A stretch of DNA of 64,000 bases from NCBI RefSeq assembly GCF_036507355.1, contig NZ_AP027877.1. The stretch is one strand, 5' to 3'. Below the pieces are notes generated by a model. It ran no database searches, had not been told where the DNA came from, and saw only the letters and a list, made by a program, of their open reading frames with translations. Numbering within the stretch: position 1 is the first letter of the stretch; each line of letters opens with the position of its first letter. The translations under genes were made by a program, and so were the position numbers. Below are positions 1 through 64,000 of this stretch, piece after piece. The DNA is from Escherichia coli. Lineage in GTDB: Bacteria > Pseudomonadota > Gammaproteobacteria > Enterobacterales > Enterobacteriaceae.

Positions 1-294
1 GGACTGGAAACCCGTGCCATGCTGGAGATTATTATCCAGCAGGCCACAGTTCCGGTGGTTGTCGATGCTGGCATCGGCGTTCCCAGCCATGCCGCGCAGG
101 CGCTGGAAATGGGGGCCGACGCGGTGTTAGTGAATACGGCGATTGCCGTCGCGGACGATCCCGTCAACATGGCGAAGGCATTTCGTCTGGCAGTAGAAGC
201 AGGCCTGCTGGCACGTCAGTCCGGACCGGGCAGCCGCAGTTATTTTGCTCATGCCACCAGCCCGCTGACCGGATTTCTGGAGGCATCGGTATGA
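1..294 (+). CDS. thiG: thiazole synthase ThiG, C-terminal part (5' end outside window)
   Basis: Open frame runs from base 1; the translation matches the ThiG C-terminus and its stop overlaps the thiH start by 4 bp (ATGA). Confidence 0.85.
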
Positions 295-1424
295 AAACCT
301 TCAGCGATCGCTGGCGACAACTGGACTGGGACGACATCCGCCTGCGTATCAACGGCAAAACGGCTGCTGACGTAGAGCGGGCGCTAAATGCCTCGCAACT
401 CACCCGCGACGACATGATGGCGCTGTTATCGCCTGCCGCCAGTGGCTATCTGGAACAACTGGCCCAACGGGCGCAGCGTCTGACCCGTCAGCGATTTGGC
501 AACACAGTTAGTTTCTACGTCCCGCTTTATCTTTCCAATCTTTGCGCTAACGACTGCACGTACTGCGGATTTTCCATGAGTAATCGCATCAAGCGCAAAA
601 CGCTGGACGAAGCGGATATTGCCAGGGAAAGCGCCGCTATACGGGAGATGGGCTTTGAACATCTGCTTTTAGTCACTGGTGAACATCAGGCGAAAGTGGG
701 GATGGATTACTTTCGTCGTCATCTCCCTGCCCTGCGTGAACAGTTCTCTTCACTACAGATGGAAGTGCAACCGCTGGCGGAGACGGAATACACCGAGTTA
801 AAGCAACTTGGTCTGGATGGGGTGATGGTTTATCAGGAGACATATCACGAGGCGACTTATGCCCGCCATCATCTGAAAGGCAAAAAACAGGACTTCTTCT
901 GGCGGCTGGAAACGCCGGATCGGCTGGGGCGTGCGGGGATTGATAAGATTGGCCTCGGCGCACTAATTGGCCTTTCCGACAACTGGCGAGTTGACTGTTA
1001 TATGGTTGCCGAACATTTGCTATGGCTGCAACAGCATTACTGGCAAAGCCGCTACTCTATCTCCTTCCCGCGCCTGCGCCCATGTACTGGCGGCATTGAG
1101 CCTGCGTCGATTATGGATGAACGCCAGTTAGTGCAAGCCATCTGCGCCTTCCGGCTGCTTGCACCGGAGATTGAACTGTCACTCTCCACGCGGGAATCAC
1201 CGTGGTTTCGCGATCGCGTTATTCCGCTGGCGATCAATAACGTCAGCGCCTTCTCGAAAACGCAGCCAGGTGGCTATGCCGATAATCACCCCGAGTTGGA
1301 ACAGTTCTCACCGCACGACGATCGCAGACCGGAAGCGGTTGCTGCCGCGTTAACCGCTCAGGGTTTGCAGCCGGTATGGAAAGACTGGGACAGCTATCTG
1401 GGACGCGCCTCGCAAAGACTATGA
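291..1424 (+). CDS. thiH: 2-iminoacetate synthase ThiH (radical SAM)
   Basis: 377 aa ORF with the CxxxCxxC radical-SAM motif ([10 protein letters not shown]); position after thiG. Confidence 0.93.
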
Positions 1425-1807
1425 GACGGAATGTAAGGACGTAAATTTATTCCGAGCCGCTACGGAAGATGAAAAACGCAAGGTTGTTGAAAGCGTTGTG
1501 TTTTTTTATGGTAGTGCCGTCAGCAGGAATGTTGTCCAGGGCGAAAAGCTTCTTCCTCGTTTCGCCCTGCCTTTCTTAAAAATTCCGTAATGCAAAGTCT
1601 GAAGCCATCGCCTGTTGAGCAATGAAAGAGATCTGATTGTAAGAGAGTAAATACTCAACTATGATAGAGACGAAAATAAGAACACATGTTCTCATCTTCC
1701 AGGATGCAGCAGACTGAAGAAATTCAGACATCCCGCAACCTGCGATTATCGCAAGGTCAAGGCAAAGTCCGGTAATGGCGTTCTGAATACCAGAGATAAT
1801 TCTCTGG

Positions 1808-1840
1808 CGAAACCCACCTTAAGGTGGGTTTTGTTATTTT
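1808..1840. terminator. GC-rich hairpin with flanking T-run between the convergent thiH and yjaZ genes
   Basis: aaacccacc-ttaa-ggtgggttt followed by tgttatttt on the + strand; lies directly 3' of the yjaZ stop on the - strand. Confidence 0.5.
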
Positions 1841-2373
1841 GAGGGCTGAGGAAGCTGCTTATTTCTCAATAAGTTGTAGGCAATGGTGAAAAATTTCACT
1901 GATTTACCTTTCTGTTTTTCAGAAATGGGATAAGCGCTAGTTACATGCAAACGAAGTTTTTTCTTTTCCCTGAAAGCCCTGAACGCAACAAAGTAAAATG
2001 CCTTGTCTCCTCCGTTTAAATCCACTTCAATCACGGCATAGCTACCATACCCAGCATGAATAACGTTGCTTTCTGGCAGCGCCAAAATGGTTCTTTTTAA
2101 GTGTATGCGCGCTAAGTTATAACGGTGCTGGCAGAAGGGACGAGATTCTTTAGGCGCGTGGTACATTAACGATTGTTTTTCTTCGTTAGTCTGATGTTCA
2201 TAATCTTTTGTGAAGCAGTGAAGAGAGTAGGTAACCCAGAAGCGATACTCTAAAGGCTCTTTGCCCTCATGATGCTGAACGTAGACAGCCTGATGAGCAT
2301 CAAGAAATGATAAATCACGAATATCACCATCCGGATGTCCAAAAGGTCGCCACTTCTCCACTTCCTGTTTCAT
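1834..2373 (-). CDS. yjaZ: YjaZ/HtrC heat-shock-associated protein
   Basis: 179 aa ORF, the length expected for HtrC; located immediately downstream of rpoC. Confidence 0.85.
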   Translation of the reverse strand: MKQEVEKWRPFGHPDGDIRDLSFLDAHQAVYVQHHEGKEPLEYRFWVTYSLHCFTKDYEHQTNEEKQSLMYHAPKESRPFCQHRYNLARIHLKRTILALPESNVIHAGYGSYAVIEVDLNGGDKAFYFVAFRAFREKKKLRLHVTSAYPISEKQKGKSVKFFTIAYNLLRNKQLPQPSK

Positions 2374-2535
2374 TCTCGTTCCTTAAGAAAGTCACACAGG
2401 AATAGTATCGAATTCTTGCCGAGCTTGACTCAATTAGTTCAGTCAGTTTCAGGATATTAGTCATCTCTACATTGATTATGAGTATCCAGAAATTCATTAA
2501 ATATTCTGACAAATGCTCTTTCCCTAAACTCCCCC

Positions 2536-2562
2536 CATAAAAAAACCCGCCGAAGCGGGTTT
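2536..2562 (-). terminator. rpoC intrinsic terminator
   Basis: Hairpin cccgc-cgaa-gcggg followed by a U-run on the - strand, about 25 nt past the rpoC stop. Confidence 0.8.
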
Positions 2563-2585
2563 TTACGTTATTTGCGGATTAACGA

Positions 2586-5500
2586 TTACTCGTTATCAGA
2601 ACCGCCCAGACCTGCGTTCAGCAGTTCTGCCAGGCTGGCAGATGCGTCTTCTGCAGTCACCTGCGGTGCAGCCGGAGCTTCACCCGCAGCACGGCGACGC
2701 ATACGATCCTGGTGGTACGCGTAACCGGTACCTGCCGGGATCAGACGACCCACGATAACGTTCTCTTTCAGGCCGCGCAGTTCGTCGCGTTTGCCCGCAA
2801 CGGCTGCTTCGGTCAGCACGCGAGTGGTCTCCTGGAACGATGCCGCGGAGATGAAGGACTCGGTTGCCAGAGACGCTTTGGTGATACCCAGCAGATCGCG
2901 GGAGTAAGTTGCACCCACTTTGCCGTTCGCTTCCAGTTCGCGGTTTGCGATCTTGACGCGAGAGTATTCAACCTGTTCGCCTTCCAGGAAGTCGGAGCTG
3001 CCCGCGTTAACGATGGTAGCTTTACGCAGCATCTGACGAACGATAACTTCGATGTGTTTATCGTTAATCTTAACGCCCTGCAGACGGTATACGTCCTGTA
3101 CTTCGTTAACGATGTAACGAGTCACAGCATGAACACCACGCAGACGCAGAATGTCGTGCGGCGCTTCCGGACCGTCGGAAATTACGTCACCACGTTCTAC
3201 ACGTTCACCTTCGAACACGTTGAGCTGACGCCATTTCGGAATCATCTCTTCGTACGGATCGCTACCGTCTACCGGGGTGATAACCAGACGACGTTTACCT
3301 TTGGTTTCTTTACCGAAGGAAACGATACCGCTGATTTCAGCCAGGATTGCCGGCTCTTTCGGACGACGTGCTTCGAACAGGTCCGCAACGCGCGGCAGAC
3401 CACCGGTGATGTCCTTGGTACCGCCGGATTCCTGCGGAATACGCGCCAGGGTGTCACCAGAGCTGATCTGTACGCCATCTTCCAGCTGAACAATCGCTTT
3501 ACCCGGCAGGAAGTACTGCGCAGGCATATCGGTACCAGGGATCAGAACGTCGTTACCCTGAGCATCAACGATTTTCAGTGCCGGACGCAGATCTTTACCA
3601 CCTGCGGTACGTTCTGCGGAATCCAGAACCACCAGCGAAGACAGACCGGTCAATTCGTCGGTCTGACGCGTAATGGTCTGGCCGTCGATCATGTCAGTAA
3701 AGCGTACAAAACCGCTTACTTCGGTGATAACCGGCATGGTGTGCGGGTCCCAGTTTGCAACGGTTTCGCCGCCAGCAACCTGTTCGCCATCGCCTTTTGC
3801 CAGTACCGCACCGTAAGGTACTTTGTAGCTTTCTTTGGTACGACCGAATTCGTCGATCAGTTTCAGTTCGGTGTTACGGGAAGTGATAACCAGTTTACCG
3901 CTGGAGTTCACAACCGACTTCACGTTGCTGAGCTTGATGCTACCTTTGTTTTTCACCTGGATGCTGGATTCAGCAGCCGCACGAGATGCCGCACCACCGA
4001 TGTGGAACGTACGCATGGTCAGCTGTGTACCCGGTTCACCGATGGACTGTGCCGCGATAACACCGATTGCTTCACCCTTGTTGATGATGTGGCCACGCGC
4101 CAGGTCACGACCGTAGCAGTGCGCACATACACCAAAGTCGGTGTCACAAGATACAACAGAACGTACTTTAACCGCGTCGACAGAGTTCTCTTCCAGCAGG
4201 TCACACCACTGTTCGTGCAGCAGCGTGTTGCGCGGAACGAGGATATCAGCAGTACCCGGCTTCAGAACGTCTTCAGCAGTTACACGACCCAGTACGCGAT
4301 CGCGCAGCGGCTCTTTAACGTCACCACCCTCGATAACCGGAGTCATCATGATACCTTCATGGGTACCACAATCGTCTTCGGTAACCACCAGGTCCTGCGC
4401 CACGTCAACCAGACGACGAGTCAGGTAACCGGAGTTCGCAGTTTTCAGTGCGGTATCCGCCAGACCTTTACGAGCACCGTGGGTGGAGATGAAGTACTGG
4501 AGTACGTTCAGACCTTCACGGAAGTTCGCGGTGATTGGCGTTTCGATGATGGAGCCATCCGGCTTCGCCATCAGACCACGCATACCAGCAAGCTGACGAA
4601 TCTGTGCCGCAGAACCACGCGCACCGGAGTCGGCCATCATGTAGATGCTGTTGAAGGAAACCTGCTTCTCTTCCTGACCGTCACGGTTAATAACGGTTTC
4701 AGTTTGCAGATTATCCATCATCGCTTTGGATACACGATCGTTCGCCGCAGCCCAGATATCGATAACTTTGTTATAACGTTCGCCCGCAGTTACCAGACCA
4801 GACTGGAACTGCTCCTGAATTTCAGCAACTTCTGCTTCTGCCTCGGAGATGATTTCGTGTTTCTTCTCCGGGATGACCATGTCATCGATACCAACAGATG
4901 CACCAGAACGCGCTGCATATGCAAAGCCGGTGTACATGATCTGGTCCGCAAAAATAACGGTCGGTTTCAGACCGAGAATGCGGTAGCAGGTGTTCAGCAT
5001 TTTGGAGATTGCTTTTTTACCCAGCGCCTGGTTGACGATGGAGTAAGGCAGACCTTTCGGTACAATCATCCACAGAATGGCACGGCCAACGGTCGTGTCT
5101 TTCAGGCTGGTTTTCGCTACTAATTCACCGTTAGCATCTTTTTCATACTCGGTGATACGCACTTTAACGCGCGCATGCAGAGAAGCCAGACCAGAGCGAT
5201 ACAGACGTTCTGCTTCTTTCGGGCCAGTCAGCACCATGCCTTCGCCTTTGGCGTTAACACAGTCACGGGTCATGTAGTACAGACCCAGTACAACGTCCTG
5301 AGACGGAACGATGATTGGTTCGCCGTTCGCCGGGGACAGGATGTTGTTGGTAGACATCATCAGCGCACGCGCTTCCAGCTGGGCTTCCAGCGTCAGCGGT
5401 ACGTGAACAGCCATCTGGTCACCATCGAAGTCGGCGTTATATGCCGCACAAACCAGCGGGTGCAGCTGGATAGCTTTACCTTCGATCAGTACCGGTTCAA

Positions 5501-6809
5501 ATGCCTGGATACCCAGACGGTGCAGAGTCGGTGCACGGTTCAGCAGTACCGGGTGTTCGCGGATAACTTCGTCCAGGATATCCCAAACGACAGCTTCTTC
5601 GCGCTCAACCATTTTCTTCGCAGCTTTAATGGTGGTAGCAAGACCACGCAGTTCAAGCTTGCCGTAGATGAATGGTTTGAACAGCTCCAGCGCCATTTTC
5701 TTCGGCAGACCGCACTGATGCAGACGCAGGTATGGACCTACGGTGATTACAGAACGACCGGAGTAGTCAACACGCTTACCGAGCAGGTTCTGACGGAAAC
5801 GACCCTGTTTACCTTTGATCATGTCGGCCAAAGATTTCAGAGGACGCTTGTTAGAACCGGTGATCGCACGACCGCGACGACCGTTATCCAGCAGAGCGTC
5901 TACCGCTTCCTGCAGCATACGTTTTTCGTTACGTACGATGATGTCCGGCGCAGCCAGATCCAGCAGACGTTTCAGACGGTTGTTACGGTTAATGACGCGA
6001 CGATACAGATCGTTCAGGTCAGAAGTCGCGAAACGACCACCATCCAGCGGAACCAACGGACGCAGATCTGGCGGCAGTACCGGCAGAACGGTCAGGATCA
6101 TCCACTCTGGTTTGTTACCAGACTGAACGAACGCTTCCAGCAGTTTGATACGCTTGGTCAGCTTTTTACGCTTAGTTTCGGAGTTGGTTTCGTTCAGCTC
6201 TTCACGCAGCTGTTCGCACTCTTGCTCCAGATCCATGCTCTTCAGCAGAGCCTGGATTGCTTCCGCACCCATCTTCGCGTCGAATTCGTCACCGAACTCT
6301 TCCAGCGCGTCCAGATACTGCTCTTCAGTCAGGATCTGCTGGCGTTCCAGGTTGGTCATACCGCCTTCAATAACCACATAGGATTCGAAGTACAGTACGC
6401 GTTCAATATCGCGCAGCGGCATATCGAGCAGTAGGCCGATACGGGACGGCAGCGATTTCAGGAACCAGATGTGCGCAGTCGGGGAAGCCAGTTCGATGTG
6501 GCCCATACGCTCACGGCGTACTTTAGTCTGGGTCACTTCAACGCCACACTTCTCACAGATGACGCCACGGTGTTTCAGGCGCTTGTACTTACCGCACAGG
6601 CACTCGTAATCTTTTACCGGCCCAAAGATACGGGCGCAGAAAAGGCCGTCACGTTCTGGTTTGAACGTACGGTAGTTGATGGTTTCCGGCTTTTTAACTT
6701 CACCGAAAGACCATGAACGGATCATGTCTGGCGAAGCCAGAGCAATTTTGATCGCATCAAACTCTTCGGTTTTAGTCTGCGCTTTCAGAAACTTTAATAA
6801 ATCTTTCAC
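2586..6809 (-). CDS. rpoC: RNA polymerase beta' subunit
   Basis: 1407 aa ORF beginning [64 protein letters not shown]. Confidence 0.98.
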
Positions 6810-6885
6810 GGATTTGCTCCCGTCGGAGTTAGCACAATCCGCTGCCGGGTTTTACCCCGACAGCAGTGACCTGTTTGAGCGAGAA

Positions 6886-9800
6886 TTACTCGTCTTCCAG
6901 TTCGATGTTGATACCCAGCGAACGAATCTCTTTCAACAATACGTTGAAGGATTCTGGCATGCCCGGCTCCATCTGATGGTTGCCGTCCACGATGTTTTTA
7001 TACATCTTAGTACGACCGTTCACGTCATCAGACTTAACGGTGAGCATTTCCTGCAGGGTGTATGCTGCGCCGTATGCTTCCAGCGCCCACACTTCCATCT
7101 CCCCGAAACGCTGACCACCGAACTGTGCCTTACCACCCAGCGGCTGCTGAGTAACCAGGCTGTAAGAACCGGTGGAACGCGCGTGCATCTTGTCGTCGAC
7201 CAGGTGGTTCAGTTTCAGCATGTACATGTAACCAACGGTTACCGGACGTTCGAACTGTTCACCAGTGCGGCCGTCGTACAGGCGGATCTGACCAGAAGTC
7301 GGCAGGTCGCCAAGTTTCAGCAGCTCTTTAATTTCTGCTTCTTTCGCACCGTCGAACACCGGCGTTGCGATTGGCATACCTTTGCGCAGGTTTTCAGCCA
7401 GACGCATAACTTCTTCATCGCTGAAGGTACTCAGGTCAACTTTCTGACGAACGTCAGCGCCCAGATCGTACGCACGCTGGATGAATTCGCGCAGTTTCGC
7501 GACTTCCTGCTGCTGTTTCAGCATGGCGTTGATCTTGTCGCCGATACCTTTCGCAGCCATACCCAGGTGGGTTTCGAGGATCTGACCGATGTTCATACGA
7601 GACGGTACGCCCAGCGGGTTCAGTACGATGTCTACCGGCGTACCGTTTTCATCGTAAGGCATATCTTCGATCGGGTTGATCTTAGAAATTACACCTTTGT
7701 TACCGTGACGACCTGCCATCTTGTCACCAGGCTGGATACGGCGTTTAACCGCCAGATATACCTTAACAATCTTCAGCACGCCCGGTGCCAGATCGTCGCC
7801 CTGGGTGATTTTGCGGCGTTTCGCTTCGAGTTTCTTCTCGAACTCGTGTTTCAGTTCGTCATACTGCTCAGCCAGCTGTTCCAGCTGATTTTGTTTCTCT
7901 TCGTCGGTCAGGCCCAGCTCCAGCCAGCGATCGCGCGGCAGTTTGTCGAGCTTCTCAGCTTCAACGCCACCGGCTACCAGCACAGCACGGATACGGCTGA
8001 ACAGACCCGCTTCGAGGATCTGCAGTTCTTCAGACAGGTCTTTCTTCGCCTGTTTGAGCTGCATTTCTTCGATTTCCAGCGCACGTTTGTCTTTTTCTAC
8101 GCCATCGCGAGTAAAGACCTGAACGTCGATAACCGTACCGGATACACCGTTTGGTACGCGCAGAGAAGAGTCTTTAACGTCAGAGGCTTTCTCACCGAAG
8201 ATCGCACGCAGCAGTTTTTCTTCTGGGGTCAGCTGAGTTTCACCTTTCGGCGTTACCTTACCAACCAGAATGTCGCCACCGGTCACTTCCGCACCAATGT
8301 AAACGATACCGGATTCATCCAGTTTGGAGAGCGCAGCTTCACCCACGTTCGGGATGTCAGCGGTGATCTCTTCCGGCCCCAGCTTGGTGTCACGGGACAC
8401 ACACGCCAGTTCCTGAATGTGGATGGTGGTGAAACGGTCTTCCTGAACAACACGCTCGGATACGAGGATGGAGTCTTCGAAGTTGTAACCATTCCACGGC
8501 ATGAACGCTACGCGCATGTTCTGACCAAGCGCCAGTTCACCGAGGTCGGTGGACGGACCGTCTGCCAGCACGTCGCCACGTTCAACCGGTTCACCCAGAG
8601 ACACACACGGCATCTGGTTGATACAGGTGTTCTGGTTAGAACGGGTGTATTTGGTCAGGTTGTAGATGTCGATACCAGCTTCGCCCGGATACATCTCGTC
8701 TTCGTTAACTTTGATAACGATACGGGAAGCATCCACGTACTGAACAACACCACCACGTTTAGCTACCGCAGTTACACCGGAGTCAACGGCAACAGCACGT
8801 TCCATACCAGTACCAACCAGCGGCTTATCAGCACGCAGAGTCGGAACGGCCTGACGTTGCATGTTCGCACCCATCAATGCACGGTTGGCGTCATCGTGTT
8901 CCAGGAACGGGATCAGGGACGCACCGACGGATACCACCTGCTGGGTGGATACGTCCATGTAGTCAACCTGGTCGCGGCTGAACAAGCTGGATTCGCCTTT
9001 GCTACGGCAAGTTACCAGGTCTTCTACGAAGTGGCCTTCTTCATCCAGGTTGGAGTTCGCCTGGGCGATAACGTAGTTGCCTTCTTCGATAGCAGACAGG
9101 TAGTGAATTTCGTCAGTTACAACACCGTCGGTCACTTTACGATACGGAGTCTCAAGGAAGCCGTATTCGTTAGTCTGTGCGTACACGGACAGAGAGTTGA
9201 TCAGACCGATGTTCGGACCTTCAGGAGTTTCGATTGGACATACGCGACCGTAGTGAGTCGGGTGTACGTCTCGAACTTCGAAGCCTGCACGTTCACGGGT
9301 CAGACCGCCTGGGCCGAGTGCGGAGATACGACGTTTGTGCGTAATCTCAGACAGCGGGTTGTTCTGGTCCATAAACTGAGACAGCTGGCTGGAACCGAAG
9401 AACTCTTTCACTGCTGCGGAAATCGGCTTGGCGTTGATCATATCCTGAGGCATCAGGGTATCCAGATCGCCCAGAGACAGACGCTCTTTCACCGCACGCT
9501 CTACACGTACCAGGCCAACACGGAACTGGTTTTCCGCCATTTCGCCAACGGAACGGATACGACGGTTGCCGAGGTGGTCGATATCATCGACTTCGCCTTT
9601 ACCGTTACGGATATCGATGAGCTTTTTCATAACATCAATGATGTCGTCTTTGCTCAGGATACCGGAACCTTCGATTTCTTCGCGCAGCAGAGAACGGTTG
9701 AACTTCATACGACCAACCGCAGACAAGTCATAGCGATCTTCGGAGAAGAACAGGTTCTCAAACAGGCTTTCAGCTGCTTCACGAGTCGGCGGCTCGCCAG

Positions 9801-10914
9801 GGCGCATCATACGGTAGATTTCTACCAGTGCGCTCAGACGGTCGTTAGTTGGGTCGACACGTAAGGTTTCAGAGATATATGGGCCGTGATCCAGATCATT
9901 GGTGAACAGCGTTTCGATACGCTTGTGACCAGACTGGCTCAGCTTAGCCAGCAGATCCAGGCTCAGCTCCATGTTCGCTGCGCAGATCAGCTCGCCGGTA
10001 GACTCATCAATATAGTCTTTAGCAACCACTTTACCTGCGATGTACTCAACCGGGACTTCGATCAGTTTGACGTCGTCTTTTTCCAGCTGGCGAATGTGGC
10101 GCGCAGTAATACGGCGGCCTTTTTCTACGTACACTTTACCGTTAGCTTCGATGTCAAAAGATGCGGTTTCACCACGCAGGCGTTCCGGCACCAGTTCCAT
10201 CTGCAGCTTGTTATCACGGATTTCAAAGATAACTTTTTCAAAGAACAGGTCGAGGATCTGCTCTGTGGTGTAGTTCAGGGCACGCAGAATGATGGTCGCA
10301 GGCAGTTTACGGCGACGGTCGATACGTACGAACAGGTTGTCCTTCGGATCGAATTCGAAGTCCAGCCAGGAACCACGGTAAGGGATGATGCGCGCGTTAT
10401 ACAGCACTTTACCCGAAGAGTGGGTTTTACCTTTGTCGGAGTCAAAGAAGACGCCCGGACTACGGTGCAGCTGGGAAACGATAACACGCTCAGTACCGTT
10501 GATAACAAAGGTACCGTTGTCTGTCATGAGCGGAATTTCGCCCATGTAGACTTCTTGTTCTTTAATGTCTTTTACGGTGCCTTCCGGCGCTTCGCGCTCA
10601 TAGATCACCAGACGCAGTTTAACGCGCAGCGGTGCGGAATAGGTCACGCCACGGATTTGACATTCCTGGACGTCAAACACCGGTTCGCCAAGGCGGTAGC
10701 TGACGTATTGCAGCTCGGAATTACCGCTGTAGCTCTGAATCGGGAATACGGAACGGAAAGCAGCTTCCAGACCATACTGCCCTTCAGGATCTTGCTCGAT
10801 AAATTTCTGAAACGAGTCAAGCTGGATAGAAAGGAGATAAGGTACATCCAGAACTTGTGGACGTTTACCAAAATCCTTACGAATACGTTTTTTCTCGGTA
10901 TAGGAGTAAACCAT
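6886..10914 (-). CDS. rpoB: RNA polymerase beta subunit
   Basis: Start set at the internal [16 protein letters not shown] (1342 aa); the ORF track's 11-codon upstream extension is rejected. Confidence 0.97.
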
Positions 10915-11160
10915 AGGGTTCCTCAGCTCGCTGACAAGTCGACCCATCTGTCCATTGAGCGGACAGTTTGTGCAACACTATTTTGTTGACCGGAAAATGG
11001 AACACTTTCCGCAATGCCTGTTGCTATCACGCTTAAACCATTTCATTGCGATTTACACAGAACGGACGTCCTGTCGCAGTATATTAAGTCGTCGATAGAA
11101 ACAAGCATTGAAAGGCACAGCAGTAGTCAAACAGTGTGAAACGCTACTGGCGCCTTACAG

Positions 11161-11195
11161 CGCAAAAAGGCTGGTGACTAAAAAGTCACCAGCCA
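11161..11195 (-). terminator. rplL-rpoB intergenic attenuator hairpin
   Basis: On the - strand, GGCTGGTGACTTTTTAGTCACCAGCC followed by TTTTTGCG, in the known attenuator region between rplL and rpoB. Confidence 0.75.
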
Positions 11196-11233
11196 TCAGC
11201 CTGATTTCTCAGGCTGCAACCGGAAGGGTTGGC

Positions 11234-11599
<366 letters not shown>

Positions 11600-11665
11600 T
11601 TAAATTGTTCCTGAATATCAGAATAAGTTTATACGTAAGCGAATGCGTTAAAAAGATAACTGCGA

Positions 11666-12163
11666 TTAAGCAGCTTCTTTCGCATCGCGTACAGCAGCCA
11701 GAGTACGAACCAGTTTGCCAGCCGAAGCTTCTTTCATGGTTGCCATCAGGCGTGCAATTGCTTCTTCGTAGGTCGGCAGAGTTGCCAGGCGGTCGATCTG
11801 AGACGCCGGGATCAGCTCACCTTCAAAGGCAGCGGCTTTGACCTCAAATTTTGCATTCGCTTTCGCGAACTCTTTGAACAGACGAGCAGCAGCGCCCGGG
11901 TGTTCCATAGAGTATGCAATCAGGGTCGGACCAACAAACGCGTCTTTCAGGCACTCGAACGGAGTACCTTCAACAGCACGGCGCAGCAGGGTGTTACGAA
12001 CAACACGCATGTATACGCCAGCTTCGCGACCTGCTTTACGCAGTTCAGTCATTTTATCTACAGTTACGCCACGGGAATCCGCAACTACTGCAGACAGCGC
12101 GCCTTTGGCTACTTCGCTGACTTCAGCAACAATCGCTTGTTTGTCTTGAAGATTTAAAGCCAT
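11666..12163 (-). CDS. rplJ: 50S ribosomal protein L10
   Basis: 165 aa ORF in the conserved rplKAJL-rpoBC order. Confidence 0.97.
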
Positions 12164-12454
12164 TAGCTTTGCTCCTGGATGTTTGCCAGAGAAAATCTCT
12201 GGAACTCACTTCACTCCTCCAAACGGAGAGAGCGTCTTAATTACGGTGAGCAGAAACAAGCCAGAATATAAAAGAATAATCTTAGCGTTCTGTCACCGTC
12301 TACGCAGGGGATTAAGTTTCTTGCGAAACTCCTGCGGTCTTCGACGGAGGCCTGGATAGGCCAGGCTCCAACGAACAAATCTTTTTAGCTGCTAACTTTC
12401 GTTAGCATACGTGGGGCTAAGATTGTAGACAAAATCACCGCCCACGTAAAGGCA
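12164..12454 (-). promoter_or_regulatory. rplJ leader region (PL10 promoter and L10-L12 autoregulatory site)
   Basis: Long 291 bp untranslated gap between rplA and rplJ, as in the E. coli operon; no sequence motif was verified. Confidence 0.5.
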
Positions 12455-13654
<1,200 letters not shown>

Positions 13655-13749
13655 TTACGGGCAAGACCCATAAAAACAAAAGGCGCGAAATTGTATTCCA
13701 ATCTCGCGCCTTGTGCAACGATTAAATCGCCGCTTTTTTGATCGCTGGG

Positions 13750-14295
13750 TTAGGCTTTTTCAACCTGGCTGAAGTCCAGCTCTACCGGGGTCGCACGACC
13801 GAAGATAGAAACAGACACTTTCAGACGAGATTTCTCGTAATCCACTTCTTCAACAACACCGTTGAAGTCAGCGAACGGACCATCATTAACACGGACCATT
13901 TCACCCGGTTCAAACAGCGTTTTCGGTCGCGGCTTATCACCAACCTGCTGCAGGCGGTTCATAATCGCATCGACTTCTTTATCGCTGATTGGCGCAGGAC
14001 GATCGGAAGTACCGCCGATGAAGCCCATCACACGCGGTACGCTGCGCACCAGGTGCCAGCTCGCGTCGTTCATCACCATCTGAACGAGGACGTAGCCAGG
14101 GAAGAATTTACGTTCGCTTTTGCGACGCTGACCGCCACGGATTTCAACCACTTCTTCGGTTGGTACCATGACTTCACCAAACAAATCTTCCATGTTGTGT
14201 AATTTGATATGCTCACGCAGCGACGTTGCTACGCGGCCTTCAAAACCGGAAAACGCCTGAACGACGTACCAGCGCTTTTTAGGAGCTTCAGACAT
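13750..14295 (-). CDS. nusG: transcription termination/antitermination factor NusG
   Basis: 181 aa ORF; its start abuts the secE stop. Confidence 0.96.
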
Positions 14296-14296
14296 C

Positions 14297-14680
14297 TCAG
14301 AACCTCAGGCCAGTGATAAAGGATACCAGGCGAACCAGAATACCATCCAGTCCCCACAGGATCAGTGACATTACTGCGGTAACCGCAGCCACAATCAGCG
14401 TGGTGTGCAATGTTTCCTGGCGAGTCGGCCAAATGACCTTACGGACTTCGGTACGCGCTTCACGGGCAAAAGCAACGGTAGCTTTACCTTTTGTCGTTAA
14501 CAGCGCGACACCACCCGCTGCAGCAATCAGAATTACTACGGCCAGCGCACGCAGCGGCAGCATAATGTCGCGATAAAGGTAGTTGCCGACAATCGCCACC
14601 AGGAGCAATGCCACCACAACGACCCACTTCATCGCTTCCAGGCCGCGCCCGCCTCCTTGAGCTTCGGTATTCGCACTCAT
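14297..14680 (-). CDS. secE: preprotein translocase subunit SecE
   Basis: 127 aa membrane protein immediately upstream of nusG. Confidence 0.95.
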
Positions 14681-14909
14681 AAACCAACCTGTCAGAAGTA
14701 TTCTACAAACATTTTCACCCCGCGATCGCGAGGCAAACCAAATCGAAACGCGTATTAGCTTTTCGGATTATACGCCCTCAACAGAGCCTGTCTCAGCAAT
14801 GATTATGACAAAGAAAATCACTGATGAGCCAGGTTCTGGTACGAAAGCGTGCAAAAAGGGCATCAAATGATGCCCTTTTAGTGCGCATTGCGTCAAATGT
14901 TATCGGCAA

Positions 14910-16130
<1,221 letters not shown>

Positions 16131-16208
16131 TCACCACATCAACCAGGCAACATGCCCGACTTGTTGAATGCAATAAACAGAAGGAAAAAACAGGGAGGAG
16201 AAAAGAAG

Positions 16209-16284
16209 TGGTGCTGATAGGCAGATTCGAACTGCCGACCTCACCCTTACCAAGGGTGCGCTCTACCAACTGAGCTATATCAGC
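16209..16284 (-). tRNA. thrT: tRNA-Thr (anticodon GGU)
   Basis: Reverse complement reads GCTGATATAGCTCAGTTGGTAGAGCGCACCCTTGGTAAGGGTGAGGTCGGCAGTTCGAATCTGCCTATCAGCACCA (76 nt). Confidence 0.95.
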
Positions 16285-16290
16285 ACATCT

Positions 16291-16365
<75 letters not shown>

Positions 16366-16481
16366 ATCCTGGAACTCGGCTACCTGATTTTCATTCTGCA
16401 CTGAATATCGAGAGAAGCTCTCTTTATTCGAGCCGGTAAGCGAACTTATCGTCTCGGGCTACGCCATCGCGTGGCCGAAAT

Positions 16482-16566
<85 letters not shown>

Positions 16567-16574
16567 GGACTTGA

Positions 16575-16650
<76 letters not shown>

Positions 16651-16654
16651 ATCA

Positions 16655-16700
16655 AGTAGCGCGCATTCTATGGAGACATGCGAGTTCATGCAACTAAAAA
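16655..16700 (-). promoter_or_regulatory. thrU-tyrU-glyT-thrT-tufB operon promoter
   Basis: - strand reads TTGCAT(-35), 17 bp spacer, TAGAAT(-10), just upstream of thrU. Confidence 0.6.
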
Positions 16701-17011
16701 ATTGCATAATTTGTTTTATTGGTCACATTTTATGCGACACGATGAAGAAACAGCCGAATGGAGGGCAGATTAGCACACTTTTTCAACATCATTGTGCTCA
16801 ACAATGCGCTCCTGCTAAACCATAATTCTTTTTATCAGATGGAATATCTGTCACATTGCTTTTCAACGATAGCTTCCTGGGAGAGATTTTTTCTTATTAT
16901 TCCTCCCCATCTGGTGTTACCCTCCTGCCCATTAACCCATTCAACAGAACTGTGACGCGCCATGGCAAATATCGCTTTGCCGATAGAGCTATGACCGCCA
17001 GAAACATGCTT

Positions 17012-17962
17012 ATGAGTATAAAAGAGCAAACGTTAATGACGCCTTACCTACAGTTTGACCGCAACCAGTGGGCAGCTCTGCGTGATTCCGTACCTATGAC
17101 GTTATCGGAAGATGAGATCGCCCGTCTCAAAGGTATTAATGAAGATCTCTCGTTAGAAGAAGTTGCCGAGATCTATTTACCTCTGTCACGTTTGCTGAAC
17201 TTCTATATAAGCTCGAATCTGCGCCGTCAGGCAGTTCTGGAACAGTTTCTTGGTACCAACGGGCAACGCATTCCTTACATTATCAGTATTGCTGGTAGTG
17301 TCGCGGTGGGGAAAAGTACAACCGCCCGTGTATTGCAGGCACTATTAAGCCGTTGGCCGGAACATCGTCGTGTTGAACTGATCACTACAGATGGCTTCCT
17401 TCACCCTAATCAGGTTCTGAAAGAACGTGGTCTGATGAAGAAGAAAGGCTTCCCGGAATCGTATGATATGCATCGCCTGGTGAAGTTTGTTTCCGATCTC
17501 AAGTCCGGCGTGCCAAACGTTACAGCCCCTGTTTACTCGCATCTTATTTATGATGTGATCCCGGATGGAGATAAAACTGTTGTTCAGCCTGATATTTTAA
17601 TTCTTGAAGGGTTAAATGTCTTACAGAGCGGGATGGATTATCCACACGATCCACATCATGTATTTGTTTCTGATTTTGTCGATTTTTCGATATATGTTGA
17701 TGCACCGGAAGACTTACTTCAGACATGGTATATCAACCGTTTTCTGAAATTCCGCGAAGGGGCTTTTACAGACCCGGATTCCTATTTTCATAACTACGCG
17801 AAATTAACTAAAGAAGAAGCTATTAAGACTGCCATGACGTTGTGGAAAGAGATCAACTGGCTGAACTTAAAGCAAAATATTCTACCTACTCGCGAGCGCG
17901 CCAGTTTAATCCTGACGAAAAGTGCTAATCATGCGGTAGAAGAGGTCAGACTACGCAAATAA
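17012..17962 (+). CDS. coaA: pantothenate kinase
   Basis: Start set at [20 protein letters not shown] (316 aa); P-loop GSVAVGKST; the ORF track's upstream extension is rejected. Confidence 0.93.
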
Positions 17963-17990
17963 TTTGCAGGGGAGCTAATGCTCCCCTTTC

Positions 17991-18956
17991 TTATTTTTCT
18001 GCACTACGCAGGGATATTTCACCGCCCATCCAGGGTTTTATTATTCCATCCTGCTCAAGCAATAAAGCGCCCTGTTTGTCTATTCCGCGTGAAATGCCAA
18101 ATATTTCTTTATCACCAATGATAAGTTTCACTGGGCGATTAATAAAATTATCCAGCTTTTCCCAGCGCGAAAGATAAGGTGCCAATCCTTCTTGTTCGAA
18201 GAGTTCCAGCGCCGCGCGTAATTCACGTATTAGCATGGCCGCCAACGTATTACGATCGAGATTGATCCCCGCTTCCTGCAGCGTGATCCACCCCTGATTA
18301 ACGACACTCTCTTCAACACGACGCATTGCCATGTTGATCCCGGCTCCAATGACTATTTGCGCCGCATCGCCGGTTTTACCAGTCAGCTCCACAAGAATGC
18401 CTGCCAGCTTGCGATCCTGCAGATAGAGGTCATTAGGCCATTTGACACGAACTTTATCTGCTCCCAGCTTGCGTAATACTTCCGCCATCACGATACCGAT
18501 AACCAGACTTAAACCAATCGCCGCCGCCGGGCCTTGTTCCAGACGCCAGAACATCGACAAATATAAGTTTGCGCCAAAAGGCGAAAACCATTTCCGCCCC
18601 CGGCGACCACGGCCAGCCTGCTGGTATTCTGCAACGCAGGCATCGCCCGATTTAAGCTCTCCGATACGATCAAGAAGGTACTGATTCGTGGAGTCAATAA
18701 CTGGCAGCACGGCTACACTACCGCCATCCAGCTGACCCAATATCTGTTCAGCATTAAGTAACTGGATGGGCTCAGGCAGGCTGTATCCTTTACCCGGAAC
18801 GGTAAAGACATCAACGCCCCAGTCACGCAGTGTCTGAATGTGTTTATTAATAGCCGCCCGGCTCATTCCCAGCGTTTCACCCAACTGCTCGCCAGAGTGA
18901 AATTCACCGTTCGCTAACAGGGCAATCAATTTCAGTGGCACGGTGTTATCCTTCAT
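17991..18956 (-). CDS. birA: biotin--[acetyl-CoA-carboxylase] ligase / bio operon repressor BirA
   Basis: 321 aa ORF; its start overlaps the murB stop by 4 bp. Confidence 0.95.
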
Positions 18957-19981
18957 GAAATTGTCTCCACTGCGCTCACTTCACCTGATGCACCAATAAA
19001 GCGGACTTCAGGCTCAAGCCAGACATTAAATTTTTCACCCACTTTTTGTCTTACATGGTGTGCCAGTTGCACCACATCTTCGCTTTTTGCATTGTCTTCA
19101 TTAATGAGAACTAACGCCTGTTGACGGTGCACCGCAGCCCCACCCATTTGCATCCCTTTTAGCTGGCACTGATCGATAAGCCAACCTGCTGCCAGTTTTA
19201 CTGAACCATCCGCCTGGGGGTAATTTGGTGCTGTTGGAAATTGTGACAGTAATGCTTTAGCCGTTTCGGCAGATACAACAGGGTTTTTGAAGAAACTACC
19301 GGCATTGCCATTCACTTTTGGATCAGGGAGTTTGGTGGTGCGCATATGACACACCGCATTAAATACTTGCTGTGGCGTTACTGTTGTAGGCTCCAGACGA
19401 GTTAAGTCACCATACGTTAGTACAGGTTGCCACTCTTTTGGCAGACGCAGACCTACGGCTACAATGGCGAAGCGGTCCTGGTATTCATGTTTAAAAATAC
19501 TGTCGCGATAGCCAAAACGGCACTCTTTGGCAGTTAAGCGCACTTGCTTGCCTGTCGCCAGTTCAACACAATCAACATAAGCGCAAACTCGCTGTAATTC
19601 TACGCCATAAGCACCAATATTCTGGATAGGTGATGAGCCGACACAACCAGGAATTAATGCCAGATTTTCCAGACCAGGCATACCTTCCTGCAAAGTGTAT
19701 TTTACCAGGCGATGCCAGTTTTCTCCGGCTCCTACATGTAAATACCACGCATCAGGTTCATCATGAATTTCGATACCTTTGATCCGGTTGATGATCACCG
19801 TGCCGCGATAGTCTTCCAGAAAAAGTACATTACTTCCTTCACCCAGAATAAGAACGGGTTGCCCTTCTGCGGTTGCATGCTGCCAGGCATTGAGTAGTTG
19901 TTGTTCGTCTTCGGCACATACAATGTGCTGAGCATTATGATCAATGCCAAATGTGTTCCAGGGTTTTAAGGAGTGGTTCAT
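18953..19981 (-). CDS. murB: UDP-N-acetylenolpyruvoylglucosamine reductase
   Basis: 342 aa [345 protein letters not shown], directly downstream of the rrn operon. Confidence 0.95.
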
Positions 19982-20059
19982 AGCTGCTTTCCTGATGCAA
20001 AAACGAGGCTAGTTTACCGTATCTGTGGGGGGATGGCTTGTAGTTATGACGACAGGGAG

Positions 20060-20112
20060 AGTTTGTAGAAACGCAAAAAGGCCCAGTCTTCCGACCGGGC
20101 CTTCTGCTTAAT
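20060..20112 (-). terminator. rrn operon terminator following the 5S gene
   Basis: - strand reads CAAATTAAGCAGAAGGCCCGGTCGGAAGACTGGGCCTTTTTGCGTTTCTAC: a GC hairpin plus U-run. Confidence 0.75.
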
Positions 20113-20115
20113 TTG

Positions 20116-20235
20116 ATGCCTGGCAGTTCCCTACTCTCGCATGGGGAGACCCCACACTACCATCGGCGCTACGGCGTTTCACTTCTGAGTTCGGCATGGG
20201 ATCAGGTGGGACCACCGCGCTACGGCCGCCAGGCA
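20116..20235 (-). rRNA. rrfB: 5S ribosomal RNA
   Basis: 120 nt; reverse complement reads TGCCTGGCGGCCGTAGCGCGGTGGTCCCACCTGACCCCATGCCGAACTCAGAAGTGAAACGCCGTAGCGCCGATGGTAGTGTGGGGTCTCCCCATGCGAGAGTAGGGAACTGCCAGGCAT. Confidence 0.97.
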
Positions 20236-20328
20236 AATTCTGTTTTATCAGACCGCTTCTGCGTTCTGATTTAATCTGTATCAGGCTGAAAATCTTCTCT
20301 CAATCCGCCAAAACAGCTTCGGCGTTGT

Positions 20329-23232
<2,904 letters not shown>

Positions 23233-23424
23233 CACAACCCGAAGATGTTTCTTTCGATTCATCATCGTGTTGCGAAAATTTGAGAGACTCACGAACAACT
23301 CTCGTTGTTCAGTGTTTCAATTTTCAGCTTGATCCAGATTTTTAAAGAGCAAATATCTCAAACATCACCCGAAGATGAGTTTTGAGATATTAAGGTCGGC
23401 GACTTTCACTCACAAACCAGCAAG

Positions 23425-23500
23425 TGGCGTCCCCTAGGGGATTCGAACCCCTGTTACCGCCGTGAAAGGGCGGTGTCCTGGGCCTCTAGACGAAGGGGAC
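23425..23500 (-). tRNA. gltT: tRNA-Glu (anticodon UUC), rrn spacer tRNA
   Basis: Reverse complement reads GTCCCCTTCGTCTAGAGGCCCAGGACACCGCCCTTTCACGGCGGTAACAGGGGTTCGAATCCCCTAGGGGACGCCA. Confidence 0.95.
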
Positions 23501-23585
23501 GTATCAGTCTGCTTCGCAAGACGCCTTGCTTTTCACTTTCTATCAGACAATCTGTGTGAGCACTACAAAGAACGCTTCTTTAAGG

Positions 23586-25127
<1,542 letters not shown>

Positions 25128-25289
25128 AAAAGTTTGATGCTCAAAGAATTAAACTTCGTAATGAATTACGTGTTCACTCTTGAGACTTGGTATTCATTTT
25201 TCGTCTTGCGACGTTAAGAATCCGTATCTTCGAGTGCCCACACAGATTGTCTGATAAATTGTTAAAGAGCAGTGCCGCTTCGCTTTTTC

Positions 25290-25460
25290 TCAGCGGCGCG
25301 GGGTGTGCATAATACACTTTCCCACTACAGAGTCAAGCATTTATTTTTGCTTTCTCTGCCGGAATTCTCAGGAGAACCCCGCTGACCCGGCGGCGTGTTT
25401 GCCGTTGTTCCGTGTCAGTGGTGGCGCATTATAGGGAGTTATTCCGGCCTGACAAGAGGA
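25290..25460 (-). promoter_or_regulatory. rrn P1 and P2 promoters and leader (boxA antitermination region)
   Basis: - strand shows P1 TTGTCAGGCCGGAATAACTCCCTATAATGCGCCACCACT, P2 TTGACTCTGTAGTGGGAAAGTGTATTATGCACACC, and boxA TGCTCTTTAACAATTTATCA. Confidence 0.85.
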
Positions 25461-25500
25461 AATTTAAAATAATTTTCCGACCGCGCAACATTCAACCAAA

Positions 25501-26358
25501 TCAGCCTAAAACTGCCAGTTTTTCGAGCGTTTCGAAGCCGTAACGCTGTAAAACGGGCAATAATTGTTCAGCTTCTGGCGTCATTGCCATACAAAAGGCA
25601 ATATTCGCATCGGCAGATTTTGCATCCGGGGCTTCATGTTCTAACAACCAGGCCGTTCGGCGAGCAATCGCTGCGCCAGAATCCACCAGCCGGGTTCCCT
25701 CTGGCAGCACTTGTAACAGTTCTTCTTGTAGTAGAGGGAAATGGGTGCAACCCAATACAACGGTATCTGGCGGCTCTTTCATTCTTAACCACGGGCGTAG
25801 GATACGTTTTAGTGCATCCAGAGAAACATCTTCGCCATGCAGCTTCGCTTCAGCCAACTCAACCATCTCTGCCGAGCCCAGCATTTCTATCTGGCATTCA
25901 TTAGCGAAACGCGCGATCAGCTCATGAGTATAAGAACGTTTAACTGTTCCGCGGGTTGCCAGTAATCCGACAATGCCATTTGCCGTCAGACGTGCAGCAG
26001 GTTTAATCGCCGGCACGACACCAACAACCGGGAAGTCGAACTTTTCGCGTAATGCAGGAAGTGAAACGGTACTGGCGGTGTTGCAAGCGACCACAGCCAG
26101 CGCAAGGGGATAACGTTCTTGCACCGCGGTGACAATTGCCACCACTCGCTCAACAATAAACGCTTCGCTTTTTTCGCCATACGGGAAAGCGACGTTATCG
26201 AAAGCATAAATGTAATGGAGATCCGGTAAGAGATGCCGGATCTCGTCATAGACCGACAACCCACCGACGCCGGAGTCAAACACCAGCACGGTGGGACGTG
26301 GTTCAGAAGGTGTAGCTGCCAGACAAGGTGTATTTCCGTCCTGCAGTTTGGTAGCCAT
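25501..26358 (-). CDS. murI: glutamate racemase
   Basis: Start set at [20 protein letters not shown] (285 aa); its 5' end overlaps the 3' end of btuB. Confidence 0.93.
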
Positions 26359-28147
26359 AGACTGTCTCATAATCTTTGTCGAACAGGTTGGCTATTTTAC
26401 CACGAACTGTCAGATGAGAGGTGACCGGATACGCAACCGCAAGATCCCACAAGCTCACACCGCCCATTTTAACGGTTTGATAAGGATAAGATGAGTAATC
26501 CTTATCATAGCGAGTGCCTAAATACTGATAAGTAATACCCCAGTCGAAGTCATACAACTGCCAGTCGAGCTGGTATTTCACCTGCTGTTTAGCACGGCGT
26601 AACAACGGCGTGTCGGTAATCGCATTGCGCGCATCGACATAATCATAACTCACAGTATGCGTCAGTGGTCCGGTATCAAAATTGGCGGTCGCCTCGACGC
26701 CCTTAATCCGCGCTTTCCCTTCGTTGTAATATTTCAGGGTGTGATCATCATAATCGATCAAGTCACTGACATCGTTACGATATCCGGAAATACGCCAGTT
26801 CACCCCAGCGGTTAAGCCTTCAAACGCGCCTTCCCACTGTTTGCTTTTCTCCGGGTCCAGATTTGGATTTCCGTAGAAGCCATACAGTTGCCCCAGATTT
26901 GGTGCCTTATAAGATGTCCCGTAGGAAGCAATGAAGCGATAACCTTCGATGAATTCCCAACCGGCGCTGGTTTGCCAGGTTCCATGACGACCAAACTGTG
27001 AGTTATCGTCGCTGCGTGCTGCGCCTTCAAAGGTAAAATCGCCGACTTGTTGCAGCCCGGTCAGATAGATGCCGGTATTACGTTGATCATATCCATCCTC
27101 AACATAACCTGTACCCGGCGTCGTAGTCTGTTTCTGCCAGTCGACACCCGCACCAATACTACCGTGACCAACGATGACATTGTTTGCCCACTGGACGGTG
27201 TATTGCTTCATCTCATCGAGCGTCGCCGACGAATCATAACGACCATAATGGGGATCGTAGTTGTAATCTTTGCTATGGCTATAGCTGGTAATGAGTTGTG
27301 ATTTAATCAGTTCGCCGTTATAGCGCAGCCCGGCGTCCCAACTTTGGCTATAGAGTTTACGGGTATCGACCAACGGTGAACCGGGAGAATAATACGCGTC
27401 ATAATTGGTACGGTTATCATAGCCATAGCCGCGCACAAAGCCGCTCCAGGCATCAGTAAAGTTATGCTCCAGCGCGCCATAAAGCGTTTTACTTAAAAAA
27501 CCATCGTTATCTGTCTGCGCTTGCGTTCCGGTATTACCATAGGCAACAACATCATAACCATGAGTATGGGCATAATCGCCCAACAACGTTACTCGTGTCT
27601 TATCACCCAGTTGTTGCTGTGTAGAGACATCATAGTTTTGATAACTATTGCTTCCCCACCCTGCTGAAATTTCCGTTCCGGGTTCATCGCGCGTCGTGAT
27701 GATATTCACCACCCCGCCTATTGCATCGGAACCATAAACGGCGGAGCGCGGCCCACGGATATATTCAACACGCTGGACAAGCGCAATCGGGAACTGGCTA
27801 AGGTCGGCAGAACCACTCACCCCCGCCAGATTCAGGCGTACGCCATCAATTAACACCAACACATGACTGGCATTTGTACCGCGAATAAAAATAGATGAGA
27901 GCTGACCTGAACCGCCGTTTTGGGTGATATCGACGCCCGGAAGACGGCGCAGCACATCATTAACCGAGGTCGACTGCCAGCGGTCGATATCCTGACGCGT
28001 CACAACGGTGGTTGGTGCAAGCACAGTGCTGCGCGGCTGTTCAAAACGGTTAGCAGTAACGACGAGAGTATCCGGGCTGGTATCCTGTGCCCAAGCGGAA
28101 AAGGCTGTGACAGAACACGCCGTCAGCAGCGAAGCTTTTTTAATCAT
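26303..28147 (-). CDS. btuB: TonB-dependent vitamin B12 outer membrane receptor
   Basis: Start set at [20 protein letters not shown] (614 aa); TonB box DTLVVTA; C-terminal ...YTLSGSYTF. Confidence 0.95.
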
Positions 28148-28386
28148 TGTAAAGCATCCACAATAGAAGAAGGATGCCGCAGGTTTCATCAATATTACGC
28201 GATGATGAGAACCAGATGCGACGTTGGCCGGCAGGTCTTCGGGCTTGGAGGGGTATCTAAGATACTAAGAGATGATGACTTCCCACCGAATGGCAGTGTC
28301 CGCATAACGCAATCATCGCACCTTTCCTTACCGCTGCGCGTCAGCTCCAGATTCGCACTGGATTCCCTATTAACTCACAGGACCGG
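28148..28386 (-). ncRNA. btuB 5' leader containing the cobalamin (B12) riboswitch
   Basis: - strand reads GCCGGTCCTGTGAGTTAATAGGGAATCCAGTGCGAATCTGGAGCTGACGCGCAGCGGTAAGGAAAGGTGCGATGATTGCGTTATGCGGACACTGCCATTCGGTGGGAAGTCATCATCTC..., matching the E. coli btuB leader as I remember it. Confidence 0.85.
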
Positions 28387-28515
28387 CAAGTGGATGCTAC
28401 AGGTTGTAACAAGTTACTGTCCAGACGTAGCTCACAAATAGGAATTCATCAAGATCTGGACATCTGATGAGCAATCCCTACAATCGCCGCGTACTTTAAT
28501 TTTTCAGGATACATC

Positions 28516-29616
28516 ATGACCCCCGAACACCTTCCAACAGAACAGTATGAAGCGCAGTTAGCCGAAAAAGTGGTACGTTTGCAAAGTATGATGGCACCGT
28601 TTTCTGACCTGGTTCCGGAAGTGTTTCGCTCGCCGGTCAGTCATTACCGGATGCGTGCGGAGTTCCGCATCTGGCACGATGGCGATGACCTGTATCACAT
28701 CATTTTCGATCAACAAACCAAAAGCCGTATCCGCGTGGATAGCTTCCCCGCCGCCAGTGAACTCATCAACCAGTTGATGACGGCGATGATTGCGGGTGTG
28801 CGTAATAATCCCGTTCTGCGCCACAAGTTGTTCCAGATTGATTACCTCACCACGCTGAGTAATCAGGCGGTGGTTTCCTTGCTGTACCATAAAAAGCTGG
28901 ATGATGAGTGGCGTCAGGAAGCGGAAGCCCTGCGCGATGCACTGCGAGCACAGAATCTGAATGTGCATCTGATTGGTCGGGCAACGAAAACCAAAATCGC
29001 GCTGGATCAAGATTACATCGACGAACGTCTGCCGGTCGCAGGGAAAGAGATGATCTACCGTCAGGTAGAAAACAGCTTTACCCAGCCGAACGCGGCGATG
29101 AATATTCAGATGCTGGAATGGGCGCTGGACGTAACCAAAGGCTCAAAAGGCGATTTACTGGAGCTGTACTGCGGCAACGGTAACTTCTCATTAGCCCTGG
29201 CGCGCAATTTTGATCGGGTATTAGCCACCGAAATCGCCAAGCCGTCAGTCGCTGCCGCGCAATACAATATTGCCGCTAACCATATTGATAACGTACAAAT
29301 TATTCGTATGGCGGCAGAAGAATTTACTCAGGCGATGAATGGCGTGCGCGAGTTTAACCGCCTGCAAGGGATCGACTTAAAGAGCTATCAGTGCGAAACC
29401 ATTTTTGTCGACCCGCCGCGCAGCGGTCTGGACAGTGAAACCGAGAAAATGGTGCAGGCGTATCCACGTATTCTGTATATCTCCTGCAATCCGGAAACGT
29501 TATGCAAGAATCTGGAAACATTAAGCCAGACGCACAAGGTCGAACGTCTGGCTCTGTTTGATCAGTTCCCCTACACGCACCATATGGAGTGCGGCGTATT
29601 ACTGACCGCGAAGTAA
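28516..29616 (+). CDS. trmA: tRNA (uracil54-C5)-methyltransferase
   Basis: 366 aa [369 protein letters not shown] with a SAM-methyltransferase fold. Confidence 0.95.
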
Positions 29617-29655
29617 AACCCATGCCGGATGCGCCAGCATCCGGCATGATACCGA

Positions 29656-30015
29656 TTACTCAGCAACTTCCTGCTTACGGTTACGCATCTTCGCGCCAAT
29701 CCAGAACACCATAATGACGGAGAGTACTGCCGGGAAGAAGTTAGAGCCGATATCCGGATATTCCGCACGAACTACCGTGCTGTACAGCAGTACGCCGAGA
29801 ATAAAACAGGCAGCTGCCAGACCCGGCAAGCCTACCGGCATGGTGCGATTAAGATAACGTTGATGCAGGCAGTAAACCGTCAGCACCAGGGAAATAATCG
29901 GGAATACAGAAAATGGCACAATGGAGCTAAACAGCGCTGCGAAAGTACCATTAATCGATAAGCCAGCAACCAACGCCAGCAGCAGCGTACCTCTATCTTG
30001 ATTTGCTTGTTTCAT
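29656..30015 (-). CDS. yijD: inner membrane protein YijD
   Basis: 119 aa hydrophobic ORF; its start overlaps the fabR stop (ATGA), consistent with a fabR-yijD operon. Confidence 0.9.
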
Positions 30016-30662
30016 TACTCGTCCTTCACATTTCCCGGAATAATTGCGGTTTTCTCTTGTTCACGGCGATACCAGTAATAAGCCCCTTTCGAAATCATTC
30101 GCAGTTGCAGTACCAGTCGCTCTTCTAATTGCCGACGTTGTTCGACGCCGACGTCCAACGCCTCGGCACCCGCACTGAAGACAATTGTCACCATTGCTTC
30201 GGCTTGCGCTTCAGTAAACGCACGCGGCATATGGTTTTCGAGTTCCAGATAGTCCGCAAGTTCCGCAATGAAGTGCTGAATTTCACGCGCAACGGCGGCA
30301 CGAAACGCAGCGGAGGTGCCGGAGCGTTCCCGCAATAATAACCGGAAGGCGTTAGGATTATTACCGATGAACTCCATAAATGTGGAGACCGAGGTGCGGA
30401 TCACACTCCCGCCTTTGGCGATACGCTGACGCGCCTGGCGCATGAGTTGGCGTAGCATTAAACCGCTCTCATCAACCATGGTCAGACCCAGTTCGTCTAC
30501 GTCGCGGAAATGCCGATAAAAAGAGGTGGGAGCAATGCCCGCTTCACGCGCCACTTCACGCAAACTCAGGCTGGCGAAGCTGCGTTCAGCACTTAATTGG
30601 CTAAATGCGGCTTCCACCAGCGAACGGCGGGTTTTTTCTTTTTGTTGCGCTCTTACGCCCAT
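30015..30662 (-). CDS. fabR: TetR-family repressor of unsaturated fatty acid biosynthesis FabR
   Basis: Start set at [13 protein letters not shown] (215 aa) with a TetR-type HTH; alternative upstream starts at 30719 and 30758 exist in frame. Confidence 0.85.
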
Positions 30663-30768
30663 CACGATGTCTGAATCCTTGCCAAAAGTACTGCTGGCAC
30701 TATACCAGAGAATGAACATACTGGATTGCTCCAGTATTGTGAATGAACGGTAACGCAATAAAACATAT

Positions 30769-32085
30769 TTACTGCAATTCTTTGGCCGGTTCTTTTACGT
30801 ACAACAACGCCAACATCGACAGCAACGTGCCTCCACCCAGATACCACGCCGGAGCCGTCAAACTATCCAGCAACACGATGGATTGCGTAGCGAAATATTG
30901 AGCAAAACCGCCAAAGATTGCCACACCAATGCTATAAACCAGCGCAAAACCCAATGCCCGAATCCGTTTCGGCAACAGTTCAGAGATCAACAACATCACT
31001 GGCACACCGCCAAGCGTGGTAAAGCTGACCATCACGAAAACCACCGTCAGCAACATGCCAGGGCTTGGGTAATTCACCAACAGCCAGAATGACGGCCAGC
31101 TACAGATCAGCACCATCACACGGGAGATTAAAATCAGCTTTTTACGCCCGACCGAATCGCACAACATCCCCACAAGCAGCGCACCCACAAACGTAATAAC
31201 GCCCGCCAGTAACATCGCTGCATGAGAATAATGTTGAGGCATCGCCAGATACTTCGCCGCCCAGGTGCCGTAATAAAAGAGGGAGATATAGGTTGCGACC
31301 GTGCTACCAATAGCGAGTAAAACGCCATTAACGATAGTCGCCTTATGTTGCAGGAGCAGAGAAAACGCGCTTTCGCTGGTAGCAGCTTTTTTATTGCGCA
31401 CAGGCTCAGGTACGTCATTTTCCAGACTCAAACGCAACCAACAGCCGACAGGCGCTAATAACACGCCAATAAAAAACGGCACACGCCAGCCCCATTCAGC
31501 CATGACGGTTTCTGAACCGGTCGCAAAGGGCAGCCATGCACTTAAACCTAAAGCGACAACACCTCCAAAAGTTGTTGCCAGGCCTTGAGTCGCCAGTGAC
31601 CAACTGCTGTAAAAACCGCGACGATTTGCCGGAGCTGATTCAACCAACAAAGACATTGAGGCACCGACTTCGCCTCCTGCCGCAACGCCCTGAATTAGAC
31701 GCGCTAGCACCAGCGTCGCGGTTCCCCAATAGCCCGCCGTCGCATACGTCGGCGCAATGCCAATCATCAACGTGCCGAGGCTCATCAGGGCAATAGTGAA
31801 CACCATCGCGGGTTTGCGTCCGAAACGATCGGCCCAGGCCCCGACGATAATTCCACCAAGCGGGCGCATAAAAAAACTCACGCCAAACGTTGCAAATGCC
31901 AGTAACAGCGCGACATTGTGATCAGCGCTGGGTGGGAAGAAAAGCGTACTGATATAGACCACAAAAAAGTTGTAAACGCCAAAATCAAAAAATTCGAGCG
32001 CATTGCCAAACGCCGAGGCAAAAATCACCCGCCTGCCACTAGGCTTTTTCTTCACACTCACGCTTTCATTTACGATCGCCGTCAT
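30769..32085 (-). CDS. MFS transporter, metabolite:H+ symporter (MHS) type (ProP/KgtP/ShiA-like)
   Basis: 438 aa, multi-span hydrophobic profile, with the MFS/MHS signature [13 protein letters not shown]; not expected between fabR and sthA in the K-12 order. Confidence 0.8.
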
Positions 32086-32128
32086 TCCATGTTCCTTGCC
32101 ATAAAGAGTTGTTGTGTTGTTTTTTTAT

Positions 32129-33295
32129 TTATTGCAGCCAGGCTTCTACCAGTGCGCCCCAGTAGCTGCTTGCCGGGATCAGACTTGCATCGTTGAAGTC
32201 GTAACCCGGGTTATGCACCATGCAGGAACCTTCCCCGACATCGCCATTACCGAATAACAGGAAACCGCCTTTGGGTTGGGCTTCCAGCATGAAAGAGAAA
32301 TCCTCACTGCCCATCAGGGGCTTGATGCCAAACTCGGCCCGATCTTCACCAAACGTTTTACACGCCACCTGCCAGGCGAAGCGCGCCATCTCCTCGTCAT
32401 TCACTAATACCGGTGTACCGTTAACATGCGTAACCTCAGCCGTAGCACCAAAGCTGGCAGCCTGGGCCTGTGCCAAAGCAGGAATACGGGTCAGAAGAAG
32501 TTGTCGGGTATCGCGGCTAAGAGAGCGGACGCTGATTTTCATCTCAGCACTGTCAGGAATGACGTTAGCCGCCTCCCCTGCAACAATGCTGCCAACGGTA
32601 ATTACCGCCGCTTCCAGCGGATCGACATTGCGTGACACAATGCTTTGTAATGCGGTGGTGATATGTGCGGCAACCAGCACCGGATCGATGGCTTTGTGCG
32701 GGATCGCACCGTGTCCGCCACAACCACGAACCGTAATATGGAACTGATCCATTGACGCCATCAGTGCCCCTGGCTGGAAATAAAACTTACCCACCGGCAG
32801 ACCGGGCATGTTATGCATGCCGAAAATGACATCGCAGGGGAAACGATCAAAAAGCCCCTCTTTAACCATGATCTCACCGCCGTTAATCATCTCTTCCGCA
32901 GGCTGGAAGATAAGACGTAACGTGCCGTTAAAACGGCGGGTTTCGGCAAAATAACGCGCGGCCCCCAGCAGTATGGTGGTATGCCCGTCATGCCCGCAGG
33001 CGTGCATTAAACCAGGATGTTTACTGGCCCAGGGCTTGCCACTATTTTCATAAATCGGCAACGCATCCATATCCGCCCGCAGGCCAATACTTTTCTCTCC
33101 GTCGCCCACTTTTAACGTGGCTACCACGCCGGTTGTCGCCAGCCCTTGCTCAACCTTATAGCCCCACTGGCGCAGCTTTTCCGCAACCAAAGCACTGGTT
33201 TTAAATTCTTGTAATCCCAGCTCCGGGTTTTCGTGGATCTGATGGCGGATCTCACGCAGTTCTTCCTCAAACCCTCGAATATAGTGTTCGATCAT
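32129..33295 (-). CDS. M20D-family amidohydrolase (hippurate hydrolase / N-acyl-amino-acid amidohydrolase-like)
   Basis: 388 aa with the metal-binding motif MHACGHDGHT typical of M20D amidohydrolases; 43 bp upstream of the MFS gene on the same strand, so likely one operon. Confidence 0.8.
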   Translation of the reverse strand: MIEHYIRGFEEELREIRHQIHENPELGLQEFKTSALVAEKLRQWGYKVEQGLATTGVVATLKVGDGEKSIGLRADMDALPIYENSGKPWASKHPGLMHACGHDGHTTILLGAARYFAETRRFNGTLRLIFQPAEEMINGGEIMVKEGLFDRFPCDVIFGMHNMPGLPVGKFYFQPGALMASMDQFHITVRGCGGHGAIPHKAIDPVLVAAHITTALQSIVSRNVDPLEAAVITVGSIVAGEAANVIPDSAEMKISVRSLSRDTRQLLLTRIPALAQAQAASFGATAEVTHVNGTPVLVNDEEMARFAWQVACKTFGEDRAEFGIKPLMGSEDFSFMLEAQPKGGFLLFGNGDVGEGSCMVHNPGYDFNDASLIPASSYWGALVEAWLQ

Positions 33296-33624
33296 CGGCT
33301 ATTCCTTTATTCACTTATAAACAGGCTAATTAACGGATTTTATTGATGGTATAAATACAAATAACCCATCAATATAAAATATTTATATGTTTGTTTTATA
33401 AGAAGATTTCATAAAGACAATAACAAAAAAGCACGCTTCGGCAAGATAAAACTATCAGCCATAATAAAAAGCGATTAATAGTGAATAAATGTGTTAAGAA
33501 GGAGGCAGACAAAGCAAAGGCCGCTCACGCTATAGCCAGATTAATGACGGGGATCAATTGGCTTACCCGCGATAAAATGTTACCATTCTGTTGCTTTTAT
33601 GTATAAGAACAGGTAAGCCCTACC

Positions 33625-35025
33625 ATGCCACATTCCTACGATTACGATGCCATAGTAATAGGTTCCGGCCCCGGCGGCGAAGGCGCTGCAATGGGCCTGG
33701 TTAAGCAAGGTGCGCGCGTCGCAGTTATCGAGCGTTATCAAAATGTTGGCGGCGGTTGCACCCACTGGGGCACCATCCCGTCGAAAGCTCTCCGTCACGC
33801 CGTCAGCCGCATTATAGAATTCAATCAAAACCCACTATACAGCGACCATTCCCGACTGCTCCGCTCTTCTTTTGCCGATATCCTTAACCATGCCGATAAC
33901 GTGATTAATCAACAAACGCGCATGCGTCAGGGATTTTACGAACGTAATCACTGTGAAATATTGCAGGGGAACGCTCGCTTTGTTGACGAGCATACGTTGG
34001 CGCTGGATTGCCCGGACGGCAGCGTTGAAACACTAACCGCTGAAAAATTTGTTATTGCCTGCGGCTCTCGTCCATATCATCCAACAGATGTTGATTTCAC
34101 CCATCCACGCATTTACGACAGCGACTCAATTCTCAGCATGCACCACGAACCGCGCCATGTACTTATCTATGGTGCTGGAGTGATCGGCTGTGAATATGCG
34201 TCGATCTTCCGCGGTATGGATGTAAAAGTGGATCTGATCAACACCCGCGATCGCCTGCTGGCATTTCTCGATCAAGAGATGTCAGATTCTCTCTCCTATC
34301 ACTTCTGGAACAGTGGCGTAGTGATTCGTCACAACGAAGAGTACGAGAAGATCGAAGGCTGTGACGACGGTGTAATCATGCATCTGAAGTCGGGTAAAAA
34401 ACTGAAAGCCGACTGTCTGCTCTATGCCAACGGCCGCACCGGTAATACCGATTCGCTGGCATTACAGAACATTGGGCTGGAAACTGACAGTCGCGGACAG
34501 CTGAAGGTCAACAGCATGTATCAGACCGCACAGCCGCACGTTTACGCGGTGGGCGACGTGATTGGTTATCCGAGCCTGGCATCAGCGGCCTATGACCAGG
34601 GGCGCATTGCCGCGCAGGCGCTGGTAAAAGGCGAAGCCACCGCACATCTGATTGAAGATATCCCTACCGGCATTTACACCATCCCGGAAATCAGCTCTGT
34701 GGGCAAAACCGAACAGCAGCTGACCGCGATGAAAGTGCCATATGAAGTGGGCCGCGCCCAGTTCAAACATCTGGCACGTGCACAAATCGTCGGCATGAAC
34801 GTGGGCACGCTGAAAATTTTGTTCCATCGGGAAACAAAAGAGATTCTGGGCATTCACTGCTTTGGCGAGCGCGCTGCCGAAATTATTCATATCGGTCAGG
34901 CGATTATGGAACAGAAAGGTGGCGGCAACACTATTGAGTACTTCGTCAACACCACCTTTAACTACCCGACGATGGCGGAAGCCTATCGGGTAGCTGCGTT
35001 AAACGGTTTAAACCGCCTGTTTTAA
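33625..35025 (+). CDS. sthA: soluble pyridine nucleotide transhydrogenase
   Basis: 466 aa [469 protein letters not shown]; FAD/NAD-binding flavoprotein disulfide reductase fold. Confidence 0.95.
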
Positions 35026-35925
35026 CACTTTATCGAAATGGCCATCCATTCTTGCGCGGATGGCCTCTGCCAGCTGCTCATAGCGGCTGCGCAGCGGTGA
35101 GCCAGGACGATAAACCAGGCCAATAGTGCGGCGTGGTTCCGGCTTAATGCACGGCAGATAAACAACCCCATCGCGTTTGCGCTCCGGCGGCACAGCCAGC
35201 GCAGGCAGTAAAGTGATCCCGCTACCTGCCGCCACCATGTTGCGCAGAGTTTCCAGGCTGGTCGCGCGGAAGTGTGTATCTTCATCCGCCCCGGCTTCAA
35301 AACAGAAACCCATTGCCTGATCGCGCAAACAGTGACCATCTTCCAGCATCAGCAGTTTTTCCCCAGCCAGATCGGCCATCGGTACGCATTCGCGGTTCGC
35401 CCACGGGTGGTCTTCATAGATAGCCAGCAACATTGGCTCATCAAACAACGGCACTTCAATGAATGCTTCGCTCTCTTTCACCAGCGCGAGGATCACGCAA
35501 TCGAGTTTGCCGCTGTCCAGTTGCGCCAGTAACTGGTGGGTCTGTGCTTCATGCAGATACATTTCCAGCTTTGGAAAGGTCTGGTGCAGCATCGGGATAA
35601 TATGCGGTAGCAGGTACGGTCCAACCGTGGGAATCAAACCAATATGCAGCGGTCCGGACATCGTCTCGCCCTGCTGGCTTGCCATCTCTTTAAGGACTTT
35701 CACCTCACGCAGCACGGTACGCGCCTGATCCACCAGCAGCATTCCCGCCTGGGTGAACAACACTTTACGGCTGGTCCGCTCCAGCAACATCACGCCCAGC
35801 TCATCTTCCAGCTTACGAATTTGCCCGCTAAGCGTCGGCTGGCTAACGTGGCAGGAATCTGCCGCACGCCGAAAATGGCGGTGTTCAGCCAATGCCACCA
35901 GGTACTCAAGATCACGAATATTCAT
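35008..35925 (-). CDS. oxyR: LysR-family oxidative stress regulator OxyR
   Basis: Start set at [55 protein letters not shown] (305 aa); its 3' end overlaps the sthA 3' end by 18 bp (convergent). Confidence 0.95.
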
Positions 35926-36020
35926 TATCCATCCTCCATCGCCACGATAGTTCATGGCGATAGGTAGAATAGCAATGAACGATTATCCCTATCAAGCATT
36001 CTGACTGATAATTGCTCACA

Positions 36021-36135
36021 GAAACGGAGCGGCACCTCTTTTAACCCTTGAAGTCACTGCCCGTTTCGAGAGTTTCTCAACTCGAATAACTAAAGCCAAC
36101 GTGAACTTTTGCGGATCTCCAGGATCCGCTTTTTT
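36021..36135 (+). ncRNA. oxyS: OxyS small regulatory RNA
   Basis: GAAACGGAGCGGCACCTCTTTTAACCCTTGAAGTCACTGCCCGTTTCGAGAGTTTCTCAACTCGAATAACTAAAGCCAACGTGAACTTTTGCGGATCTCCAGGATCCGCTTTTTTTT, divergent from oxyR and ending in a terminator hairpin plus U-run. Confidence 0.9.
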
Positions 36136-36191
36136 TTGCCATAAAAAAGCCCGGCGATAAGCCAGGCTCAAATTTGTACATATAAATGTTC

Positions 36192-37565
36192 TTACCCCAA
36201 CCGCGCCCTTGCAAAAGCAATCGCCTGCGCCACCTGCTGCGGTGAGACGCCGCCTTTTGCCGCACGCTTGTCGAGGCACGATTGCAGCGACAAAATCGGA
36301 TAGACATCTTCGCCAATCACCGGGCTGAATTTCTGCAACTCGTCGAGCGGCAGTTCTTCCAGCGGTTTGCCCTGACGAATGGCTTCCACCACCGCTTCAC
36401 CAACAATATGGTGCGCCTCGCGGAAAGGTACGCCTTTCGCCACCAGGTAATCCGCCAGTTCGGTGGCGTTGGCGTAACCCTGCTGAGCCGCTTCCTGGCA
36501 ACGTGGACGTTTCACCTGGATGCCGTCCAGCACCAGCGCCGCCATATGCAGGCAGTCCAGCCAGGTATCGAGCGCGTCGAACAGACCTTCTTTGTCTTCC
36601 TGCATATCTTTGTTGTAAGCCAGCGGCAAACCTTTCAGCGTCATCATCATGCCGGTTAACGCGCCCTGCACCCGACCGCATTTACCGCGAATCAGCTCCA
36701 GCGCATCCGGGTTTTTCTTCTGCGGCATTAATGATGAACCGGAAGTCACGCGGTCAGAAAGCTCCACAAACCCCGCTTCGCCGGTGTTAAAGAAAATCAG
36801 ATCTTCAGCAAAACGCGACAGATGCACCATGCCGATAGCGGCAGCCGACAGCAGTTCCAGCACGTGGTCACGGTCAGAAACGCTGTCGAGACTGTTACGG
36901 GTCGCTGAAGCAAAGCCCAGCCAGCCAGCTAACTGTTCACGGTCGATCTCATAAGCCGTTCCCGCCAGCGCGCCACAGCCTAACGGACTGACATCCAGAC
37001 GCTTAAGCGCATCCTGCAAACGGCTTTCATCACGCGCCAGCATCTCAACATAGGCCAGGCACCAGTGCGCGAACGTCACCGGCTGGGCGCGTTGCAGGTG
37101 AGTGTAACCTGGCATGACCGCGTCCTGATTGTTTTGTGCGGTTTCCACCAGCGCCGATTGCAGCTGTCGGTTAGCCGTCAGTAACTCGCTAACGGTATCT
37201 TTGCACCACAGTTTCAGGTCAGTCGCTACCTGATCATTACGACTACGCCCGGTATGCAGCTTTTTGCCTAACTGGCCCACTTTGTCGATCAGTTTCCCTT
37301 CCACCCAGCTATGGATATCTTCGGCGTCGCTTTCAAGGATTTGTTGTGGCCTGGCGCGAACATCTTCCAGCAGCACGTTCAGCGCCTCTTCCAGTTGCGC
37401 CTGCTCTTCTGCGGTTAACACGCCGACCGTTACCAGGGCTTTGGACCAGGCCACAGAGCCAACAATATCCTGCTCCGCCAGACGGTAATCAAAGCGCAGT
37501 GAGTCGTTGAATTGTTTGAACCGTTGATCTGCTGCCTGGGTAAAACGCCCGCCCCAAAGTGCCAT
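36192..37565 (-). CDS. argH: argininosuccinate lyase
   Basis: 457 aa [460 protein letters not shown]; fumarate-lyase signature [12 protein letters not shown]. Confidence 0.96.
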
Positions 37566-37625
37566 AACTCTGTTTCCTTATTTTGAAATTCAATGCCGGA
37601 AAGCTGCGCCTCCGGCCAACAAAAC

Positions 37626-38402
37626 TTAAGCTAAAATCCGCGTACCCATCGGCATACCGTTAAACAGTGCCGGAAGCTGCTCCGCATGACGCCAGGAGGC
37701 GATATCTACCGGACGGCCCAACGTGCGCGCAGCATCCAGCGCCGCGTTCACTTTCACTATCATGCCGTCAGTAATAATGCCCTGCTCAATCAGTTGTTCT
37801 GCTTTCGCGGCGGTCATTTCGGCAATACGTTGCCCTTTGCCGTCGAGAATGCCACTGACGTCGGAGAGCAAAATCAGATCCGCGCCCAGCGTTGCCGCCA
37901 GCGCCGTTGCCGCCTGGTCGGCATTGACGTTCATCAGTTGCCCTTCGTCTGTTACGCCAATGGAGCTGACCACCGGCAGATAACCGTTCTCCAGCAAGGA
38001 GTTGATAAGCTTAGGCGAACCTGGCTGCGCCAGTCCAACATGACCTAACTCTTCATCAAGCTGGGTCACTTTGACGCTGTCGCCGTCACCGAGAAACAAA
38101 CCTACGGCCGCAATCTGATGTTTCTTCGCCCATGCCAGCAGGGTTTTATTTGCCGTTCCCGCCAGTGCTCCAGTGATAATGTCTATCTGATCCGCAGGCG
38201 TCACCCGCAGGCCATTTTTCTTTTTCACCGGCAGATTCAGCCCTTTCATCAGCTCATCCACCACGCAACCGCCGCCGTGGACAATCACCAGCGGACGCTG
38301 ATGTGACTCACGATAATTCACCAGTGCGCTAAACAGACGCTCCAGCGCCTCTTCACTATCCAGCAGTACGCCACCCAGTTTGATAATTAATGGATTCATC
38401 AT
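37626..38402 (-). CDS. argB: acetylglutamate kinase
   Basis: Start set at [14 protein letters not shown] (258 aa); amino-acid kinase fold. Confidence 0.93.
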
Positions 38403-38409
38403 TGCACCC

Positions 38410-39414
38410 TTAAATAAGAGACTGCGTTTCCGCATAGCCGAAACGAATATTGGCGCACTGTACCGCTTGTGCCGCCGCGCCTTTCAGTAAGTTGTCTTCG
38501 GTCGCCACAATAATCAGATGTTCGCCCTGAACGGCAAACCCGATATCGCAAAATGGTAGCCCAACGACATTTTTCAGCGCCGGAACGCCTTTGTCATACA
38601 GCCGCACCAGCGGTTTATGGGCATACGCCTGCTGTAACACTTGCGCGACTTGCGCCTGGGTCACACCCGGTTTCAGGCGGCAGGTAATGGTTTCGAGAAT
38701 GCCGCGCGGGAAATTGCCCAGATGCGGGGTGAAGATAACGTCAGCACCGAGGTGTGTGGCGATCTCTGGTTGATGGCGATGAGTAAAGACGCCATACGGT
38801 TGCAGGCTAACTTCACAAAAACTATTTGAAATCGCTGCCTTACGTCCTGCACCGCTCACGCCGCTGGTGGCGTTGATCACCGGCCACTGATTGAGGTCAA
38901 GAAGATCGGCATCAATCAACGGTTTCAGCGCCAGCTGTGCCGCCGTCGGATAACAGCCTGGCACCGCAATCAAATTCGCTTCTTTTAATTTATTACCGCT
39001 CCACTCCGCCAGACCGTAGGCTGCCTGTTCCAGCAGTTCCGGGTATTGATGGGTAAAGCCGTAATATTTTTCATAGAAGGTGGCGTCGTTAACACGAAAC
39101 GCGCCGGAAAGGTCGAACACCACGCAGCCCGCTTCAAGAAACTGCGGCGCTAAATCGTGGCTAACTTCATGGGCGGTGGCGAGAAACACTACGTCCACCC
39201 CTGGGCTAAACTCGCTGATATCCGACATCGGCTGCAACGGCAGATCAACGATGCCTTTTAGCTGCGGATGCAAATCGGAGATTAACTTTCCCGCATCATT
39301 GCTTTGCGCTGAAACAGTCAAAGCGGTTATGTTCATATGCGGATGGCGATTTACATAGGTCACTAGCTCTGCGCCAGCGTAGCCGCTGGCACCCACAATC
39401 AGCGTATTCAACAT
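38410..39414 (-). CDS. argC: N-acetyl-gamma-glutamyl-phosphate reductase
   Basis: 334 aa [337 protein letters not shown]. Confidence 0.95.
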
Positions 39415-39499
39415 CGGGGCTATTCACCTTCTTATGTCTGGTTGCCAGGTTAAACGTAAAACATTCACCTTACGGCTGGTGGGTTTTATTACGCTCAAC

Positions 39500-39545
39500 G
39501 TTAGTGTATTTTTATTCATAAATACTGCATGAATATTGATACTAT
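39500..39545. promoter_or_regulatory. ARG boxes (ArgR operators) in the divergent argE / argCBH control region
   Basis: tATTCATaaatacTGcATGAATattgat contains two adjacent copies of the TnTGAATwwwwATTCAnw-like ARG box. Confidence 0.65.
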
Positions 39546-39567
39546 CATGACCAGAGGTGTGTCAACA

Positions 39568-40719
39568 ATGAAAAACAAATTACCGCCATTTATCGAGATT
39601 TACCGTGCTCTGATTGCCACACCTTCAATAAGCGCCACGGAAGAGGCACTCGATCAAAGCAATGCAGATTTAATCACTCTGCTGGCGGACTGGTTTAAAG
39701 ATTTAGGCTTCAATGTGGAAGTGCAGCCTGTGCCAGGAACTCGCAACAAATTTAATATGCTGGCAAGTACCGGACAGGGGGCTGGCGGCTTGTTGCTGGC
39801 GGGGCATACCGATACAGTGCCATTTGATGACGGTCGCTGGACGCGCGATCCGTTTACACTGACGGAGCATGACGGCAAGCTTTACGGCTTAGGCACCGCC
39901 GACATGAAAGGCTTTTTTGCGTTTATCCTTGATGCGCTACGCGATGTCGACGTCACGAAACTGAAAAAACCGCTCTACATTCTGGCGACTGCTGATGAAG
40001 AAACCAGTATGGCCGGAGCGCGTTATTTTGCCGAAACTACCGCCCTGCGCCCGGATTGCGCCATCATTGGCGAACCGACGTCACTACAACCGGTACGCGC
40101 ACATAAAGGTCATATCTCTAACGCCATCCGTATTCAGGGCCAGTCGGGGCACTCCAGCGATCCAGCACGCGGAGTTAACGCTATCGAACTAATGCACGAC
40201 GCCATCGGGCATATTTTGCAATTGCGCGATAACCTGAAAGAACGTTATCACTACGAAGCGTTTACCGTGCCATACCCTACGCTCAACCTCGGGCATATTC
40301 ACGGTGGCGACGCTTCTAACCGTATTTGCGCTTGCTGTGAGTTGCATATGGATATTCGTCCGCTGCCTGGCATGACACTCAATGAACTTAATGGTTTGCT
40401 CAACGATGCATTGGCTCCGGTGAGCGAACGCTGGCCGGGTCGTCTGACGGTCGACGAGCTGCATCCGCCGATCCCTGGCTATGAATGCCCACCGAATCAT
40501 CAACTGGTTGAAGTGGTTGAGAAATTGCTCGGAGCAAAGACCGAAGTGGTGAATTACTGTACCGAAGCGCCGTTTATTCAAACGTTATGCCCGACGCTGG
40601 TTCTGGGGCCGGGTTCAATCAATCAAGCCCATCAGCCTGATGAATATCTGGAGACGAGGTTTCTCAAGCCCACCCGCGAACTGATCACCCAGGTGATTCA
40701 CCATTTTTGCTGGCATTAA
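39568..40719 (+). CDS. argE: acetylornithine deacetylase
   Basis: Start set at [26 protein letters not shown] (383 aa); M20-family deacetylase. Confidence 0.95.
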
Positions 40720-40722
40720 AAC

Positions 40723-40946
40723 GTAGGCCGGATAAGGCGCTCGCGCCGCATCCGGCGCTGTTGCCAAACTCCAGTGCCGCAATAATGTCGGATGCGATGC
40801 TTGCGCATCTTATCCGACCTACAGTGACTCAAACGATGCCCAACCGTAGGCCGGATAAGGCGCTCGCGCCGCATCCGGCACTGTTGCCAAACTCCAGTGC
40901 CGCAATAATGTCGGATGCGATACTTGCGCATCTTATCCGACCTACA
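40723..40946. repeat. REP/BIME cluster: a roughly 101 bp unit containing palindromic units, duplicated in tandem (period 123 bp)
   Basis: gtaggccggataaggcgctcgcgccgcatccggc...gtcggatgcgat.cttgcgcatcttatccgacctaca occurs twice, at 40723 and 40846, with two mismatches. Confidence 0.9.
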
Positions 40947-41193
40947 CCTTTGGTGTTACTTGAGGCGATTTTTTAACATTCCCATAAGTTACGCTTATTT
41001 AAAGCGTCGTGAATTTAATGACGTAAATTCCTGCTATTTATTCGTTTGCTGAAGCGATTTCGCAGCATTTGACGTCATCGCTTTTACGTGGCTTTATAAA
41101 AGACGACGAAAAGCAAAGCCCGAGCATATTCGCGCCAATGCGACGTGAAGGATACAGGGCTATCAAACGATAAGATGGGGTGTCTGGGGTAAT

Positions 41194-43845
41194 ATGAACG
41201 AACAATATTCCGCATTGCGTAGTAATGTCAGTATGCTCGGCAAAGTGCTGGGAGAAACCATCAAGGATGCGTTGGGAGAACACATTCTTGAACGCGTAGA
41301 AACTATCCGTAAGTTGTCCAAATCTTCACGCGCTGGCAATGATGCTAACCGCCAGGAGTTACTCACCACCTTACAAAATTTGTCGAACGACGAGCTGCTG
41401 CCCGTTGCGCGTGCGTTTAGTCAGTTCCTGAACCTGGCCAACACCGCCGAGCAATACCACAGCATTTCGCCGAAAGGCGAAGCTGCCAGCAACCCGGAAG
41501 TGATCGCCCGCACCCTGCGCAAACTGAAAAACCAGCCGGAACTGAGCGAAGACACCATCAAAAAAGCAGTGGAATCGCTGTCGCTGGAACTGGTCCTCAC
41601 GGCTCACCCAACCGAAATTACCCGTCGTACACTGATCCACAAAATGGTGGAAGTGAACGCCTGTTTAAAACAGCTCGATAACAAAGATATCGCTGACTAC
41701 GAACACAACCAGCTGATGCGCCGCCTGCGCCAGTTGATCGCCCAGTCATGGCATACCGATGAAATCCGTAAGCTGCGTCCAAGCCCGGTAGATGAAGCCA
41801 AATGGGGCTTTGCCGTAGTAGAAAACAGCCTGTGGCAAGGCGTACCGAATTACCTGCGCGAACTGAACGAACAACTGGAAGAGAACCTCGGCTACAAACT
41901 GCCCGTCGAATTTGTTCCGGTACGTTTTACCTCGTGGATGGGCGGTGACCGCGACGGCAACCCAAACGTCACTGCCGATATCACCCGCCACGTCCTGCTG
42001 CTCAGCCGTTGGAAAGCCACCGATCTGTTCCTGAAAGATATTCAGGTGCTGGTTTCTGAACTGTCGATGGTTGAAGCGACCCCTGAACTGCTGGCGCTGG
42101 TTGGCGAAGAAGGTGCCGCAGAACCGTATCGCTATCTGATGAAAAACCTGCGTTCTCGCCTGATGGCGACACAGGCATGGCTGGAAGCGCGCCTGAAAGG
42201 CGAAGAACTGCCAAAACCAGAAGGCCTGCTGACACAAAACGAAGAACTGTGGGAACCGCTCTACGCTTGCTACCAGTCACTTCAGGCGTGTGGCATGGGT
42301 ATTATCGCCAACGGCGATCTGCTCGACACCCTGCGCCGCGTGAAATGTTTCGGCGTACCGCTGGTCCGTATTGATATCCGTCAGGAGAGCACCCGCCATA
42401 CCGAAGCGCTGGGCGAGCTGACTCGCTACCTCGGTATCGGCGACTACGAAAGCTGGTCAGAGGCCGACAAACAGGCGTTCCTGATCCGCGAACTGAACTC
42501 CAAACGTCCGCTTCTGCCGCGCAACTGGCAACCAAGCGCCGAAACGCGCGAAGTGCTCGATACCTGCCAGGTGATTGCCGAAGCGCCGCAAGGCTCCATT
42601 GCCGCCTACGTGATCTCGATGGCGAAAACGCCATCCGACGTGCTGGCTGTCCACCTGCTGCTGAAAGAAGCGGGTATCGGGTTTGCGATGCCGGTTGCTC
42701 CGCTGTTTGAAACCCTCGATGACCTGAACAACGCCAACGATGTCATGACCCAGCTGCTCAATATCGACTGGTATCGCGGCCTGATTCAGGGCAAACAGAT
42801 GGTGATGATTGGCTATTCCGACTCAGCAAAAGATGCGGGCGTGATGGCAGCGTCCTGGGCGCAATATCAGGCACAGGATGCATTAATCAAAACCTGCGAA
42901 AAAGCGGGTATTGAGCTGACGTTGTTCCACGGTCGCGGCGGTTCCATTGGTCGCGGCGGCGCACCTGCTCATGCGGCGCTGCTGTCACAACCGCCAGGAA
43001 GCCTGAAAGGTGGCCTGCGCGTGACTGAACAGGGCGAGATGATCCGCTTTAAATATGGTCTGCCAGAAATCACCGTCAGCAGCCTGTCGCTTTACACCGG
43101 GGCGATTCTGGAAGCCAACCTGCTGCCACCACCTGAGCCGAAAGAGAGCTGGCGTCGCATTATGGATGAACTATCAGTCATCTCCTGCGATCTCTACCGT
43201 GGCTACGTACGTGAAAACAAAGATTTTGTGCCTTACTTCCGCTCCGCTACGCCGGAACAGGAACTGGGCAAACTGCCGTTGGGTTCACGTCCGGCGAAAC
43301 GTCGCCCAACCGGCGGCGTCGAGTCACTACGCGCCATTCCGTGGATCTTCGCCTGGACGCAAAACCGTCTGATGCTCCCCGCCTGGCTGGGTGCAGGTAC
43401 GGCGCTGCAAAAAGTGGTCGAAGATGGCAAACAGAGCGAGCTGGAGGCTATGTGCCGCGATTGGCCATTCTTCTCGACGCGTCTCGGCATGCTGGAGATG
43501 GTCTTCGCCAAAGCAGACCTGTGGCTGGCGGAATACTATGACCAACGCCTGGTAGACAAAGCACTGTGGCCGTTAGGTAAAGAGTTACGCAATCTGCAAG
43601 AAGAAGACATCAAAGTGGTGCTGGCGATTGCCAACGATTCCCATCTGATGGCCGATCTGCCGTGGATTGCAGAGTCTATTCAGCTACGGAATATTTACAC
43701 CGACCCGCTGAACGTATTGCAAGCCGAGTTGCTGCACCGCTCCCGCCAGGCAGAAAAAGAAGGCCAAGAACCGGATCCTCGCGTCGAGCAGGCGTTAATG
43801 GTCACTATTGCCGGGATTGCGGCAGGTATGCGTAATACCGGCTAA
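41194..43845 (+). CDS. ppc: phosphoenolpyruvate carboxylase
   Basis: 883 aa [886 protein letters not shown]; PEPCase motifs VLTAHPTE and [10 protein letters not shown]. Confidence 0.97.
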
Positions 43846-43859
43846 TCTTCCTCTCCTGC

Positions 43860-43892
43860 AAACCCTCGTGCTTTTGCGCGAGGGTTTTCTGA
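43860..43892 (+). terminator. ppc intrinsic terminator
   Basis: aaaccctcgtgc-tttt-gcgcgagggtttt hairpin followed by a T-run, 15 nt after the ppc stop. Confidence 0.8.
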
Positions 43893-44026
43893 AATACTTC
43901 TGTTCTAACACCCTCGTTTTCAATATATTTCTGTCTGCATTTTATTCAAATTCTGGATATCCCTTCAGATATCCTTAAGGAATTGTCGTTACATTCGGCG
44001 ATATTTTTTCAAGACAGGTTCTTACT

Positions 44027-45760
44027 ATGCATTCCACAGAAGTCCAGGCTAAACCTCTTTTTAGCTGGAAAGCCCTGGGTTGGGCACTGCTCTACTTTTG
44101 GTTTTTCTCTACTCTGCTACAGGCCATTATTTACATCAGTGGTTATAGTGGCACCAACGGCATTCGCGACTCGCTGTTATTCAGCTCGCTGTGGTTAATT
44201 CCGGTATTCCTCTTTCCGAAGCGGATCAAAATTATTGCCGCAGTGATCGGCGTGGTGCTATGGGCGGCCTCTCTGGCGGCGCTGTGCTACTACGTCATCT
44301 ACGGTCAGGAGTTCTCGCAGAGCGTTCTGTTTGTGATGTTCGAAACCAACACCAACGAAGCCAGCGAGTATTTAAGCCAGTATTTCAGCCTGAAAATTGT
44401 GCTTATCGCGCTGGCCTATACGGCGGTGGCAGTTCTGCTGTGGACACGCCTGCGTCCGGTCTATATTCCAAAGCCGTGGCGTTATGTTGTCTCTTTTGCC
44501 CTGCTTTATGGCTTGATTCTGCATCCGATCGCCATGAATACGTTTATCAAAAACAAGCCGTTTGAGAAAACGTTGGATAACCTGGCCTCGCGTATGGAGC
44601 CTGCCGCACCGTGGCAATTCCTGACCGGCTATTATCAGTATCGTCAGCAACTAAACTCGCTAACAAAGCTACTGAATGAAAATAATGCCTTGCCGCCGCT
44701 GGCTAATTTCAAAGATGAATCGGGTAACGAACCGCGCACCTTAGTGCTGGTGATTGGCGAGTCAACCCAGCGTGGACGCATGAGTCTGTACGGTTATCCG
44801 CGTGAAACCACGCCGGAGCTGGATGCGCTGCATAAAACCGATCCGAATCTAACCGTGTTTAATAACGTAGTTACGTCTCGTCCGTACACCATTGAAATCC
44901 TGCAACAGGCGCTGACCTTTGCCAATGAAAAGAACCCGGATCTGTATCTGACGCAGCCGTCGCTGATGAACATGATGAAACAGGCGGGTTATAAAACCTT
45001 CTGGATCACCAACCAGCAGACGATGACCGCCCGCAATACCATGCTGACGGTATTTTCGCGCCAGACCGACAAGCAGTACTACATGAACCAGCAACGTACA
45101 CAGAGTGCGCGTGAATACGACACCAACGTGCTGAAGCCGTTCCAGGAAGTGCTGAATGACCCTGCGCCGAAGAAACTGATCATCGTTCATCTGCTGGGTA
45201 CGCATATCAAATACAAATACCGCTACCCGGAAAATCAGGGCAAGTTTGATGGCAATACCGATCATGTTCCACCGGGATTAAGCGCAGAAGAGCTGGAGTC
45301 ATATAACGATTACGACAACGCTAACCTGTATAACGATCATGTGGTTGCCAGCCTGATTAAAGACTTTAAAGCGGCAGACCCGAACGGATTCCTGGTTTAC
45401 TTCTCTGACCACGGTGAAGAGGTTTACGACACACCGCCGCACAAAACTCAGGGGCGTAACGAAGACAACCCGACGCGTCATATGTATACCATTCCGTTCC
45501 TGCTGTGGACGTCGGAAAAATGGCAAGCGACTCATCCGCGTGATTTCTCACAGGATGTTGATCGTAAATACAGCCTGGCGGAACTGATCCACACCTGGTC
45601 AGATTTGGCGGGCTTATCTTACGACGGTTACGATCCAACCCGTTCAGTGGTGAATCCGCAGTTCAAAGAAACTACCCGCTGGATTGGTAACCCGTACAAG
45701 AAAAACGCGCTGATCGATTACGACACGCTGCCATATGGCGACCAGGTAGGTAATCAGTAA
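44027..45760 (+). CDS. eptC: phosphoethanolamine transferase (lipid A / LPS core modification; sulfatase-like domain)
   Basis: 577 aa ORF with an N-terminal multi-span membrane region and a C-terminal sulfatase-type domain; position matches yijP/eptC. Confidence 0.9.
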   Translation: MHSTEVQAKPLFSWKALGWALLYFWFFSTLLQAIIYISGYSGTNGIRDSLLFSSLWLIPVFLFPKRIKIIAAVIGVVLWAASLAALCYYVIYGQEFSQSVLFVMFETNTNEASEYLSQYFSLKIVLIALAYTAVAVLLWTRLRPVYIPKPWRYVVSFALLYGLILHPIAMNTFIKNKPFEKTLDNLASRMEPAAPWQFLTGYYQYRQQLNSLTKLLNENNALPPLANFKDESGNEPRTLVLVIGESTQRGRMSLYGYPRETTPELDALHKTDPNLTVFNNVVTSRPYTIEILQQALTFANEKNPDLYLTQPSLMNMMKQAGYKTFWITNQQTMTARNTMLTVFSRQTDKQYYMNQQRTQSAREYDTNVLKPFQEVLNDPAPKKLIIVHLLGTHIKYKYRYPENQGKFDGNTDHVPPGLSAEELESYNDYDNANLYNDHVVASLIKDFKAADPNGFLVYFSDHGEEVYDTPPHKTQGRNEDNPTRHMYTIPFLLWTSEKWQATHPRDFSQDVDRKYSLAELIHTWSDLAGLSYDGYDPTRSVVNPQFKETTRWIGNPYKKNALIDYDTLPYGDQVGNQ

Positions 45761-45832
45761 ATGACCTTTGTATCGCGTCTGGCGCTATTTGCCGGATGCG
45801 ATACTGTCGCAATGTTTACATCGAACTCCCCT

Positions 45833-45862
45833 CAGGCCACACTTTTCAGGTGGCCTTTTTTA
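45833..45862 (+). terminator. eptC intrinsic terminator
   Basis: aggccacc-tttt-... read as ggccacacttttcaggtggcc followed by tttttt. Confidence 0.7.
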
Positions 45863-45908
45863 ATAATGCCAGTTACTGTTTTCCCGTCTACATACCTAAG
45901 GGAATAAC

Positions 45909-46760
45909 ATGTATCACGACGTCAGCTATCTGCTCTCCCGCCTGATCAACGGCCCGCTGTCCCTGCGCCAGATTTACTTTGCCAGCAGTAACGGCCCGGT
46001 GCCCGATCTTGCGTATCAGGTCGATTTTCCACGGCTGGAAATTGTGCTGGAAGGTGAGTTTGTTGATACCGGCGCTGGAGCAACGTTAATTCCCGGCGAT
46101 GTGCTGTACGTTCCTGCTGGTGGCTGGAATTTTCCACAATGGCAAGCCCCCGCCACTACCTTTAGCGTGCTGTTTGGCAAACAGCAACTCGGCTTCAGCG
46201 TCGTGCAATGGGATGGCAAACAATATCAAAATCTGGCGAAGCAACACGTCGCCCGGCGCGGCCCACGCATAGGTTCTTTTCTGCTACAAACGCTCAATGA
46301 AATGCAAATGCAGCCGCAGGAGCAGCAAACGGCAAGGCTTATCGTCGCCAGCCTGCTTAGCCACTGCCGCGATTTGCTCGGCAGCCAAATCCAGACCGCC
46401 TCACGCAGCCAGGCACTGTTCGAAGCTATTCGCGATTATATCGACGAACGCTATGCCTCCGCGCTTACCCGCGAATCTGTTGCACAGGCGTTTTATATTT
46501 CACCAAACTATCTCTCGCACCTGTTTCAAAAAACGGGGGCCATTGGTTTTAACGAATACCTGAATCACACGCGACTGGAGCACGCTAAGACGTTATTGAA
46601 AGGCTATGACCTGAAGGTAAAAGAAGTGGCGCACGCCTGCGGCTTTGTCGACAGCAACTACTTCTGCCGTCTGTTTCGTAAAAACACCGAACGCTCGCCG
46701 TCGGAATATCGTCGGCAGTACCACAGCCAACTGACAGAAAAACCGACTACTCCAGAATAA
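45909..46760 (+). CDS. yijO: AraC/XylS-family transcriptional regulator YijO
   Basis: 283 aa ORF with a C-terminal AraC-type HTH (...YLSHLFQKTGAIGFNEYLNHTRLEHAKTLL...); its 3' end overlaps frwD convergently. Confidence 0.9.
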   Translation: MYHDVSYLLSRLINGPLSLRQIYFASSNGPVPDLAYQVDFPRLEIVLEGEFVDTGAGATLIPGDVLYVPAGGWNFPQWQAPATTFSVLFGKQQLGFSVVQWDGKQYQNLAKQHVARRGPRIGSFLLQTLNEMQMQPQEQQTARLIVASLLSHCRDLLGSQIQTASRSQALFEAIRDYIDERYASALTRESVAQAFYISPNYLSHLFQKTGAIGFNEYLNHTRLEHAKTLLKGYDLKVKEVAHACGFVDSNYFCRLFRKNTERSPSEYRRQYHSQLTEKPTTPE

Positions 46761-47088
46761 GATGGGTTTGCTGCGGCGCAGAAAGCACTTTGCGCACCGC
46801 GCTCATTACCCGCTGCGGCTCACGCAGGAATGCGTAGATGCTGCATTGCACATAGCGGCAATGTTCAAATCGCTCGGCACCGGCAAGCTCGATATCCGTA
46901 ATCAACAGAGCAACATCCGCCCGACGGATATCCTCGTCCGCTAAACGATTCTCCGTTCCCAGCGCGCCCTGAGTTTCAATGCTGACTCCCCACTTCTCTA
47001 ACAGGCACAACTTTTCCAGCCGTTCCGCCGCCATATAAGTATGCGCCACGCCGCTTACGCAGGCGGTTACTGCCACCAGGTATGCCAT
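46747..47088 (-). CDS. frwD: fructose-like PTS EIIB component FrwD
   Basis: 113 aa ORF MAYLVAVTACVSGVAHTYMAAERLE... with an EIIB-Fru type active-site Cys region. Confidence 0.9.
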   Translation of the reverse strand: MAYLVAVTACVSGVAHTYMAAERLEKLCLLEKWGVSIETQGALGTENRLADEDIRRADVALLITDIELAGAERFEHCRYVQCSIYAFLREPQRVMSAVRKVLSAPQQTHLILE

Positions 47089-47089
47089 T

Positions 47090-47968
47090 TTAACCTCCCA
47101 CGGTAACCTGAAATCCGGCCCGTTCTGCCATTTCGCGCATCGTTGTCACATCGGCTGACGACGGCGCAGGCACCTCTTTCATCGACCATGTTTTCCCCAG
47201 CAGGCGGTATTTCGGTTCGCCGTACTGATGAAACGGTAACAGATGGATCTGCCTGATTTTCAGCGGGATCAGTACATCCAGCGCCTGCTGCATATTCTCC
47301 CGGCTGAGCGTGAAACCAGGGATCAGCGGTAAACGCGGGATCACGTTGACACCCTCACTCACCAGCAAACGCAGATTCTCCATCACGCGTGGCAGGTTCA
47401 TCTTCACCACATCCCGCGCCTGAGTCGCATCCATGATTTTTAAATCGAACAACACTTCATCGCACAATTTCGCCAGTGGTAACAGCTTGCTGGCTGGTGC
47501 GTCTCCGGCAGTTTCAATGGCGCATGACACACCCCACAGCCGCAGTCGCTGTAAAAAACGGGTAGCAAACTCCGCCTGCATTAACACTTCGCCGCCAGAA
47601 AGCGTGACGCCGCCGCCGGACGTGCGAAAGAAAATGTCATCTTTCATCACTTCCCGTTCCAGCGCGTCAAGGCTGATATCGCGACCAATCCGTTCAAACG
47701 CCCCGGAGGGGCATTCATCCGCATCACGCAAACATTTCGCACAGTGCAGACATTTCGCCTCTCTGCGTACCGTCTGGATTTTGCCGGAGATCGACTCCGG
47801 ATTAGCACACCACGGGCAAAGATGCGGACAGCCTTTAAAAAAGACCACCGTACGAATGCCCTCGCCGTCATTCAGTGAATAACGCTGAATGTTAAAAATG
47901 CGCGCCACATCATTGCGGCGCGTTTCCACAACGTTACAGCTGATGCGCTGTCCGGCGGATGATGTCAT
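47090..47968 (-). CDS. pflC: glycyl-radical enzyme activating protein (radical SAM) PflC
   Basis: Start set at MTSSAGQRISCNVVETRR (292 aa); CPHLCPWC radical-SAM cluster motif; overlaps the 3' end of pflD. Confidence 0.92.
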   Translation of the reverse strand: MTSSAGQRISCNVVETRRNDVARIFNIQRYSLNDGEGIRTVVFFKGCPHLCPWCANPESISGKIQTVRREAKCLHCAKCLRDADECPSGAFERIGRDISLDALEREVMKDDIFFRTSGGGVTLSGGEVLMQAEFATRFLQRLRLWGVSCAIETAGDAPASKLLPLAKLCDEVLFDLKIMDATQARDVVKMNLPRVMENLRLLVSEGVNVIPRLPLIPGFTLSRENMQQALDVLIPLKIRQIHLLPFHQYGEPKYRLLGKTWSMKEVPAPSSADVTTMREMAERAGFQVTVGG

Positions 47969-50231
47969 CCTGGATCTCCTTCGACAGTTCGACAAAGAAG
48001 GCGCTGTATCCGGCAACGCGCACCACCAGCCCGGCATAATCTTGTGGGCGCTGTTGCGCTTCCCGCAACGTGTCGGCGTTCACCACGTTAAACTGAATAT
48101 GTTGTAACTTAAGCTGGGTAAACGCCCGTAAGAAGTCGGCCAGTTTGCGTAATCCCGCTTCACCTTCCAGGGTCGCCGGAGTGAATTTCACGTTCAGCAA
48201 CGTACCGTTAGACAGCAGCGTATTATCGAGCTTACTGACTGACTTCAGTACCGCTGTTGGCCCTTGTGCGTCCTGGCCCAGCATGGGTGACAAGCCGCCG
48301 TCTGCCAGTTGTTCCCCGGCAAAACGACCGTCTGGCGTCGCACCAACCACCGATCCCAACGGGACGTGAGCAGAAACGGTATACGATCCCGGCGTGAAGT
48401 AACCGCCGCGCGGGTTCTGGTATTTTTCCACTTCTTTGCAGTAGTGGCGCAACAGTTCGGCGCTAATGTTATCCACCTCGTCGATATCGTTACCGTATTT
48501 CTCAAAGCGGTTAATTAAGCGAGCGCGGACTTTTTCGCCTTCTGGCGTTGCAAAGTTGGCTTTTAATACCGACAGCAATTCGTCAAAACTTAAACGCTGT
48601 TGATCAAAAACCATCCCTTTCAACGCATGGAGAGAATCGCTCAGGTTGGCGATACCAATTCCCTGTACGCCGGAGAAGTTATAACGCGCGCCGCCATCGG
48701 TAATATCGCGGCCTTTTTCCAGACAATCGCTGATAAACGATGAGAGCAGCGGTACAGGTGCCCAGTCGCGATGGCCGATATCACAAATATTGCTGCCCTC
48801 AACCATCAGGGTGATGTAGTGGCTGATCTTGGCGCGGATCTGCTCCAGTAAACCTTCATAAGTCAGCGCAGCATTGCCTTCATTTTCATGCAGGCAGATT
48901 TCCATCACTTTCAGCAGATTAAACATCGCGATGTCATGCAAGCCGTAGGTTCTGCCGGGAATAGATAATTCCACACAGCCCACTACGGAATAGTCGCGCG
49001 CATCTTCCAGCGAAACGCCACGGTTGAGGAACGCTGGCACCACCACTTCATCGTTAAAGATTTGCGGAATACCGGTGCCGAGGCGAATGGTTTCGGCGGT
49101 TTTCATCAGGAACGGCGTGTCGATCAAGGCGTTAGTGCGCACGCCGAGGTTCGGTTGCGGTAATTGTACGCTTTGATAGGCATCGAGGCAGAGGAACGAA
49201 AGCACGTTCACCGCGCTACGTCCGTTCTCGGTTAACCCGCCGAGCAGTGCGGTATAGCCAGTCGGGAAACCTGCGAAATAACGCGCGCTGCTGGTGGAGC
49301 GCAACAGCACAATGTCGTTGCATTTCACCCATAAAGATTCGAGCAGTTCTTTCAGGAACGCCGGATCTTCGCCCTGGGTTAAAGATGCCTGATAGAACGG
49401 CAACATATACTGGTCGAAGCGCCCTAAAGACAGCGAACTGGCGTTGGATTCGTATTGCAGAATGATGTTCATGTACCAGAATAACTGGCACGCCTGCCAG
49501 AACGTCTGCGGTTTATGTTCGGCGTTATGGCGGGAGATCTCCGCAATAGTCAGCAGTTCTTCGCGACGCTGGGCATCAGTGCAGCCTGCCGCCATCGTTT
49601 CCGCCAGTTCGGCGTAACGCAAAATGTGTTTCTGCGAGGCTTCGAGCAGTAACAGCGCTGCCTGATAAAAGTGATTCTCCGGCTGTTGCTGACAATGTTG
49701 CTGCATCTGTGCCACCAGCTCCCCCAGCCCGTGATTCAGCAGGCGCGGGTAATCAATAATAATGTGCCCCTGGCCTTTATCCGTCTGGTTGATGCTGAAA
49801 ATCTGCGTGCTGGTCGCGGCTTTTACTTCATCCGTCATCTGCCCGTTGATGAAATCTTTCATCGAACGTTTTTCCCAGTACGGGAACAACTCTTCGCGGT
49901 AGATACGTTTATCTTCTTCGCTGATAGCGAAGCGGTCCTGCGGACGCGTCGGGAACTGATCCAACTCTTTCAGCAGCCAGTAAGGATCCATTTCCGGCGA
50001 CATAATCCCGGCGCGCGGTTTTACGGTGCGGTTACCGGCAATCAGTTCTTCATCACGAATCGAAATTTCAACATGTTCAAGGATATACGCTGTTGCTTTC
50101 GCCCGGCGCAATATCACCGGTTCGCCTTCGGTTTGCCGATGGCTGGCGGTATAAAGCCGCGCACGCTCCAGCGAGATTTCACGGGTATTGGCAAACAGTG
50201 CAGTTTTGAGGCGAGAGATACGATTCGTCAT
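47934..50231 (-). CDS. pflD: pyruvate formate-lyase-like glycyl radical enzyme PflD
   Basis: 765 aa ORF with the C-terminal glycyl-radical motif ...VRVAGYSAFFVEL... Confidence 0.95.
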   Translation of the reverse strand: MTNRISRLKTALFANTREISLERARLYTASHRQTEGEPVILRRAKATAYILEHVEISIRDEELIAGNRTVKPRAGIMSPEMDPYWLLKELDQFPTRPQDRFAISEEDKRIYREELFPYWEKRSMKDFINGQMTDEVKAATSTQIFSINQTDKGQGHIIIDYPRLLNHGLGELVAQMQQHCQQQPENHFYQAALLLLEASQKHILRYAELAETMAAGCTDAQRREELLTIAEISRHNAEHKPQTFWQACQLFWYMNIILQYESNASSLSLGRFDQYMLPFYQASLTQGEDPAFLKELLESLWVKCNDIVLLRSTSSARYFAGFPTGYTALLGGLTENGRSAVNVLSFLCLDAYQSVQLPQPNLGVRTNALIDTPFLMKTAETIRLGTGIPQIFNDEVVVPAFLNRGVSLEDARDYSVVGCVELSIPGRTYGLHDIAMFNLLKVMEICLHENEGNAALTYEGLLEQIRAKISHYITLMVEGSNICDIGHRDWAPVPLLSSFISDCLEKGRDITDGGARYNFSGVQGIGIANLSDSLHALKGMVFDQQRLSFDELLSVLKANFATPEGEKVRARLINRFEKYGNDIDEVDNISAELLRHYCKEVEKYQNPRGGYFTPGSYTVSAHVPLGSVVGATPDGRFAGEQLADGGLSPMLGQDAQGPTAVLKSVSKLDNTLLSNGTLLNVKFTPATLEGEAGLRKLADFLRAFTQLKLQHIQFNVVNADTLREAQQRPQDYAGLVVRVAGYSAFFVELSKEIQDDIIRRTAHQL

Positions 50232-50281
50232 GAGGAACTCCTGTGGGAAAGCGAACCCGCCCTTGCGAGCGGGATAAGAAC

Positions 50282-50602
50282 TTAAGCGGTTTGCGCCAGG
50301 TGAGCTTCAATTTTGCTCATAATGGCATCAGCGCGTTTAACCGCGTCGCTGATGTTGACGCGCACGATGGTCTTGCCAGCAAAACGCTCTTCAAACTTGA
50401 TGCCGATATCTTTGGTCAGAATCACCATATCGGCGCTCGCCACGTCTTCCGCAGTCAGTTCATTTTCCAGACCAATCGAGCCCTGGGTTTCTACTTTCAC
50501 TTCCCAGCCTTTCGCTTTCGCGGCACTTTCCAGCGCCTCTGCCGCCATATAGGTATGGGCAACACCTGAAGGACATGCGGTTACTGCAATAATTTTCGTC
50601 AT
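50282..50602 (-). CDS. frwB: fructose-like PTS EIIB component FrwB
   Basis: 106 aa ORF MTKIIAVTACPSGVAHTYMAAEALE... Confidence 0.92.
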   Translation of the reverse strand: MTKIIAVTACPSGVAHTYMAAEALESAAKAKGWEVKVETQGSIGLENELTAEDVASADMVILTKDIGIKFEERFAGKTIVRVNISDAVKRADAIMSKIEAHLAQTA

Positions 50603-50616
50603 GGCTCGTTCCTCAA

Positions 50617-51696
50617 TTAATTAATTTCAAAATCCAAATCCAGGTCGTCTTCTTTTTCATCAGTCGAAGACCCATTTTTACGCGCCAGACTTTTCAGCAC
50701 GTTCACACAAACAGCCGTCACCACTGCTCCGACAGCCACTGCTGCGATATAACCCAGCTTGCCTTCAACCACCGGCAGCACAATCAGACCACCCCAGCCT
50801 GCATAGCACTGCGCACCGACCAGCGCCGCAGTTACTGCACCACAAACTGAACCGACCATGATGGAAGGAATGACACGCAGCGGATCGGCAGCGGCGAAAG
50901 GAATCGCCCCTTCAGTAACCCCAACGCACCCCATCACCAGCGCCGCTTTACCAGTTTCGCGCTCTTCTGCGGAGAAATTTTTACGACCAATCAGCGTCGC
51001 CAGCCCCATCCCCAGCGGCGGGATACAAATACCCACGGCAGCAATGGCCACCACGGTATATACACCCTGAGCAACGCAAATCAGCATGAAGGCATAGGCC
51101 ACTTTGTTAACCGGACCGCCCATATCGAACGCCAGCATCAGACCCATGATCACCGCCAGCATAACAATGCTGCCCTGCTGCATCCCCTGAAGCCACTGAG
51201 TCAGGCTGTTGGTCAACGCCCCTACAGGCTCGCCCAGACCCCACATCATGATGCCTGCGGTAATCAGTGTGCCGATGATCGGAATGATGAAGATGGGCAT
51301 CACCGAGCGCAGAACTTTATGCACCGGAATTTTCTTCAGGTAATGCACCACGATGCCGCCGATAATCCCGGCGATCAGCGCACCAAAGAAGCCCGCACCA
51401 AAGCTGTTACCAACCCAGGCACCGATAGCGCACGGGGCCAGCGCAGAACGCTCTGCAATGGAGTAACCGATGTAAGCGGCGAGGAAAGGCACCATCAACG
51501 TCAAACCTGCAACGCCGATATCAAACAGTTTTTTCAAATTCGGATCGGCTACGGCATCCGGCACTGCGCCTTTGCCATACAACATGACGGAAACCGCCAG
51601 CAAAATACCGCCCGATACCACGAAGGGAATCATGTGTGAAACGCCCGTCATTAAGTGCTGACGGGTATTTTTCAGGATCTGCACCAACTCATTCAT
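50617..51696 (-). CDS. frwC: fructose-like PTS EIIC component FrwC
   Basis: Start set at MNELVQILKNTRQHLMTGVSHMIPFVV (359 aa); polytopic membrane protein; the ORF track's upstream extension is rejected. Confidence 0.9.
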   Translation of the reverse strand: MNELVQILKNTRQHLMTGVSHMIPFVVSGGILLAVSVMLYGKGAVPDAVADPNLKKLFDIGVAGLTLMVPFLAAYIGYSIAERSALAPCAIGAWVGNSFGAGFFGALIAGIIGGIVVHYLKKIPVHKVLRSVMPIFIIPIIGTLITAGIMMWGLGEPVGALTNSLTQWLQGMQQGSIVMLAVIMGLMLAFDMGGPVNKVAYAFMLICVAQGVYTVVAIAAVGICIPPLGMGLATLIGRKNFSAEERETGKAALVMGCVGVTEGAIPFAAADPLRVIPSIMVGSVCGAVTAALVGAQCYAGWGGLIVLPVVEGKLGYIAAVAVGAVVTAVCVNVLKSLARKNGSSTDEKEDDLDLDFEIN

Positions 51697-52004
51697 AAGC
51701 TGCTCCCGGGCTTGCAAAAGCCCATGTCCATATTTTTGATGGAGGAAACAATAGGCAATCGTAGGCGGAGCAAACAGTGGATAAAAAGGCCATTTACTGG
51801 ACTTTTGTAATATCAGTACAAAAATGCGATCCGCCTCATAACTTGCGAGAATCCGGAAGCACGCCACAAAACGGCGTCTTGTGAGACGCGTCGCAAATTG
51901 ACGGTTACATTACATTTGTCCAGCTTTTGGCAGATTTGTCACATGGCAGGCCGTTGCCGTGCGCTCTTATCCTGTAAACAGAAAACCGTACCGGGAGAGA
52001 GGCA

Positions 52005-54506
52005 ATGGCCCTGATTGTGGAATTTATTTGTGAGCTACCTAACGGCGTACATGCACGTCCGGCAAGCCACGTTGAAACGCTGTGTAATACTTTTTCATCA
52101 CAAATTGAGTGGCATAACCTGCGCACTGACCGCAAGGGCAACGCCAAAAGCGCCCTTGCGCTGATTGGCACCGACACGCTGGCGGGCGATAACTGCCAGT
52201 TACTGATTTCCGGGGCCGACGAACAGGAAGCGCACCAGCGTTTAAGCCAATGGCTGCGCGATGAATTCCCCCACTGCGATGCGCCGCTGGCGGAAGTTAA
52301 ATCTGACGAACTGGAACCACTGCCGGTTTCACTGACCAATCTGAATCCGCAAATTATCCGCGCCCGCACCGTGTGCAGCGGTAGCGCAGGCGGCATTCTG
52401 ACGCCGATCTCTTCTTTAGATCTCAATGCGCTGGGTAATCTTCCCGCAGCCAAAGACGTTGACGCCGAGCAATCCGCACTGGAAAACGGCCTGACGCTGG
52501 TACTGAAAAACATTGAGTTTCGTCTGCTGGATAGAGACGGTGCCACCAGCGCGATTCTGGAAGCGCACCAATCCTTGGCTGGCGATACTTCCCTGCACGA
52601 ACATTTACTGGCAGGCGTCAGCGCCGGATTAAGCTGCGCCGAAGCGATTGTCGCCAGTGCGAATCACTTTTGTGAAGAGTTTTCCCGTTCCAGCAGCAGC
52701 TACCTGCAAGAACGTGCCCTGGACGTACGCGACGTCTGTTTCCAGTTACTCCAGCAAATCTACGGTGAGCAACGCTTCCCGGCACCGGGCAAACTGACGC
52801 AGCCCGCCATTTGTATGGCTGATGAACTCACCCCCAGCCAGTTCCTCGAACTGGATAAAAATCACCTCAAAGGATTGTTACTGAAAAGCGGCGGCACCAC
52901 CTCACATACGGTGATCCTTGCCCGTTCGTTCAACATTCCGACACTGGTTGGTGTAGATATTGATGCCCTTACTCCGTGGCAGCATCAAACGATTTATATC
53001 GACGGCAACGCCGGGGCGATTGTGGTTGAGCCAGGGGAAGCCGTAGCTCGTTATTATCAGCAAGAAGCCCGCGTACAGGACGCCCTTCGTGAGCAACAGC
53101 GTGTCTGGCTGACCCAACAAGCCCGTACCGCTGACGGTATCCGCATTGAAATTGCCGCTAACATCGCTCACTCCGTGGAAGCGCAGGCCGCATTCGGCAA
53201 TGGTGCGGAAGGCGTTGGTTTGTTCCGCACTGAAATGCTCTATATGGATCGCACCAGTGCACCGAGCGAAAGCGAGCTGTACAACATTTTTTGTCAGGCG
53301 CTGGAGTCTGCCAACGGACGCAGCATTATTGTGCGCACTATGGACATTGGCGGCGACAAACCCGTTGATTATCTGAACATTCCGGCAGAAGCTAACCCGT
53401 TCCTCGGTTATCGCGCTGTGCGTATTTATGAAGAATACGCCTCGCTGTTCACCACACAACTACGGTCGATCCTGCGCGCCTCCGCTCACGGCAGCCTGAA
53501 AATCATGATCCCGATGATCTCTTCAATGGAAGAGATCTTATGGGTGAAAGAAAAACTGACGGAAGCCAAACAGCAACTGCGTAACGAACACATTCCGTTT
53601 GATGAGAAGATCCAGCTCGGCATTATGCTGGAAGTGCCATCGGTGATGTTCATCATCGATCAATGCTGCGAAGAGATTGATTTCTTTAGTATTGGTAGTA
53701 ATGACCTGACGCAATATCTGCTGGCGGTGGATCGCGATAACGCTAAGGTTACTCGTCACTACAACAGCCTGAATCCGGCATTCTTGCGGGCGCTCGATTA
53801 CGCCGTGCAAGCGGTGCATCGCCAGGGCAAATGGATTGGTCTGTGCGGTGAGCTGGGAGCGAAAGGTTCCGTGCTGCCGTTGCTGGTCGGCTTAGGGCTG
53901 GATGAACTCAGCATGAGCGCACCATCAATTCCGGCGGCGAAAGCGCGGATGGCGCAACTTGATAGCCGTGAGTGCCGCAAGTTGCTCAACCAGGCAATGG
54001 CCTGCCGTACTTCGCTGGAAGTGGAACACCTGCTGGCGCAATTCCGCATGACCCAACAAGACGCACCGCTGGTCACCGCCGAGTGCATCACACTGGAAAG
54101 CGACTGGCGCAGCAAAGAAGAAGTGCTCAAAGGCATGACCGATAACCTGCTGCTGGCAGGGCGCTGCCGCTATCCGCGTAAACTGGAAGCCGACTTGTGG
54201 GCGCGCGAGGCCGTTTTCTCTACCGGTCTGGGCTTTAGTTTTGCCATTCCCCACAGCAAATCAGAACACATTGAGCAATCCACCATCAGCGTAGCGCGTC
54301 TGCAAGCGCCGGTGCGCTGGGGCGATGATGAAGCGCAATTCATCATTATGTTAACCCTGAACAAACACGCTGCGGGCGATCAGCACATGCGCATTTTCTC
54401 GCGCCTCGCTCGCCGCATCATGCACGAAGAATTCCGTAACGCGCTGGTTAACGCCGCCTCTGCCGACGCTATCGCCAGCCTGCTGCAACATGAACTGGAA
54501 CTGTAA
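52005..54506 (+). CDS. ptsA: multiphosphoryl transfer protein PtsA/FrwA (HPr-like, Enzyme I and EIIA-Fru domains)
   Basis: 833 aa ORF with an N-terminal HPr-like His (NGVHARPA), a central PEP-utilising Enzyme I domain, and a C-terminal EIIA-Fru-like domain ([11 protein letters not shown]). Confidence 0.95.
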
Positions 54507-54517
54507 AAGGAAACATC

Positions 54518-55180
54518 ATGGAACTGTATCTGGACACCGCTAACGTCGCAGAAGTCGAACGTCTGGCACGCATATTCCCGATTGCCGGGGTGACAACTAA
54601 CCCGAGCATTATCGCTGCCAGCAAGGAGTCCATATGGGAAGTGCTGCCGCGTCTGCAAAAAGCGATTGGTGATGAGGGCATTCTGTTTGCTCAGACCATG
54701 AGCCGCGACGCGCAGGGGATGGTGGAAGAAGCGAAGCGTCTGCGCGACGCCATTCCGGGCATTGTGGTGAAAATCCCGGTGACTTCCGAAGGTCTGGCCG
54801 CCATTAAGATGCTGAAAAAAGAGGGTATTACTACGCTTGGCACCGCAGTGTACAGTGCTGCACAAGGGTTACTGGCCGCGCTGGCAGGGGCAAAATACGT
54901 TGCTCCGTATGTTAACCGCGTAGATGCCCAGGGCGGGGACGGCATTCGTACGGTTCAGGAGCTGCAAGCGCTGTTAGAAATGCACGCACCAGAAAGCATG
55001 GTGCTGGCGGCCAGCTTTAAAACGCCGCGTCAGGCGCTGGACTGTTTACTGGTAGGATGTGAATCCATCACCCTGCCCTTAGATGTAGCGCAACAAATGC
55101 TCAACACCCCTGCGGTAGAGTCAGCTATAGAGAAGTTCGAACACGACTGGAATGCCGCATTTGGCACTACTCATCTCTAA
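54518..55180 (+). CDS. fsaB: fructose-6-phosphate aldolase 2
   Basis: 220 aa [223 protein letters not shown]; transaldolase-like fold. Confidence 0.95.
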
Positions 55181-55190
55181 AGGAGCAATT

Positions 55191-56294
55191 ATGGACCGCA
55201 TTATTCAATCACCGGGTAAATACATCCAGGGCGCTGATGTGATTAATCGTCTGGGCGAATACCTGAAGCCGCTGGCAGAACGCTGGTTAGTGGTGGGTGA
55301 CAAATTTGTTTTAGGTTTTGCTCAATCCACTGTCGAGAAAAGCTTTAAAGATGCTGGACTGGTAGTAGAAATTGCGCCGTTTGGCGGTGAATGTTCGCAA
55401 AATGAGATCGACCGTCTGCGTGGCATCGCGGAGACTGCGCAGTGTGGCGCAATTCTCGGTATCGGTGGCGGAAAAACCCTCGATACTGCCAAAGCACTGG
55501 CACATTTCATGGGTGTTCCGGTAGCGATCGCACCGACTATCGCCTCTACCGATGCACCGTGCAGCGCATTGTCTGTTATCTACACCGATGAGGGTGAGTT
55601 TGACCGCTATCTGCTGTTGCCAAATAACCCGAATATGGTCATTGTCGACACCAAAATCGTCGCTGGCGCACCTGCACGTCTGTTAGCGGCGGGTATCGGC
55701 GATGCGCTGGCAACCTGGTTTGAAGCGCGTGCCTGCTCTCGTAGCGGCGCGACCACCATGGCGGGCGGCAAGTGCACCCAGGCTGCGCTGGCACTGGCTG
55801 AACTGTGCTACAACACCCTGCTGGAAGAAGGCGAAAAAGCGATGCTTGCTGCCGAACAGCATGTAGTGACTCCGGCGCTGGAGCGCGTGATTGAAGCGAA
55901 CACCTATTTGAGCGGTGTTGGTTTTGAAAGTGGTGGTCTGGCTGCGGCGCACGCAGTGCATAACGGCCTGACCGCTATCCCGGACGCGCATCACTATTAT
56001 CACGGTGAAAAAGTGGCATTCGGTACGCTGACGCAGCTGGTTCTGGAAAATGCGCCGGTGGAGGAAATCGAAACCGTAGCTGCCCTTAGCCATGCGGTAG
56101 GTTTGCCAATAACTCTCGCTCAACTGGATATTAAAGAAGATGTCCCGGCGAAAATGCGAATTGTGGCAGAAGCGGCATGTGCAGAAGGTGAAACCATTCA
56201 CAACATGCCTGGCGGCGCGACGCCAGATCAGGTTTACGCCGCACTGCTGGTAGCTGACCAGTATGGACAACGTTTCCTGCAAGAGTGGGAATAA
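55191..56294 (+). CDS. gldA: glycerol dehydrogenase
   Basis: Start set at [24 protein letters not shown] (367 aa); iron-containing alcohol dehydrogenase family. Confidence 0.95.
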
Positions 56295-56339
56295 CCTACT
56301 CCAAACTCCCGGCTTGTCCGGGAGTTTGAACGCAAAATT

Positions 56340-56440
56340 GCCTGATGCGCTACGCTTATCAGGCCTACGCAATCTCTGCAATATATTGAATTTGCGTGCT
56401 TTTTAGGCCAGATAAGGCGTTCACGCCGCATCCGGCACTC
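56340..56440. repeat. REP (repetitive extragenic palindrome) elements downstream of gldA
   Basis: gcctgatgcgctacgcttatcaggcctac and aggccagataaggcgttcacgccgcatccggcac are both classic REP palindromic units. Confidence 0.85.
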
Positions 56441-56567
56441 TGTGCCAGTAATCTGAAACTCCCACGTTGTTCAGGAGTTTTTTATCCGCTTCTGGACATT
56501 TTCTCTACAGAACAATCGTTATCCCGGAAGGTCGAATCTGTGACTCTTATTTTCACGGACGAACCAG

Positions 56568-57185
56568 ATGAAAGCTTCACTGGCGCTGCTCAGCCTGCTA
56601 ACGGCATTTACCAGCCACTCCTTAAAATCTCCCGCCGTTCCACCAACCGTGGTACAAATCCAGGCCAATACCAACCTTGCCATCGCAGACGGTGCCAGAC
56701 AGCAAATCGGCAGCACGCTATTTTACGATCCGGCGTATGTGCAGCTTACCTATCCTGGCGGTGATGTCCCGCAAGAACGCGGGGTATGTTCCGATGTGGT
56801 GATCCGTGCATTGCGCAGCCAGAAGGTCGATTTGCAGAAACTGGTGCACGAAGATATGGCGAAGAATTTTGCCGATTATCCGCAAAAGTGGAAGTTAAAG
56901 CGCCCGGACAGCAACATCGATCACCGTCGGGTGCCTAATCTGGAAACCTGGTTTACCCGCCACGATAAAACACGCCCCACCAGCAAGAACCCCAGTGACT
57001 ATCAAGCGGGCGACATTGTCTCCTGGCGATTAGATAACGGGCTGGCACATATTGGGGTGGTGTCAGATGGCTTCGCCCGCGACGGTACGCCGCTGGTGAT
57101 ACATAACATTGGCGCAGGTGCGCAGGAAGAAGATGTGCTGTTTAGCTGGCGCATGGTGGGGCATTATCGTTATTTTGTTAAATAA
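56568..57185 (+). CDS. yijF: DUF1287-family protein YijF (signal peptide predicted)
   Basis: 205 aa ORF MKASLALLSLLTAFTSHSLKSP... in the expected position between gldA and yijE. Confidence 0.88.
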   Translation: MKASLALLSLLTAFTSHSLKSPAVPPTVVQIQANTNLAIADGARQQIGSTLFYDPAYVQLTYPGGDVPQERGVCSDVVIRALRSQKVDLQKLVHEDMAKNFADYPQKWKLKRPDSNIDHRRVPNLETWFTRHDKTRPTSKNPSDYQAGDIVSWRLDNGLAHIGVVSDGFARDGTPLVIHNIGAGAQEEDVLFSWRMVGHYRYFVK

Positions 57186-57211
57186 GCGATCGCCCCACAT
57201 GAAGAAAAAAT

Positions 57212-58117
57212 TCAGATCCTTTTTACACTAACGGCTTCTTTTTTCTTACGGCTCACCAGCGCCAGTGCCAGCACAATCAGCACAATACCGCTACCTTCAA
57301 CGGTCCCCGGATTCTCGTCGAGCAGCCACCAGGAAAAGAGTACGCCGCAAACGGGAACGGCCAGTGTGCTTAAGCTGGCAATACTGGCAGGCAAGTTTTT
57401 CAATACAAACAACCATAAGCTCCACGCCAACGCCGTCGCCAGAATCGCACTGTAGGCCAGAGCCCAGAACACAGTGGGCTGCCAGTCAATTTCACGTTGC
57501 GGCACCAGTAAAGCGACCACACTCATCACCAGCGCCGCATAGAGCATCTGCCAGGATGTTAACGACAATAAATCCACGCGCGGATGACGGGCATACAGAC
57601 GTTTAGCAACAATCGCGCTCGCCCCCCAACTAACACCGGAGAGGATTGCCAGCATGGCACTTTTCATCGAAGAGAAATCGAGTTGCCACGGCTGCAACAC
57701 CAAAAATAAGCCGAAAGCGGCAATCAGAATCGCGAAATATTGCCCACGTCGCAGGCGTTCACCGAGAAACACCGCGGCGAAAATCACCACCCAGAACGGC
57801 ATGGTATAGCTCAGGATCGCCACCTTCCCCGCTCCGCCGCTGACCAGCGCCCACTGCGCCAGGCCAACCATCCCGCAGGTTTGTAACAGGGCAATGGCTA
57901 AGGTGTATTTAAACGGTGTCGGGCGCATTCCGCGACCACGTAATAAAAGGACGATGAATAAAACGAGAGCGCCGAAAATGCAGCGTAAGGCGGTAAAGTC
58001 GAAGGCACCGATGTAGCTGGTGACTTGCTTCATGAAAATCCAGCTATAACTCCAGATAAGTGTGAGCACAACCAGGCCACTGATTGCCAGTGGGTTGCTC
58101 TTTCCTGCGGCAGACAT
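57212..58117 (-). CDS. yijE: EamA/DMT-family inner membrane transporter YijE
   Basis: Start set at [22 protein letters not shown] (301 aa); ten-span hydrophobic profile. Confidence 0.9.
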
Positions 58118-58210
58118 GAGAGATCCAGTGTGTAGTTTTCCTGTGGACACTATACGCCGGTAAAGAAACTTCAGCGACTGCCTGAAAGACAGTCGCTGAA
58201 GAAGGTCAGA

Positions 58211-60520
<2,310 letters not shown>

Positions 60521-60719
60521 GATCGTAATTAAGCTTTTTTGATTATGTCCGAATTCGGACAAATGCTTTATAAAAAAGGGTTTTAGCTTCATATCCTTCA
60601 AGTAATGAGGGAGAAAACAAGGCTGATAACCTTATTTTCCCGCCCTCATTTCGAGGCAGCATTTTGTGCTCTGTTTAAAATTTGTGATCACTGTGTGATT
60701 TTCGCAAAAGCCACACTAT

Positions 60720-61613
<894 letters not shown>

Positions 61614-61654
61614 TTACCTCATCAATCGCTTGTCGTTATATGTTGTGTTGTGCA

Positions 61655-61700
61655 CATCTATCCGTTTAGACGTCCAGATGTAAAGATGAAGGAAAAGCCG
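61655..61700 (-). promoter_or_regulatory. metF promoter with MetJ boxes
   Basis: AGACGTCT-like met boxes (tttagacgtccagatgtaaagatg) lie 50-90 bp upstream of the metF start. Confidence 0.6.
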
Positions 61701-62108
61701 AAGGGCGTCAACCGAAAAATGACCAATGATGGTGAGGAAAAATCAGGGAAGATGAATTTTCTTCATCTGTATATGGGAGTAGATAGGTTCTCTCGCATTA
61801 TCGCGTCGTGAAGTAATGAATAAATGCTTAAGCCATCGGCTGGAAATTTATTTAAATAAGAGTTAATTAATATTCACGACGGTGTTAGCTGAACACTTAT
61901 TTAAATAAAACAAATAGATACCATAATTTGCATTCATTACTGCATGTTTATTATTTGAACTACTTCAAACTATTAATAATTTTTCAAAAATTATGTTGCA
62001 GAGCAATTATGTATCCCCCACGATAAGTAGAACGTTCTACTAGAACGTTCTACTTATACAAAAAAGACTAATTCGCGCAGCTTTATGCGCTATTCGGGGG
62101 AAATCAGC

Positions 62109-63434
62109 ATGAGTCTGATGTCGAGTTTCGTGAAGTCACTTTCTAAATTATCGATGATTGGTCGCGCCCTAATGCTACCAATTTCGCTTCTGCCTGCCGC
62201 GGGGTTGTTACTCGCGTTCGGCGATAAATTCCATTTGCCGTTGATGATGAATGCGGGCGGCATTATTTTTGATAACTTGCCGATGCTTTTTGCTATCGGT
62301 TCCGCCGTAGGGCTGGCTTCTGAATCGGGAATTGCGGCGTTATCCGCAGCCGTTTCCGTTTTTGTCACCAATATCACCATCAGCACCGTACTTAGCATTA
62401 CGCCAGAAATGGCCGGGCAAGGCGGCAAATACGCGATGGTGGTGGGGATCCCAACACTGCAAATGGGCGTTTTTGGCGGCCTGATATGCGGGATTCTGGC
62501 GGCGTGGTGTTACAACCGTTTTCATACAATGCAATTGCCAGAATTCCTTGGTTTTTTCTCCGGAAAACGCTTTGTGGCTATCGCGACGGCTTTTCTCTCC
62601 TTCATTCTTGGCTTGTCACTGCCTTATGTCTGGCAACACATTCAGTCAGGAATCGATGCGTTATCGGTTATCGTTAATGGTAACAACCAGGCAGCATCAA
62701 CCTTTATTTTTGGTGTAACTGAACGGGCGCTCATTCCGCTTGGCCTGCACCACATCTGGTATCCATCGTTTTGGTATTCTTTTGGGGATTACACTACCCA
62801 TGCCGGGCAAATGATTCACGGCGATCAGACGATTTGGTTCAAGATGTTGGAAGAAGGGGTGAAATCATTTAGCAGCGACAGTTATCATGACGCTGGTAAA
62901 TTTATGCAAGGTGAATTCCCACTGATGCTGTTTGCCCTGCCTGCGGCGTGCCTGGCGATGTATCTGCTGCATGCACATATTGCCAAATCCTTCTCTGCGG
63001 GGCTTATTGACTATATTTCGTTTGGTATCCTGCCATCCTTTAATGGCTACGAAACCAACTTCCTGAGCGCCATTATCGTCGGCGTGCCAATGGCGGTGAT
63101 CTACTACTTCACCTTCCGCTTTGTTATTCGTCGTTTTGATGTAAAAACGCCTGGTCGCACCGAAACTACGGTTAGCGCTAATGATAAATCCGATGACGAG
63201 CTGGCAACAGAAATCATCACGCTGCTTGGCGGTCAGCAAAACGTTAAATCGGTAGGTTCCTGCATCACGCGTTTACGTCTGGAAGTCTCTGATAAAGAAG
63301 CGGTGGATCAGGATGGTCTGAATAATATTGGCGCCCGTGGCGTGGTTTTTGTCGGCGATAACGGCATTCAGGTAATTTTTGGCGCGCGAGCGCAATTTAT
63401 CGCGCAAACCATGTCGACGATGATCGGTAAATAG
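62109..63434 (+). CDS. PTS glucose/glucoside-family EIICB component (substrate unknown; alpha-glucoside-type suspected)
   Basis: 441 aa from MSLMSSFVKSL (the in-frame ATG at 62085 is less likely; GGGGGA SD sits before 62109); polytopic EIIC domain plus C-terminal EIIB with active-site Cys in GSCITRLRLEVSD; not expected upstream of metF in K-12. Confidence 0.8.
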   Translation: MSLMSSFVKSLSKLSMIGRALMLPISLLPAAGLLLAFGDKFHLPLMMNAGGIIFDNLPMLFAIGSAVGLASESGIAALSAAVSVFVTNITISTVLSITPEMAGQGGKYAMVVGIPTLQMGVFGGLICGILAAWCYNRFHTMQLPEFLGFFSGKRFVAIATAFLSFILGLSLPYVWQHIQSGIDALSVIVNGNNQAASTFIFGVTERALIPLGLHHIWYPSFWYSFGDYTTHAGQMIHGDQTIWFKMLEEGVKSFSSDSYHDAGKFMQGEFPLMLFALPAACLAMYLLHAHIAKSFSAGLIDYISFGILPSFNGYETNFLSAIIVGVPMAVIYYFTFRFVIRRFDVKTPGRTETTVSANDKSDDELATEIITLLGGQQNVKSVGSCITRLRLEVSDKEAVDQDGLNNIGARGVVFVGDNGIQVIFGARAQFIAQTMSTMIGK

Positions 63435-63515
63435 CCTTAAGATTACTCGATGTCAGAGGTTCTGGTCCCTGACCAGAACCTTCTTGCTATTTAAAGAATC
63501 AACGTTGTTCAGGGA

Positions 63516-64000
63516 GTGAGTTTGAAGAAAGTCAGCATAATTGATGTTGCTAAAAGAGCCGGAGTTTCCGTCTCTACCGTGTCGCTAGTGCTGCGCCAGA
63601 AAGGGAAAATCTCAGAGGCGACCATCGGGAAAGTTCATGCTGCTATTGACGAACTGGGCTACGTGCATAATGTTGCCGCCGCCAATTTACGTTCCCACAC
63701 TTCAAATCTTATCGGACTGATTTTACGTGATTTTAGCGATAGCTTTTCCATCAAAGTGATGGCTAGCATTGTTCAGGAACTGGAAGCCAAGGGCTATATG
63801 GTATTCCTTGGGCAACCACAGAACGAACATGAACATCTTGAACGTTGTTTACTTTCCTTCAAGCAACAAGGTGTTGCCGGAGTGATTTATCTGGCTTCCG
63901 ATGCGCATCGTGAAACCCTACCCACACTAATCCGCCAGTGTTCGCTTCCCCTTGTCGTCGCGTCACAAACGCCCATCAAAGATGAGTGCAACCTGGTGTT
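63516..64000 (+). CDS. LacI/GalR-family transcriptional regulator, N-terminal part (3' end outside window)
   Basis: HTH IIDVAKRAGVSVSTVSLVLRQKGKISEATIGKVHAAIDELGYVHNVAAANL; start at GTG 63516 or TTG 63522, preceded by an AGGGAG SD. Confidence 0.75.
   Translation, partial: MSLKKVSIIDVAKRAGVSVSTVSLVLRQKGKISEATIGKVHAAIDELGYVHNVAAANLRSHTSNLIGLILRDFSDSFSIKVMASIVQELEAKGYMVFLGQPQNEHEHLERCLLSFKQQGVAGVIYLASDAHRETLPTLIRQCSLPLVVASQTPIKDECNLV

What the first reader, a model, noticed from the sequence alone, without database searches (positions are those of the whole stretch)
1425..1833. 409 bp convergent intergenic region between thiH and yjaZ with a terminator-like hairpin; possible small RNA
The gap contains no ORF of 60 aa or more, but has a strong hairpin with a T-run (1808-1840) and a second T-rich tract near 1490-1510. 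I have an uncertain recollection that a small RNA (SroH) maps to this intergenic region in K-12; I cannot confirm that from sequence alone.
Basis: inference. Interest (0 to 1): 0.2.

Follow-up and report, generated by a model that had tools for sequence, protein, structure and literature searches.

The report
Known sRNA SroH, paired with YjaZ
The gap holds sroH, an annotated E. coli small RNA of unknown function. It turns out to be a conserved, structured RNA that travels on plasmids, phage-plasmids and chromosomes almost always beside the uncharacterised protein gene yjaZ, so the two probably work together.

Summary
Window 1672-1832 (+) is sroH (Rfam RF00372, 201 bits against a threshold of 80). 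It coincides exactly with MG1655 gene b4691. The 1808-1840 hairpin is its terminator, and the yjaZ stop codon (1834-1836, minus strand) lies in the terminator's U-tail. As a finding this is already known.

Follow-up added four things that I did not find in the literature searched.

- sroH and yjaZ form a 945-bp accessory cassette (window 1589-2533). About 31% of complete E. coli genomes lack it.
- Class-I SroH copies occur on 104 PLSDB plasmids, on phage-plasmids, and in Aeromonas, Pantoea, Thiothrix and marine metagenomes.
- The RNA has a multi-helix fold with a three-way junction. It is supported by covariation: 97% of cells paired, 21 of 40 pairs compensatory, 0 of 500 shuffles as good. Rfam annotates only the terminator.
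- A YjaZ homologue sat convergently at the RNA's terminator in 21 of 25 class-I loci, down to 43% protein identity. More distant YjaZ homologues carry divergent RNAs in the same place.

YjaZ has a confident AlphaFold model whose only structural neighbours are RelE/ParE-type toxins, and those matches are weak.

My best inference is that SroH is the dedicated RNA partner of YjaZ, possibly an antitoxin-like one. That mechanism is unproven.

The parts
1425..1588 (+). thiH 3' flank shared by all E. coli genomes. It has two hairpins: 1471-1506, ending in U7, and 1537-1570. These are probably terminators of the thi operon. This stretch is not part of SroH.
   Evidence: Present in genomes that lack sroH and yjaZ. 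Fold (z = -2.85).
1589..2533 (.). 945-bp accessory cassette carrying sroH, yjaZ and the yjaZ promoter region. In E. coli LY180 it is replaced by 24 unrelated bases.
   Evidence: 3729 of 5420 genomes cover at least 80% of the query, and the rest match only as far as window position ~1588. Exact junctions. No terminal or tandem repeats.
1637..1665 (+). Sigma-70-like promoter of sroH (TTGTAA, 17-nt spacer, TATGAT). It places the transcription start near 1672.
   Evidence: The Rfam and b4691 5' end is at 1672. Plasmid copies have TTGCAA-17-TATAAT-type boxes upstream of the core (read by eye).
1672..1700 (+). 5' leader of SroH specific to the E. coli lineage. It contains the palindrome AGAACACATGTTCT and is not conserved in most plasmid copies.
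   Evidence: Homology to plasmid copies starts at 1701. Other lineages have different 5' hairpins.
1701..1840 (+). Conserved SroH core. It consists of P1 (GGAUG/CAUCC, with the GCAGCA internal loop and an apical hairpin); the long-range helix CGCW/WGGYG, which closes a three-way junction with the variable hairpin P2 and the mini-hairpin P3; the invariant stretches CGGUAA and UCUGAAUA; hairpin P4; and the terminator with its U-tail.
   Evidence: Covariance model R1 scores 135.6 bits here. Covariation counts on 25 sequences. G-U pairs fix the structured strand as +.
1810..1840 (+). Intrinsic terminator of SroH. The yjaZ stop codon (1834-1836, minus strand) sits in its U-tail.
   Evidence: Poly(A) tails were mapped at the 3' end of the SroH primary transcript (PMC5389530).
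1834..2373 (-). yjaZ (formerly htrC), 179 aa, an uncharacterised protein. It is the conserved neighbour of SroH.
   Evidence: NCBIfam NF007263, 427 bits. AlphaFold2 mean pLDDT 91.8. Linkage to the RNA shown.

Best explanation
Shown here. The gap contains sroH, the known 161-nt E. coli small RNA. It is an independent transcription unit with its own sigma-70-type promoter (1637-1665) and intrinsic terminator (1810-1840). It is not a thiH 3'UTR product. sroH and the convergent gene yjaZ form a 945-bp accessory cassette.

Homologous RNA-plus-protein pairs recur on plasmids, phage-plasmids and chromosomes of several gammaproteobacterial orders. In most of them the RNA terminator abuts the protein's stop codon. 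The RNA folds into a conserved multi-helix structure with invariant unpaired stretches.

Inferred. SroH is the dedicated RNA partner of YjaZ. Most likely it binds YjaZ directly and restrains or directs it. This would resemble an RNA antitoxin acting on a protein toxin, given YjaZ's weak RelE/ParE-like fold. Convergent 3' overlap may add an antisense layer of control over yjaZ mRNA.

The confidence given refers to the whole statement. Identity and cassette are near certain. Functional coupling of some kind is about 0.75. The antitoxin-like mechanism is about 0.3-0.35.
For: Identity.
- Rfam sroH at 201 bits, full length.
- Coordinates equal MG1655 b4691.

Own promoter and terminator.
-.
- Plasmid copies keep a promoter at a fixed distance from the core.

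Cassette.
-.

Spread.
- Class-I RNA on 104 PLSDB plasmids.
- Nine species-representative genomes, including Aeromonas, Pantoea and Erwinia.
- Four IMG/VR contigs.
- A Thiothrix plasmid.

Structure.
- 25 sequences, 97.0% of cells paired.
- 21 of 40 pairs carry compensatory changes.
- 0 of 500 shuffles reach the observed values; slid controls give 32-45% pairing.
- The long-range helix alone shows G:C to A:U, C:G to U:A or G:C, and U:A to A:U swaps.

Linkage.
- An intact YjaZ homologue lies convergently at the RNA terminator in 21 of 25 class-I loci, from 100% down to 43% amino-acid identity.
- These include ocean metagenome contigs with unrelated flanking genes.
- YjaZ homologues at 29-36% identity carry other structured RNAs, bounded by a promoter and a terminator, at the same position.
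- Every YjaZ locus I examined had an adjacent candidate RNA, whereas the RNA occurs alone in 5 of 25 loci.
- The Vibrio locus keeps the pair although the RNA lies upstream on the same strand, so there is no antisense overlap there.

Toxin-like hints.
- The best Foldseek hit is HigB2.
- On IncF-type plasmids relBE occupies the slot that yjaZ occupies on sister plasmids.
- HTH genes lie upstream of distant homologues, three of them overlapping the yjaZ homologue by 4 nt.
- Invariant residues are H52, R78, R84 and Y127.
- Literature: an sroH deletion is sensitive to envelope stress (PMC5389530, citing its reference 65), and an RpoE holoenzyme site lies upstream of yjaZ (PMC5493296).
Against: - No experiment links SroH to YjaZ, and the literature I could search does not mention the pair.
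- PADLOC, PHROGs and the local Pfam copy give no hit.
- Both the sroH deletion and the yjaZ deletion are viable in K-12 (PMC5389530; strain list in PMC4666387). An essential antitoxin would not behave this way unless yjaZ is poorly expressed.
- Intact SroH copies exist without yjaZ, next to relBE or alone, so the RNA may act independently.
- The covariation counts come from an alignment fitted to the model.
- The class II and III RNAs rest on a few sequences read partly by eye.
- Hfq PAR-CLIP enrichment (bioRxiv 10.1101/2020.06.29.178624) and one in-vitro target, kbl (PMC6172242), point towards an ordinary base-pairing sRNA.
Confidence: 0.6

Rival explanations
1. SroH is an ordinary trans-acting, base-pairing sRNA, possibly Hfq-assisted, that regulates host mRNAs. 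Its adjacency to yjaZ reflects only co-inheritance within a small mobile cassette.
For: It was enriched in Hfq PAR-CLIP, although the authors call it not an established Hfq target (bioRxiv 10.1101/2020.06.29.178624). It bound kbl mRNA in a gel-shift assay (PMC6172242). It accumulates in stationary phase and is listed as a CRP-regulated sRNA (bioRxiv 10.64898/2025.12.22.696124). It has a Rho-independent terminator with a U-tail. Intact copies occur without yjaZ.
Against: Co-inheritance alone does not explain why the pair persists down to 43% protein identity with unrelated flanks. Nor does it explain why more distant YjaZ clades carry different RNAs at the same spot. A seed-type sRNA would not be expected to keep a three-way junction and several invariant loops across bacterial orders. 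Overexpression gave no biofilm or motility phenotype (PMC4606813).
Confidence: 0.2
2. SroH acts only in cis. Convergent transcription and pairing with read-through yjaZ mRNA at the shared terminator control yjaZ expression, in the manner of a type I toxin-antitoxin system or a plain cis-antisense RNA. No RNA-protein contact is involved.
For: The terminator abuts or overlaps the stop codon in class-I loci and in most of the distant loci examined. On the yjaZ strand the hairpin is followed by UUUCGCC, a poor terminator, so read-through into antisense SroH is plausible (read directly from the sequence). The architecture resembles convergent type I systems that share a bidirectional terminator, such as par of pAD1 (from my own knowledge).
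Against: Antisense complementarity is automatic and needs no conserved sequence or fold. Yet unpaired stretches are invariant and the helices covary. In the Vibrio locus the RNA lies upstream on the same strand. I found no complementarity above shuffled controls between SroH and the yjaZ 5' region, in a crude test. YjaZ is a 179-aa soluble protein, not a small membrane peptide.
Confidence: 0.15
3. The RNA is a processed 3'UTR fragment of the thiCEFSGH operon, or the gap encodes a small protein.
For: SroH is on the same strand as thiH. Small ORFs exist in the gap: 29 aa on the plus strand at 1686-1775 and 51 aa on the minus strand at 1576-1731.
Against: The cassette is absent from about 31% of E. 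coli genomes that keep thiH. Two terminator-like hairpins lie between thiH and sroH. A promoter sits 7 nt upstream of the mapped 5' end. The plus-strand ORF is truncated in the pSX48-3 copy while the downstream RNA sequence stays conserved. The minus-strand ORF lies mostly outside the conserved core.
Confidence: 0.03

Closest known systems
SroH sRNA (Rfam RF00372; E. coli K-12 b4691)
   Same: It is this gene. The Rfam match is full length at 201 bits. Position, strand and length are those of b4691, between thiH and yjaZ.
   Different: Nothing differs at the locus. What I add is context. Rfam annotates only the terminator stem, whereas the family has a covariation-supported multi-helix fold. 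The family is also largely plasmid- and phage-borne and is linked to YjaZ.
Type III toxin-antitoxin systems (ToxIN, CptIN, TenpIN)
   Same: A non-coding RNA with a conserved fold is genetically coupled to a protein gene. Such systems are carried on plasmids and phages. In my sample the RNA can occur alone but the protein never does.
   Different: Type III antitoxins are tandem repeats placed upstream on the same strand, and the toxin processes them. SroH is a single copy with no repeats. It has its own promoter and is usually convergent. YjaZ shows no ToxN-like similarity.
Type I toxin-antitoxin systems with enzyme toxins or convergent layout (SymE/SymR, RalR/RalA, par of pAD1, txpA/RatA)
   Same: A small RNA lies next to, and partly overlaps, a protein gene. 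The convergent layout shares a terminator, as in par and txpA/RatA (comparison from my own knowledge).
   Different: The overlap is limited to the stop codon and terminator. The RNA's sequence and fold are conserved far beyond what antisense pairing needs. No toxicity has been shown for YjaZ.
RelE/ParE superfamily toxins (type II toxin-antitoxin systems)
   Same: They are the only structural neighbours of the YjaZ model. relBE replaces yjaZ in the same plasmid slot. Some distant YjaZ genes follow an HTH gene in an operon-like arrangement.
   Different: The similarity is weak and covers only about 70 of 179 residues. There is no sequence-profile match. The class-I cassette has no protein antitoxin.

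Membership tests
Rfam RF00372 sroH | Covariance-model score at or above the gathering threshold (80 bits) over the full model | tested here: met
   201.1 bits, model positions 1-161 of 161, E 2e-50
Rfam RF00372 sroH | Same locus, strand and length as E. coli K-12 sroH (b4691), between thiH and yjaZ | tested here: met
   MG1655 sroH is 4190327-4190487 on the minus strand, 1 nt from the yjaZ stop. This equals window 1672-1832 on the plus strand
Rfam RF00372 sroH | Expressed as a discrete small transcript | not testable with these tools
   Literature only: full-length and processed forms with poly(A) at the 3' end (PMC5389530); stationary-phase accumulation on Northern blot (bioRxiv 10.64898/2025.12.22.696124)
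3'UTR-derived sRNA of thiH | Depends on the upstream operon's transcription, with no promoter of its own, and is inherited with the upstream gene | tested here: not met
   Own promoter-like site at 1637-1665. Two hairpins lie in between. The cassette is absent from about 31% of genomes that keep thiH
Type III toxin-antitoxin | RNA antitoxin made of tandem direct repeats, upstream of the toxin gene and on the same strand | tested here: not met
   No tandem repeats in 1400-2650. The RNA is single-copy and convergent
Type III toxin-antitoxin | RNA binds and neutralises the protein toxin | not testable with these tools
   Only indirect support: conserved linkage and conserved unpaired nucleotides
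Type I toxin-antitoxin | Antisense RNA base-pairs with the toxin mRNA to block translation or trigger decay | tested here: inconclusive
   The overlap covers only the stop codon and terminator. No 5' complementarity above shuffled controls in a crude duplex test. Read-through of yjaZ mRNA is unknown
Type I toxin-antitoxin | Toxin is a small hydrophobic peptide, or a demonstrated toxic protein | tested here: not met
   YjaZ is a 179-aa, mixed alpha/beta soluble-type model. Toxicity was not tested, and a yjaZ deletion is used routinely (PMC4666387)
RelE/ParE toxin superfamily (for YjaZ) | Significant fold or profile similarity to RelE/ParE toxins | tested here: inconclusive
Hfq-dependent trans-acting sRNA | Binds Hfq and regulates mRNAs through a conserved seed | not testable with these tools
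   PAR-CLIP enrichment, but described as not an established Hfq target (bioRxiv 10.1101/2020.06.29.178624). One gel-shift target, kbl (PMC6172242)
YjaZ family (NCBIfam NF007263; PF27200 as listed in precomputed tables) | Profile score above the curated cut-off | tested here: met
   427.5 bits against a cut-off of 324. PF27200:YjaZ is listed for homologues, but the local Pfam copy lacks that model

The most novel reading that the evidence does not exclude
SroH and YjaZ form a previously unrecognised, widely mobile RNA-protein two-component system. A single-copy structured RNA with its own promoter binds a RelE/ParE-like protein and neutralises or guides it. This would be a toxin-antitoxin or defence-type module with an architecture unlike types I-VIII. 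The RNA component has diversified into at least three classes alongside the protein.
Probability: 0.3. Interest if true: 0.75.

Novelty: already known. Interest (0 to 1): 0.4.

Why it matters
As written, the finding re-identifies an annotated sRNA, so by itself it is ordinary.

The value is in the follow-up. SroH and YjaZ have both lacked a function for decades, and YjaZ's original "heat-shock protein C" label was retracted (PMC11551758).

They form a conserved, horizontally mobile RNA-protein pair with a covariation-supported RNA fold. This turns two orphan genes into one testable system. Three experiments follow directly:
- Does YjaZ bind SroH?
- Is YjaZ toxic without SroH?
- Does the cassette stabilise plasmids or block phage?

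It also suggests two corrections. The Rfam sroH entry could carry a full secondary structure. And the absence of sroH from phylogroups B2 and D may reflect gain or loss of a cassette rather than simple loss of an sRNA.

Tried and rejected
- thiH 3'UTR origin: rejected (see rival explanations).
- Small protein in the gap: the 29-aa plus-strand ORF and the 51-aa hydrophobic minus-strand ORF are not conserved in homologues.
- Other Rfam families: weak hits to rnk_pseudo, Hammerhead_II, and rsmX or Trp_leader at the rpoC terminator are all below threshold and driven by terminator hairpins.
- Phage GenBank collection: no blastn match to the cassette.
- YjaZ annotation: nothing useful from the local Pfam copy, PADLOC, PHROGs, PDB sequence or profile searches, or BFVD. 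The afdb50 library was unavailable.
- SroH pairing with the yjaZ 5' region: RNAduplex z-scores between -0.9 and +0.9 in nine loci, so no signal. The test is crude because duplex length was unconstrained (one search timed out).
- Complements of SroH's invariant loops elsewhere in the 64-kb window: no more than chance.
- Terminal or target-site repeats at the cassette ends, and tandem repeats: none meaningful.
- Vogel et al. 2003, the original SroH description, could not be read.
- The first literature search on "SroH" alone returned mostly dental-health papers using the same acronym.

Full report
**1. What is at the coordinates**

thiH (291-1424, +) and a 179-aa ORF (1834-2373, -) converge, leaving 1425-1833 without any ORF of 60 aa or more. 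The 179-aa ORF is YjaZ, formerly HtrC (NCBIfam NF007263, 427 bits).

An Rfam scan gives one strong match. It is sroH (RF00372) at 1672-1832 on the + strand, 201.1 bits against a gathering score of 80, covering the full model. In the MG1655 reference, sroH (b4691) is annotated at 4190327-4190487, one base from the end of yjaZ. That is exactly window 1672-1832.

The yjaZ stop codon (1834-1836 on the minus strand) lies inside its tail. A sigma-70-like promoter (TTGTAA, 17-nt spacer, TATGAT; 1637-1665) ends 7 nt before the annotated 5' end.

**2. The gap is a composite**

A megablast of window 1300-1950 against 5,426 complete E. coli genomes found the whole query in only 3,729 genomes. In the others the match stops at about window 1588. 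In strain LY180, rpoC follows thiH directly.

Exact junctions show that window 1589-2533 (945 bp: sroH, yjaZ and the yjaZ promoter region) is replaced there by 24 unrelated bases. I found no terminal or tandem repeats.

The thiH-proximal 164 bp (1425-1588) are present in all genomes. They hold two hairpins, 1471-1506 ending in U7 and 1537-1570.

An earlier study noted that sroH is missing from phylogroups B2 and D and from some other strains, and read this as loss (PMC3318445). My data show that the unit gained or lost is the sroH-yjaZ cassette.

**3. SroH is a mobile RNA family**

blastn of the cassette against PLSDB hit 103 plasmids. The RNA core alone (window 1701-1840) hit 104. The hosts were Serratia, Enterobacter, Escherichia, Klebsiella, Citrobacter and even Thiothrix.

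The plasmid copies score 99-160 bits with Rfam's sroH model. A pattern scan of species-representative genomes added Aeromonas, Pantoea, Erwinia and others. IMG/VR gave four viral contigs. A phage-plasmid (pSX48-3) carries the pair between tail genes.

Homology begins at window 1701, so the first 29 nt of the K-12 transcript are lineage-specific. Most plasmid copies have a TTGCAA-17-TATAAT-type promoter a few bases before the core (read by eye).

**4. The RNA has a conserved fold**

I parsed 21 distinct sequences into modules and built a covariance model (R1). I then re-aligned the real sequences to it. The elements are:

- P1: GGAUG/CAUCC, with an invariant GCAGCA internal loop and an apical hairpin.
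- A long-range helix, CGCW with WG-GYG, closing a three-way junction with P2 and P3.
- P2: a variable hairpin, ACC...GGU, 12-43 nt.
- P3: a three-pair hairpin, GGC-NNN-GYC.
- Invariant stretches CGGUAA and UCUGAAUA.
- P4: CCAGRR/YYCUGG, variable.
- The terminator.

On 25 sequences, 97.0% of cells form standard pairs and 21 of 40 pairs show changes on both sides. None of 500 shuffles reaches the observed values. Sliding the 3' partners drops pairing to 32-45%.

Every helix except P3 has compensatory changes. Frequent G-U pairs would be A-C mismatches on the other strand, so the structured strand is the SroH sense strand.

One caveat applies: the alignment was fitted to the model, which favours the model. 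Rfam's entry marks only the terminator stem.

**5. The RNA and YjaZ travel together**

tblastn found an intact YjaZ homologue convergently placed immediately after the RNA terminator in 17 of the first 22 loci, at 51-100% identity. Two more loci held degenerate copies.

YjaZ has 204 clusters at 50% identity in a library of 1.84 billion representatives. I fetched contigs for more distant members.

- Homologues at 43-49% identity. These came from metagenomes, including ocean samples, with unrelated neighbouring genes. All carry a class-I SroH (91-113 bits) whose tail overlaps the stop codon. They also bring new compensatory changes in P1 and the long-range helix.
- Homologues at 29-36% identity. 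These carry different but mutually similar RNAs, bounded by a promoter and a terminator, at the same position and in the same orientation. A Proteus 2.6-kb plasmid copy still scores 39.6 bits with R1.

YjaZ homologues are on 560 PLSDB plasmids. In one Vibrio plasmid the class-I-like RNA lies upstream on the same strand as the protein gene.

The RNA occurs without YjaZ in 5 of 25 class-I loci. Three of these are next to relBE on IncF-type plasmids. In sister plasmids yjaZ occupies that same slot (DUF2913, then the RNA, then X, then a tyrosine recombinase). I saw no YjaZ locus without a candidate RNA. However, the sample is about 34 loci, and the divergent RNA classes were judged partly by eye.

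**6. What YjaZ looks like**

No family in the local Pfam copy, PADLOC or PHROGs matches YjaZ, and no PDB sequence or profile hit was found. An AlphaFold2 model built from 70 homologues is confident (mean pLDDT 91.8, pTM 0.86).

The invariant residues are H52, R78, R84, Y127 and A147. Some distant homologues follow an HTH gene, and three of these overlap the yjaZ homologue by 4 nt. These are hints of a toxin-like protein, not proof.

**7. Literature**

- SroH is still described as of unknown function.
- It is polyadenylated, and its deletion is reported to be sensitive to envelope stress (PMC5389530).
- It bound kbl mRNA in vitro (PMC6172242).
- It was enriched in Hfq PAR-CLIP, but the authors call it not an established Hfq target (bioRxiv 10.1101/2020.06.29.178624).
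- It rises in stationary phase (bioRxiv 10.64898/2025.12.22.696124).
- Overexpression gave no biofilm or motility phenotype (PMC4606813).
- yjaZ is listed as a gene whose first functional label was retracted (PMC11551758).
- An RpoE holoenzyme-binding site lies upstream of yjaZ (PMC5493296).
- No paper in the searchable library links SroH with YjaZ, plasmids or toxin-antitoxin systems. Subscription-journal papers are mostly not covered.

**8. How it most likely works**

Shown: sroH is an independent gene with a promoter and a terminator. It belongs to a mobile cassette with yjaZ. The RNA fold and several unpaired stretches are conserved across bacterial orders. The RNA-protein adjacency is conserved far beyond what shared ancestry of the flanks can explain.

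Inferred: SroH is YjaZ's dedicated RNA partner. Three observations favour direct RNA-protein recognition:

- Antisense complementarity needs no sequence or fold conservation.
- The Vibrio arrangement has no overlap.
- In my sample the RNA can stand alone but the protein does not.

This resembles an RNA antitoxin or regulator acting on a RelE/ParE-like protein. Convergent 3' overlap may add a second layer of control.

The rivals are an ordinary trans-acting sRNA, a purely cis-antisense element, and, now essentially excluded, a thiH 3'UTR fragment or a small protein. A crude test found no SroH complementarity to the yjaZ 5' region above shuffled controls.

**9. Verdict**

The finding is real and correctly interpreted, but it is already known: an annotated sRNA. 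I score the finding modestly rather than low. The follow-up gives a specific, testable and apparently unreported hypothesis for two long-standing orphan genes.

Noticed in passing
window 1589-2533: sroH and yjaZ form a 945-bp presence/absence polymorphism. About 31% of 5,420 complete E. coli genomes lack it, and LY180 has 24 unrelated bases there instead. No terminal repeats mark the ends.
   Followed up: yes
L004/L005/L007 (~3001-3133) versus L009/L015/L018: IncF-type plasmids share the order DUF2913, then SroH-like RNA, then X, then a tyrosine recombinase. X is either a yjaZ homologue or a relBE toxin-antitoxin pair. The relBE versions keep about 15 nt after the RNA terminator that resemble a yjaZ 3' end.
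   Followed up: partly
L029 3534-3700, L031 907-1080, L037 3036-3260, L038, L039/L040, L041 (minus strand of each locus): YjaZ homologues at 30-36% identity carry a different convergent RNA with its own promoter and terminator ('class II'). Shared motifs are GUGCGCUGAUCCCGCC, CCACCCAWGYGUGG and CAAGAGGCC. In most of them the terminator tail overlaps the stop codon.
   Followed up: partly
L042 3042-3188 (-), L043 579-712 (-): A YjaZ homologue at about 29% identity is the most common plasmid form among the 560 YjaZ-bearing plasmids, which are mostly Klebsiella. In the one copy inspected it sits between IS26 elements. This copy and a Proteus 2.6-kb plasmid homologue carry a third RNA variant (GGAUGGUUACAGGG...GCAUCCCGC...GCGACCUGCCC).
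   Followed up: partly
L044 1809-1937 (+) and 1962-2513 (+): In Vibrio parahaemolyticus pVP17-2 a class-I-like SroH (46 bits) lies upstream of a YjaZ homologue on the same strand, not convergent. The bases after its terminator resemble the 3' end of a lost convergent yjaZ.
   Followed up: partly
L025 120-443, L026 2505-2894, L038 508-969, L039 223-498, L040 288-875: Several distant YjaZ genes are preceded by a small gene on the same strand. Some of these are HTH proteins (HTH_17, XRE type, or weak HTH_36), and others have no Pfam hit. Three of them overlap the YjaZ start by 4 nt, an operon layout typical of toxin-antitoxin pairs.
   Followed up: no
window 1672-1700: The K-12-type SroH has a 29-nt 5' leader with the perfect palindrome AGAACA-CA-TGTTCT. 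Other lineages have unrelated 5' hairpins or none. It could be a stabilising stem or a protein-binding site.
   Followed up: no
window 1576-1731 (-): A 51-aa ORF with a hydrophobic stretch (VLIFVSIIVEYLL) overlaps the sroH promoter and 5' end on the opposite strand. Most of it lies outside the region conserved in homologues.
   Followed up: partly
window 1808-1840: The consensus terminator scan did not report the SroH terminator, although by my reading it appears to meet the stated criteria. I have no explanation.
   Followed up: no
window 2537-2638 (-): Weak sub-threshold Rfam hits (rsmX 31 bits, Trp_leader 25 bits) sit on the rpoC terminator hairpin at 2541-2564. They are driven by the terminator stem and are almost certainly chance matches.
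   Followed up: no
L022 2927-3061 (-): An intact SroH-like RNA stands alone in an IMG/VR contig. It lies between an Ogr/Delta-like zinc-finger gene and a gene I read as Rpn (YhgA)-like. Both assignments rest on inspection of the ORF translations only, and no YjaZ is present.
   Followed up: no

What the first reader, a model, noticed from the sequence alone, without database searches (positions are those of the whole stretch)
20040..20115. Single, chimeric-looking terminator directly after the 5S gene, unlike the T1-T2 arrangement I recall for K-12 rrnB
From memory, K-12 rrnB carries rrfB followed by T1, a 5S-like remnant, then T2, giving about 300 bp before murB. Here the 5S 3' end is followed directly by CAAATTAAGCAGAAGGCC (T2-like flank), then a T1-like stem-loop CCGGTCGGAAGACTGGGCC and TTTTTGCGTTTCTAC, and murB begins only 134 bp after the 5S gene. 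That is consistent with recombination between the 5S gene and the downstream remnant, or with a different ancestral state. The P2 promoter also differs at a few positions from the K-12 sequence I remember.
Basis: partly seen in the sequence, partly recalled or inferred. Interest (0 to 1): 0.25.

Follow-up and report, generated by a model that had tools for sequence, protein, structure and literature searches.

The report
Single-hairpin rrnB terminator, common natural allele
The ribosomal RNA operon rrnB in this window ends in one terminator hairpin instead of the two (T1 and T2) known from E. coli K-12, but this is an old allele carried by roughly four in ten E. coli, including O157:H7, so it is ordinary.

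Summary
On the minus strand, 5S rRNA ends at 20116. One hairpin follows (GGCCCGGTC-GGAA-GACTGGGCC, 20080-20101) with a U-tract (20069-20079). murB starts at 19981, 134 nt after 5S, against 300 nt in K-12.

The hairpin really is mosaic relative to K-12:
- 5' flank: 18/18 identical to T2.
- Apical 14 nt: 12/14 identical to rrnB T1, 13/14 to rrnA/rrnD T1.
- Tail: 24/24 identical to T2.

It is not a product of recombination between the 5S gene and the 5S remnant. That event predicts 5S followed by an exact T2, with a 132-nt intergenic region. That allele exists in other strains (AR434, AR437, a BL21 derivative), and the window differs from it.

The window allele is identical in O157:H7 and XH990. 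Close variants occur in IAI39, UTI89, E. whittamii, E. albertii, Citrobacter amalonaticus and Kosakonia.

The K-12 tandem sits at rrnB in only 2516 of 5426 complete E. coli genomes. A single terminator is the rule across Enterobacteriaceae: 43 of 48 species where the junction is visible.

The 165-bp T1-spacer-remnant module sits at rrnA, rrnB and rrnD in K-12 but only at rrnD in the O157 genomes listed. This suggests it spread between operons by gene conversion.

Verdict: a functional intrinsic terminator, an ordinary allele, low interest.

The parts
20116..20235 (-). 5S rRNA gene (rrfB), the last gene of the rrnB operon
   Evidence: Rfam RF00001 matches 20118-20233 at 96.8 bits. The ends were set by alignment to the 120-nt K-12 rrfB annotation. 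The window carries a private C>T at 20201 (5S position 35).
20102..20115 (-). 5S 3' trailer CAAATTAAGCAGAA. It is an A/U-rich single-stranded stretch followed by the 5' side of the outer stem, and is inferred to hold the RNase E 'b' cleavage region of the 5S precursor.
   Evidence: Together with the next four bases (GGCC, 20098-20101) it forms the 18-nt 5' flank, which is 18/18 identical to the K-12 T2 flank and 13/18 to the T1 flank. The same CAAATTAAGCAG follows 5S in K-12 rrnC and rrnH. The RNase E role is inferred from established knowledge of 9S RNA processing.
20080..20101 (-). Terminator hairpin: 9-bp stem GGCCCGGTC/GACTGGGCC, with one G-U pair, closed by a GGAA (GNRA) tetraloop
   Evidence: Fold of -26.1 kcal/mol, z = -4.65. 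It is the only strong hairpin in the 134-nt intergenic region. All 13 pairs are kept in 12 variants, and two pairs show compensatory changes.
20073..20107 (-). Extended stem: GCAGAA pairs with UUUU(U)GC around the core hairpin, with one bulged U
   Evidence: The minimum-free-energy structure has about 15 pairs. The same outer stem occurs in K-12 T2 (third sequence).
20069..20079 (-). U-tract TTTTTGCGTTT, the release site of the intrinsic terminator
   Evidence: Read directly from the sequence. The tail that begins at the hairpin's last four bases (GGCC, 20080-20083) is identical to the K-12 T2 tail at 24/24 positions.
19982..20068 (-). murB leader. It holds the block CAAGCC-N14-ATACGGTAAACTAG (20011-20040), conserved across Enterobacteriaceae and probably the murB promoter, and a Shine-Dalgarno AGGAAAG.
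   Evidence: The block is conserved in every outgroup locus printed. The promoter role is inferred; the consensus scan found no sigma-70 match.
18953..19981 (-). murB coding sequence (UDP-N-acetylenolpyruvoylglucosamine reductase, 342 aa)
   Evidence: Translation. RefSeq annotation of the matching loci. The identical protein is recorded in 2167 blocks of the public collection.
25309..25336 (-). rrnB P2 promoter: -35 TTGACT at 25336-25331, -10 TATTAT at 25314-25309, with three spacer substitutions relative to K-12
   Evidence: Two of the three spacer changes are rrnG-type bases. The C>T at 25324 was not seen in any complete E. coli genome (best match has 1 mismatch).

Best explanation
The element is the natural Rho-independent (intrinsic) terminator of rrnB, in one of three allele classes that coexist in E. 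coli. RNA polymerase finishing 5S transcribes a 14-nt A/U-rich trailer. It then transcribes a GC-rich 9-bp hairpin with a GNRA tetraloop, which A-U pairs extend to about 15 bp. It releases the transcript in the U-tract UUUUUGCGUUU about 40-47 nt after 5S, and this insulates murB-birA from rRNA transcription. The hairpin also forms the 3' stem-loop of the 5S precursor, which RNase E and exonucleases then trim (inferred). The mosaic look does not come from a recent accident in a K-12-like ancestor. T1, T2 and this hairpin all belong to one paralogous family of '5S 3' end plus terminator' units that share the outer stem and flanks and differ in the apical part. The single-terminator arrangement is the older state at rrnB. 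The K-12 tandem arose when a 165-bp module (T1, spacer, 5S 3' remnant) was copied into rrnB from another rrn operon by gene conversion, probably in the phylogroup A/B1 lineage. Shown here: the anatomy, the fold, the population and cross-species distribution, and the location of the module in other operons. Inferred: actual termination, the processing role, and the direction and mechanism of the conversion.
For: Anatomy and fold. The position is right for a terminator: directly after the last gene of rrnB, on the same strand, and ahead of murB.

Distribution in E. coli:
- The 101-nt stretch is at least 99% identical in 448 complete-genome records, including O157:H7 at 100%.
- All 8 public genomes read that encode the identical MurB have the same arrangement, and 5 are identical over 200 nt.
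- The long K-12 form is at rrnB in 2516 of 5426 genomes.
- An evenly spaced sample of 39 genomes gives 17 long, 16 T1-class single and 6 T2 single.
- T1-class single alleles occur in O157 (phylogroup E), IAI39 (F) and UTI89 (B2). The long form occurs in K-12 (A), IAI1 and O111 (B1). Phylogroup assignments are from my own knowledge.

Outgroups:
- 43 of the 48 Enterobacteriaceae species whose 5S end is visible upstream of murB have one terminator.
- E. whittamii, E. albertii, C. amalonaticus ku-bf3 and Kosakonia oryzendophytica have a T1-class hairpin with the TTTTTGCG tail.

Hairpin under constraint:
- 100% of 156 pair cells are standard pairs.
- The window's G-U pair lies between A-U (UTI89) and G-C (E. 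albertii).
- T1's U-G pair lies between C-G and U-A (E. whittamii).

Module mobility:
- T1-spacer-remnant-T2 sits at rrnA, rrnB and rrnD in K-12. The rrnA and rrnB copies shown differ at one base, and identity ends right after GGCCTTTTTGC.
- The O157-type genomes listed have a single copy, and the one inspected is at rrnD.
- The same module occurs at rrnB in Kluyvera, Enterobacter and C. portucalensis.
Against: Termination was not measured, and the simple terminator scan reported nothing here. That scan also missed K-12 T2, so its silence carries little weight. The polarity of the apical hairpin class is unresolved. Other Escherichia lineages (sp. E1V33, strain E69) and most other genera carry a T2-class apical hairpin as their single terminator. 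The T1-class apical part could therefore have been imported into an ancestral T2-class terminator. Draft outgroup contigs often end inside the junction, and 31 of 79 loci show no 5S end. Covariation support is modest: 21-29 of 500 shuffles reach the observed values, and the sequences are related. Three literature searches found no paper that describes or tests this polymorphism.
Confidence: 0.85

Rival explanations
1. The allele is a deletion derivative of a K-12-like T1-T2 region, made by unequal homologous recombination between the 3' end of the 5S gene and the 5S remnant in front of T2.
For: The repeat AACTGCCAGGCATCAAAT occurs twice in K-12, 165 bp apart. The predicted product exists in nature: 5S directly followed by an exact T2, with a 132-nt intergenic region, in AR434, AR437, WCHEC035148 and Rosetta2-DE3.
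Against: The window does not match the predicted product. Its apical 14 nt (CGGTCGGAAGACTG) are T1-class (12-13 of 14) and do not align with the T2 apical ATCCTGACGGAT. Its intergenic region is 134 nt, not 132. The allele also occurs in species and phylogroups where no long form was found at rrnB.
Confidence: 0.04
2. The allele descends from an ancient long form by deletion between the 3' arms of T1 and T2 (shared GGCCTTT). That leaves the T1 hairpin joined to the T2 tail. The 5' flank later changed to the T2-like version by mutation or a short conversion patch.
For: Such a deletion yields exactly a T1-class hairpin followed by TTTTTGCGTTT. C. amalonaticus and UTI89 carry flanks (AAAGCGAAAGGCC, TTAGCGAAAGGCC) close to the AAAGCGAAAGGC flank that precedes T1 in Enterobacter sp. 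CC120223-11, which fits the predicted product. Long forms exist in several genera, so the module is old.
Against: It needs two events to produce the window's 18/18 T2-type flank. The flanks are not diagnostic, because GCGAAAGGCC also precedes T2-class hairpins at K-12 rrnD and rrnG. A single terminator is the majority state in 43 of 48 species.
Confidence: 0.1
3. The short form is an assembly artefact, a collapse of the two 5S-end repeats.
For: Repeats at rrn ends are a known source of assembly errors. Many draft contigs break at this point.
Against: The identical arrangement is present in hundreds of independent complete genomes. It has its own distinct hairpin sequence, which a collapse of T1 onto T2 could not create.
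Confidence: 0.01

Closest known systems
E. coli K-12 rrnB T1 (first hairpin of the T1T2 terminator region; Brosius et al. 1981, cited from my own knowledge)
   Same: Same locus and same position directly after 5S. The apical stem-loop is 12/14 identical (13/14 to the rrnA/rrnD copies of T1). Both have a 9-bp stem and a GNRA tetraloop.
   Different: T1 has a different outer stem (AAAACGAAAGG/CCUUUCGUUUU), which makes a 20-bp hairpin of -36 kcal/mol. Its tail is UUUCGUUUUAUCUG, and the 117-bp spacer and T2 follow it. The window hairpin folds at -26 kcal/mol and carries the T2-type flank and tail.
E. coli K-12 rrnB T2
   Same: The 5' flank (18/18), the outer stem, the U-tract and the downstream murB leader (24/24) are all identical. 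Stability is similar, -22.7 versus -26.1 kcal/mol.
   Different: The apical part differs: ATCCTGACGGAT in T2, CGGTCGGAAGACTG in the window. In K-12, T2 follows a 5S remnant rather than the 5S gene itself.
rrnB terminator of E. coli O157:H7 and strain XH990
   Same: O157:H7 is 100% identical over the 101-nt terminator stretch. O157 strain G5295 and XH990 are identical to the window over the first 90 nt from the 5S 3' end that were printed. XH990 is 99.9% identical over 701 nt. This is the same allele.
   Different: The terminator does not differ. The window adds a private 5S C35>U and a private P2 spacer base.
K-12 rrnG distal end, and the 132-nt rrnB allele of AR434 and the BL21 derivative
   Same: Same architecture: one terminator directly after 5S, with no spacer and no remnant.
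   Different: These carry the T2-class apical hairpin GGCCATCCTGACGGATGGCC.

Membership tests
Intrinsic (Rho-independent) transcription terminator | GC-rich RNA stem-loop that is stable relative to background | tested here: met
   The hairpin has a 9-bp core stem with 7 G-C pairs, extended to about 15 bp. It folds at -26.1 kcal/mol, z = -4.65, and 0 of 200 shuffles fold as well.
Intrinsic (Rho-independent) transcription terminator | U-rich tract immediately 3' of the stem | tested here: met
   UUUUUGCGUUU starts at the base after the stem, at 20079-20069. The consensus scan did not flag it, but that scan also missed K-12 T2.
Intrinsic (Rho-independent) transcription terminator | Located at the 3' end of a transcription unit, on the transcribed strand | tested here: met
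   It begins 15 nt after the 5S 3' end, on the rrnB strand and ahead of murB.
Intrinsic (Rho-independent) transcription terminator | Base pairing conserved through sequence change | tested here: met
   100% of 156 pair cells are standard pairs in 12 variants, and 2 pairs changed on both sides. The statistical weight is modest: 21-29 of 500 shuffles reach the observed values.
Intrinsic (Rho-independent) transcription terminator | Transcripts actually end there | not testable with these tools
   This needs 3'-end mapping or a single-round transcription assay.
K-12-type rrnB T1-T2 tandem terminator region | Two terminator hairpins in tandem | tested here: not met
   There is only one hairpin in the 134-nt intergenic region, and no T2-class apical hairpin anywhere in the window.
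K-12-type rrnB T1-T2 tandem terminator region | 117-bp spacer with a 5S 3' remnant between the hairpins | tested here: not met
   The spacer motif is absent at up to 3 mismatches. There is only one AACTGCCAGGCATCAAAT in the window.
Product of 5S/remnant unequal recombination (132-nt allele) | 5S followed by the exact T2 hairpin GGCCATCCTGACGGATGGCC | tested here: not met
   The window has GGCCCGGTCGGAAGACTGGGCC, with a 134-nt rather than 132-nt intergenic region.

The most novel reading that the evidence does not exclude
The three rrnB distal alleles (T1-class single, T2-class single, and the T1-spacer-T2 tandem) may differ in how much of the very heavy rRNA transcription leaks into murB-birA-coaA. 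Exchange of the 165-bp module and of the apical hairpins between rrn operons would then be a selected way of tuning that insulation, rather than neutral concerted evolution. A side point for synthetic biology: the widely used K-12 T1T2 part would be a lineage-specific derived arrangement, not the arrangement typical of the species.
Probability: 0.12. Interest if true: 0.35.

Novelty: already known. Interest (0 to 1): 0.12.

Why it matters
It matters little for biology. It is one natural allele of a well-understood element, present unchanged in O157:H7 and hundreds of other sequenced genomes. Two points are useful. First, the K-12 rrnB T1-T2 arrangement, the standard terminator part in cloning vectors, is at rrnB in only 46% of complete E. 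coli genomes and appears to be the derived state. K-12 is therefore not a safe reference for what is normal at rrn operon ends. Second, the ends of rrn operons evolve as exchangeable modules (the 5S 3' end plus a terminator), and this can mimic fresh recombination events in any single genome.

Tried and rejected
- The consensus promoter/terminator scan of 19600-20600 found nothing. I gave this no weight because the same scan on K-12 detects T1 but misses T2. The cause is probably that the stem extends into the T-run.
- Three full-text literature searches found no description of this polymorphism: rrnB/terminator/gene conversion, rrnB/T1T2/5S rRNA/murB, and rrnB T1/T2 termination efficiency. 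Two further searches failed on term length. Reading PMC6735719, PMC5179076 and PMC4330394 gave context on the rrnB-murB-tufB layout only.
- I tried to identify the source strain. The best 20-kb match among complete E. coli genomes is only 99.1% (strains A16 and ES5), followed by O157 and O145 at 98.6%. The lineage is near phylogroup E but is not represented exactly.
- I considered counting the 132-nt allele exactly and dropped it, because the search tool joins the 5S and T2 pieces across the 165-bp module. I used an evenly spaced sample instead.
- I considered and rejected three origins: simple 5S/remnant recombination, assembly collapse, and a second hidden terminator in the murB leader. The fold shows only one strong hairpin.
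- Salmonella and E. fergusonii were not clearly among the 80 loci returned, so they could not be used as named outgroups.

Full report
WHAT IS THERE

The window carries the rrnB operon on the minus strand:
- 16S at 23586-25127
- tRNA-Glu at 23425-23500
- 23S at 20329-23231, and 5S at 20118-20233 by Rfam

These are followed by murB, whose ATG is at 19981. Further on come the thrU-tyrU-glyT-thrT tRNA genes. This is the layout of E. coli rrnB, and every RefSeq E. coli locus that matches is annotated 23S, rrf, murB.

Alignment to the K-12 annotation puts the mature 5S 3' end at 20116. After it comes CAAATTAAGCAGAA, then the hairpin GGCCCGGTC-GGAA-GACTGGGCC (20101-20080), then TTTTTGCGTTT (20079-20069), and then 87 nt of murB leader.

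COMPARISON WITH K-12

K-12 has 300 nt between 5S and murB. That stretch holds T1, a 117-bp spacer that ends in a copy of the last bases of 5S (AACTGCCAGGCAT) plus CAAAT, and then T2.

The window lacks this block. It has no spacer motif, no second 5S end and no T2-type apical hairpin anywhere.

The 'chimeric' description also holds when measured:

| Segment | vs T2 | vs T1 |
|---|---|---|
| 5' flank | 18/18 | 13/18 |
| Apical 14 nt | not alignable | 12/14 (rrnB), 13/14 (rrnA/rrnD) |
| Tail | 24/24 | 13/26 |

IS IT A TERMINATOR?

- The RNA folds into a 9-bp GC-rich stem with a GNRA tetraloop, extended by A-U pairs to about 15 bp. Its energy is -26.1 kcal/mol (z = -4.65). T2 gives -22.7 and T1 gives -36.0.
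- It is the only strong hairpin between 5S and murB.
- A U-tract follows it directly.
- Across 12 variants of this hairpin class, from several operons and genera, all 156 pair cells are standard pairs. Two positions show full compensatory series. The window's G-U pair sits between A-U (UTI89) and G-C (E. albertii). T1's U-G pair sits between C-G and U-A (E. whittamii). The statistical weight is modest.
- The consensus scan did not flag the site, but it also misses K-12 T2.

I conclude that this is a working intrinsic terminator. Actual termination remains untested.

HOW COMMON IS IT?

- The 701-nt junction is found in 5391 of 5426 complete E. coli genomes, either as one piece of about 700 nt or as two pieces spanning about 866 nt.
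- A query that only the long form can cover shows the K-12 tandem at rrnB in 2516 of 5426 genomes, or 46%.
- The window's exact allele (at least 99% over 101 nt) is in 448 records, including O157:H7 at 100%. A further 1186 records match at 90-99%.
- Reading individual loci gives three allele classes:
  1. T1-class single, 133-134 nt: the window, O157, XH990, IAI39, UTI89, Ec394-330266, FCI1.
  2. T2 single, 132 nt: AR434, AR437, WCHEC035148, Rosetta2-DE3.
  3. Tandem, 300 nt: K-12. IAI1 and O111 are placed here on their roughly 866-nt, two-piece matches.
- In the evenly spaced sample, the split is 16: 6: 17.
- All eight public genomes read that encode the identical MurB protein have the single form, and five are identical to the window over 200 nt.

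Recombination between the 5S gene and the remnant predicts 5S joined to an exact T2. That product exists: it is class 2. The window is not that allele.

The mechanism is therefore real in E. coli but does not explain this locus.

OUTGROUPS

A MurB-anchored scan of one genome per species returned 80 Enterobacteriaceae loci, of which 79 were analysed.

- In 48 of them the 5S 3' end is visible upstream of murB.
- 43 of those have one terminator directly after 5S.
- 5 have tandem or long forms: Kluyvera genomosp. 3, Enterobacter sp. CC120223-11, Enterobacter sp. JUb54, Raoultella ornithinolytica and C. portucalensis.
- Most single terminators are T2-class, GSCCATCC-NNNN-GGATGGSC.
- The T1-class hairpin with the TTTTTGCG tail, the window's configuration, recurs in E. 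whittamii, E. albertii (contig cut inside the flank), C. amalonaticus ku-bf3 and Kosakonia oryzendophytica. In the last, the 47 nt after 5S differ from the window at only two positions.
- Escherichia sp. E1V33 and strain E69 have T2-class single terminators.

The single architecture is therefore ancestral with good confidence. Which apical class came first is not resolved.

WHERE THE K-12 TANDEM COMES FROM

- In K-12 the T1-spacer-remnant-T2 module is present at rrnA, rrnB and rrnD.
- The rrnA and rrnB copies shown differ at one base. Their identity stops right after GGCCTTTTTGC, where the locus-specific flanks begin.
- rrnG has 5S followed directly by a T2-class hairpin.
- rrnE has an unrelated terminator.
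- rrnC and rrnH have distal tRNAs, but share the CAAATTAAGCAG trailer.
- The spacer is found in 3975 of 5426 genomes, with a median of two copies. The O157-type genomes listed carry a single copy, and in the one inspected it lies at rrnD.

E. coli phylogroups E, F and B2 carry the T1-class single allele, and A and B1 carry the tandem (phylogroup assignments are from my own knowledge). The simplest reading is that the module was copied from another operon into rrnB and rrnA in the A/B1 lineage by gene conversion. Class 2 would then be a secondary loss, or possibly a precursor. This direction is inferred, not proven.

SIDE REMARK ON P2

- The window differs from K-12 rrnB at three positions in the P2 spacer (25324, 25318, 25316) and at 25364, 25478 and 25138. 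Both hexamers of P1 and P2 are unchanged.
- No complete E. coli genome has the 91-nt P2 stretch exactly. The best match, with one mismatch, is at rrnG of another strain.
- Four of the differences from K-12 rrnB (25364, 25318, 25316, 25138) are rrnG-type bases. The C>T at 25324 is private.
- This again looks like exchange between operons plus one private substitution.

VERDICT

The element is an ordinary and old allele of the rrnB intrinsic terminator, identical in O157:H7. It is not a novel chimera.

Its only wider value is as a reminder that K-12's T1-T2 tandem is a lineage-specific arrangement, and that rrn operon ends evolve as exchangeable modules. Interest is low.

Noticed in passing
window 25309-25336 (also 25364, 25478, 25138), minus strand: The rrnB P2 spacer differs from K-12 at 25324, 25318 and 25316, and the hexamers are intact. 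No complete E. coli genome of 5426 has the 91-nt stretch exactly. The closest, with 1 mismatch, is at rrnG of strain 214-4. Four differences from K-12 rrnB are rrnG-type bases, which suggests gene conversion between operons. The C>T at 25324 is private.
   Followed up: partly
window 20201, minus strand (5S rRNA position 35): The window's 5S gene has T where K-12, XH990, UTI89 and O157 all have C (CCTGATCCC versus CCTGACCCC). It is probably the single mismatch to XH990 over 701 nt, which is 99.9% identical. It is either a private variant or a sequencing error.
   Followed up: no
window 20011-20040, minus strand: The block CAAGCC-N14-ATACGGTAAACTAG in the murB leader is conserved across all Enterobacteriaceae genera inspected. 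It is probably the murB promoter (-10 TAAACT), although the sigma-70 consensus scan did not report it.
   Followed up: no
L013 (E. coli Rosetta2-DE3, NZ_CP083274.1) 230-420: The 5S gene upstream of murB is truncated at its 5' end and directly preceded by an incomplete SDR oxidoreductase pseudogene. The body of rrnB therefore appears deleted or rearranged in that assembly.
   Followed up: no
L018 (Escherichia sp. MOD1-EC7003) 1-421: About 300 extra bases lie between the terminator and the murB leader. They follow an rrnA/rrnG-type T2 tail and a REP-like sequence and include an ORF fragment that starts ATGGACGAAAAACAATTACAG, possibly a transposase remnant.
   Followed up: no
L064 and L050 versus K-12 T2 (L012): Some T2-class hairpins carry the loop in inverted form (GGCCATCC-GTCA-GGATGGCC versus GGCCATCC-TGAC-GGATGGCC). 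This pattern is expected from template switching within a quasi-palindrome.
   Followed up: no
window 26000-46000: The best 20-kb match among 5426 complete E. coli genomes is only 99.1% (strains A16 and ES5), followed by O157:H7 and O145:H28 at 98.6%. The source lineage is near phylogroup E but is not closely represented, and could be a Shigella-labelled genome.
   Followed up: partly
window 23239-23347, minus strand: An Rfam StyR-44 match (122.9 bits) lies in the spacer just upstream of 23S. This is the usual location for that family.
   Followed up: no

Follow-up and report, generated by a model that had tools for sequence, protein, structure and literature searches.

When fabR and sthA stand 2959 bp apart in one Escherichia coli genome and 330 bp apart in K-12 genomes, was the extra DNA gained by the one or lost by the other, and what does it encode? 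Here, we address both questions for a 64,000-nucleotide stretch (the window) of contig NZ_AP027877.1 (E. coli, assembly GCF_036507355.1). A preliminary description of the window had read the extra DNA as a two-gene module inserted between the two genes.

Layout of the fabR-sthA locus

The module lies between fabR (30015-30665; the PGAP start is GTG, with an ATG at 30662) and, on the far side, sthA (33625-35025, plus strand). Its first gene (32129-33295, minus strand) is an intact open reading frame for a 388-aa M20-family amidohydrolase (M20D-type, TIGR01891), with an AGGA ribosome-binding site ahead of the ATG. The second (30769-32085, minus strand) is an intact open reading frame for a 438-aa MHS-like MFS permease, which PGAP names “citrate-proton symporter.” Because the 43-bp spacer between them (32086-32128, minus strand) holds an AAGGAA ribosome-binding site for the permease gene and, when read through, neither a hairpin nor a T-run, we infer that the two genes are co-transcribed.

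The permease stop codon is followed after 103 to 106 bp by the fabR start. A consensus scan of this spacer (30666-30768, minus strand; the proximal fabR upstream region) found only weak hairpins lacking T-runs and no canonical terminator. Both spacings and the absence of an obvious terminator before fabR agree with the preliminary description. The perfect palindrome ATACTGGAGCAATCCAGTAT (30737-30718) was considered as a conserved terminator or operator and was rejected, since Escherichia albertii neither conserves it nor carries a compensatory change.

Upstream of the amidohydrolase gene, a very AT-rich border had been drawn across the whole of 33296-33624 (330 bp). Only its first part stands: 33296-33505 (27.6% GC) belongs to the module alone, is absent from K-12, and is presumed to be a promoter and silencing region. 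The remainder, 33506-33624 (plus strand, 44.5% GC), is the ordinary sthA upstream region, common to K-12 and other genomes without the module and 97.5 to 100% identical between K-12-type and module-bearing genomes.

The open reading frame list and a repeat search gave no integrase or transposase gene, tRNA or att target, IS element, or flanking direct repeat at the module, and no regulator, as had been noted before. Rfam matched nothing inside it and, in its vicinity, just OxyS and the btuB cobalamin riboswitch; its GC content (52 to 54%) is close to that of the whole window (51.9%). With no mobility genes, no repeats, host-like GC content, and an occupied site in E. albertii (below), the module does not have the marks of a genomic island or mobile insertion.

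Two forms of the locus and the direction of change

Among 5426 complete E. coli genomes, the locus takes two forms: the module is present in 1505 and a 73-bp filler in 3918, which together account for 5423. About a quarter of strains are carriers, and the module is absent from 72% of complete genomes. The named carriers are all uropathogenic or E2348-type, or O157:H7 or O145, and the presence of the module sets uropathogenic (CFT073-type) and O157-type strains apart from K-12, O26:H11, and ST38-type strains. K-12 genomes, MG1655 and DH10B derivatives included, lack both genes in their 330-bp intergenic region, as the preliminary description had stated. Disrupted alleles occur as well, with a frameshifted permease in one strain (L087), an IS1 insertion in another (H7), and, in E. 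albertii, a premature stop three codons before the end.

The module is already known and annotated and is no new kind of system. CFT073 c4924-c4926 (“SAC 14”) and O157 Sakai ECs4892-ECs4893 are the same module at the same locus, and SAC 14 was reported absent from K-12, under the label “citrate metabolism,” in a 2010 synteny survey (PMC2831201). The three papers that list the module (PMC2831201, PMC5956150, PMC2241611) do not discuss deletion polarity or function, and a literature search found no paper on the fabR-sthA intergenic region.

A recent insertion, that is, a small genomic islet set into a K-12-like fabR-sthA region, would fit the absence of the module from K-12 and from most complete genomes, the very AT-rich DNA on one border, and the placement of the nearest non-Escherichia relatives, among the matches listed, in Betaproteobacteria. 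Against it, K-12-type genomes still have the 3'-terminal 35 bp of the permease gene (30769-30803, minus strand; 10 residues plus the stop codon) at 100% identity. The other 2702 bp (30804-33505; BLAST breakpoints against the window) are missing from them, with the 73-bp filler in their place. Since several distant homologues have in their tails a KE(T/P)A motif that lines up with the C-terminal tail of the permease, the 35 bp are true coding sequence. Every filler variant examined keeps the 35-bp tail and has an identical left junction.

E. albertii also carries the module at the same place, in a locus collinear over 12.9 kb. E. coli and E. albertii show a synonymous divergence (dS) of 0.31 to 0.35 in the M20 gene and 0.57 to 0.67 in the MFS gene, with the flanking core genes at 0.27 to 0.28 (fabR), 0.38 (trmA), and 0.49 to 0.51 (sthA). 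Because the dS of the module matches that of these flanks, the module is, by this comparison, older than the split between E. coli and E. albertii. The insertion reading is further opposed by a module GC content equal to that of the host and by the lack of any integrase, tRNA, IS element, or direct repeat, and we regard it as very improbable. The retained permease tail and the module in E. albertii at the same site instead establish, from sequence comparison, that K-12 is a deletion derivative; the synteny check of insertion versus deletion that the preliminary description had proposed thus went against its own wording. sthA and fabR are presumably adjacent in Salmonella LT2.

The event was no simple deletion, since the 73-bp filler has no detectable source: in local alignments to the module, the AT-rich region, the E. 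albertii locus, and the 64-kb window as a whole, shuffled sequences did at least as well as the filler. On the fabR side, the 138 bp upstream of the gene are identical with and without the module, which contradicts the earlier statement that the module displaces the native fabR upstream region. Within it, 30666-30768 is 100% identical in K-12 and module-bearing strains, and its 3' two-thirds are conserved in E. albertii. As a corollary, the K-12 region more than 138 bp upstream of fabR would be the scar left by the loss of a transporter gene. For a K-12 locus that has been much studied, the direction of a structural difference is thereby corrected: the fabR-sthA intergenic region is read as a deletion scar, which matters for any interpretation of the sequences upstream of fabR and sthA.

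Both genes have evolved under sustained strong purifying selection, as indicated by dN/dS ratios (within E. coli and versus E. albertii) of 0.03 to 0.10 for M20 and 0.03 to 0.06 for MFS. These ratios weigh against the genes being decaying relics with no current function in their carriers, as does the fact that the window and the examined reference loci have both open reading frames intact. Loss of the module from most E. coli, the L087 frameshift, the H7 IS1 insertion, the early E. albertii stop, the lack of a dedicated regulator, and an expression that appears silent by default would all be expected of relics; even so, we consider this explanation most unlikely.

The window allele is mosaic; its divergence from most E. 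coli copies is about 4% across the module as a whole and about 6% for the permease gene. The mosaic permease implies that some alleles have moved by recombination within E. coli, which blurs a purely vertical history. A scan of contigs returned E. albertii as the only other Escherichia among the matches listed, a search of a large protein database with the module proteins gave near-identical E. coli entries only, and an exact look-up of the YijD protein gave E. coli contexts only.

The enzyme, the permease, and their relatives

The 388-aa protein matches Peptidase_M20 (PF01546; 1.2e-43, residues 72 to 384), with M20_dimer (PF07687; 1.8e-12, residues 184 to 279) inserted in the catalytic domain, and scores 358.7 bits against TIGR01891, well over the curated cutoff of 153.75. 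It carries HACGHD (98 to 103), QPAEE (131 to 135), GMHN (159 to 162), and MVHNP (359 to 363). In alignments, YxeP and ILL2 show the same first three motifs and the same C-terminal histidine, and we take these motif residues to be metal ligands, as in published M20D structures. The M20D assignment and the HACGHD site of the preliminary description are thus upheld.

Four M20D structures aligned over nearly the full length at 1e-64 to 1e-71: YxeP (1YSJ, Bacillus subtilis), the Arabidopsis IAA-amino acid hydrolase ILL2 (1XMB), a Corynebacterium N-acyl-glutamine aminoacylase (6SLF), and a Staphylococcus aureus M20 peptidase (4EWT). The E. coli AbgA/AbgB-type structure 3IO1 aligned more weakly (1e-35). 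HACGHD, QPAEE, GMHN, and the C-terminal histidine are conserved in the alignments with YxeP, ILL2, and the N-acyl-glutamine aminoacylase. The M20D enzymes share with the module protein a two-domain architecture of a catalytic M20 domain and an inserted dimerization domain. The putative activity of the module protein is amide-bond hydrolysis of an N-acyl amino acid or related substrate. The protein reaches equivalog level with no characterized enzyme, scoring 334.3 against a cutoff of 500 for CpsA (NF040868) and 321.5 against 550 for DoeB2 (NF038260). Because the substrates of its relatives vary so widely, none can be transferred to it.

The 438-aa protein matches MFS_1 (PF07690; 2.6e-27, residues 26 to 387) and, on both halves, Sugar_tr (PF00083). 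A hydropathy scan, crude and not a proper topology prediction, gave 11 peaks, compatible with 12 helices. The MHS-type loop motif GxxxDRxGRK lies at residues 82 to 94, and the top models are TIGR00883, TcuC, ProP, and ShiA, in keeping with the MHS family (TC 2.A.1.6; TcuC, CitA, KgtP, ProP, ShiA). The call of an MFS permease of MHS type and the loop motif first cited for it therefore both stand. Unlike certified members, however, the permease falls under every curated MHS-type cutoff: the best NCBIfam model, TIGR00883 (metabolite/H+ symporter), gave 322.5 bits against 443.45, and the second best, PRK15075 (TcuC), gave 285.7 bits against 445. It is thus placed in a divergent subfamily and termed MHS-like, with no claim to certified membership.

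Uptake of citrate or tricarballylate would accord with the PGAP product name, with the SAC 14 label “citrate metabolism” (PMC2831201), and with the second rank of TcuC. The TcuC score is nevertheless far under its cutoff, no citrate-catabolic gene adjoins the module, and a conserved amidohydrolase partner would be pointless for citrate uptake; we give this reading hardly any credence. As the curated scores lend it no support, the name “citrate-proton symporter” is probably misleading.

The pairing of enzyme and transporter that the preliminary description had pointed out is real and recurs in distant bacteria. Among the matches listed, 10 of 78 distant loci have an M20 gene with an MHS gene behind it on the same strand (L007, L010-L012, L014, L021, L022, L030, L048, and L051; Burkholderia, Paraburkholderia, Pseudomonas, and others), and a divergent LysR regulator was verified in four of the five M20-MHS loci checked. 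These LysR-M20-MHS cassettes (Burkholderia, Paraburkholderia, Pseudochelatococcus, and Pseudomonas) have the gene order and orientation of the module, with MHS 20 to 240 bp after M20, at 50 to 58% (M20) and 36 to 45% (MFS) identity. They differ in that several have the divergent LysR gene and the Escherichia module has none. The nearest relatives outside Escherichia, among the matches listed, are in Betaproteobacteria and Pseudomonas at no more than 63% identity (M20, 63%, Silvimonas; MFS, 45%).

A further parallel is abgABT of E. coli, which takes up and cleaves p-aminobenzoyl-glutamate, is cryptically expressed, and is present in K-12. Both systems set an M20D-type hydrolase gene beside a dedicated importer for an acyl-amino-acid-like compound. 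abgABT differs from the module in its AbgT transporter, which is not of the MFS, its two hydrolase subunits, its LysR regulator AbgR, and its locus.

Older annotations (“putative hippuricase,” “hippurate hydrolase”) suggest that the pair might take up and hydrolyze hippurate (N-benzoylglycine), which could be useful in urine or the herbivore gut. The carriers named above fit such a role. The description of TIGR01891 takes in hippurate hydrolases, and MHS carriers (TC 2.A.1.6) take aromatic and other carboxylates. Yet the name was given by homology only, through automated or legacy annotation, and identity to the solved M20D enzymes is modest, with substrates that differ among them (YxeP, IAA-amino acid hydrolase, N-acyl-glutamine aminoacylase). 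A literature search on these names in carrier strains found no functional study or other experimental paper, and E. coli is classically described as negative in the hippurate test. Hippurate as the specific substrate is therefore a rather doubtful proposition, although it belongs to the wider class considered below.

Proposed function and expression

We think it likely that the two genes form an operon for catabolism or salvage that was already present in the common lineage of E. coli and E. albertii and has since disappeared from most E. coli, K-12 included. The second gene product, a proton-coupled MHS-type MFS permease, would bring in an anionic amide, most likely an amino acid with an N-acyl or N-aroyl group, as in hippurate or the N-acetyl amino acids. 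The amidohydrolase encoded by the first gene, a metal-dependent enzyme of M20D type, would then split this compound at its amide bond into a carboxylic acid and a free amino acid. The substrate is probably an anionic N-acyl amino acid. Transcription of both genes would be driven by a promoter in the AT-rich region 33296-33505, which nucleoid proteins probably silence in laboratory culture. The module has no dedicated regulator, unlike Burkholderia-type cassettes with their LysR gene. An ancient horizontal transfer probably brought the pair into the Escherichia lineage, and a single old deletion would have taken out the 2702 bp, so that 35 bp of the permease gene remained beside the 73-bp filler.

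Such a unit, an importer with an amide-cleaving enzyme, is an ordinary one for nutrient scavenging and of modest overall importance. As a conserved and selected pair, it is a reasonable candidate for niche-specific nutrient use.

Published transcriptome tables include the module. The CFT073 orthologue c4924 (“putative hippuricase”) rose by a log2 value of 6.6 (about 100-fold) on overexpression of TosR, which the authors predicted to bind AT-rich DNA and to antagonize H-NS and Lrp (PMC5956150). This rise fits a silenced AT-rich promoter, and silencing of 33296-33505 by nucleoid proteins may be inferred from that one overexpression study in another strain.

A more elaborate version of the salvage proposal, which we hold to be a long shot, would make the module a silenced system that takes up and hydrolyzes an acyl-amino-acid conjugate from the host, such as hippurate or a related N-aroyl or N-acyl amino acid. 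It would be an old presence/absence polymorphism under balancing selection, kept in uropathogenic and O157-type lineages and lost elsewhere, whose derepressed transcript reads through into fabR-yijD. If such read-through took place, scavenging of the nutrient would change how much of the unsaturated-fatty-acid repressor is made.

In O157 Sakai, ECs4893, which from locus-tag order appears to be the permease gene, was 2.09-fold up at a growth transition (PMC2241611).

Locus structure and allelic forms

The module consists of two minus-strand genes, an amidohydrolase gene (388-amino-acid [aa] open reading frame [ORF]; window 32129-33295), first in transcription order, and a permease gene (438-aa ORF; 30769-32085), second, with fabR (30015-30665, minus) and yijD (29656-30015, minus) downstream. 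Divergent from it is sthA (33625-35025, plus), followed by oxyR, OxyS, and argH; the OxyS sRNA (36021-36130, plus) and the btuB cobalamin riboswitch (28213-28402, minus) were at their expected positions. The 43 bp between the module genes contained a ribosome-binding site (AAGGAA) and lacked a hairpin. Counting from the permease stop codon, fabR starts after 103 bp at the annotated GTG or after 106 bp at the ATG. Remeasured ORFs and spacings all agreed with the preliminary description.

Window 30600-33700 was searched (megablast) against 5426 complete E. coli genomes, of which 1505 (28%) had the whole module at the same locus and the remainder matched the flanks only. As previously described, K-12 lacks the module; in K-12-type genomes the fabR-sthA interval is 330 bp long, matches the window at 30500-30803 (100% identity) and from 33506 onward (99%), and has a 73-bp filler in place of 30804-33505 (2702 bp). 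The filler was present in 3918 genomes and, since module and filler carriers together made up 5423/5426, the locus has two forms. The filler showed no detectable similarity to the module or any other part of the window, nor to the locus in E. albertii.

The module had been read as an insertion relative to K-12, which did not hold, because E. albertii has the module and the K-12-type interval keeps, at its left side, 35 bp of the permease gene, stop codon included. This segment codes for 10 residues plus the stop; tblastn homologues from Burkholderia, Paraburkholderia, and Pseudomonas (36 to 45% identity) aligned into it, several with matching tail motifs (FMKETA, TRETA, and LKEAPR), so the tail was inherited as part of the permease gene. 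Preexisting intergenic DNA fused to a truncated gene was ruled out as its source by the same alignments. K-12, holding a gene fragment, is therefore the derived state, and we conclude from sequence comparison that a single old deletion took the module from most E. coli, leaving a scar that makes up part of the intergenic DNA between fabR and sthA in K-12. Among the filler variants inspected, differences amounted to a 9-bp gap or a small number of substitutions, and all had the same left junction and 35-bp remnant, which points to a single old event. Variants of the filler (positions 3205-3277 of the K-12-type locus, L003) ranged down to 90 to 95% identity, which makes the deletion allele old in its own right.

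Sporadic disruptions were also seen among module carriers: the permease was split into 99 and 345 aa in one E. coli assembly (locus L087, 4211-5526), IS1 lay inside the module in strain ZJ3920 (database match H7), and codon 386 of the amidohydrolase was TAG rather than TGG in the E. albertii type strain (locus L004), three codons before the usual stop. E. coli RM13322 (locus L083, 2930-4301) had no fabR, a truncated yijD, and ~1.1 kb of unannotated sequence including a long low-complexity G-rich run, and may represent an assembly artefact. The adjoining oxyR-argH interval (about 35926-36190) showed a second presence/absence polymorphism, with an MFS transporter gene and manD after oxyR in some E. 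coli (loci L083, L089, L093, L096, and L098) versus argH in the window.

Age and origin of the module

The E. albertii type strain had the order fabR-permease-amidohydrolase-sthA, with collinearity extending over 12.9 kb (91.4% identity). For this species pair (E. coli versus E. albertii), dS was 0.31 to 0.35 for the amidohydrolase and 0.57 to 0.67 for the permease, values bracketing those of the flanking core genes (fabR, 0.27 to 0.28; trmA, 0.38; sthA, 0.49 to 0.51). GC contents of the module genes were 51.8% and 53.9% (window, 51.9%), and no integrase or flanking repeat was found at the module, as already noted, nor any tRNA or IS element. Collinearity, dS, GC content, and the lack of a mobility signature together indicate that the module predates the split, having occupied this locus in the ancestor shared by the two species. 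In every comparison, dN/dS was 0.03 to 0.10 for both genes, strong purifying selection that indicates function wherever they are retained.

In a deeper scan (one genome per species), the amidohydrolase relatives among the matches listed were E. albertii (97%), next Silvimonas (63%), and then Bordetella, Paraburkholderia, Variovorax, Pseudomonas, and rhizobia (46 to 58%); these listed matches suggest that the Escherichia lineage gained the module long ago by horizontal transfer.

Divergence of the permease gene from E. coli RM19259 was strongly mosaic across 31215-32014, with 39 differences per 200 bp (31215-31414), 0 (31415-31614), and then 12 and 23. Its dS was 0.23, versus 0.01 to 0.06 for flanking genes, a pattern suggesting either recombination inside the gene or deeply separated allelic lineages in E. 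coli.

Encoded proteins and prior knowledge

The 388-aa protein was confirmed as an M20-family amidohydrolase (Peptidase_M20, 1.2e-43; M20_dimer, 1.8e-12; TIGR01891 amidohydrolase subfamily, 358.7 bits against a curated cutoff of 153.75). It aligned at near full length to M20D-type structures (YxeP, ILL2, N-acyl-glutamine aminoacylase, and S. aureus M20 peptidase; E-values 1e-64 to 1e-71), with conserved motifs HACGHD (98-103), QPAEE (131-135), GMHN (159-162), and a C-terminal His in MVHNP (359-363). The CpsA and DoeB2 equivalog cutoffs were not reached, so no characterised function is transferable.

The permease had been called MHS-type MFS; the 438-aa protein has MFS_1 and Sugar_tr domains and TIGR00883 (metabolite:H+ symporter) as its best model, although at 322.5 bits it scored under the cutoff of 443. 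As TcuC, ProP, and ShiA cutoffs were likewise not reached, it is MHS-like but divergent, and the PGAP product name "citrate-proton symporter" is not supported by these model scores.

The proposed enzyme-transporter pairing stood, and an amidohydrolase gene followed by a same-strand MHS-like permease gene recurred in 10/78 loci outside Escherichia. This recurring cassette supports a model in which the permease would import a substrate that the amidohydrolase would then hydrolyse. Our best guess at the substrate, from family membership and the carboxylate preference of MHS carriers, would be an anionic N-acyl or N-aroyl amino acid.

As an accessory pair of metabolic genes, the module is of a familiar kind and was known before, being routinely annotated by PGAP in >1500 complete genomes; no functional study of it was found in the literature. 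A 2010 synteny survey listed the adjacent gene set c4924-c4926 ("citrate metabolism") as absent from K-12, present in B2 strains F11, 536, UTI89, and E2348, and negative in O157 (PMC2831201). Contrary to that table, the permease gene was at the same locus in O157:H7 and O145 genomes (database matches H52 and H55); the disagreement probably stems from the survey's rule, which demanded all genes of a set.

Regulation and flanking noncoding DNA

A divergent LysR-family regulator lay just upstream in 4/5 checked pair-bearing loci outside Escherichia; unlike these, the Escherichia copy has no adjacent regulator, as first described. The very AT-rich segment reported at 33296-33624 (330 bp) is so only in its module-specific part (33296-33505; 210 bp, 27.6% GC), not in the region up to sthA common to K-12 (33506-33624; 119 bp, 44.5% GC). 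In CFT073, where oxyR is c4922, c4924 ("putative hippuricase") was among the top five genes induced on TosR overproduction (log2 fold change, 6.6); TosR is a PapB-family protein predicted by the authors to bind AT-rich DNA and antagonise H-NS and Lrp (PMC5956150). From this induction and the AT-rich region, we infer a promoter silenced by nucleoid proteins in standard conditions. O157 Sakai ECs4893, which locus-tag order would make the permease gene, is a non-K-12 gene 2.09-fold up at growth transition (PMC2241611).

Between the permease gene and fabR, a scan for canonical intrinsic terminators found only short hairpins without T-runs, in keeping with the lack of an obvious terminator reported before; the folding stability of the spacer was only slightly above that of shuffled sequences (z = -2.3). 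Read-through into fabR is possible on this sequence. The module had also been said to displace the native region upstream of fabR, yet the 138 bp upstream are identical in carriers and non-carriers, with differences only farther upstream. Thus, the preliminary description was right on the gene families and pairing, but not on the direction of the event or on what the module does to the region upstream of fabR. The 70 bp nearest fabR were almost invariant. Upstream of fabR, two perfect 8-bp arms separated by 4 nt form an inverted repeat (ATACTGGAGCAATCCAGTAT; 30718-30737, minus) that overlaps a weak promoter-like match; in E. albertii it has two uncompensated changes, and its left arm is altered.

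The sole promoter-like match facing sthA (TCGGCA-16-CATAAT; 33438-33465, plus) sits in the module-specific AT-rich DNA, so carriers and non-carriers differ farther upstream of sthA.

Follow-up and report, generated by a model that had tools for sequence, protein, structure and literature searches.

The convergent genes sthA and oxyR share the last 18 bp of their coding regions. With a probability that we put at roughly three in four, this arrangement is a true overlap of two gene tails, dating back at least to the order Enterobacterales, in which the signals that form each mRNA 3′ end are embedded in the coding sequence of the partner gene and duplex RNA arises as a by-product. The overlap is clearly a maintained rather than a chance feature, and comparison between species shows that the antisense stop codon and both embedded structures are under selection. 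The overlap itself, the transcript overlap and the duplexes are already known, since they appear in the K-12 annotation and in four published data sets of overlapping transcripts; likewise, it was others who mapped the 3′ ends discussed below and who showed the sensitivity to bicyclomycin and the presence of duplex RNA. What is modestly new is that the embedded hairpins and the antisense stop constrain the codons of the partner gene across Enterobacteriaceae. A literature search for a dedicated study of the sthA/oxyR junction found none.

Anatomy of the coding overlap

The window analyzed here is a 64,000-nucleotide stretch of an Escherichia coli genome, and positions refer to it unless MG1655 coordinates are given. 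The gene sthA, whose product is annotated in E. coli as the soluble pyridine nucleotide transhydrogenase, occupies 33625–35025 on the + strand and encodes 466 amino acids, ending in a TAA stop at 35023–35025. On the opposite strand, oxyR spans 35008–35925 (918 bp, 305 amino acids), and its stop codon is read from the strand complementary to 35008–35010 (+ coordinates). The coordinates of both genes come from the list of open reading frames (ORFs) and the E. coli genome annotation; the raw oxyR ORF reaches 35955, and the annotated start (MNIRDLEYL) lies at 35925. The shared segment, TTAAACCGCCTGTTTTAA (35008–35025), is read in sthA as TTA AAC CGC CTG TTT TAA (Leu-Asn-Arg-Leu-Phe-stop) and in oxyR as TTA AAA CAG GCG GTT TAA (Leu-Lys-Gln-Ala-Val-stop). 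The two frames are in exact antiparallel register, with the TAA stop of each gene antisense to a TTA leucine codon of its partner. Throughout the overlap, the third codon position of one gene is the first codon position of the other, and the segment therefore contains no free silent site.

Lying on opposite strands with 3′ coding ends that share 18 bases, sthA and oxyR form a convergent overlapping gene pair. This overlap was the central claim of an earlier, sequence-only reading of the window, and it is borne out by the sequence, the ORF list and the annotation of K-12 strain MG1655, where the same overlap joins oxyR at 4158490–4159407 (+) to sthA at 4159390–4160790 (−). It is also annotated in a near-identical E. 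coli strain. The region 33500–36200 is matched in 5425 of 5426 complete E. coli genomes, mostly at 95–99% identity and at ≥99% in 467 of them. An annotation artefact can be ruled out as the source of the overlap because both of its ends are set by stop codons and are conserved.

Age of the overlap and the antisense stop codon

A conservation scan with one genome per species returned 80 loci, every one from Enterobacteriaceae. The convergent neighbor of sthA is oxyR in all 78 evaluable loci, and both proteins are conserved in at least 78 species. The overlap measures 18 bp in 76 of these 78 species, with its 18 columns almost invariant between species, and 27 bp in the remaining two, Enterobacter soli and Pluralibacter gergoviae. 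In these two species, sthA Leu462 is encoded by CTG, so the antisense stop is lost and oxyR extends by three codons to an antisense stop at sthA Leu459 (34999–35001). The Leu459 codon is TTA in the window and thus provides a back-up antisense stop for oxyR.

Codon usage at these two leucines stands out from the rest of the gene. Leu462 is encoded by TTA or CTA, whose antisense triplets are TAA and TAG, in 96% of species, compared to 9.2% across 31 conserved leucine positions of sthA. Leu459 uses the same codons in 51% of species and ranks second among the 31 positions. A look-up by protein took the comparison to five other Enterobacterales families beyond Enterobacteriaceae, revealing an overlap that is again 18 bp long in four genera (Erwinia, Hafnia, Serratia, Edwardsiella) and reaches 43 bp in Pectobacterium. 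Because the overlap is present in all these genera as well as in Enterobacteriaceae, it dates back at least to the order Enterobacterales, or earlier.

The sthA mRNA ends after a stem-loop encoded in oxyR

The transcript data used here were all obtained in K-12, and the sequence under study comes from another E. coli strain. We converted MG1655 positions as window = 35025 + (4159390 − x), a relation that we confirmed with the sequences given in the supplement of PMC7815308. The main 3′ end of the sthA mRNA maps to 35070 on the + strand, corresponding to the Term-seq end at MG1655 4159345 (−) reported by Adams et al. (PMC7815308, Supplementary file 1). This is the sole listed 3′ end classed as ‘primary sthA, antisense oxyR’, with average reads of ~78,000 and ~55,000 in two of the three condition sheets. 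The end lies within oxyR, 45 nt beyond the sthA stop codon and 5 nt beyond a stem.

The stem belongs to a hairpin at 35040–35065 (+), formed by GGCCATCC, a 10-nt loop and GGATGGCC, which begins 14 nt 3′ of the sthA stop and folds into an 8-bp GC-rich stem with a folding energy of −15.1 kcal/mol. Read in the opposite direction, the hairpin sits in the oxyR codons for E-A-I-R…M-D-G-H, with the arms specifying A-I-R and M-D-G-H; because it is encoded within the oxyR reading frame, it constrains OxyR codons. The stem is followed by UCUGCCAGCU (UCUGCC), and U accounts for only three of the eight bases that come after the stem. The hairpin thus has the stem of a canonical intrinsic terminator and lacks its U tract, which sets it outside that class.

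Several lines of evidence point to conservation of the structure itself. Across 80 sequences, 97.6% of the cells in the stem are paired, three pairs have changed on both sides (10 cells), and the observed covariation score was reached by none of 500 shuffles. The commonest switch, from A-U to G-C at pair 5, is found in eight species and combines an Ile-to-Val replacement in OxyR with a silent GAT-to-GAC change; in the other switches, Ala-to-Thr or Asp-to-Asn replacements in OxyR are paired with silent changes in the opposite arm. All one-sided changes produce G·U pairs on the + strand and would give C·A mismatches on the − strand, which indicates that selection acts on the sthA transcript. The synonymous sites of oxyR carry the same mark. 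Its 150 four-fold sites have a mean entropy of 1.05 bit, and only seven non-leucine sites have 0.25 bit or less. The final 18 codons hold four of the seven: two belong to the overlap and two to the stem arms, where the near-invariant four-fold sites are those of OxyR Gly and Ala codons. A sliding consensus fold over oxyR placed the + strand segment 35036–35095 at the top of 84 windows (−21.7, versus a mean of −3.1 with sd 3.5). The GGCCATCC hairpin is restricted to Enterobacteriaceae. Other Enterobacterales families have different hairpins 15–65 nt past the sthA stop, which could be due to chance in GC-rich sequence.

Transcription also proceeds beyond the mapped end. A read-through zone at 35277–35400 (+), antisense within oxyR, is delimited by a terminator and a Rho peak. 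The terminator, T 4157161 (v2 coordinates) of Conway et al., is tabulated in PMC7373196, a source in older coordinates for which window = 35025 + (4157413 − x), and falls at 35277. The Rho peak, at 4159015 (−) and antisense to oxyR, corresponds to ~35400 (Rho score 5.8, p 6e-31; PMC7815308); Rho regions in that study were computed in 800-nt windows, making all such positions coarse. A single experiment with bicyclomycin underlies the Rho dependence, and the drug also raises antisense transcription generally.

The sthA end thereby resembles a class described by Dar and Sorek in 2018 (PMC6061677). Rho-dependent transcripts in this class end precisely after stable stem-loops devoid of a U tract, which protect against 3′ exonucleases. 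The sthA mRNA has the precise end after a stable stem-loop that lacks a U tract and, judging from the published Rho score of 5.8 in coarse 800-nt windows, the bicyclomycin-sensitive read-through downstream. It differs from the class in that the stem-loop is encoded inside the frame of another gene, and exonucleolytic trimming would be the likely route to the sthA end.

The oxyR mRNA runs through two hairpins encoded in sthA

Published maps show that the oxyR mRNA extends ~100 nt past its stop codon into sthA. Past that stop, the − strand RNA forms a more stable fold than shuffled sequence does (−51.9 kcal/mol, z −3.2) and contains two hairpins. Hairpin A, with a core formed by CUACCCGA and UCGGGUAG, lies at 34960–34998 (−), 10–48 nt past the oxyR stop, within sthA codons 446–458 (folding energy −20.8 kcal/mol). 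It includes the rare arginine codon CGG at 34987–34989, which is kept in 78 of 79 species. Hairpin B (34911–34959, −) is embedded in sthA codons 427–445 and consists of 15 pairs with one mismatch and a long loop. Together with the U-rich tract that follows, it spans 34904–34959 and represents a candidate oxyR terminator. The tract is CUUUCUGUUCC in the window and CUUUUUGCUCC in many species, with five to six U among the eight bases 3′ of the CCACC arm.

Hairpin B folds with −18.0 kcal/mol on the − strand, compared to −11.8 kcal/mol on the + strand. In a sliding 60-nt consensus fold over sthA (79 species, 135 windows), the antisense strand averages −2.1 (sd 2.9); the segment 34905–34964 reaches −19.5 on the antisense strand, the most extreme of the 135 windows, versus −4.5 on the sense strand. 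Across 85 sequences, hairpin B is 98% paired, and nine of the 15 pairs of its main helix vary on one side, always in a manner compatible with wobble pairing on the − strand. Strict covariation was negative in the same 85 sequences, with no pair changed on both sides and a weak shuffle control (15/500). The 203 four-fold sites of sthA have a mean entropy of 1.22 bit, and only four have 0.1 bit or less. Three of these four lie in hairpins A and B, in the Thr ACC ACC codons (34951–34956), whose four-fold sites in hairpin B are invariant, and in the Arg CGG codon of hairpin A. Support for hairpin B therefore consists of its outlier status, its strand asymmetry and the constraint on its synonymous sites.

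The oxyR transcription unit ends at approximately 34898–34906 (−). A Rho peak at MG1655 4159509 (+), antisense to sthA, corresponds to ~34906 (Rho score 5.1, p 3e-16; PMC7815308, Supplementary file 2), and the other boundary, at 34898, derives from the 379-nt operon overlap of Conway et al., given in the table of PMC7373196 as 4157161–4157540 (34898–35277). Since the Term-seq data of PMC7815308 list no discrete oxyR 3′ end, its position rests on the coarse Rho data and the Conway boundary. Both coincide with the place where hairpin B and the U-rich tract behind it end, and hairpin B is probably a weak intrinsic terminator helped by Rho.

No call near the overlap came from a simple scan for terminators and promoters, whose rules exclude the sthA hairpin for want of a U tract and hairpin B for its long loop. 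Rfam covariance models gave no credible match at 34900–35100, their only hit being OxyS at 36021–36130. The C/G composition used as an indicator of rut sites is only mildly above 1 past either stop codon and hence uninformative. We also considered a 3′ fragment of sthA as an Hfq-bound small RNA and rejected it: a search of RIL-seq data gave sthA only as a target of Spot 42.

Complementary transcripts and duplex RNA

The sequence-only reading had proposed that convergent transcripts would be complementary over their ends. Published maps confirm the complementarity and correct its extent, as the mature sthA and oxyR RNAs overlap by at least ~165 nt (34906–35070) rather than 18, a roughly ninefold difference, and by ~380 nt when read-through is included. 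That reading had also named the observation that would speak against it, namely 3′ ends upstream of the overlap in both genes; the maps reveal the opposite, with the sthA end at 35070 and oxyR reaching ~34906.

Duplex RNA has been recovered from this junction. Huang et al. (PMC7373196, Table S1) captured RNase III-cut duplexes of the two transcripts with p19 across 34960–35304, in clusters E#268 and S#345, annotated as ‘oxyR sthA, 3′, Convergent’ at 4157134–4157478, with 189 RPM in exponential and 230 RPM in stationary phase. Single duplexes of 21–22 nt map to 34976–35000 (22 nt, in hairpin A) and to 35281–35304. ExcludonFinder (2025, PMC12288877) names oxyR-sthA, along with frwD-yijO, among 165 convergent excludons, a listing that requires overlapping transcripts in no fewer than 50% of 58 RNA-seq samples. 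The pair accordingly displays two features of convergent excludons in published data, overlapping transcripts and RNase III-processed duplexes. The consequences for protein levels appear small: the summary values of rnc-mutant proteomics are 1.37/1.17 for SthA and 1.26/0.67 for OxyR (PMC7373196). Antisense interference at sthA/oxyR is thus only a potential.

A model of the junction and competing explanations

There is no spacer between sthA and oxyR, and each 3′-end signal is consequently written into the coding sequence of the partner. In the explanation that we favor, RNA polymerase transcribing sthA would continue into sequence antisense to oxyR and Rho would halt it a few hundred nucleotides further on, after which 3′ exonucleases may trim the RNA back to the GC-rich stem-loop, leaving an end 45 nt past the stop codon. 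The oxyR mRNA extends ~100 nt into sequence antisense to sthA and includes two conserved hairpins there; the one further from the stop, with its U-rich tract, would probably act as a weak, Rho-assisted intrinsic terminator. A consequence of 3′ ends embedded in the partner is that the mature RNAs are always complementary over ~165 nt or more; they pair in vivo and RNase III cuts the duplex. For the most part, the overlap appears to be a layout that has become frozen and that has little regulatory output. Mutation cannot easily undo a dual-coding overlap whose frames are in register, its conservation thus requires no regulatory benefit, and for this reason we rank a frozen compact layout with embedded 3′ signals and a by-product duplex above a selected regulatory excludon.

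A rival reading is regulatory. The overlap would then be kept as a coupling in which transcribing either gene reduces the output of its partner, by way of polymerase collisions and of duplex cleavage by RNase III, linking the peroxide regulator OxyR to the NADPH-consuming SthA. The functions of the two proteins share a redox theme, and the layout is conserved across the order Enterobacterales. Moreover, the pair is listed as a convergent excludon (PMC12288877) and yields RNase III-cut duplexes (PMC7373196), sharing with the excludons of that listing the overlapping transcripts of convergent neighbors that serve as RNase III substrates. The outcome that defines an excludon, however, is mutually exclusive expression, which for oxyR-sthA is only potential given the small proteomic effects in the rnc mutant, and the difficulty of undoing an in-register overlap suffices to explain its conservation. 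We consider a regulatory role unlikely on these grounds. In addition, oxyR is autoregulated and not strongly induced, which limits switch-like behavior. A related idea is that the interlocked layout was itself selected since, with both 3′-end elements fixed in the partner gene, simultaneous expression of the two genes is certain to yield a duplex of set length. We regard this as a long shot. If true, sthA transcription, responding to carbon source and NADPH supply, would tune the oxyR mRNA via RNase III or polymerase collisions, or the reverse, so that throughout Enterobacterales redox metabolism would be connected directly, in cis, to the peroxide regulator.

Two further explanations concern the hairpins. 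Termination might be driven in both directions by the hairpins together with head-on collisions of RNA polymerase, a mechanism put forward for convergent pairs of E. coli genes, with Rho not the main factor. The sthA hairpin, without a U tract and located at a convergent junction, is reminiscent of the two-way terminators of Ju et al. 2019, which, as summarised in 10.1101/2022.10.23.513370, require a stem-loop, are unlike intrinsic terminators and are independent of Rho; the likeness lies in the convergent junction and a hairpin-dependent end without a canonical U tract. According to the same summary, that class relies on one shared Rho-independent element, whereas sthA and oxyR use two separate hairpins, ~80–160 nt apart and each in the coding sequence of the partner, and read-through is bicyclomycin-sensitive in both directions. 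Being located upstream of the oxyR stop, the sthA hairpin cannot end oxyR. A shared two-way terminator is thereby ruled out, and collisions as the main driver of termination are improbable.

The hairpins could instead lack any RNA function and simply follow from codon bias and protein sequence, as where Gly-Gly codons face Thr-Thr codons, and the overlap could be a neutral accident. The high conservation of both proteins, the preference for GGY and ACC codons and the absence of a doubly compensated pair in hairpin B all fit such an origin. It fits poorly with the rare CGG codon fixed in 78 of 79 species and with the OxyR changes from Ile to Val, Ala to Thr and Asp to Asn that are matched by synonymous changes in the other arm. 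Both structures are also strand-specific and are the top outliers among the windows of their genes, and a mapped 3′ end lies 5 nt past the sthA stem. We judge a by-product origin very unlikely, and the frozen overlap with embedded 3′ signals remains the explanation that we prefer.

Implications and other convergent junctions

As a discovery, the sthA/oxyR overlap is correct yet ordinary and carries little weight. Huvet and Stumpf counted 663 pairs of overlapping neighbor genes for E. coli, 75 of them convergent (PMC4161906). Like other convergent overlapping pairs in bacteria, sthA and oxyR lie on opposite strands with their last codons in common, and they do not differ from them in kind; they are notable only for the order-wide age of the overlap, the exact TAA/TTA register and the back-up antisense stop.

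The junction serves well to illustrate the cost of a convergent arrangement with zero spacer, as each gene carries the stop codon and the 3′-end hairpin of its partner. The price is a rare leucine and a rare arginine codon that are fixed, several four-fold sites that are frozen, and amino acid changes in OxyR that are coupled to silent changes elsewhere in oxyR. There is also a practical side for experiments in which either gene is recoded, deleted or codon-optimized: alterations in the last ~125 nt (~40 codons) of sthA can alter the end of the oxyR mRNA, and alterations in the last ~65 nt (~20 codons) of oxyR can alter the end of the sthA mRNA.

From our reading of the ORF list, the window contains six convergent junctions, two of which overlap; we take the gene names at these junctions to be those of the E. 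coli map. The second overlap had been described as similar to that of sthA/oxyR, and this holds in both the ORF list and the K-12 annotation: yijO (45909–46760, +) and frwD (46747–47088, −) meet tail to tail and share 14 bp at 46747–46760.

An altered sthA–oxyR overlap in Pectobacterium

The overlap between the convergent sthA and oxyR genes takes a different form in the Pectobacterium locus L084 (3865-3907), used here as a comparison outside Enterobacteriaceae, where it is enlarged to 43 bp. The sthA tail at this locus reads CTT AAC CGC TTA TTT TGA, with silent choices that differ from the usual ones, and because of these codon choices the usual antisense stop, which the Leu462 codon of sthA (TTA/CTA) supplies to oxyR when read in reverse, is absent. 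Loss of this stop results in a longer and different OxyR C-terminus (…NKRLSPFNAATR).

Antisense RNA and structured elements flanking the overlap

A second cluster of duplex RNA captured by p19 lies at the sthA 5' end, at v2 coordinates 4158623-4158826, equivalent to 33612-33815 in the window, with an antisense start site at 4158793 (+), corresponding to ~33645 on the - strand of the window (Huang et al., PMC7373196). In K-12, the beginning of sthA is thus overlain by antisense RNA as well.

Within oxyR, the sense strand at 35696-35785 (-) forms a second structured spot, with a conserved, strand-specific consensus fold scoring -15.3 versus -2.2 for the opposite strand. OxyS, a small RNA divergent from oxyR, occupies 36021-36130 (+) (Rfam RF00035, 139.5 bits), and positions 36111-36129 form a canonical terminator. 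Immediately downstream of argH, another site resembling a terminator is located at 36169-36147 (-).

Strain lineage and accessory segments

The core region 33500-36200 is 95-99% identical in most E. coli genomes and at least 99% identical in 467, which places the window strain in a minority lineage. Among the closest matches is the locus of 'Escherichia sp. MOD1-EC7003', whose SthA is 99% identical.

In the K-12 annotation, fabR sits directly next to sthA on that flank, so the window strain, where a two-gene segment (30769-33295, -) separates them, carries an insertion. One gene is of the MFS/sugar transporter type (438 aa), and the other encodes an M20 peptidase/aminoacylase (388 aa). As a result, the DNA that lies upstream of the sthA promoter region differs as well.

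A rare accessory segment adjoins metF at 61700-64000; among 5426 complete E. coli genomes, just 8 cover at least 80% of it, at ~87% identity. In those eight genomes, the annotation of its counterpart lists a PTS EIIC transporter and a MalI-like regulator, and the 449-aa ORF that the segment contains at 62085-63434 (+) is probably its EIIC gene.

What the first reader, a model, noticed from the sequence alone, without database searches (positions are those of the whole stretch)
40723..40946. Tandem duplication of a ~101 bp REP/BIME unit between argE and ppc
Two near-identical copies (two mismatches over about 101 bp) of a composite REP unit sit 123 bp apart. They generate spurious repetitive ORFs on both strands (40707-40976 + and 40716-40931 -). 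The copy number of such BIME repeats is strain-variable and may influence argE/ppc mRNA 3' end stability.
Basis: seen in the sequence. Interest (0 to 1): 0.2.

Follow-up and report, generated by a model that had tools for sequence, protein, structure and literature searches.

The report
Variable REP repeat array after argE
This is an ordinary two-copy version of a well-known E. coli palindromic repeat (REP/BIME) array that sits just after the argE gene, and its copy number differs between strains because the copies recombine with each other.

Summary
Two 100-bp units (40723-40822 and 40846-40945) lie 123 bp apart and differ at two bases (40757, 40799). Each unit is a Y-type REP, a 28-nt linker and an inverted Z2-like REP, and it folds as a ~100-nt hairpin. 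The array starts 3 nt after the argE stop codon and lies upstream of the ppc promoter region, not at the ppc 3' end.

The locus varies in unit number:
- K-12 has 3 units and a K-12-derived isolate has 4.
- Other E. coli have 1, a half unit, or an unrelated element.
- E. whittamii has 5.
- In a systematic sample of 60 genomes, 5 had two units.
- 1,294 of 5,426 genomes carry an inter-unit junction.

Hybrid unit haplotypes show repeated unequal recombination or slippage. The window allele equals K-12 minus one 123-bp register.

The 23-nt inter-unit linker is native spacer. It probably is the left arm of the ancestral argE terminator, so the last unit sits in that terminator's loop.

The likely function is inferred, not shown: it shapes the argE mRNA 3' end and may dampen ArgE translation.

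Tandem BIMEs with strain-variable copy number are already documented. Interest is low.

The parts
39568..40719 (+). argE (acetylornithine deacetylase) CDS; stop codon TAA at 40717-40719
   Evidence: ORF 39529-40719. RefSeq genomes annotate a 1152-nt argE ending at the same stop, which gives the start at 39568.
40723..40822 (+). Unit 1 (REPIN-like): Y REP 40723-40757 with 5' GTAG, internal linker 40758-40785, inverted Z2-like REP 40786-40822 ending in CTAC
   Evidence: Sequence; blastn-short against Y and Z queries; Rfam naRNA4 alignment pairs both hairpins; folds alone as one long hairpin, -58.2 kcal/mol.
40823..40845 (+). Inter-unit linker AGTGACTCAAACGATGCCCAACC: trapped native spacer, probably the left arm of the ancestral argE terminator
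   Evidence: Homologous unique sequence occurs in the REP-less E. coli allele L006 and after the unit(s) in E. albertii and a divergent Escherichia. It is predicted to pair with 40949-40964 around unit 2.
40846..40945 (+). Unit 2 (REPIN-like): Y REP 40846-40880, internal linker 40881-40908, inverted Z2-like REP 40909-40945
   Evidence: folds alone at -53.7 kcal/mol. It corresponds to the left end of K-12 unit B joined to the right end of K-12 unit C.
40946..40974 (+). Remnant of the ancestral argE intrinsic terminator: right arm (TTTGGTGTTACTTGAG) and T-run 40969-40974
   Evidence: Aligns with hairpin-plus-T-run terminators of Citrobacter species. Alone it folds weakly, -7.5 versus -16 to -21 kcal/mol. 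The consensus terminator scan finds nothing here.
40975..41193 (+). Unique spacer conserved across Enterobacteriaceae (presumed ppc promoter and 5' region)
   Evidence: Conserved blocks in spacers from about 100 species. Promoter function is inferred, not tested.
41194..43845 (+). ppc (phosphoenolpyruvate carboxylase) CDS
   Evidence: 883-aa ORF; RefSeq annotation of homologous loci.
40707..40976 (+). Spurious 89-aa ORF created by the repeats
   Evidence: Only a sub-threshold Pfam match over 24 aa. Its length depends on unit number and it is absent from REP-less alleles.
40716..40931 (-). Spurious 71-aa ORF created by the repeats
   Evidence: no Pfam match.

Best explanation
This is the two-unit allele of a locus-specific, variable-number tandem array of REP pairs in the argE 3' untranslated region. 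Each 100-bp unit is a Y REP plus an inverted Z2-like REP, which makes it BIME-2-like or 'atypical BIME', and REPIN-like. Units are separated by 23 nt of native spacer. Shown here: unit number changes recurrently by unequal recombination or replication slippage between the near-identical units, and the window allele equals the K-12 A-B-C array with one 123-bp register removed by a B x C exchange. Inferred from comparison: a first REP pair sat directly after the argE stop codon, and a second entered the loop or left arm of the ancestral argE intrinsic terminator, trapping that left arm as the linker. Inferred from published work on other REPs, not tested here: the transcribed hairpins block 3'-to-5' exonucleases, partly terminate transcription before ppc, and may lower ArgE translation by stalling terminating ribosomes, because the first stem starts 3 nt after the stop codon. 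More units would mean more barriers.
For: Repeat and anatomy. Both hairpins of each unit align to the Rfam naRNA4 (REP325) model at 56.7 and 53.3 bits, with paired substitutions in the Z stem.

RNA folding: each unit alone gives -58.2 and -53.7 kcal/mol; the region 40700-40990 gives -128.1 kcal/mol, z = -9.0.

Allele series of 0.5, 1, 2, 3 and 4 units in E. coli, always n units and n-1 linkers; five units in E. whittamii and two-plus in E. albertii.

Frequencies: a systematic sample of 60 genomes gave 17 half-unit, 24 one-unit, 5 two-unit, 11 three-unit and 2 other-element alleles. The inter-unit junction is in 1,294 of 5,426 genomes. The internal linker is in 3,010 genomes, and K-12 gives exactly 3 places, so the unit is locus-specific.

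Hybrid haplotypes: A-(B/C) in the window and MB50, B-C in XJ23PTE1 and 39EVA, an A/C hybrid single unit, and A-A-B-C in a K-12 derivative.

Linker as native sequence and terminator arm.

Literature: tandem BIME number varies between strains (PMC3333891; PMC1187871). REP325 acts as both a partial terminator and an upstream mRNA stabiliser (bioRxiv 10.64898/2026.03.23.713779). REPs fewer than 16 nt from a stop codon lower translation (Liang et al. 2015, as summarised in PMC12306157).
Against: No expression, 3'-end or half-life data for this locus were available, so all functional steps are by analogy. The 2026 preprint stresses that REP effects depend on context and that REPs do not uniformly change half-lives. 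The linker/right-arm pairing is only marginally better than shuffled linkers (11% of shuffles fold as well), and the consensus scan calls no terminator. Homologous recombination and slippage cannot be told apart from RAYT-mediated events using sequence alone. The direction of change (3 to 2 units versus 2 to 3) rests on parsimony.
Confidence: 0.85

Rival explanations
1. The array is selectively neutral, selfish or hitch-hiking DNA. It has no measurable effect on argE or ppc expression, and copy-number variation is mutational noise.
For: E. coli tolerates every state, from a REP-less allele to at least four units, and one-unit and half-unit alleles together make up about two thirds of sampled genomes. 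The 2026 preprint reports large variance and no uniform half-life effect of REPs.
Against: In all Escherichia species examined, some palindromic element sits directly after the argE stop codon, and other genera have a terminator there. This suggests a structured 3' end is needed. REPs this close to a stop codon had measurable effects in the cases tested (PMC12306157 summarising Liang 2015).
Confidence: 0.3
2. Copy-number change is catalysed by the REP-associated tyrosine transposase (TnpA-REP/RAYT) through cleavage and strand transfer at iREP and linker sites, not by homologous recombination or slippage.
For: TnpA-REP cleaves at CC|TAC in iREPs and recombines BIMEs in vitro, and this was proposed to explain copy-number variation (PMC3333891). 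The units here carry GTAG feet and GACC|TACA iREP sites.
Against: At least one exchange maps inside a unit rather than at a unit edge: the one-unit A/C hybrid crossed over between the two internal SNPs. Changes are exact 123-bp registers, as expected for homology-driven misalignment of 100-bp repeats that are 98% identical. No in vivo RAYT activity on chromosomal BIMEs is documented in the papers read.
Confidence: 0.12
3. The main role is at the DNA level. The Y/Z2 array is a DNA gyrase binding and cleavage site or a topological insulator between argE and the highly expressed ppc.
For: BIME-2 repeats are reported in vivo gyrase targets, and REPs are described as insulators of transcription-induced supercoiling (reference lists and introductions of PMC3479197 and PMC3333891). 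ppc has about 23-fold more normalised reads than argE in the preprint's K-12 RNA-seq table.
Against: Nothing here tests gyrase binding. The internal linker is 17 nt longer than in the canonical BIME-2 REP325, and whether that is compatible with gyrase recognition is unknown. This role does not exclude the RNA-level explanation.
Confidence: 0.15
4. The units encode naRNA4-like nucleoid-associated RNAs that work with HU to condense the chromosome.
For: Sub-threshold matches to Rfam naRNA4 RF02564 on the + strand (56.7 and 53.3 bits; gathering score 59.5).
Against: The scores are below the family threshold, and the model mainly describes any Y-Z2 pair. The 2026 preprint found no effect of REP325 or naRNA4 on nucleoid compaction.
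Confidence: 0.02
5. The ORFs across the array (89 aa on +, 71 aa on -) encode real repetitive proteins.
For: The ORFs are open on both strands. PGAP calls a 'hypothetical protein' here in a few genomes.
Against: No Pfam family above threshold. ORF length changes by 41 codons per unit, and the ORF is lost in half-unit and REP-less alleles. The reading frames follow simply from a 123-bp period. The + ORF starts at a TTG inside argE.
Confidence: 0.01

Closest known systems
BIME-2 / atypical BIME of E. coli (tandem Y + Z2 palindromic units; for example REP325 between yjdM and yjdN, the source of naRNA4)
   Same: Y REP and Z2-length REP in inverse orientation. Arranged as tandem copies in a 3' UTR. 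Unit sequence is well conserved within the locus. Copy number is polymorphic between strains, which are the properties listed for BIME-2 and atypical BIMEs in PMC3333891 and PMC1187871.
   Different: The REP-iREP linker is 28 nt, 17 nt longer than in REP325. The Z unit differs from the recalled Z2 consensus at 7 of 37 positions, six of them forming three compensatory pairs. The between-unit linker is native argE-ppc spacer, not demonstrably one of the canonical s, l or r motifs.
REPIN (REP doublet forming a long hairpin; Bertels and Rainey, PMC3116915, PMC3337134)
   Same: Two REPs in inverted orientation with a spacer. Each unit folds as one ~100-nt hairpin that is more stable than the two separate REP hairpins (-58 versus about -41 kcal/mol). 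GTAG/CTAC feet.
   Different: REPINs are defined as RAYT-mobilised units dispersed through the genome. This exact unit, with its internal linker, is confined to one locus in E. coli and multiplies in tandem.
BIME-1 (Y + Z1 with L linker and an IHF site; RIB/RIP)
   Same: A pair of inverted REPs at the end of a transcription unit.
   Different: The Z unit has Z2 length, not Z1. There is no IHF consensus in the array. It occurs in tandem copies, whereas BIME-1 is single-copy. A BIME-1-like Z1+Y pair does occur elsewhere in the window, at 56339-56437.
Bacterial VNTR / minisatellite loci
   Same: A 123-bp period. 0.5 to at least 4 units within E. coli and 5 in E. whittamii. Recurrent gain and loss, with hybrid units.
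   Different: The repeat unit is a genome-wide palindromic element family rather than anonymous sequence.

Membership tests
REP (E. coli palindromic unit), Y type | 30-40 nt imperfect palindrome with a conserved GTAG 5' of the hairpin foot, located outside genes | tested here: met
   GTAGGCCGGATAAGGCGCTCGCGCCGCATCCGGC at 40723 and 40846. Hairpin of -21.8 kcal/mol with an internal mismatch. Close to the y REP crystallised with TnpA-REP, GTAGGACGGATAAGGCGTTTACGCCGCATCCG (PMC3479197). Lies between argE and ppc.
REP, Z2 type | Longer (~37-40 nt) Z-type palindrome with an inner GCGAYGC...GCRTCGC stem | tested here: inconclusive
   Same length (37 nt) and architecture. Both stems pair in the naRNA4 covariance-model alignment. 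30 of 37 positions match a Z2 consensus recalled from memory, with three compensatory pair changes. No curated Z2 consensus was available, so I call it 'Z2-like'.
BIME-2 | Composed of Y and Z2 units in alternating orientation | tested here: met
   Y REP followed by an inverted Z2-like REP in each unit.
BIME-2 | Occurs as multiple tandem copies whose number varies between strains | tested here: met
   Two here. One to four in E. coli genomes and five in E. whittamii.
BIME-2 | Short S linker between REP and iREP, and s, l or r flanking motifs | tested here: inconclusive
   The internal linker is 28 nt, 17 nt longer than in REP325. The flanking linker matches native spacer. 'Atypical BIME' may therefore be the correct label.
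BIME-1 | Y + Z1 with a conserved L linker carrying an IHF site; single copy | tested here: not met
   The Z unit has Z2 length. No WATCAANNNNTTR site falls in 40700-40950. The units are in tandem copies.
Rfam RF02564 naRNA4 | Score at or above the gathering threshold of 59.5 bits | tested here: not met
   56.7 and 53.3 bits. No hit at gathering threshold in the whole-window scan.
REPIN | Two inverted REPs plus spacer that form one long hairpin | tested here: met
   Single-unit folds of -58.2 and -53.7 kcal/mol pair Y with Z along the whole unit.
REPIN | Mobilised and dispersed by a RAYT transposase | not testable with these tools
   The unit with its linker occurs only at this locus in E. coli. 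RAYT activity cannot be assessed from sequence.
Translation-damping REP (Liang, Rudd and Deutscher 2015 rule) | REP hairpin begins fewer than 16 nt after the stop codon of the upstream ORF | tested here: met
   TAA at 40717-40719 and GTAG at 40723, leaving 3 nt between them. The rule is as summarised in PMC12306157. The effect on ArgE itself was not tested.
Intrinsic (Rho-independent) terminator | G+C-rich hairpin immediately followed by a T-run | tested here: inconclusive
   The consensus scan finds none. The remnant hairpin is weak at -7.5 kcal/mol. A composite stem (linker x 40949-40964) enclosing unit 2 and ending 4 nt before T6 is the predicted minimum-energy fold, but it is barely better than shuffled controls.

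The most novel reading that the evidence does not exclude
Unit number at this locus could act as a natural expression dial. Alleles that keep at least one linker (two or more units) can still form the ancestral argE terminator stem around the last REP pair. One-unit and half-unit alleles, about two thirds of sampled E. coli, have lost that left arm. The allelic series would then set different levels of argE 3'-end formation, ArgE translation and read-through or insulation toward ppc. Recurrent changes, including 3 to 4 units within a K-12 lineage isolated from mouse gut, might be selected rather than neutral.
Probability: 0.12. Interest if true: 0.35.

Novelty: already known. Interest (0 to 1): 0.1.

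Why it matters
It matters little in itself. REP/BIME arrays and their between-strain length polymorphism have been described since the 1990s, and the K-12 reference genome carries the three-unit version of this array.

The practical value is threefold:
- The two ORFs across the array should not be annotated as genes.
- The locus is a clean natural allelic series (REP-less, half, 1, 2, 3, 4 and 5 units) next to two well-studied genes. It could serve to test current ideas about REPs as 3'-UTR terminators, stabilisers and translation dampers.
- The locus shows concretely how a REP pair can settle inside an existing terminator and then expand by recombination.

Tried and rejected
- Primary papers not held: Liang, Rudd and Deutscher 2015 and Bachellier et al. 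1997. I relied on summaries in PMC12306157, PMC1187871 and PMC3333891. The supplements of PMC3333891 are not held either.
- Early literature searches with loose terms returned irrelevant papers.
- The K-12 MG1655 annotation in this collection lists no REP features, so the official REP name for this locus could not be retrieved.
- A REP pattern with the wrong loop spacing found nothing, and a fuzzy-regex scan timed out. blastn-short replaced both.
- The consensus promoter/terminator scan found no terminator and no + strand promoter in 40500-41300.
- IHF-site reading rejected: no consensus site in the array.
- naRNA4 membership rejected: below the gathering score.
- Protein-coding reading of the ORFs rejected.
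- The junction probe undercounts units when junctions carry SNPs: the second K-12 junction is missed. It is therefore used only as a count of genomes with at least two units.
- The internal-linker probe detects 55% of genomes, against 67% with at least one unit in the size sample. Divergent linkers probably escape megablast, so exact frequencies remain approximate.
- The maximum of 9 probe places in one genome was not inspected.

Full report
**Observation**

Tandem Repeats Finder reports 40722-40946, period 123, 1.8 copies, 98% matches. The repeat finder reports two 105-nt copies. In register +123, positions 40722-40823 and 40845-40946 are identical except at 40757 and 40799, both G in copy 1 and A in copy 2.

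The two ORFs exist: 40707-40976 on the + strand and 40716-40931 on the - strand. They run through the array on both strands because 123 is a multiple of three. Neither reaches a Pfam threshold.

**Context**

- argC lies at 38410-39414 on the - strand.
- argE ends with TAA at 40717-40719.
- ppc starts at 41194. Both argE and ppc are on the + strand (RefSeq annotation of homologous loci).
- The whole-window Rfam scan shows an rRNA operon (5S, 23S and 16S, 20118-25127), a cobalamin riboswitch and OxyS. These, with argCBH/oxyR and ppc, are what I expect from memory for this part of the E. coli chromosome.
- Over 24 kb the window is at most 98.9% identical to any of 5,426 complete RefSeq E. coli genomes. 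It therefore comes from an E. coli or Shigella-type lineage that is not closely represented there.

**Anatomy**

Each unit runs from GTAG to CTAC and is 100 bp long (40723-40822 and 40846-40945). A unit has three parts:

- a Y-type REP (40723-40757; 40846-40880);
- a 28-nt internal linker;
- an inverted Z2-like REP (40786-40822; 40909-40945).

A 23-nt linker (40823-40845) separates the two units.

Both hairpins of each unit align to the Rfam naRNA4 model, which was built on the Y-Z2 pairs of REP325. The scores are 56.7 and 53.3 bits, just under the 59.5-bit gathering score, and the alignment shows a 17-nt insertion in the internal linker.

A unit alone folds into one ~100-nt hairpin at -58.2 or -53.7 kcal/mol. 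The two separate REP hairpins together give about -41 kcal/mol. The region 40700-40990 folds at -128.1 kcal/mol, with z = -9.0 against shuffles.

The first stem begins 3 nt after the argE stop codon. The only other REPs in the 64-kb window are a Z1+Y pair at 56339-56437. There is no IHF consensus site in the array.

**Population comparison**

The spacer from the argE stop to the ppc ATG varies as follows:

| Spacer length | Content | Example |
|---|---|---|
| 474 bp | 2 units | this window |
| 597 bp | 3 units | K-12 MG1655 |
| 720 bp | 4 units | PG20180058, a K-12-derived mouse-gut isolate |
| 351 bp | 1 unit | 2017.04.03CC |
| 456 bp | 2 units, with an 18-bp deletion in the first Y REP | 14EC047 |
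| 301 bp | only the Z2-like REP plus a GTAGGCC remnant | Z1323MEC0001 |
| 411 bp | an unrelated G+C-rich palindromic element | elppa4 |

I used a query made of argE and ppc-side anchors with the array removed. A systematic sample of 60 of the 5,425 matching genomes gave these insert sizes:

| Insert size | Interpretation | Genomes |
|---|---|---|
| 54 bp | half unit | 17 |
| 104 bp | one unit | 24 |
| 164 bp | other element | 2 |
| 227 bp | two units | 5 |
| 350 bp | three units | 11 |
| partial match | not scored | 1 |

The 62-nt inter-unit junction occurs in 1,294 of 5,426 genomes. A 56-nt probe on the internal linker occurs in 3,010 genomes, at 5,587 places and up to 9 per genome. K-12 strains give exactly three places, so the unit with its linker is specific to this locus.

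**How the copy number changes**

K-12's three units can be told apart by SNPs:

- A carries GGCG, GATG and CCTAC.
- B starts with C-GTAGG and carries GGCA, GATA and CCGAC.
- C starts with T-GTAGG and carries GGCA, GATA and CCTAC.

The observed arrays are:

- MG1655: A-B-C.
- The K-12 derivative PG20180058: A-A-B-C.
- The window and strain MB50: A followed by a B/C hybrid. The two arrays are identical although their flanks differ.
- XJ23PTE1 and 39EVA: B-C.
- The one-unit allele of 2017.04.03CC: an A/C hybrid that crossed over between the two internal SNPs.
- 14EC033 and UCPROB-001: further two-unit haplotypes.

Every allele has n units and n-1 linkers. This is the pattern expected from recurrent unequal recombination or replication slippage between 100-bp repeats that are about 98% identical. 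The window allele is the K-12 array minus one exact 123-bp register.

RAYT-mediated recombination has been demonstrated in vitro for BIMEs (PMC3333891). It cannot be excluded here. It is not needed, however, and it fits the internal crossover point of the one-unit hybrid less well.

**Origin**

A scan of one genome per species with the conserved ppc start returned 120 loci, and 102 of them gave an argE-ppc spacer. Most spacers are 220-300 bp, about the length of the window's non-repeat part (247 bp).

Citrobacter species have an ordinary hairpin-plus-T-run terminator directly after argE, at -16 to -21 kcal/mol. Within Escherichia:

- E. whittamii has five units.
- E. albertii has two units, a third linker and a 13-nt Z tail.
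- A divergent 'E. coli' species representative (SCPM-O-B-8794) has one unit followed by native sequence and a T-run.

The linker sequence CTCAAACGATGCCCAA recurs as unique, non-REP sequence in the REP-less E. coli allele. There it forms the left arm of a hairpin whose right arm is TTTGGTGTTAATTGAG, followed by GCGATTTTTT.

In the window, the predicted minimum-energy fold of 40823-40980 pairs the linker with 40949-40964 around unit 2, ending 4 nt before the T-run. I therefore infer that the second REP pair entered the loop or left arm of the ancestral argE terminator, trapping that arm as the inter-unit linker. One-unit and half-unit alleles have lost the arm.

This inference is moderate in strength. 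Eleven percent of shuffled linkers pair with the right arm as well as the real one does, and the consensus scan calls no terminator.

**Likely function (inferred, not shown)**

The array is transcribed as the argE 3' UTR if transcription passes the stop codon. Three published results bear on what it might do:

- REP325, a Y/Z2 array, acts both as a partly Rho-dependent attenuator of the downstream gene and as a stabiliser of the upstream mRNA. It yields a ladder of transcripts ending after successive hairpins. The earlier HU-naRNA4 nucleoid-compaction model was not supported (bioRxiv 10.64898/2026.03.23.713779).
- REPs fewer than 16 nt from a stop codon lower translation of the upstream gene by stalling ribosomes (Liang et al. 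2015, as summarised in PMC12306157). That paper's enrichment analysis of genes with a REP close to the stop codon also mentions arginine biosynthesis, though I saw only part of that passage.
- BIME-2 arrays are also reported gyrase targets (cited in PMC3479197 and PMC3333891). This is a rival role that does not exclude the others.

By analogy, the array most likely defines and protects the argE mRNA 3' end, limits read-through toward ppc, and may dampen ArgE synthesis. More units would mean more barriers.

The array lies 5' of ppc, so it cannot act on the ppc mRNA 3' end. In the preprint's K-12 RNA-seq table, ppc has about 23-fold more normalised reads than argE. This is consistent with ppc depending on its own promoter.

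**Comparison with known families**

By composition and behaviour this is a BIME-2-like or 'atypical' BIME: Y plus a Z2-like unit, in tandem, with polymorphic number. Each unit is also REPIN-like.

It fails BIME-1 criteria and falls below the Rfam naRNA4 threshold. Whether its linkers qualify as the canonical S, s, l or r motifs could not be tested.

[quoted passage not shown] Chiapello et al., citing Bachellier et al. 1997, report high length polymorphism of BIME-2 loci (PMC1187871).

**Verdict**

The kind of feature and its behaviour are already known.

The locus-specific additions are minor and descriptive:

- the allele spectrum and approximate frequencies;
- hybrid haplotypes that demonstrate recurrent exchange;
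- the linker as trapped terminator arm;
- the position 3 nt after the stop codon.

Interest is low.

Noticed in passing
window 56339-56437: A second, unrelated REP pair: a Z1-type REP (56339-56368, - strand, 30/30 match to the recalled Z1 consensus) and a Y REP (56404-56437, + strand). The arrangement is BIME-1-like. It lies just after the 380-aa ORF 55152-56294 (+) and before ORF 56568-57185 (+).
   Followed up: partly
L006 (E. coli elppa4, NZ_CP083512.1), spacer positions about 45-85; also L012 (Enterobacter cloacae) and L118: About 3% of sampled E. coli genomes have no REPs after argE. They carry a different G+C-rich palindromic element instead (GTCCCCTCGCCCCTTCGGGGAGAGGGTTAGGGTGAGGGG). It closely resembles the element at the same position in E. 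cloacae (GTCCCCTCTCCCTGTGGGAGAGGGTTAGGGTGAGGGC). From memory it may be box-C-like. Whether it is ancestral or came in by recombination is unknown.
   Followed up: partly
L128 (E. coli O16:H48 PG20180058, mouse gut), spacer 720 bp: A K-12-derived isolate carries four units (A-A-B-C) where MG1655 has three. This is a copy-number gain within a laboratory lineage. A sister isolate, PG20180172, shows two identical junctions, consistent with the same allele. Whether the gain arose in the mouse gut or in the lab ancestor is unknown.
   Followed up: partly
window 40723-40945 versus L129 (strain MB50): The window's two-unit array is base-for-base identical to that of MB50, yet the downstream flanks differ: the window has TTGAGGCG and ATTCCCAT, and MB50 has TTGGGGCG and ATTTCCAT. 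The window-type flank is shared with alleles that have different arrays. This implies either convergent contraction or recombination within the spacer.
   Followed up: no
L063 (Salmonella enterica subsp. diarizonae), L049, L070, L084, L086 (Citrobacter spp.), ppc-proximal part of the spacer: These species carry an extra ~100-bp insertion close to ppc that contains CCCAGGGAGCTTACATAAGTAAGTGACCTGGGTGGG. From memory this resembles the ERIC (enterobacterial repetitive intergenic consensus) core. E. coli lacks it. The same spacer therefore hosts different repeat families in different genera.
   Followed up: no
window 28000-52000: The best identity to any of 5,426 complete RefSeq E. coli genomes over 24 kb is 98.9%. 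Only 48-65 genomes are at least 99% identical around the locus. The source lineage is therefore poorly represented there, and could be Shigella or a rare E. coli lineage.
   Followed up: partly
(E. coli genome collection): At least one genome has 9 matches to the locus-specific internal-linker probe. This suggests arrays of up to about nine units, or a duplicated region. The genome was not identified.
   Followed up: no

Follow-up and report, generated by a model that had tools for sequence, protein, structure and literature searches.

An intact frw-pflDC/ptsA-fsaB-gldA cluster of Escherichia coli as the probable 1,5-anhydro-D-mannitol branch of anhydroglycolysis

Introduction

Ring opening of anhydro-sugar phosphates by glycyl radical enzymes (GREs) has been described in Escherichia coli, where PflD has been assigned to the ring-opening C-O cleavage of 1,5-anhydromannitol-6-phosphate (1,5-AM6P) (Ma et al., 2024, JACS 146:26187, doi 10.1021/jacs.4c07718, as cited in PMC12441222). 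Section 5.1 of the latter source gives 1-deoxyfructose-6-phosphate as the product both of PflD on 1,5-AM6P and of YbiW on 1,5-anhydroglucitol-6-phosphate (1,5-AG6P), and the same source states that the cleavages require the glycyl radical, that the 6-phosphate substrates come from a phosphotransferase system (PTS), and that growth of E. coli on 1,5-AG has been reported (PMC12441222). The K-12 ybiW-ybiY/fsaA locus is a paralogous branch with the same product (PMC12441222). Like PflD, YbiW is a dehydratase-clade GRE with a GCxE loop and an RVAGYSA motif, and its locus likewise encodes an activase of its own and, divergently, a fructose-6-phosphate aldolase (FSA); however, the substrate of YbiW is the C2 epimer, with glucitol configuration, its score to PflD is only 481 bits, and its locus lacks both gldA and a dedicated PTS and adjoins the sugar phosphatase gene ybiV.

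A second related system is found in Streptococcus dysgalactiae, where one operon, with all genes on the same strand, encodes EIIA-EIIB-EIIC-GRE-activase-FSA-Fe-ADH. Here the GRE (PDB 8ID0) is a PflD ortholog (62% identity) and the last gene product is GldA-like, whereas the EIIA is free-standing and must therefore use general EI/HPr, there is one IIB instead of two, no AraC regulator is nearby, and the activase has 261 residues as opposed to the 292 of PflC. The locus of the Clostridium PflD ortholog has the order GRE-activase-FSA-oxidoreductase.

The GRE 1,2-eliminases (glycerol dehydratase, propanediol dehydratase, CutC and HypD) act by radical beta-elimination adjacent to a hydroxyl-bearing carbon, and share with PflD a single catalytic Cys, a Glu at +2 and a Gly radical motif. 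The B12-independent glycerol dehydratase (1R8W) is the nearest characterised family in fold and sequence outside the PflD orthologs. PflD, as assigned, differs from these enzymes in that its substrate is a phosphorylated C6 anhydroalditol and the ring ether oxygen of this sugar phosphate leaves, which makes the reaction a ring-opening isomerisation and not a loss of water, amine or sulfite.

Here, we describe a locus that is very likely the 1,5-anhydro-D-mannitol (AM) branch of radical-mediated "anhydroglycolysis" in E. coli. Such a cluster would let the bacterium ferment AM, a sugar-like ether, by having its ring opened by an oxygen-sensitive radical enzyme.

Results

Anatomy of the locus

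The window, a 64,000-nucleotide stretch of one strand of E. coli DNA (GCF_036507355.1, NZ_AP027877.1), holds a nine-gene locus at 45909-56294 (Table 1), for which gene order and strand were based on the ORF list, the RefSeq annotation of the best-matching genome and the K-12 annotation. All nine genes start with ATG and match the K-12 length exactly (9/9), none of the nine ORFs has an internal stop when set against K-12, and the proteins differ from those of K-12 by 0-8 amino acids at a nucleotide identity of 96.5-99.6% per gene. Order, strands, lengths, overlaps and spacers are those of K-12 MG1655 (b3945-b3954), from which the window differs by alleles only. The dN/dS ratios are low (0.00-0.20 against K-12, 0.02-0.10 against Salmonella), which argues that the nine ORFs are under purifying selection and not products of chance. 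The 12-kb locus is present at a coverage of at least 80% in 5392 of 5426 complete E. coli genomes; across the 12 kb, the best identity among RefSeq complete genomes is at most 98.8%, and the PflD protein has an exact match in E. coli records.

Table 1. Features of the locus, in window coordinates
Feature	Position	Strand	Description
yijO	45909-46760	+	AraC-family regulator, 283 aa; HTH_18/HTH_AraC domains
frwD	46747-47088	-	Second fructose-type PTS EIIB, 113 aa; PF02302, NF007747
pflC	47090-47968	-	Radical-SAM activase for PflD, 292 aa; NF007483, TIGR02494
pflD	47934-50231	-	Glycyl radical enzyme, 765 aa; TIGR01774; function by published assignment
Short GC hairpin	50256-50273	-	In the 50-nt frwB-pflD spacer; terminator-like scan
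frwB	50282-50602	-	Fructose-type PTS EIIB, 106 aa; NF007783, TIGR00829
frwC	50617-51696	-	Fructose-family PTS EIIC permease, 359 aa; NF007787, TIGR01427
Divergent frwC/ptsA control region	51697-52004		308 bp; long blocks invariant from E. coli to Edwardsiella (alignment)
CRP site TGCGATCCGCCTCATA	51825-51840		Block conserved in all five species
Candidate second CRP-like palindrome TGTGAGACGCGTCGCA	51880-51895		9/10 to TGTGA-N6-TCACA; inverted repeat read from sequence
Direct repeat ATTTGTC	51914-51944		20-nt spacing; near-invariant across species
ptsA	52005-54506	+	Fused HPr-EI-EIIA(Fru) multiphosphoryl transfer protein, 833 aa; Pfam, TIGR01417
fsaB	54518-55180	+	Fructose-6-phosphate aldolase 2, 220 aa; TIGR00875
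gldA	55191-56294	+	L-1,2-propanediol/glycerol dehydrogenase, 367 aa; NF047954
REP-like elements	56361-56477		3' of gldA; sub-threshold Rfam: ES036 34.8 vs 37.6 bits, naRNA4 32.7 vs 59.5 bits

The locus is an ordinary, intact E. coli frw-pflDC/ptsA-fsaB-gldA cluster, whose role was already published in 2024. The first-pass annotation was right about gene content, order, strands and full length, and domains and models agree with its description of a self-contained fructose-family PTS with a GRE and its own activase, followed by FSA aldolase and GldA, while its interval (46747-54506) ended with ptsA, leaving out yijO and also fsaB and gldA, both of which its title named. The dense overlaps that it took as signs of tight coupling both exist. 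That of pflD and pflC (35 nt, same strand, the pflC start lying inside the pflD 3' end) is compatible with translational coupling, whereas the 14-nt overlap of yijO and frwD lies between convergent 3' ends, which excludes translational coupling and leaves at most transcriptional interference; PMC12288877 names the pair among its candidate convergent excludons.

PflD, PflC and the proposed pathway

PflD scores 1346.8 bits against TIGR01774 (cut-off 678.2) and is about 99% identical to the E. coli protein in PDB 8YJO ("Probable dehydratase PflD"); structures have also been deposited for YbiW (8YJN and 8ID7), in addition to that of the Streptococcus ortholog. Its eight substitutions relative to K-12 spare Cys419, Glu421 and Gly741, of which the first two form, as read from the sequence, a G-C419-V-E421 loop of the dehydratase/eliminase GCxE type, and the third is the radical residue within the RVAGYSA motif. 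By the published assignment, the window's PflD is predicted to be a 1,5-anhydromannitol-6-phosphate ring-opening C-O lyase. PflC matches NF007483 (628 bits) and the GRE activating protein model TIGR02494, with CX3CX2C at residues 47-54 and a further cluster of Cys73/76/79/86, which PflA (246 aa) presumably lacks.

In the proposed pathway, PEP would phosphorylate PtsA, where the phosphoryl group would pass from the EI His to the HPr His and the EIIA-Fru His, and from there to Cys10 of FrwB (perhaps also FrwD), so that FrwC would import AM with phosphorylation of its exocyclic CH2OH to AM-6-phosphate. Under anoxia, PflC would install the glycyl radical at PflD residue Gly741. The Cys419 thiyl radical would then take the hydrogen from C2, Glu421 acting as base, and the ketyl radical would expel the ring oxygen from C1, much as in a diol dehydratase except that an ether oxygen leaves; once the hydrogen is given back, open-chain 1-deoxyfructose-6-phosphate would result. 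FsaB would split this product into glyceraldehyde-3-phosphate and hydroxyacetone, and GldA would use NADH to reduce hydroxyacetone to 1,2-propanediol, a step that may re-oxidise the NADH formed as glyceraldehyde-3-phosphate enters lower glycolysis. The original study reportedly describes growth of E. coli on AM, cleavage of 1-deoxyfructose-6-phosphate by FsaB to these two products, and reduction of hydroxyacetone to 1,2-propanediol by GldA. The FsaB and GldA steps also fit the gene context and what is known of the enzymes. The view that the substrates are unestablished is therefore out of date with regard to PflD (Ma et al., 2024, via PMC12441222); of the two published assignments that the first-pass annotation had named as overturning this view, those of the PflD substrate and of Frw transport specificity, the first exists.

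The Frw/PtsA phosphotransferase system

PtsA comprises PTS-HPr (residues 7-84), PEP-utilisers_N/mobile/C (123-653) and PTS_EIIA_2 (690-829), and scores 483 bits against TIGR01417 (cut-off 341.7). FrwC reaches 719.8 bits against NF007787 (cut-off 426) and 300.9 against TIGR01427 (cut-off 157.55), with one amino-acid change relative to K-12; FrwB reaches 210 bits against NF007783 (cut-off 135) and 137.7 against TIGR00829 (cut-off 76.85), with no amino-acid change despite 3.1% nucleotide divergence; FrwD, identical to its K-12 counterpart, reaches 224 bits against NF007747 (cut-off 153) and also matches PF02302. Cys10 is conserved in FrwB, which the alignment groups with the sole IIB of the S. 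dysgalactiae operon, and the active-site Cys10 of FrwD, in the loop AVTAC..GVAHTYMAAE, is invariant across four Enterobacterales.

We infer that Frw/PtsA is an AM-specific PTS. Because D-mannitol is C2-symmetric, 1,5-anhydro-D-mannitol is also 2,6-anhydro-D-mannitol, which on chemical grounds corresponds to 2-deoxy-D-fructopyranose, so that a PTS of the fructose family, acting on AM as it does on the exocyclic C1-OH of fructose, would give exactly AM-6-P. It is also conceivable, though unlikely, that the radical enzyme is right in kind and that the physiological substrate of Frw, and with it that of the cluster in the gut, is fructose, another ketose or another anhydro-sugar and not free AM, which would then enter by a general PTS such as ManXYZ, FruA or PtsG; Frw/PtsA would in that case serve a distinct or a regulatory phosphorelay. 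Every domain of Frw and PtsA fits models of the fructose family, the introduction of PMC6643234 connects PtsA with anaerobic fructose catabolism through a putative PTS, and neither the dedicated fusion of EI, HPr and IIA nor the additional IIB, FrwD, is explained by simple transport; furthermore, some PflD orthologs (Clostridium, Lactiplantibacillus) have no neighbouring Fru-type PTS, an observation also counted against the AM pathway itself. However, in frwC-frwB-pflD-pflC-frwD the PTS and radical-enzyme genes share one strand in interleaved order, separated by -35 to 50 nt, and they stay together across Enterobacterales (Salmonella, Enterobacter, Edwardsiella), even after relocation. In Streptococcus, moreover, Fru-type IIA-IIB-IIC genes lie directly upstream of the PflD ortholog in one operon, and both the likeness of AM to fructose and the production of the 6-phosphate by a PTS (PMC12441222) argue for AM as the substrate of Frw.

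FsaB and GldA

FsaB passes the curated equivalog cut-off of TIGR00875 (351 bits, cut-off 246), and Lys85, Asp6, Thr26 and Asn28 are present in its translation; GldA, identical to the K-12 protein, scores 752.6 bits (cut-off 700) against NF047954, a curated equivalog named L-1,2-propanediol dehydrogenase. FSA accepts hydroxyacetone as donor (PMC7767278), and ptsA-fsaB-gldA is described as an operon with ptsA first, whose genes are induced anaerobically (PMC6643234).

That this operon serves chiefly dihydroxyacetone (DHA)/glycerol fermentation, independently of frw-pflDC and next to it by history, is very improbable. In its favour, overexpression of fsaB and gldA improves growth on DHA, GldA converts glycerol to DHA and back (PMC6643234), and gldA is absent from the Edwardsiella module, in which yijO, frwCB-pflDC-frwD and ptsA-fsa form a block at a different chromosomal site; this absence and the DHA role under overexpression also count against the AM pathway. 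Against this reading, ptsA encodes the only EI/HPr/EIIA partners matching the Frw IIB/IIC, FSA follows the PflD ortholog in Firmicutes operons without DHA context (Streptococcus, Clostridium), and the paralogous ybiW also adjoins an FSA gene; native fsaB expression is described as too low for a role in DHA or F6P metabolism, its physiological role being called enigmatic (PMC7767278).

A rejected formate-lyase reading of PflD

The reading of PflD as a formate C-acetyltransferase, a second pyruvate/2-ketoacid formate-lyase (acyl-CoA + formate) with PTS and aldolase as mere neighbours, follows the name given by RefSeq/PGAP, the NCBIfam equivalog NF007437 and all named homologs, as well as the Pfam PFL-like and Gly_radical domains, but is effectively refuted: PFL chemistry needs a Cys-Cys pair, present as Cys418-Cys419 in PflB, where PflD has Gly-Cys419 and then Glu421, the true PFL model TIGR01255 gives 120.8 bits against a cut-off of 994.2, and phmmer gives 118 bits for PflB as opposed to 648 for glycerol dehydratase, the closest match outside the PflD orthologs. 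"Pyruvate formate-lyase paralogue", as PflD had been called, holds in name only. PflB shares with PflD the glycyl radical domain, the PFL-like fold and the need for a radical-SAM activase. The identity of the two is in the low 20% range, and the formate channel FocA is described as binding PflB and TdcE but not PflD (PMC5600444); the 1,5-AM6P assignment has been published with structures (PMC12441222; 8YJO).

Control region and small elements

A simple scan for sigma-70 promoters gave none in 51697-52004. TGCGATCCGCCTCATA is the motif given in PMC4287617 for a CRP ChIP-seq peak of ETEC H10407 at ptsA/frwC, and the half-sites of the TGTGAGACGCGTCGCA palindrome are conserved across species, with a variable spacer. 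Expression of the cluster is probably anaerobic and CRP-dependent. The ATTTGTC repeat, speculatively a candidate YijO/AraC-type site, is overlapped by a PhoB ChIP-chip motif, ATGTGACAAATCTGCCAA, the reverse complement of 51927-51944 (PMC3465305). YijO is likely the specific regulator of the module, as yijO is syntenic in Salmonella (dN/dS 0.057) and Enterobacter and moves with the module to another chromosomal site in Edwardsiella tarda.

The frwB-pflD hairpin, with a fold z-score of 0.05 (not significant), is kept with altered bases in Enterobacter and possibly has no function; in Salmonella and Edwardsiella the spacer holds longer inserts of other sequence. The REP-like elements resemble ES036 and naRNA4, which we take to be REP-derived families.

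Published substrate assignment and orthology of PflD

The first-pass annotation held the substrate of the glycyl radical enzyme (GRE) of this cluster to be unestablished, which is outdated, as PflD was assigned to 1,5-anhydromannitol-6-phosphate (AM6P) in 2024 according to the summary in PMC12441222. Section 5.1 of that source summarises Ma et al. (2024, JACS 146:26187-26197, doi 10.1021/jacs.4c07718), and describes anaerobic pathways for 1,5-anhydroglucitol (AG) and 1,5-anhydromannitol (AM) that start with PTS phosphorylation to the 6-phosphate. In these pathways, E. coli YbiW cleaves 1,5-AG6P and PflD cleaves 1,5-AM6P, both giving 1-deoxyfructose-6-phosphate in a reaction that requires the glycyl radical, and the pathways are described there as letting E. 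coli and many gut bacteria grow on the substrate (PMC12441222). A second paper cites Ma et al. (2024) for YbiW and PflD, and the PDB entries 8YJO, 8YJN, 8ID7 and 8ID0 are consistent with that study.

When PflD was searched against the PDB, 8YJO ('Probable dehydratase PflD') matched over its full length with 8 substitutions, and the Streptococcus dysgalactiae orthologue 8ID0, which matches P0271 at 100% and PflD at 62%, scored 1056 bits. A B12-independent glycerol dehydratase came next at 648 bits, with PflB far behind at only 118 bits. The pflD of the window is also syntenic with the gene of the enzyme characterised in E. coli, and PflD is orthologous to the AM6P-cleaving GRE of Ma et al. (2024).

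Phosphotransferase components and the proposed route

The anatomy claimed earlier for the cluster (PTS, GRE, activase, aldolase and dehydrogenase) was right. PtsA joins HPr (residues 7-84), EI (123-653) and EIIA-Fru (690-829) in one fused protein, its EIIA_2 domain (PF00359) scoring 116.6 bits against 27, and FrwC scores 300.9 against 157.55 bits on the fructose-family IIC model TIGR01427. Both FrwB (137.7 bits) and FrwD (85.7 bits) exceed the cut-off of 76.85 of the Fru-type IIB model TIGR00829, and both hold the loop AVTAC..GVAHTYMAAE with the phosphorylatable Cys10, which is invariant in four Enterobacterales. Together, the PtsA fusion, FrwC and FrwB/FrwD indicate that a complete private phosphorelay from PEP to sugar is encoded at the locus.

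In the proposed route, the phosphoryl group of PEP would pass through PtsA (EI, HPr, EIIA) to FrwB and/or FrwD and then to the sugar entering via FrwC, giving AM6P; this putative transport of AM by Frw is the weakest link of the route. D-mannitol is C2-symmetric, from which we argue that 1,5-anhydro-D-mannitol is the same compound as 2,6-anhydro-D-mannitol, or 2-deoxy-D-fructopyranose. By the same argument, phosphorylation at the fructose 'C1' hydroxymethyl group would give AM-6-phosphate, which supports the pairing of this substrate with a fructose-family PTS. It is improbable, by our estimate, that PtsA, FrwD and YijO form a private circuit of phosphorelay and regulation, for example with FrwD sensing the phosphorylation state and passing it on to YijO, or that the Frw substrate is another anhydro- or ketose sugar; the PtsA HPr-EI-EIIA fusion, the second intact EIIB FrwD and the AraC-type YijO are parts specific to Enterobacterales.

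For the favoured AM6P route, a radical mechanism can be extrapolated from the established GRE diol-dehydratase mechanism, where PflC would make the Gly741 radical on PflD and the Cys419 thiyl would take a hydrogen from C2 of AM6P. With Glu421 as a base, the C2 ketyl radical would expel O5 from C1, and return of the hydrogen would give 1-deoxyfructose-6-phosphate. Such a mechanism would explain how YbiW and PflD, paralogues each specific for one of two C2 epimers, arrive at one product. By our own bookkeeping, FsaB and GldA would then complete the route and balance the NADH of glyceraldehyde-3-phosphate oxidation. In the 2024 work, FsaA or FsaB reportedly splits 1-deoxyfructose-6-phosphate into glyceraldehyde-3-phosphate and hydroxyacetone, which GldA is said to reduce to 1,2-propanediol.

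These last two steps are in line with published observations on the enzymes and their genes. Fructose-6-phosphate aldolase (FSA) takes hydroxyacetone as donor, its physiological role still being called 'enigmatic' in 2020 (PMC7767278), and ptsA-fsaB-gldA form one operon whose genes are induced anaerobically (PMC6643234). FsaB scores 351.2 against 245.95 bits on TIGR00875, and its translation holds the Schiff-base Lys85 and the pocket residues Asp6, Thr26 and Asn28, which are named in PMC6099348. GldA, which has no differences from the K-12 protein, scores 752.6 against a cut-off of 700 on NF047954 (bifunctional L-1,2-propanediol/glycerol dehydrogenase).

Catalytic signatures of PflD and its activase

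PflD scores 1346.8 bits on TIGR01774, the PFL2/glycerol-dehydratase eliminase subfamily, where the cut-off is 678.2. Its glycyl radical motif VVRVAG741YSA fits RVxG[YF] and aligns to RVSG735Y of PflB, the Pfam Gly_radical domain scoring 108 bits, and its Cys loop VVG-C419-V-E421 carries a single Cys with Glu at +2 (GCxE), a pattern shared by the IG-C-I-E loop of the paralogue YbiW. This single-Cys-plus-Glu signature places PflD, as judged from its sequence, in the dehydratase/eliminase clade of GREs and not with the PflB type.

The earlier description of PflD as a pyruvate formate-lyase (PFL) paralogue holds only nominally: PflD fails the true PFL model and lacks the Cys-Cys pair. On TIGR01255, the equivalog model for formate C-acetyltransferase sensu stricto, it reaches 120.8 bits, below the cut-off of 994.2, in a match restricted to its C-terminal 190 residues; the adjacent Cys-Cys pair is absent, with G-C-V-E at the columns where PflB has A-C-C-V. 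A formate-lyase reading was rejected on this score, on the missing pair and on the lack of interaction with FocA, with which His-PflD fails to pull down (PMC5600444).

The cognate activase gene is adjacent, pflC overlapping the 3' end of pflD. PflC carries the radical-SAM motif C47-X3-C51-X2-C54 with further cysteines at 73, 76, 79 and 86, and scores 261 bits on the GRE activase model TIGR02494 (cut-off 174).

Integrity and conservation of the locus

The genes of the locus are listed in the table. The interval first proposed, 46747-54506, leaves out yijO as well as fsaB and gldA, both of which were named in its title.

Genes and sequence features of the locus and of the segment beyond metF
Feature	Position	Strand	Basis or remark
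yijO	45909-46760	+	ORF map, annotation of best-matching E. coli genome, K-12
frwD	46747-47088	-	ORF map and annotations
pflC	47090-47968	-	ORF map and annotations
pflD	47934-50231	-	ORF map and annotations
frwB	50282-50602	-	ORF map and annotations
frwC	50617-51696	-	ORF map and annotations
Divergent region frwC/ptsA			308 bp
CRP motif TGCGATCCGCCTCATA	51825-51840		Inside invariant blocks of the divergent region
Second CRP-like palindrome	51880-51895		Sequence only; inside invariant blocks
Direct repeat ATTTGTC	51914-51940		20-nt spacing; inside invariant blocks
ptsA	52005-54506	+	ORF map and annotations
fsaB	54518-55180	+	ORF map and annotations
gldA	55191-56294	+	ORF map and annotations
Glucose-family PTS EIICB-like ORF	62085-63434	+	449 aa; IIBC models

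The claim that every gene is full length was confirmed, with all nine genes equal in length to their K-12 counterparts, starting at ATG, free of internal stops and differing at 0-8 amino acids each, and with dN/dS values against Salmonella of 0.02-0.10. The 12-kb locus was found at a coverage of at least 80% in 5392 of the 5426 complete E. coli genomes. Full-length genes, low dN/dS and near-universal presence together indicate that the cluster is kept by selection.

Both gene overlaps noted before exist (14 nt for yijO/frwD, 35 nt for pflD/pflC), but the 'coupling' of the first was a misreading, as yijO and frwD converge at their 3' ends, and an overlap of convergent genes cannot mean translational coupling. 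The yijO/frwD overlap is retained in Salmonella, Enterobacter and Edwardsiella, and the pair is among the convergent 'excludon' candidates (PMC12288877).

In inverted orientation, the window aligns colinearly with K-12 4132470-4192158 at an identity of 98.0-99.5%. Its PflD sequence is matched exactly by E. coli records, which agrees with E. coli as the source. Over 46000-58000, no complete RefSeq E. coli genome exceeded 98.8% identity, and the lineage of the source strain is poorly represented among complete genomes.

Control region and intergenic sequences

Long blocks of the divergent region between frwC and ptsA are invariant in the alignment from E. coli through Edwardsiella. The CRP motif in these blocks has been assigned to a CRP ChIP-seq peak at ptsA/frwC (PMC4287617), and the ATTTGTC repeat, which we offer speculatively as a candidate YijO site, overlaps a PhoB-bound ChIP-chip motif that is tabulated with no expression ratio (PMC3465305). 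A sigma-70 promoter scan returned fewer matches than shuffled sequences and none in the divergent region, while terminator-like matches were no more frequent than chance. Cross-species alignment gave no convincing conserved FNR site (TTGAT-N4-ATCAA), and a sigma-54 promoter (TGGCAG-N5-TCAC) was ruled out by inspection, the -12 position having no GC.

An Rfam search of the locus returned no RNA families above the gathering score. The frwB-pflD spacer (50232-50281) differs among species, with a short GC hairpin in E. coli and Enterobacter in which base changes preserve pairing, and with longer insertions in Salmonella and Edwardsiella that appear REP-like by eye. The stability of this hairpin does not exceed that of shuffled sequence (z = 0.05), and it is therefore not claimed as an attenuator. 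The gldA-yijF intergenic region (56361-56477) has sub-threshold Rfam matches to ES036 and naRNA4, which we take to be REP-derived families, making this region probably a REP cluster.

Related loci in other bacteria

In S. dysgalactiae, the orthologue lies in a single operon, EIIA(Fru-type)-EIIB-EIIC-GRE-activase-FSA-Fe-ADH, which follows the order of the pathway and covers all five functions of the E. coli locus. Downstream of a Clostridium orthologue come an activase, an FSA and an oxidoreductase, so that the association with FSA and reductase seen in E. coli, where fsaB and gldA are in the operon divergent from pflD, also occurs in Streptococcus and Clostridium. Genes for a DeoR regulator and an activase are all that adjoins a Lactiplantibacillus orthologue, and K-12 itself carries the paralogous ybiW-ybiY / fsaA arrangement. 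On the Clostridium metagenome contig L012 (15838-18243 and 18662-20298), a second GRE of 801 aa is accompanied by an activase of its own, a DeoR regulator and a PTS of the mannose type. It is 4.5 kb away from the PflD orthologue, and may represent the AG (YbiW-like) branch, grouped here with the AM branch.

The genes yijO, frwD-pflC-pflD-frwB-frwC and ptsA-fsa of Edwardsiella tarda form one block, lacking gldA, whose surroundings are unrelated. Because yijO moves with this relocated block, the mobile functional unit includes it, which suggests that YijO is the likely regulator. Among 50%-identity representatives, the search gave no full-length relative in the range from about 99% down to 47% identity; P0122, the relative at 47%, is on a 3.8-kb contig with an activase as its sole neighbour, an uninformative context.

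Annotation lag

The cluster is part of the core E. coli genome and already known, and the window yields nothing new. The 2024 solution explained two old puzzles, the uncharacterised GREs PflD and YbiW and the 'enigmatic' FSA aldolases. The name 'formate C-acetyltransferase' was still used for PflD by RefSeq/PGAP and by the NCBIfam equivalog NF007437 in June 2026, and stands on nearly all homologues, including all PflD orthologues in Enterobacterales, Streptococcus, Enterococcus, Clostridium and lactobacilli; PGAP also labels ptsA as 'ptsP'. With such outdated names, name-based scans will go on listing the locus among those of no known function, or taking it for one of formate metabolism. The residual value of the locus is this annotation lag, together with the small questions of Frw specificity, FrwD and YijO.

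Other segments of the window

Past metF, the window departs from K-12 over 61757-64000. The EIICB-like ORF in this segment matches IIBC models in two stretches, both under the cut-offs, and may thus be shortened; the exact 449-aa protein was not found in a collection of 15 billion proteins. Of the 5426 complete E. coli genomes, no more than 8 had this segment at a coverage of at least 80%, at only about 87% identity and annotated there as 'PTS transporter subunit EIIC' and 'malI'. The segment appears to be a rare accessory island.

Between fabR and sthA, an insertion of about 2.7 kb relative to K-12 (30769-33295, minus strand) carries genes for an MFS metabolite/H+ symporter (438 aa) and for an M20 amidohydrolase (388 aa). 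As an accessory segment it is common, being found at a coverage of at least 80% in 1505 of the 5426 genomes, where it is annotated as 'citrate-proton symporter' and 'M20 aminoacylase'.
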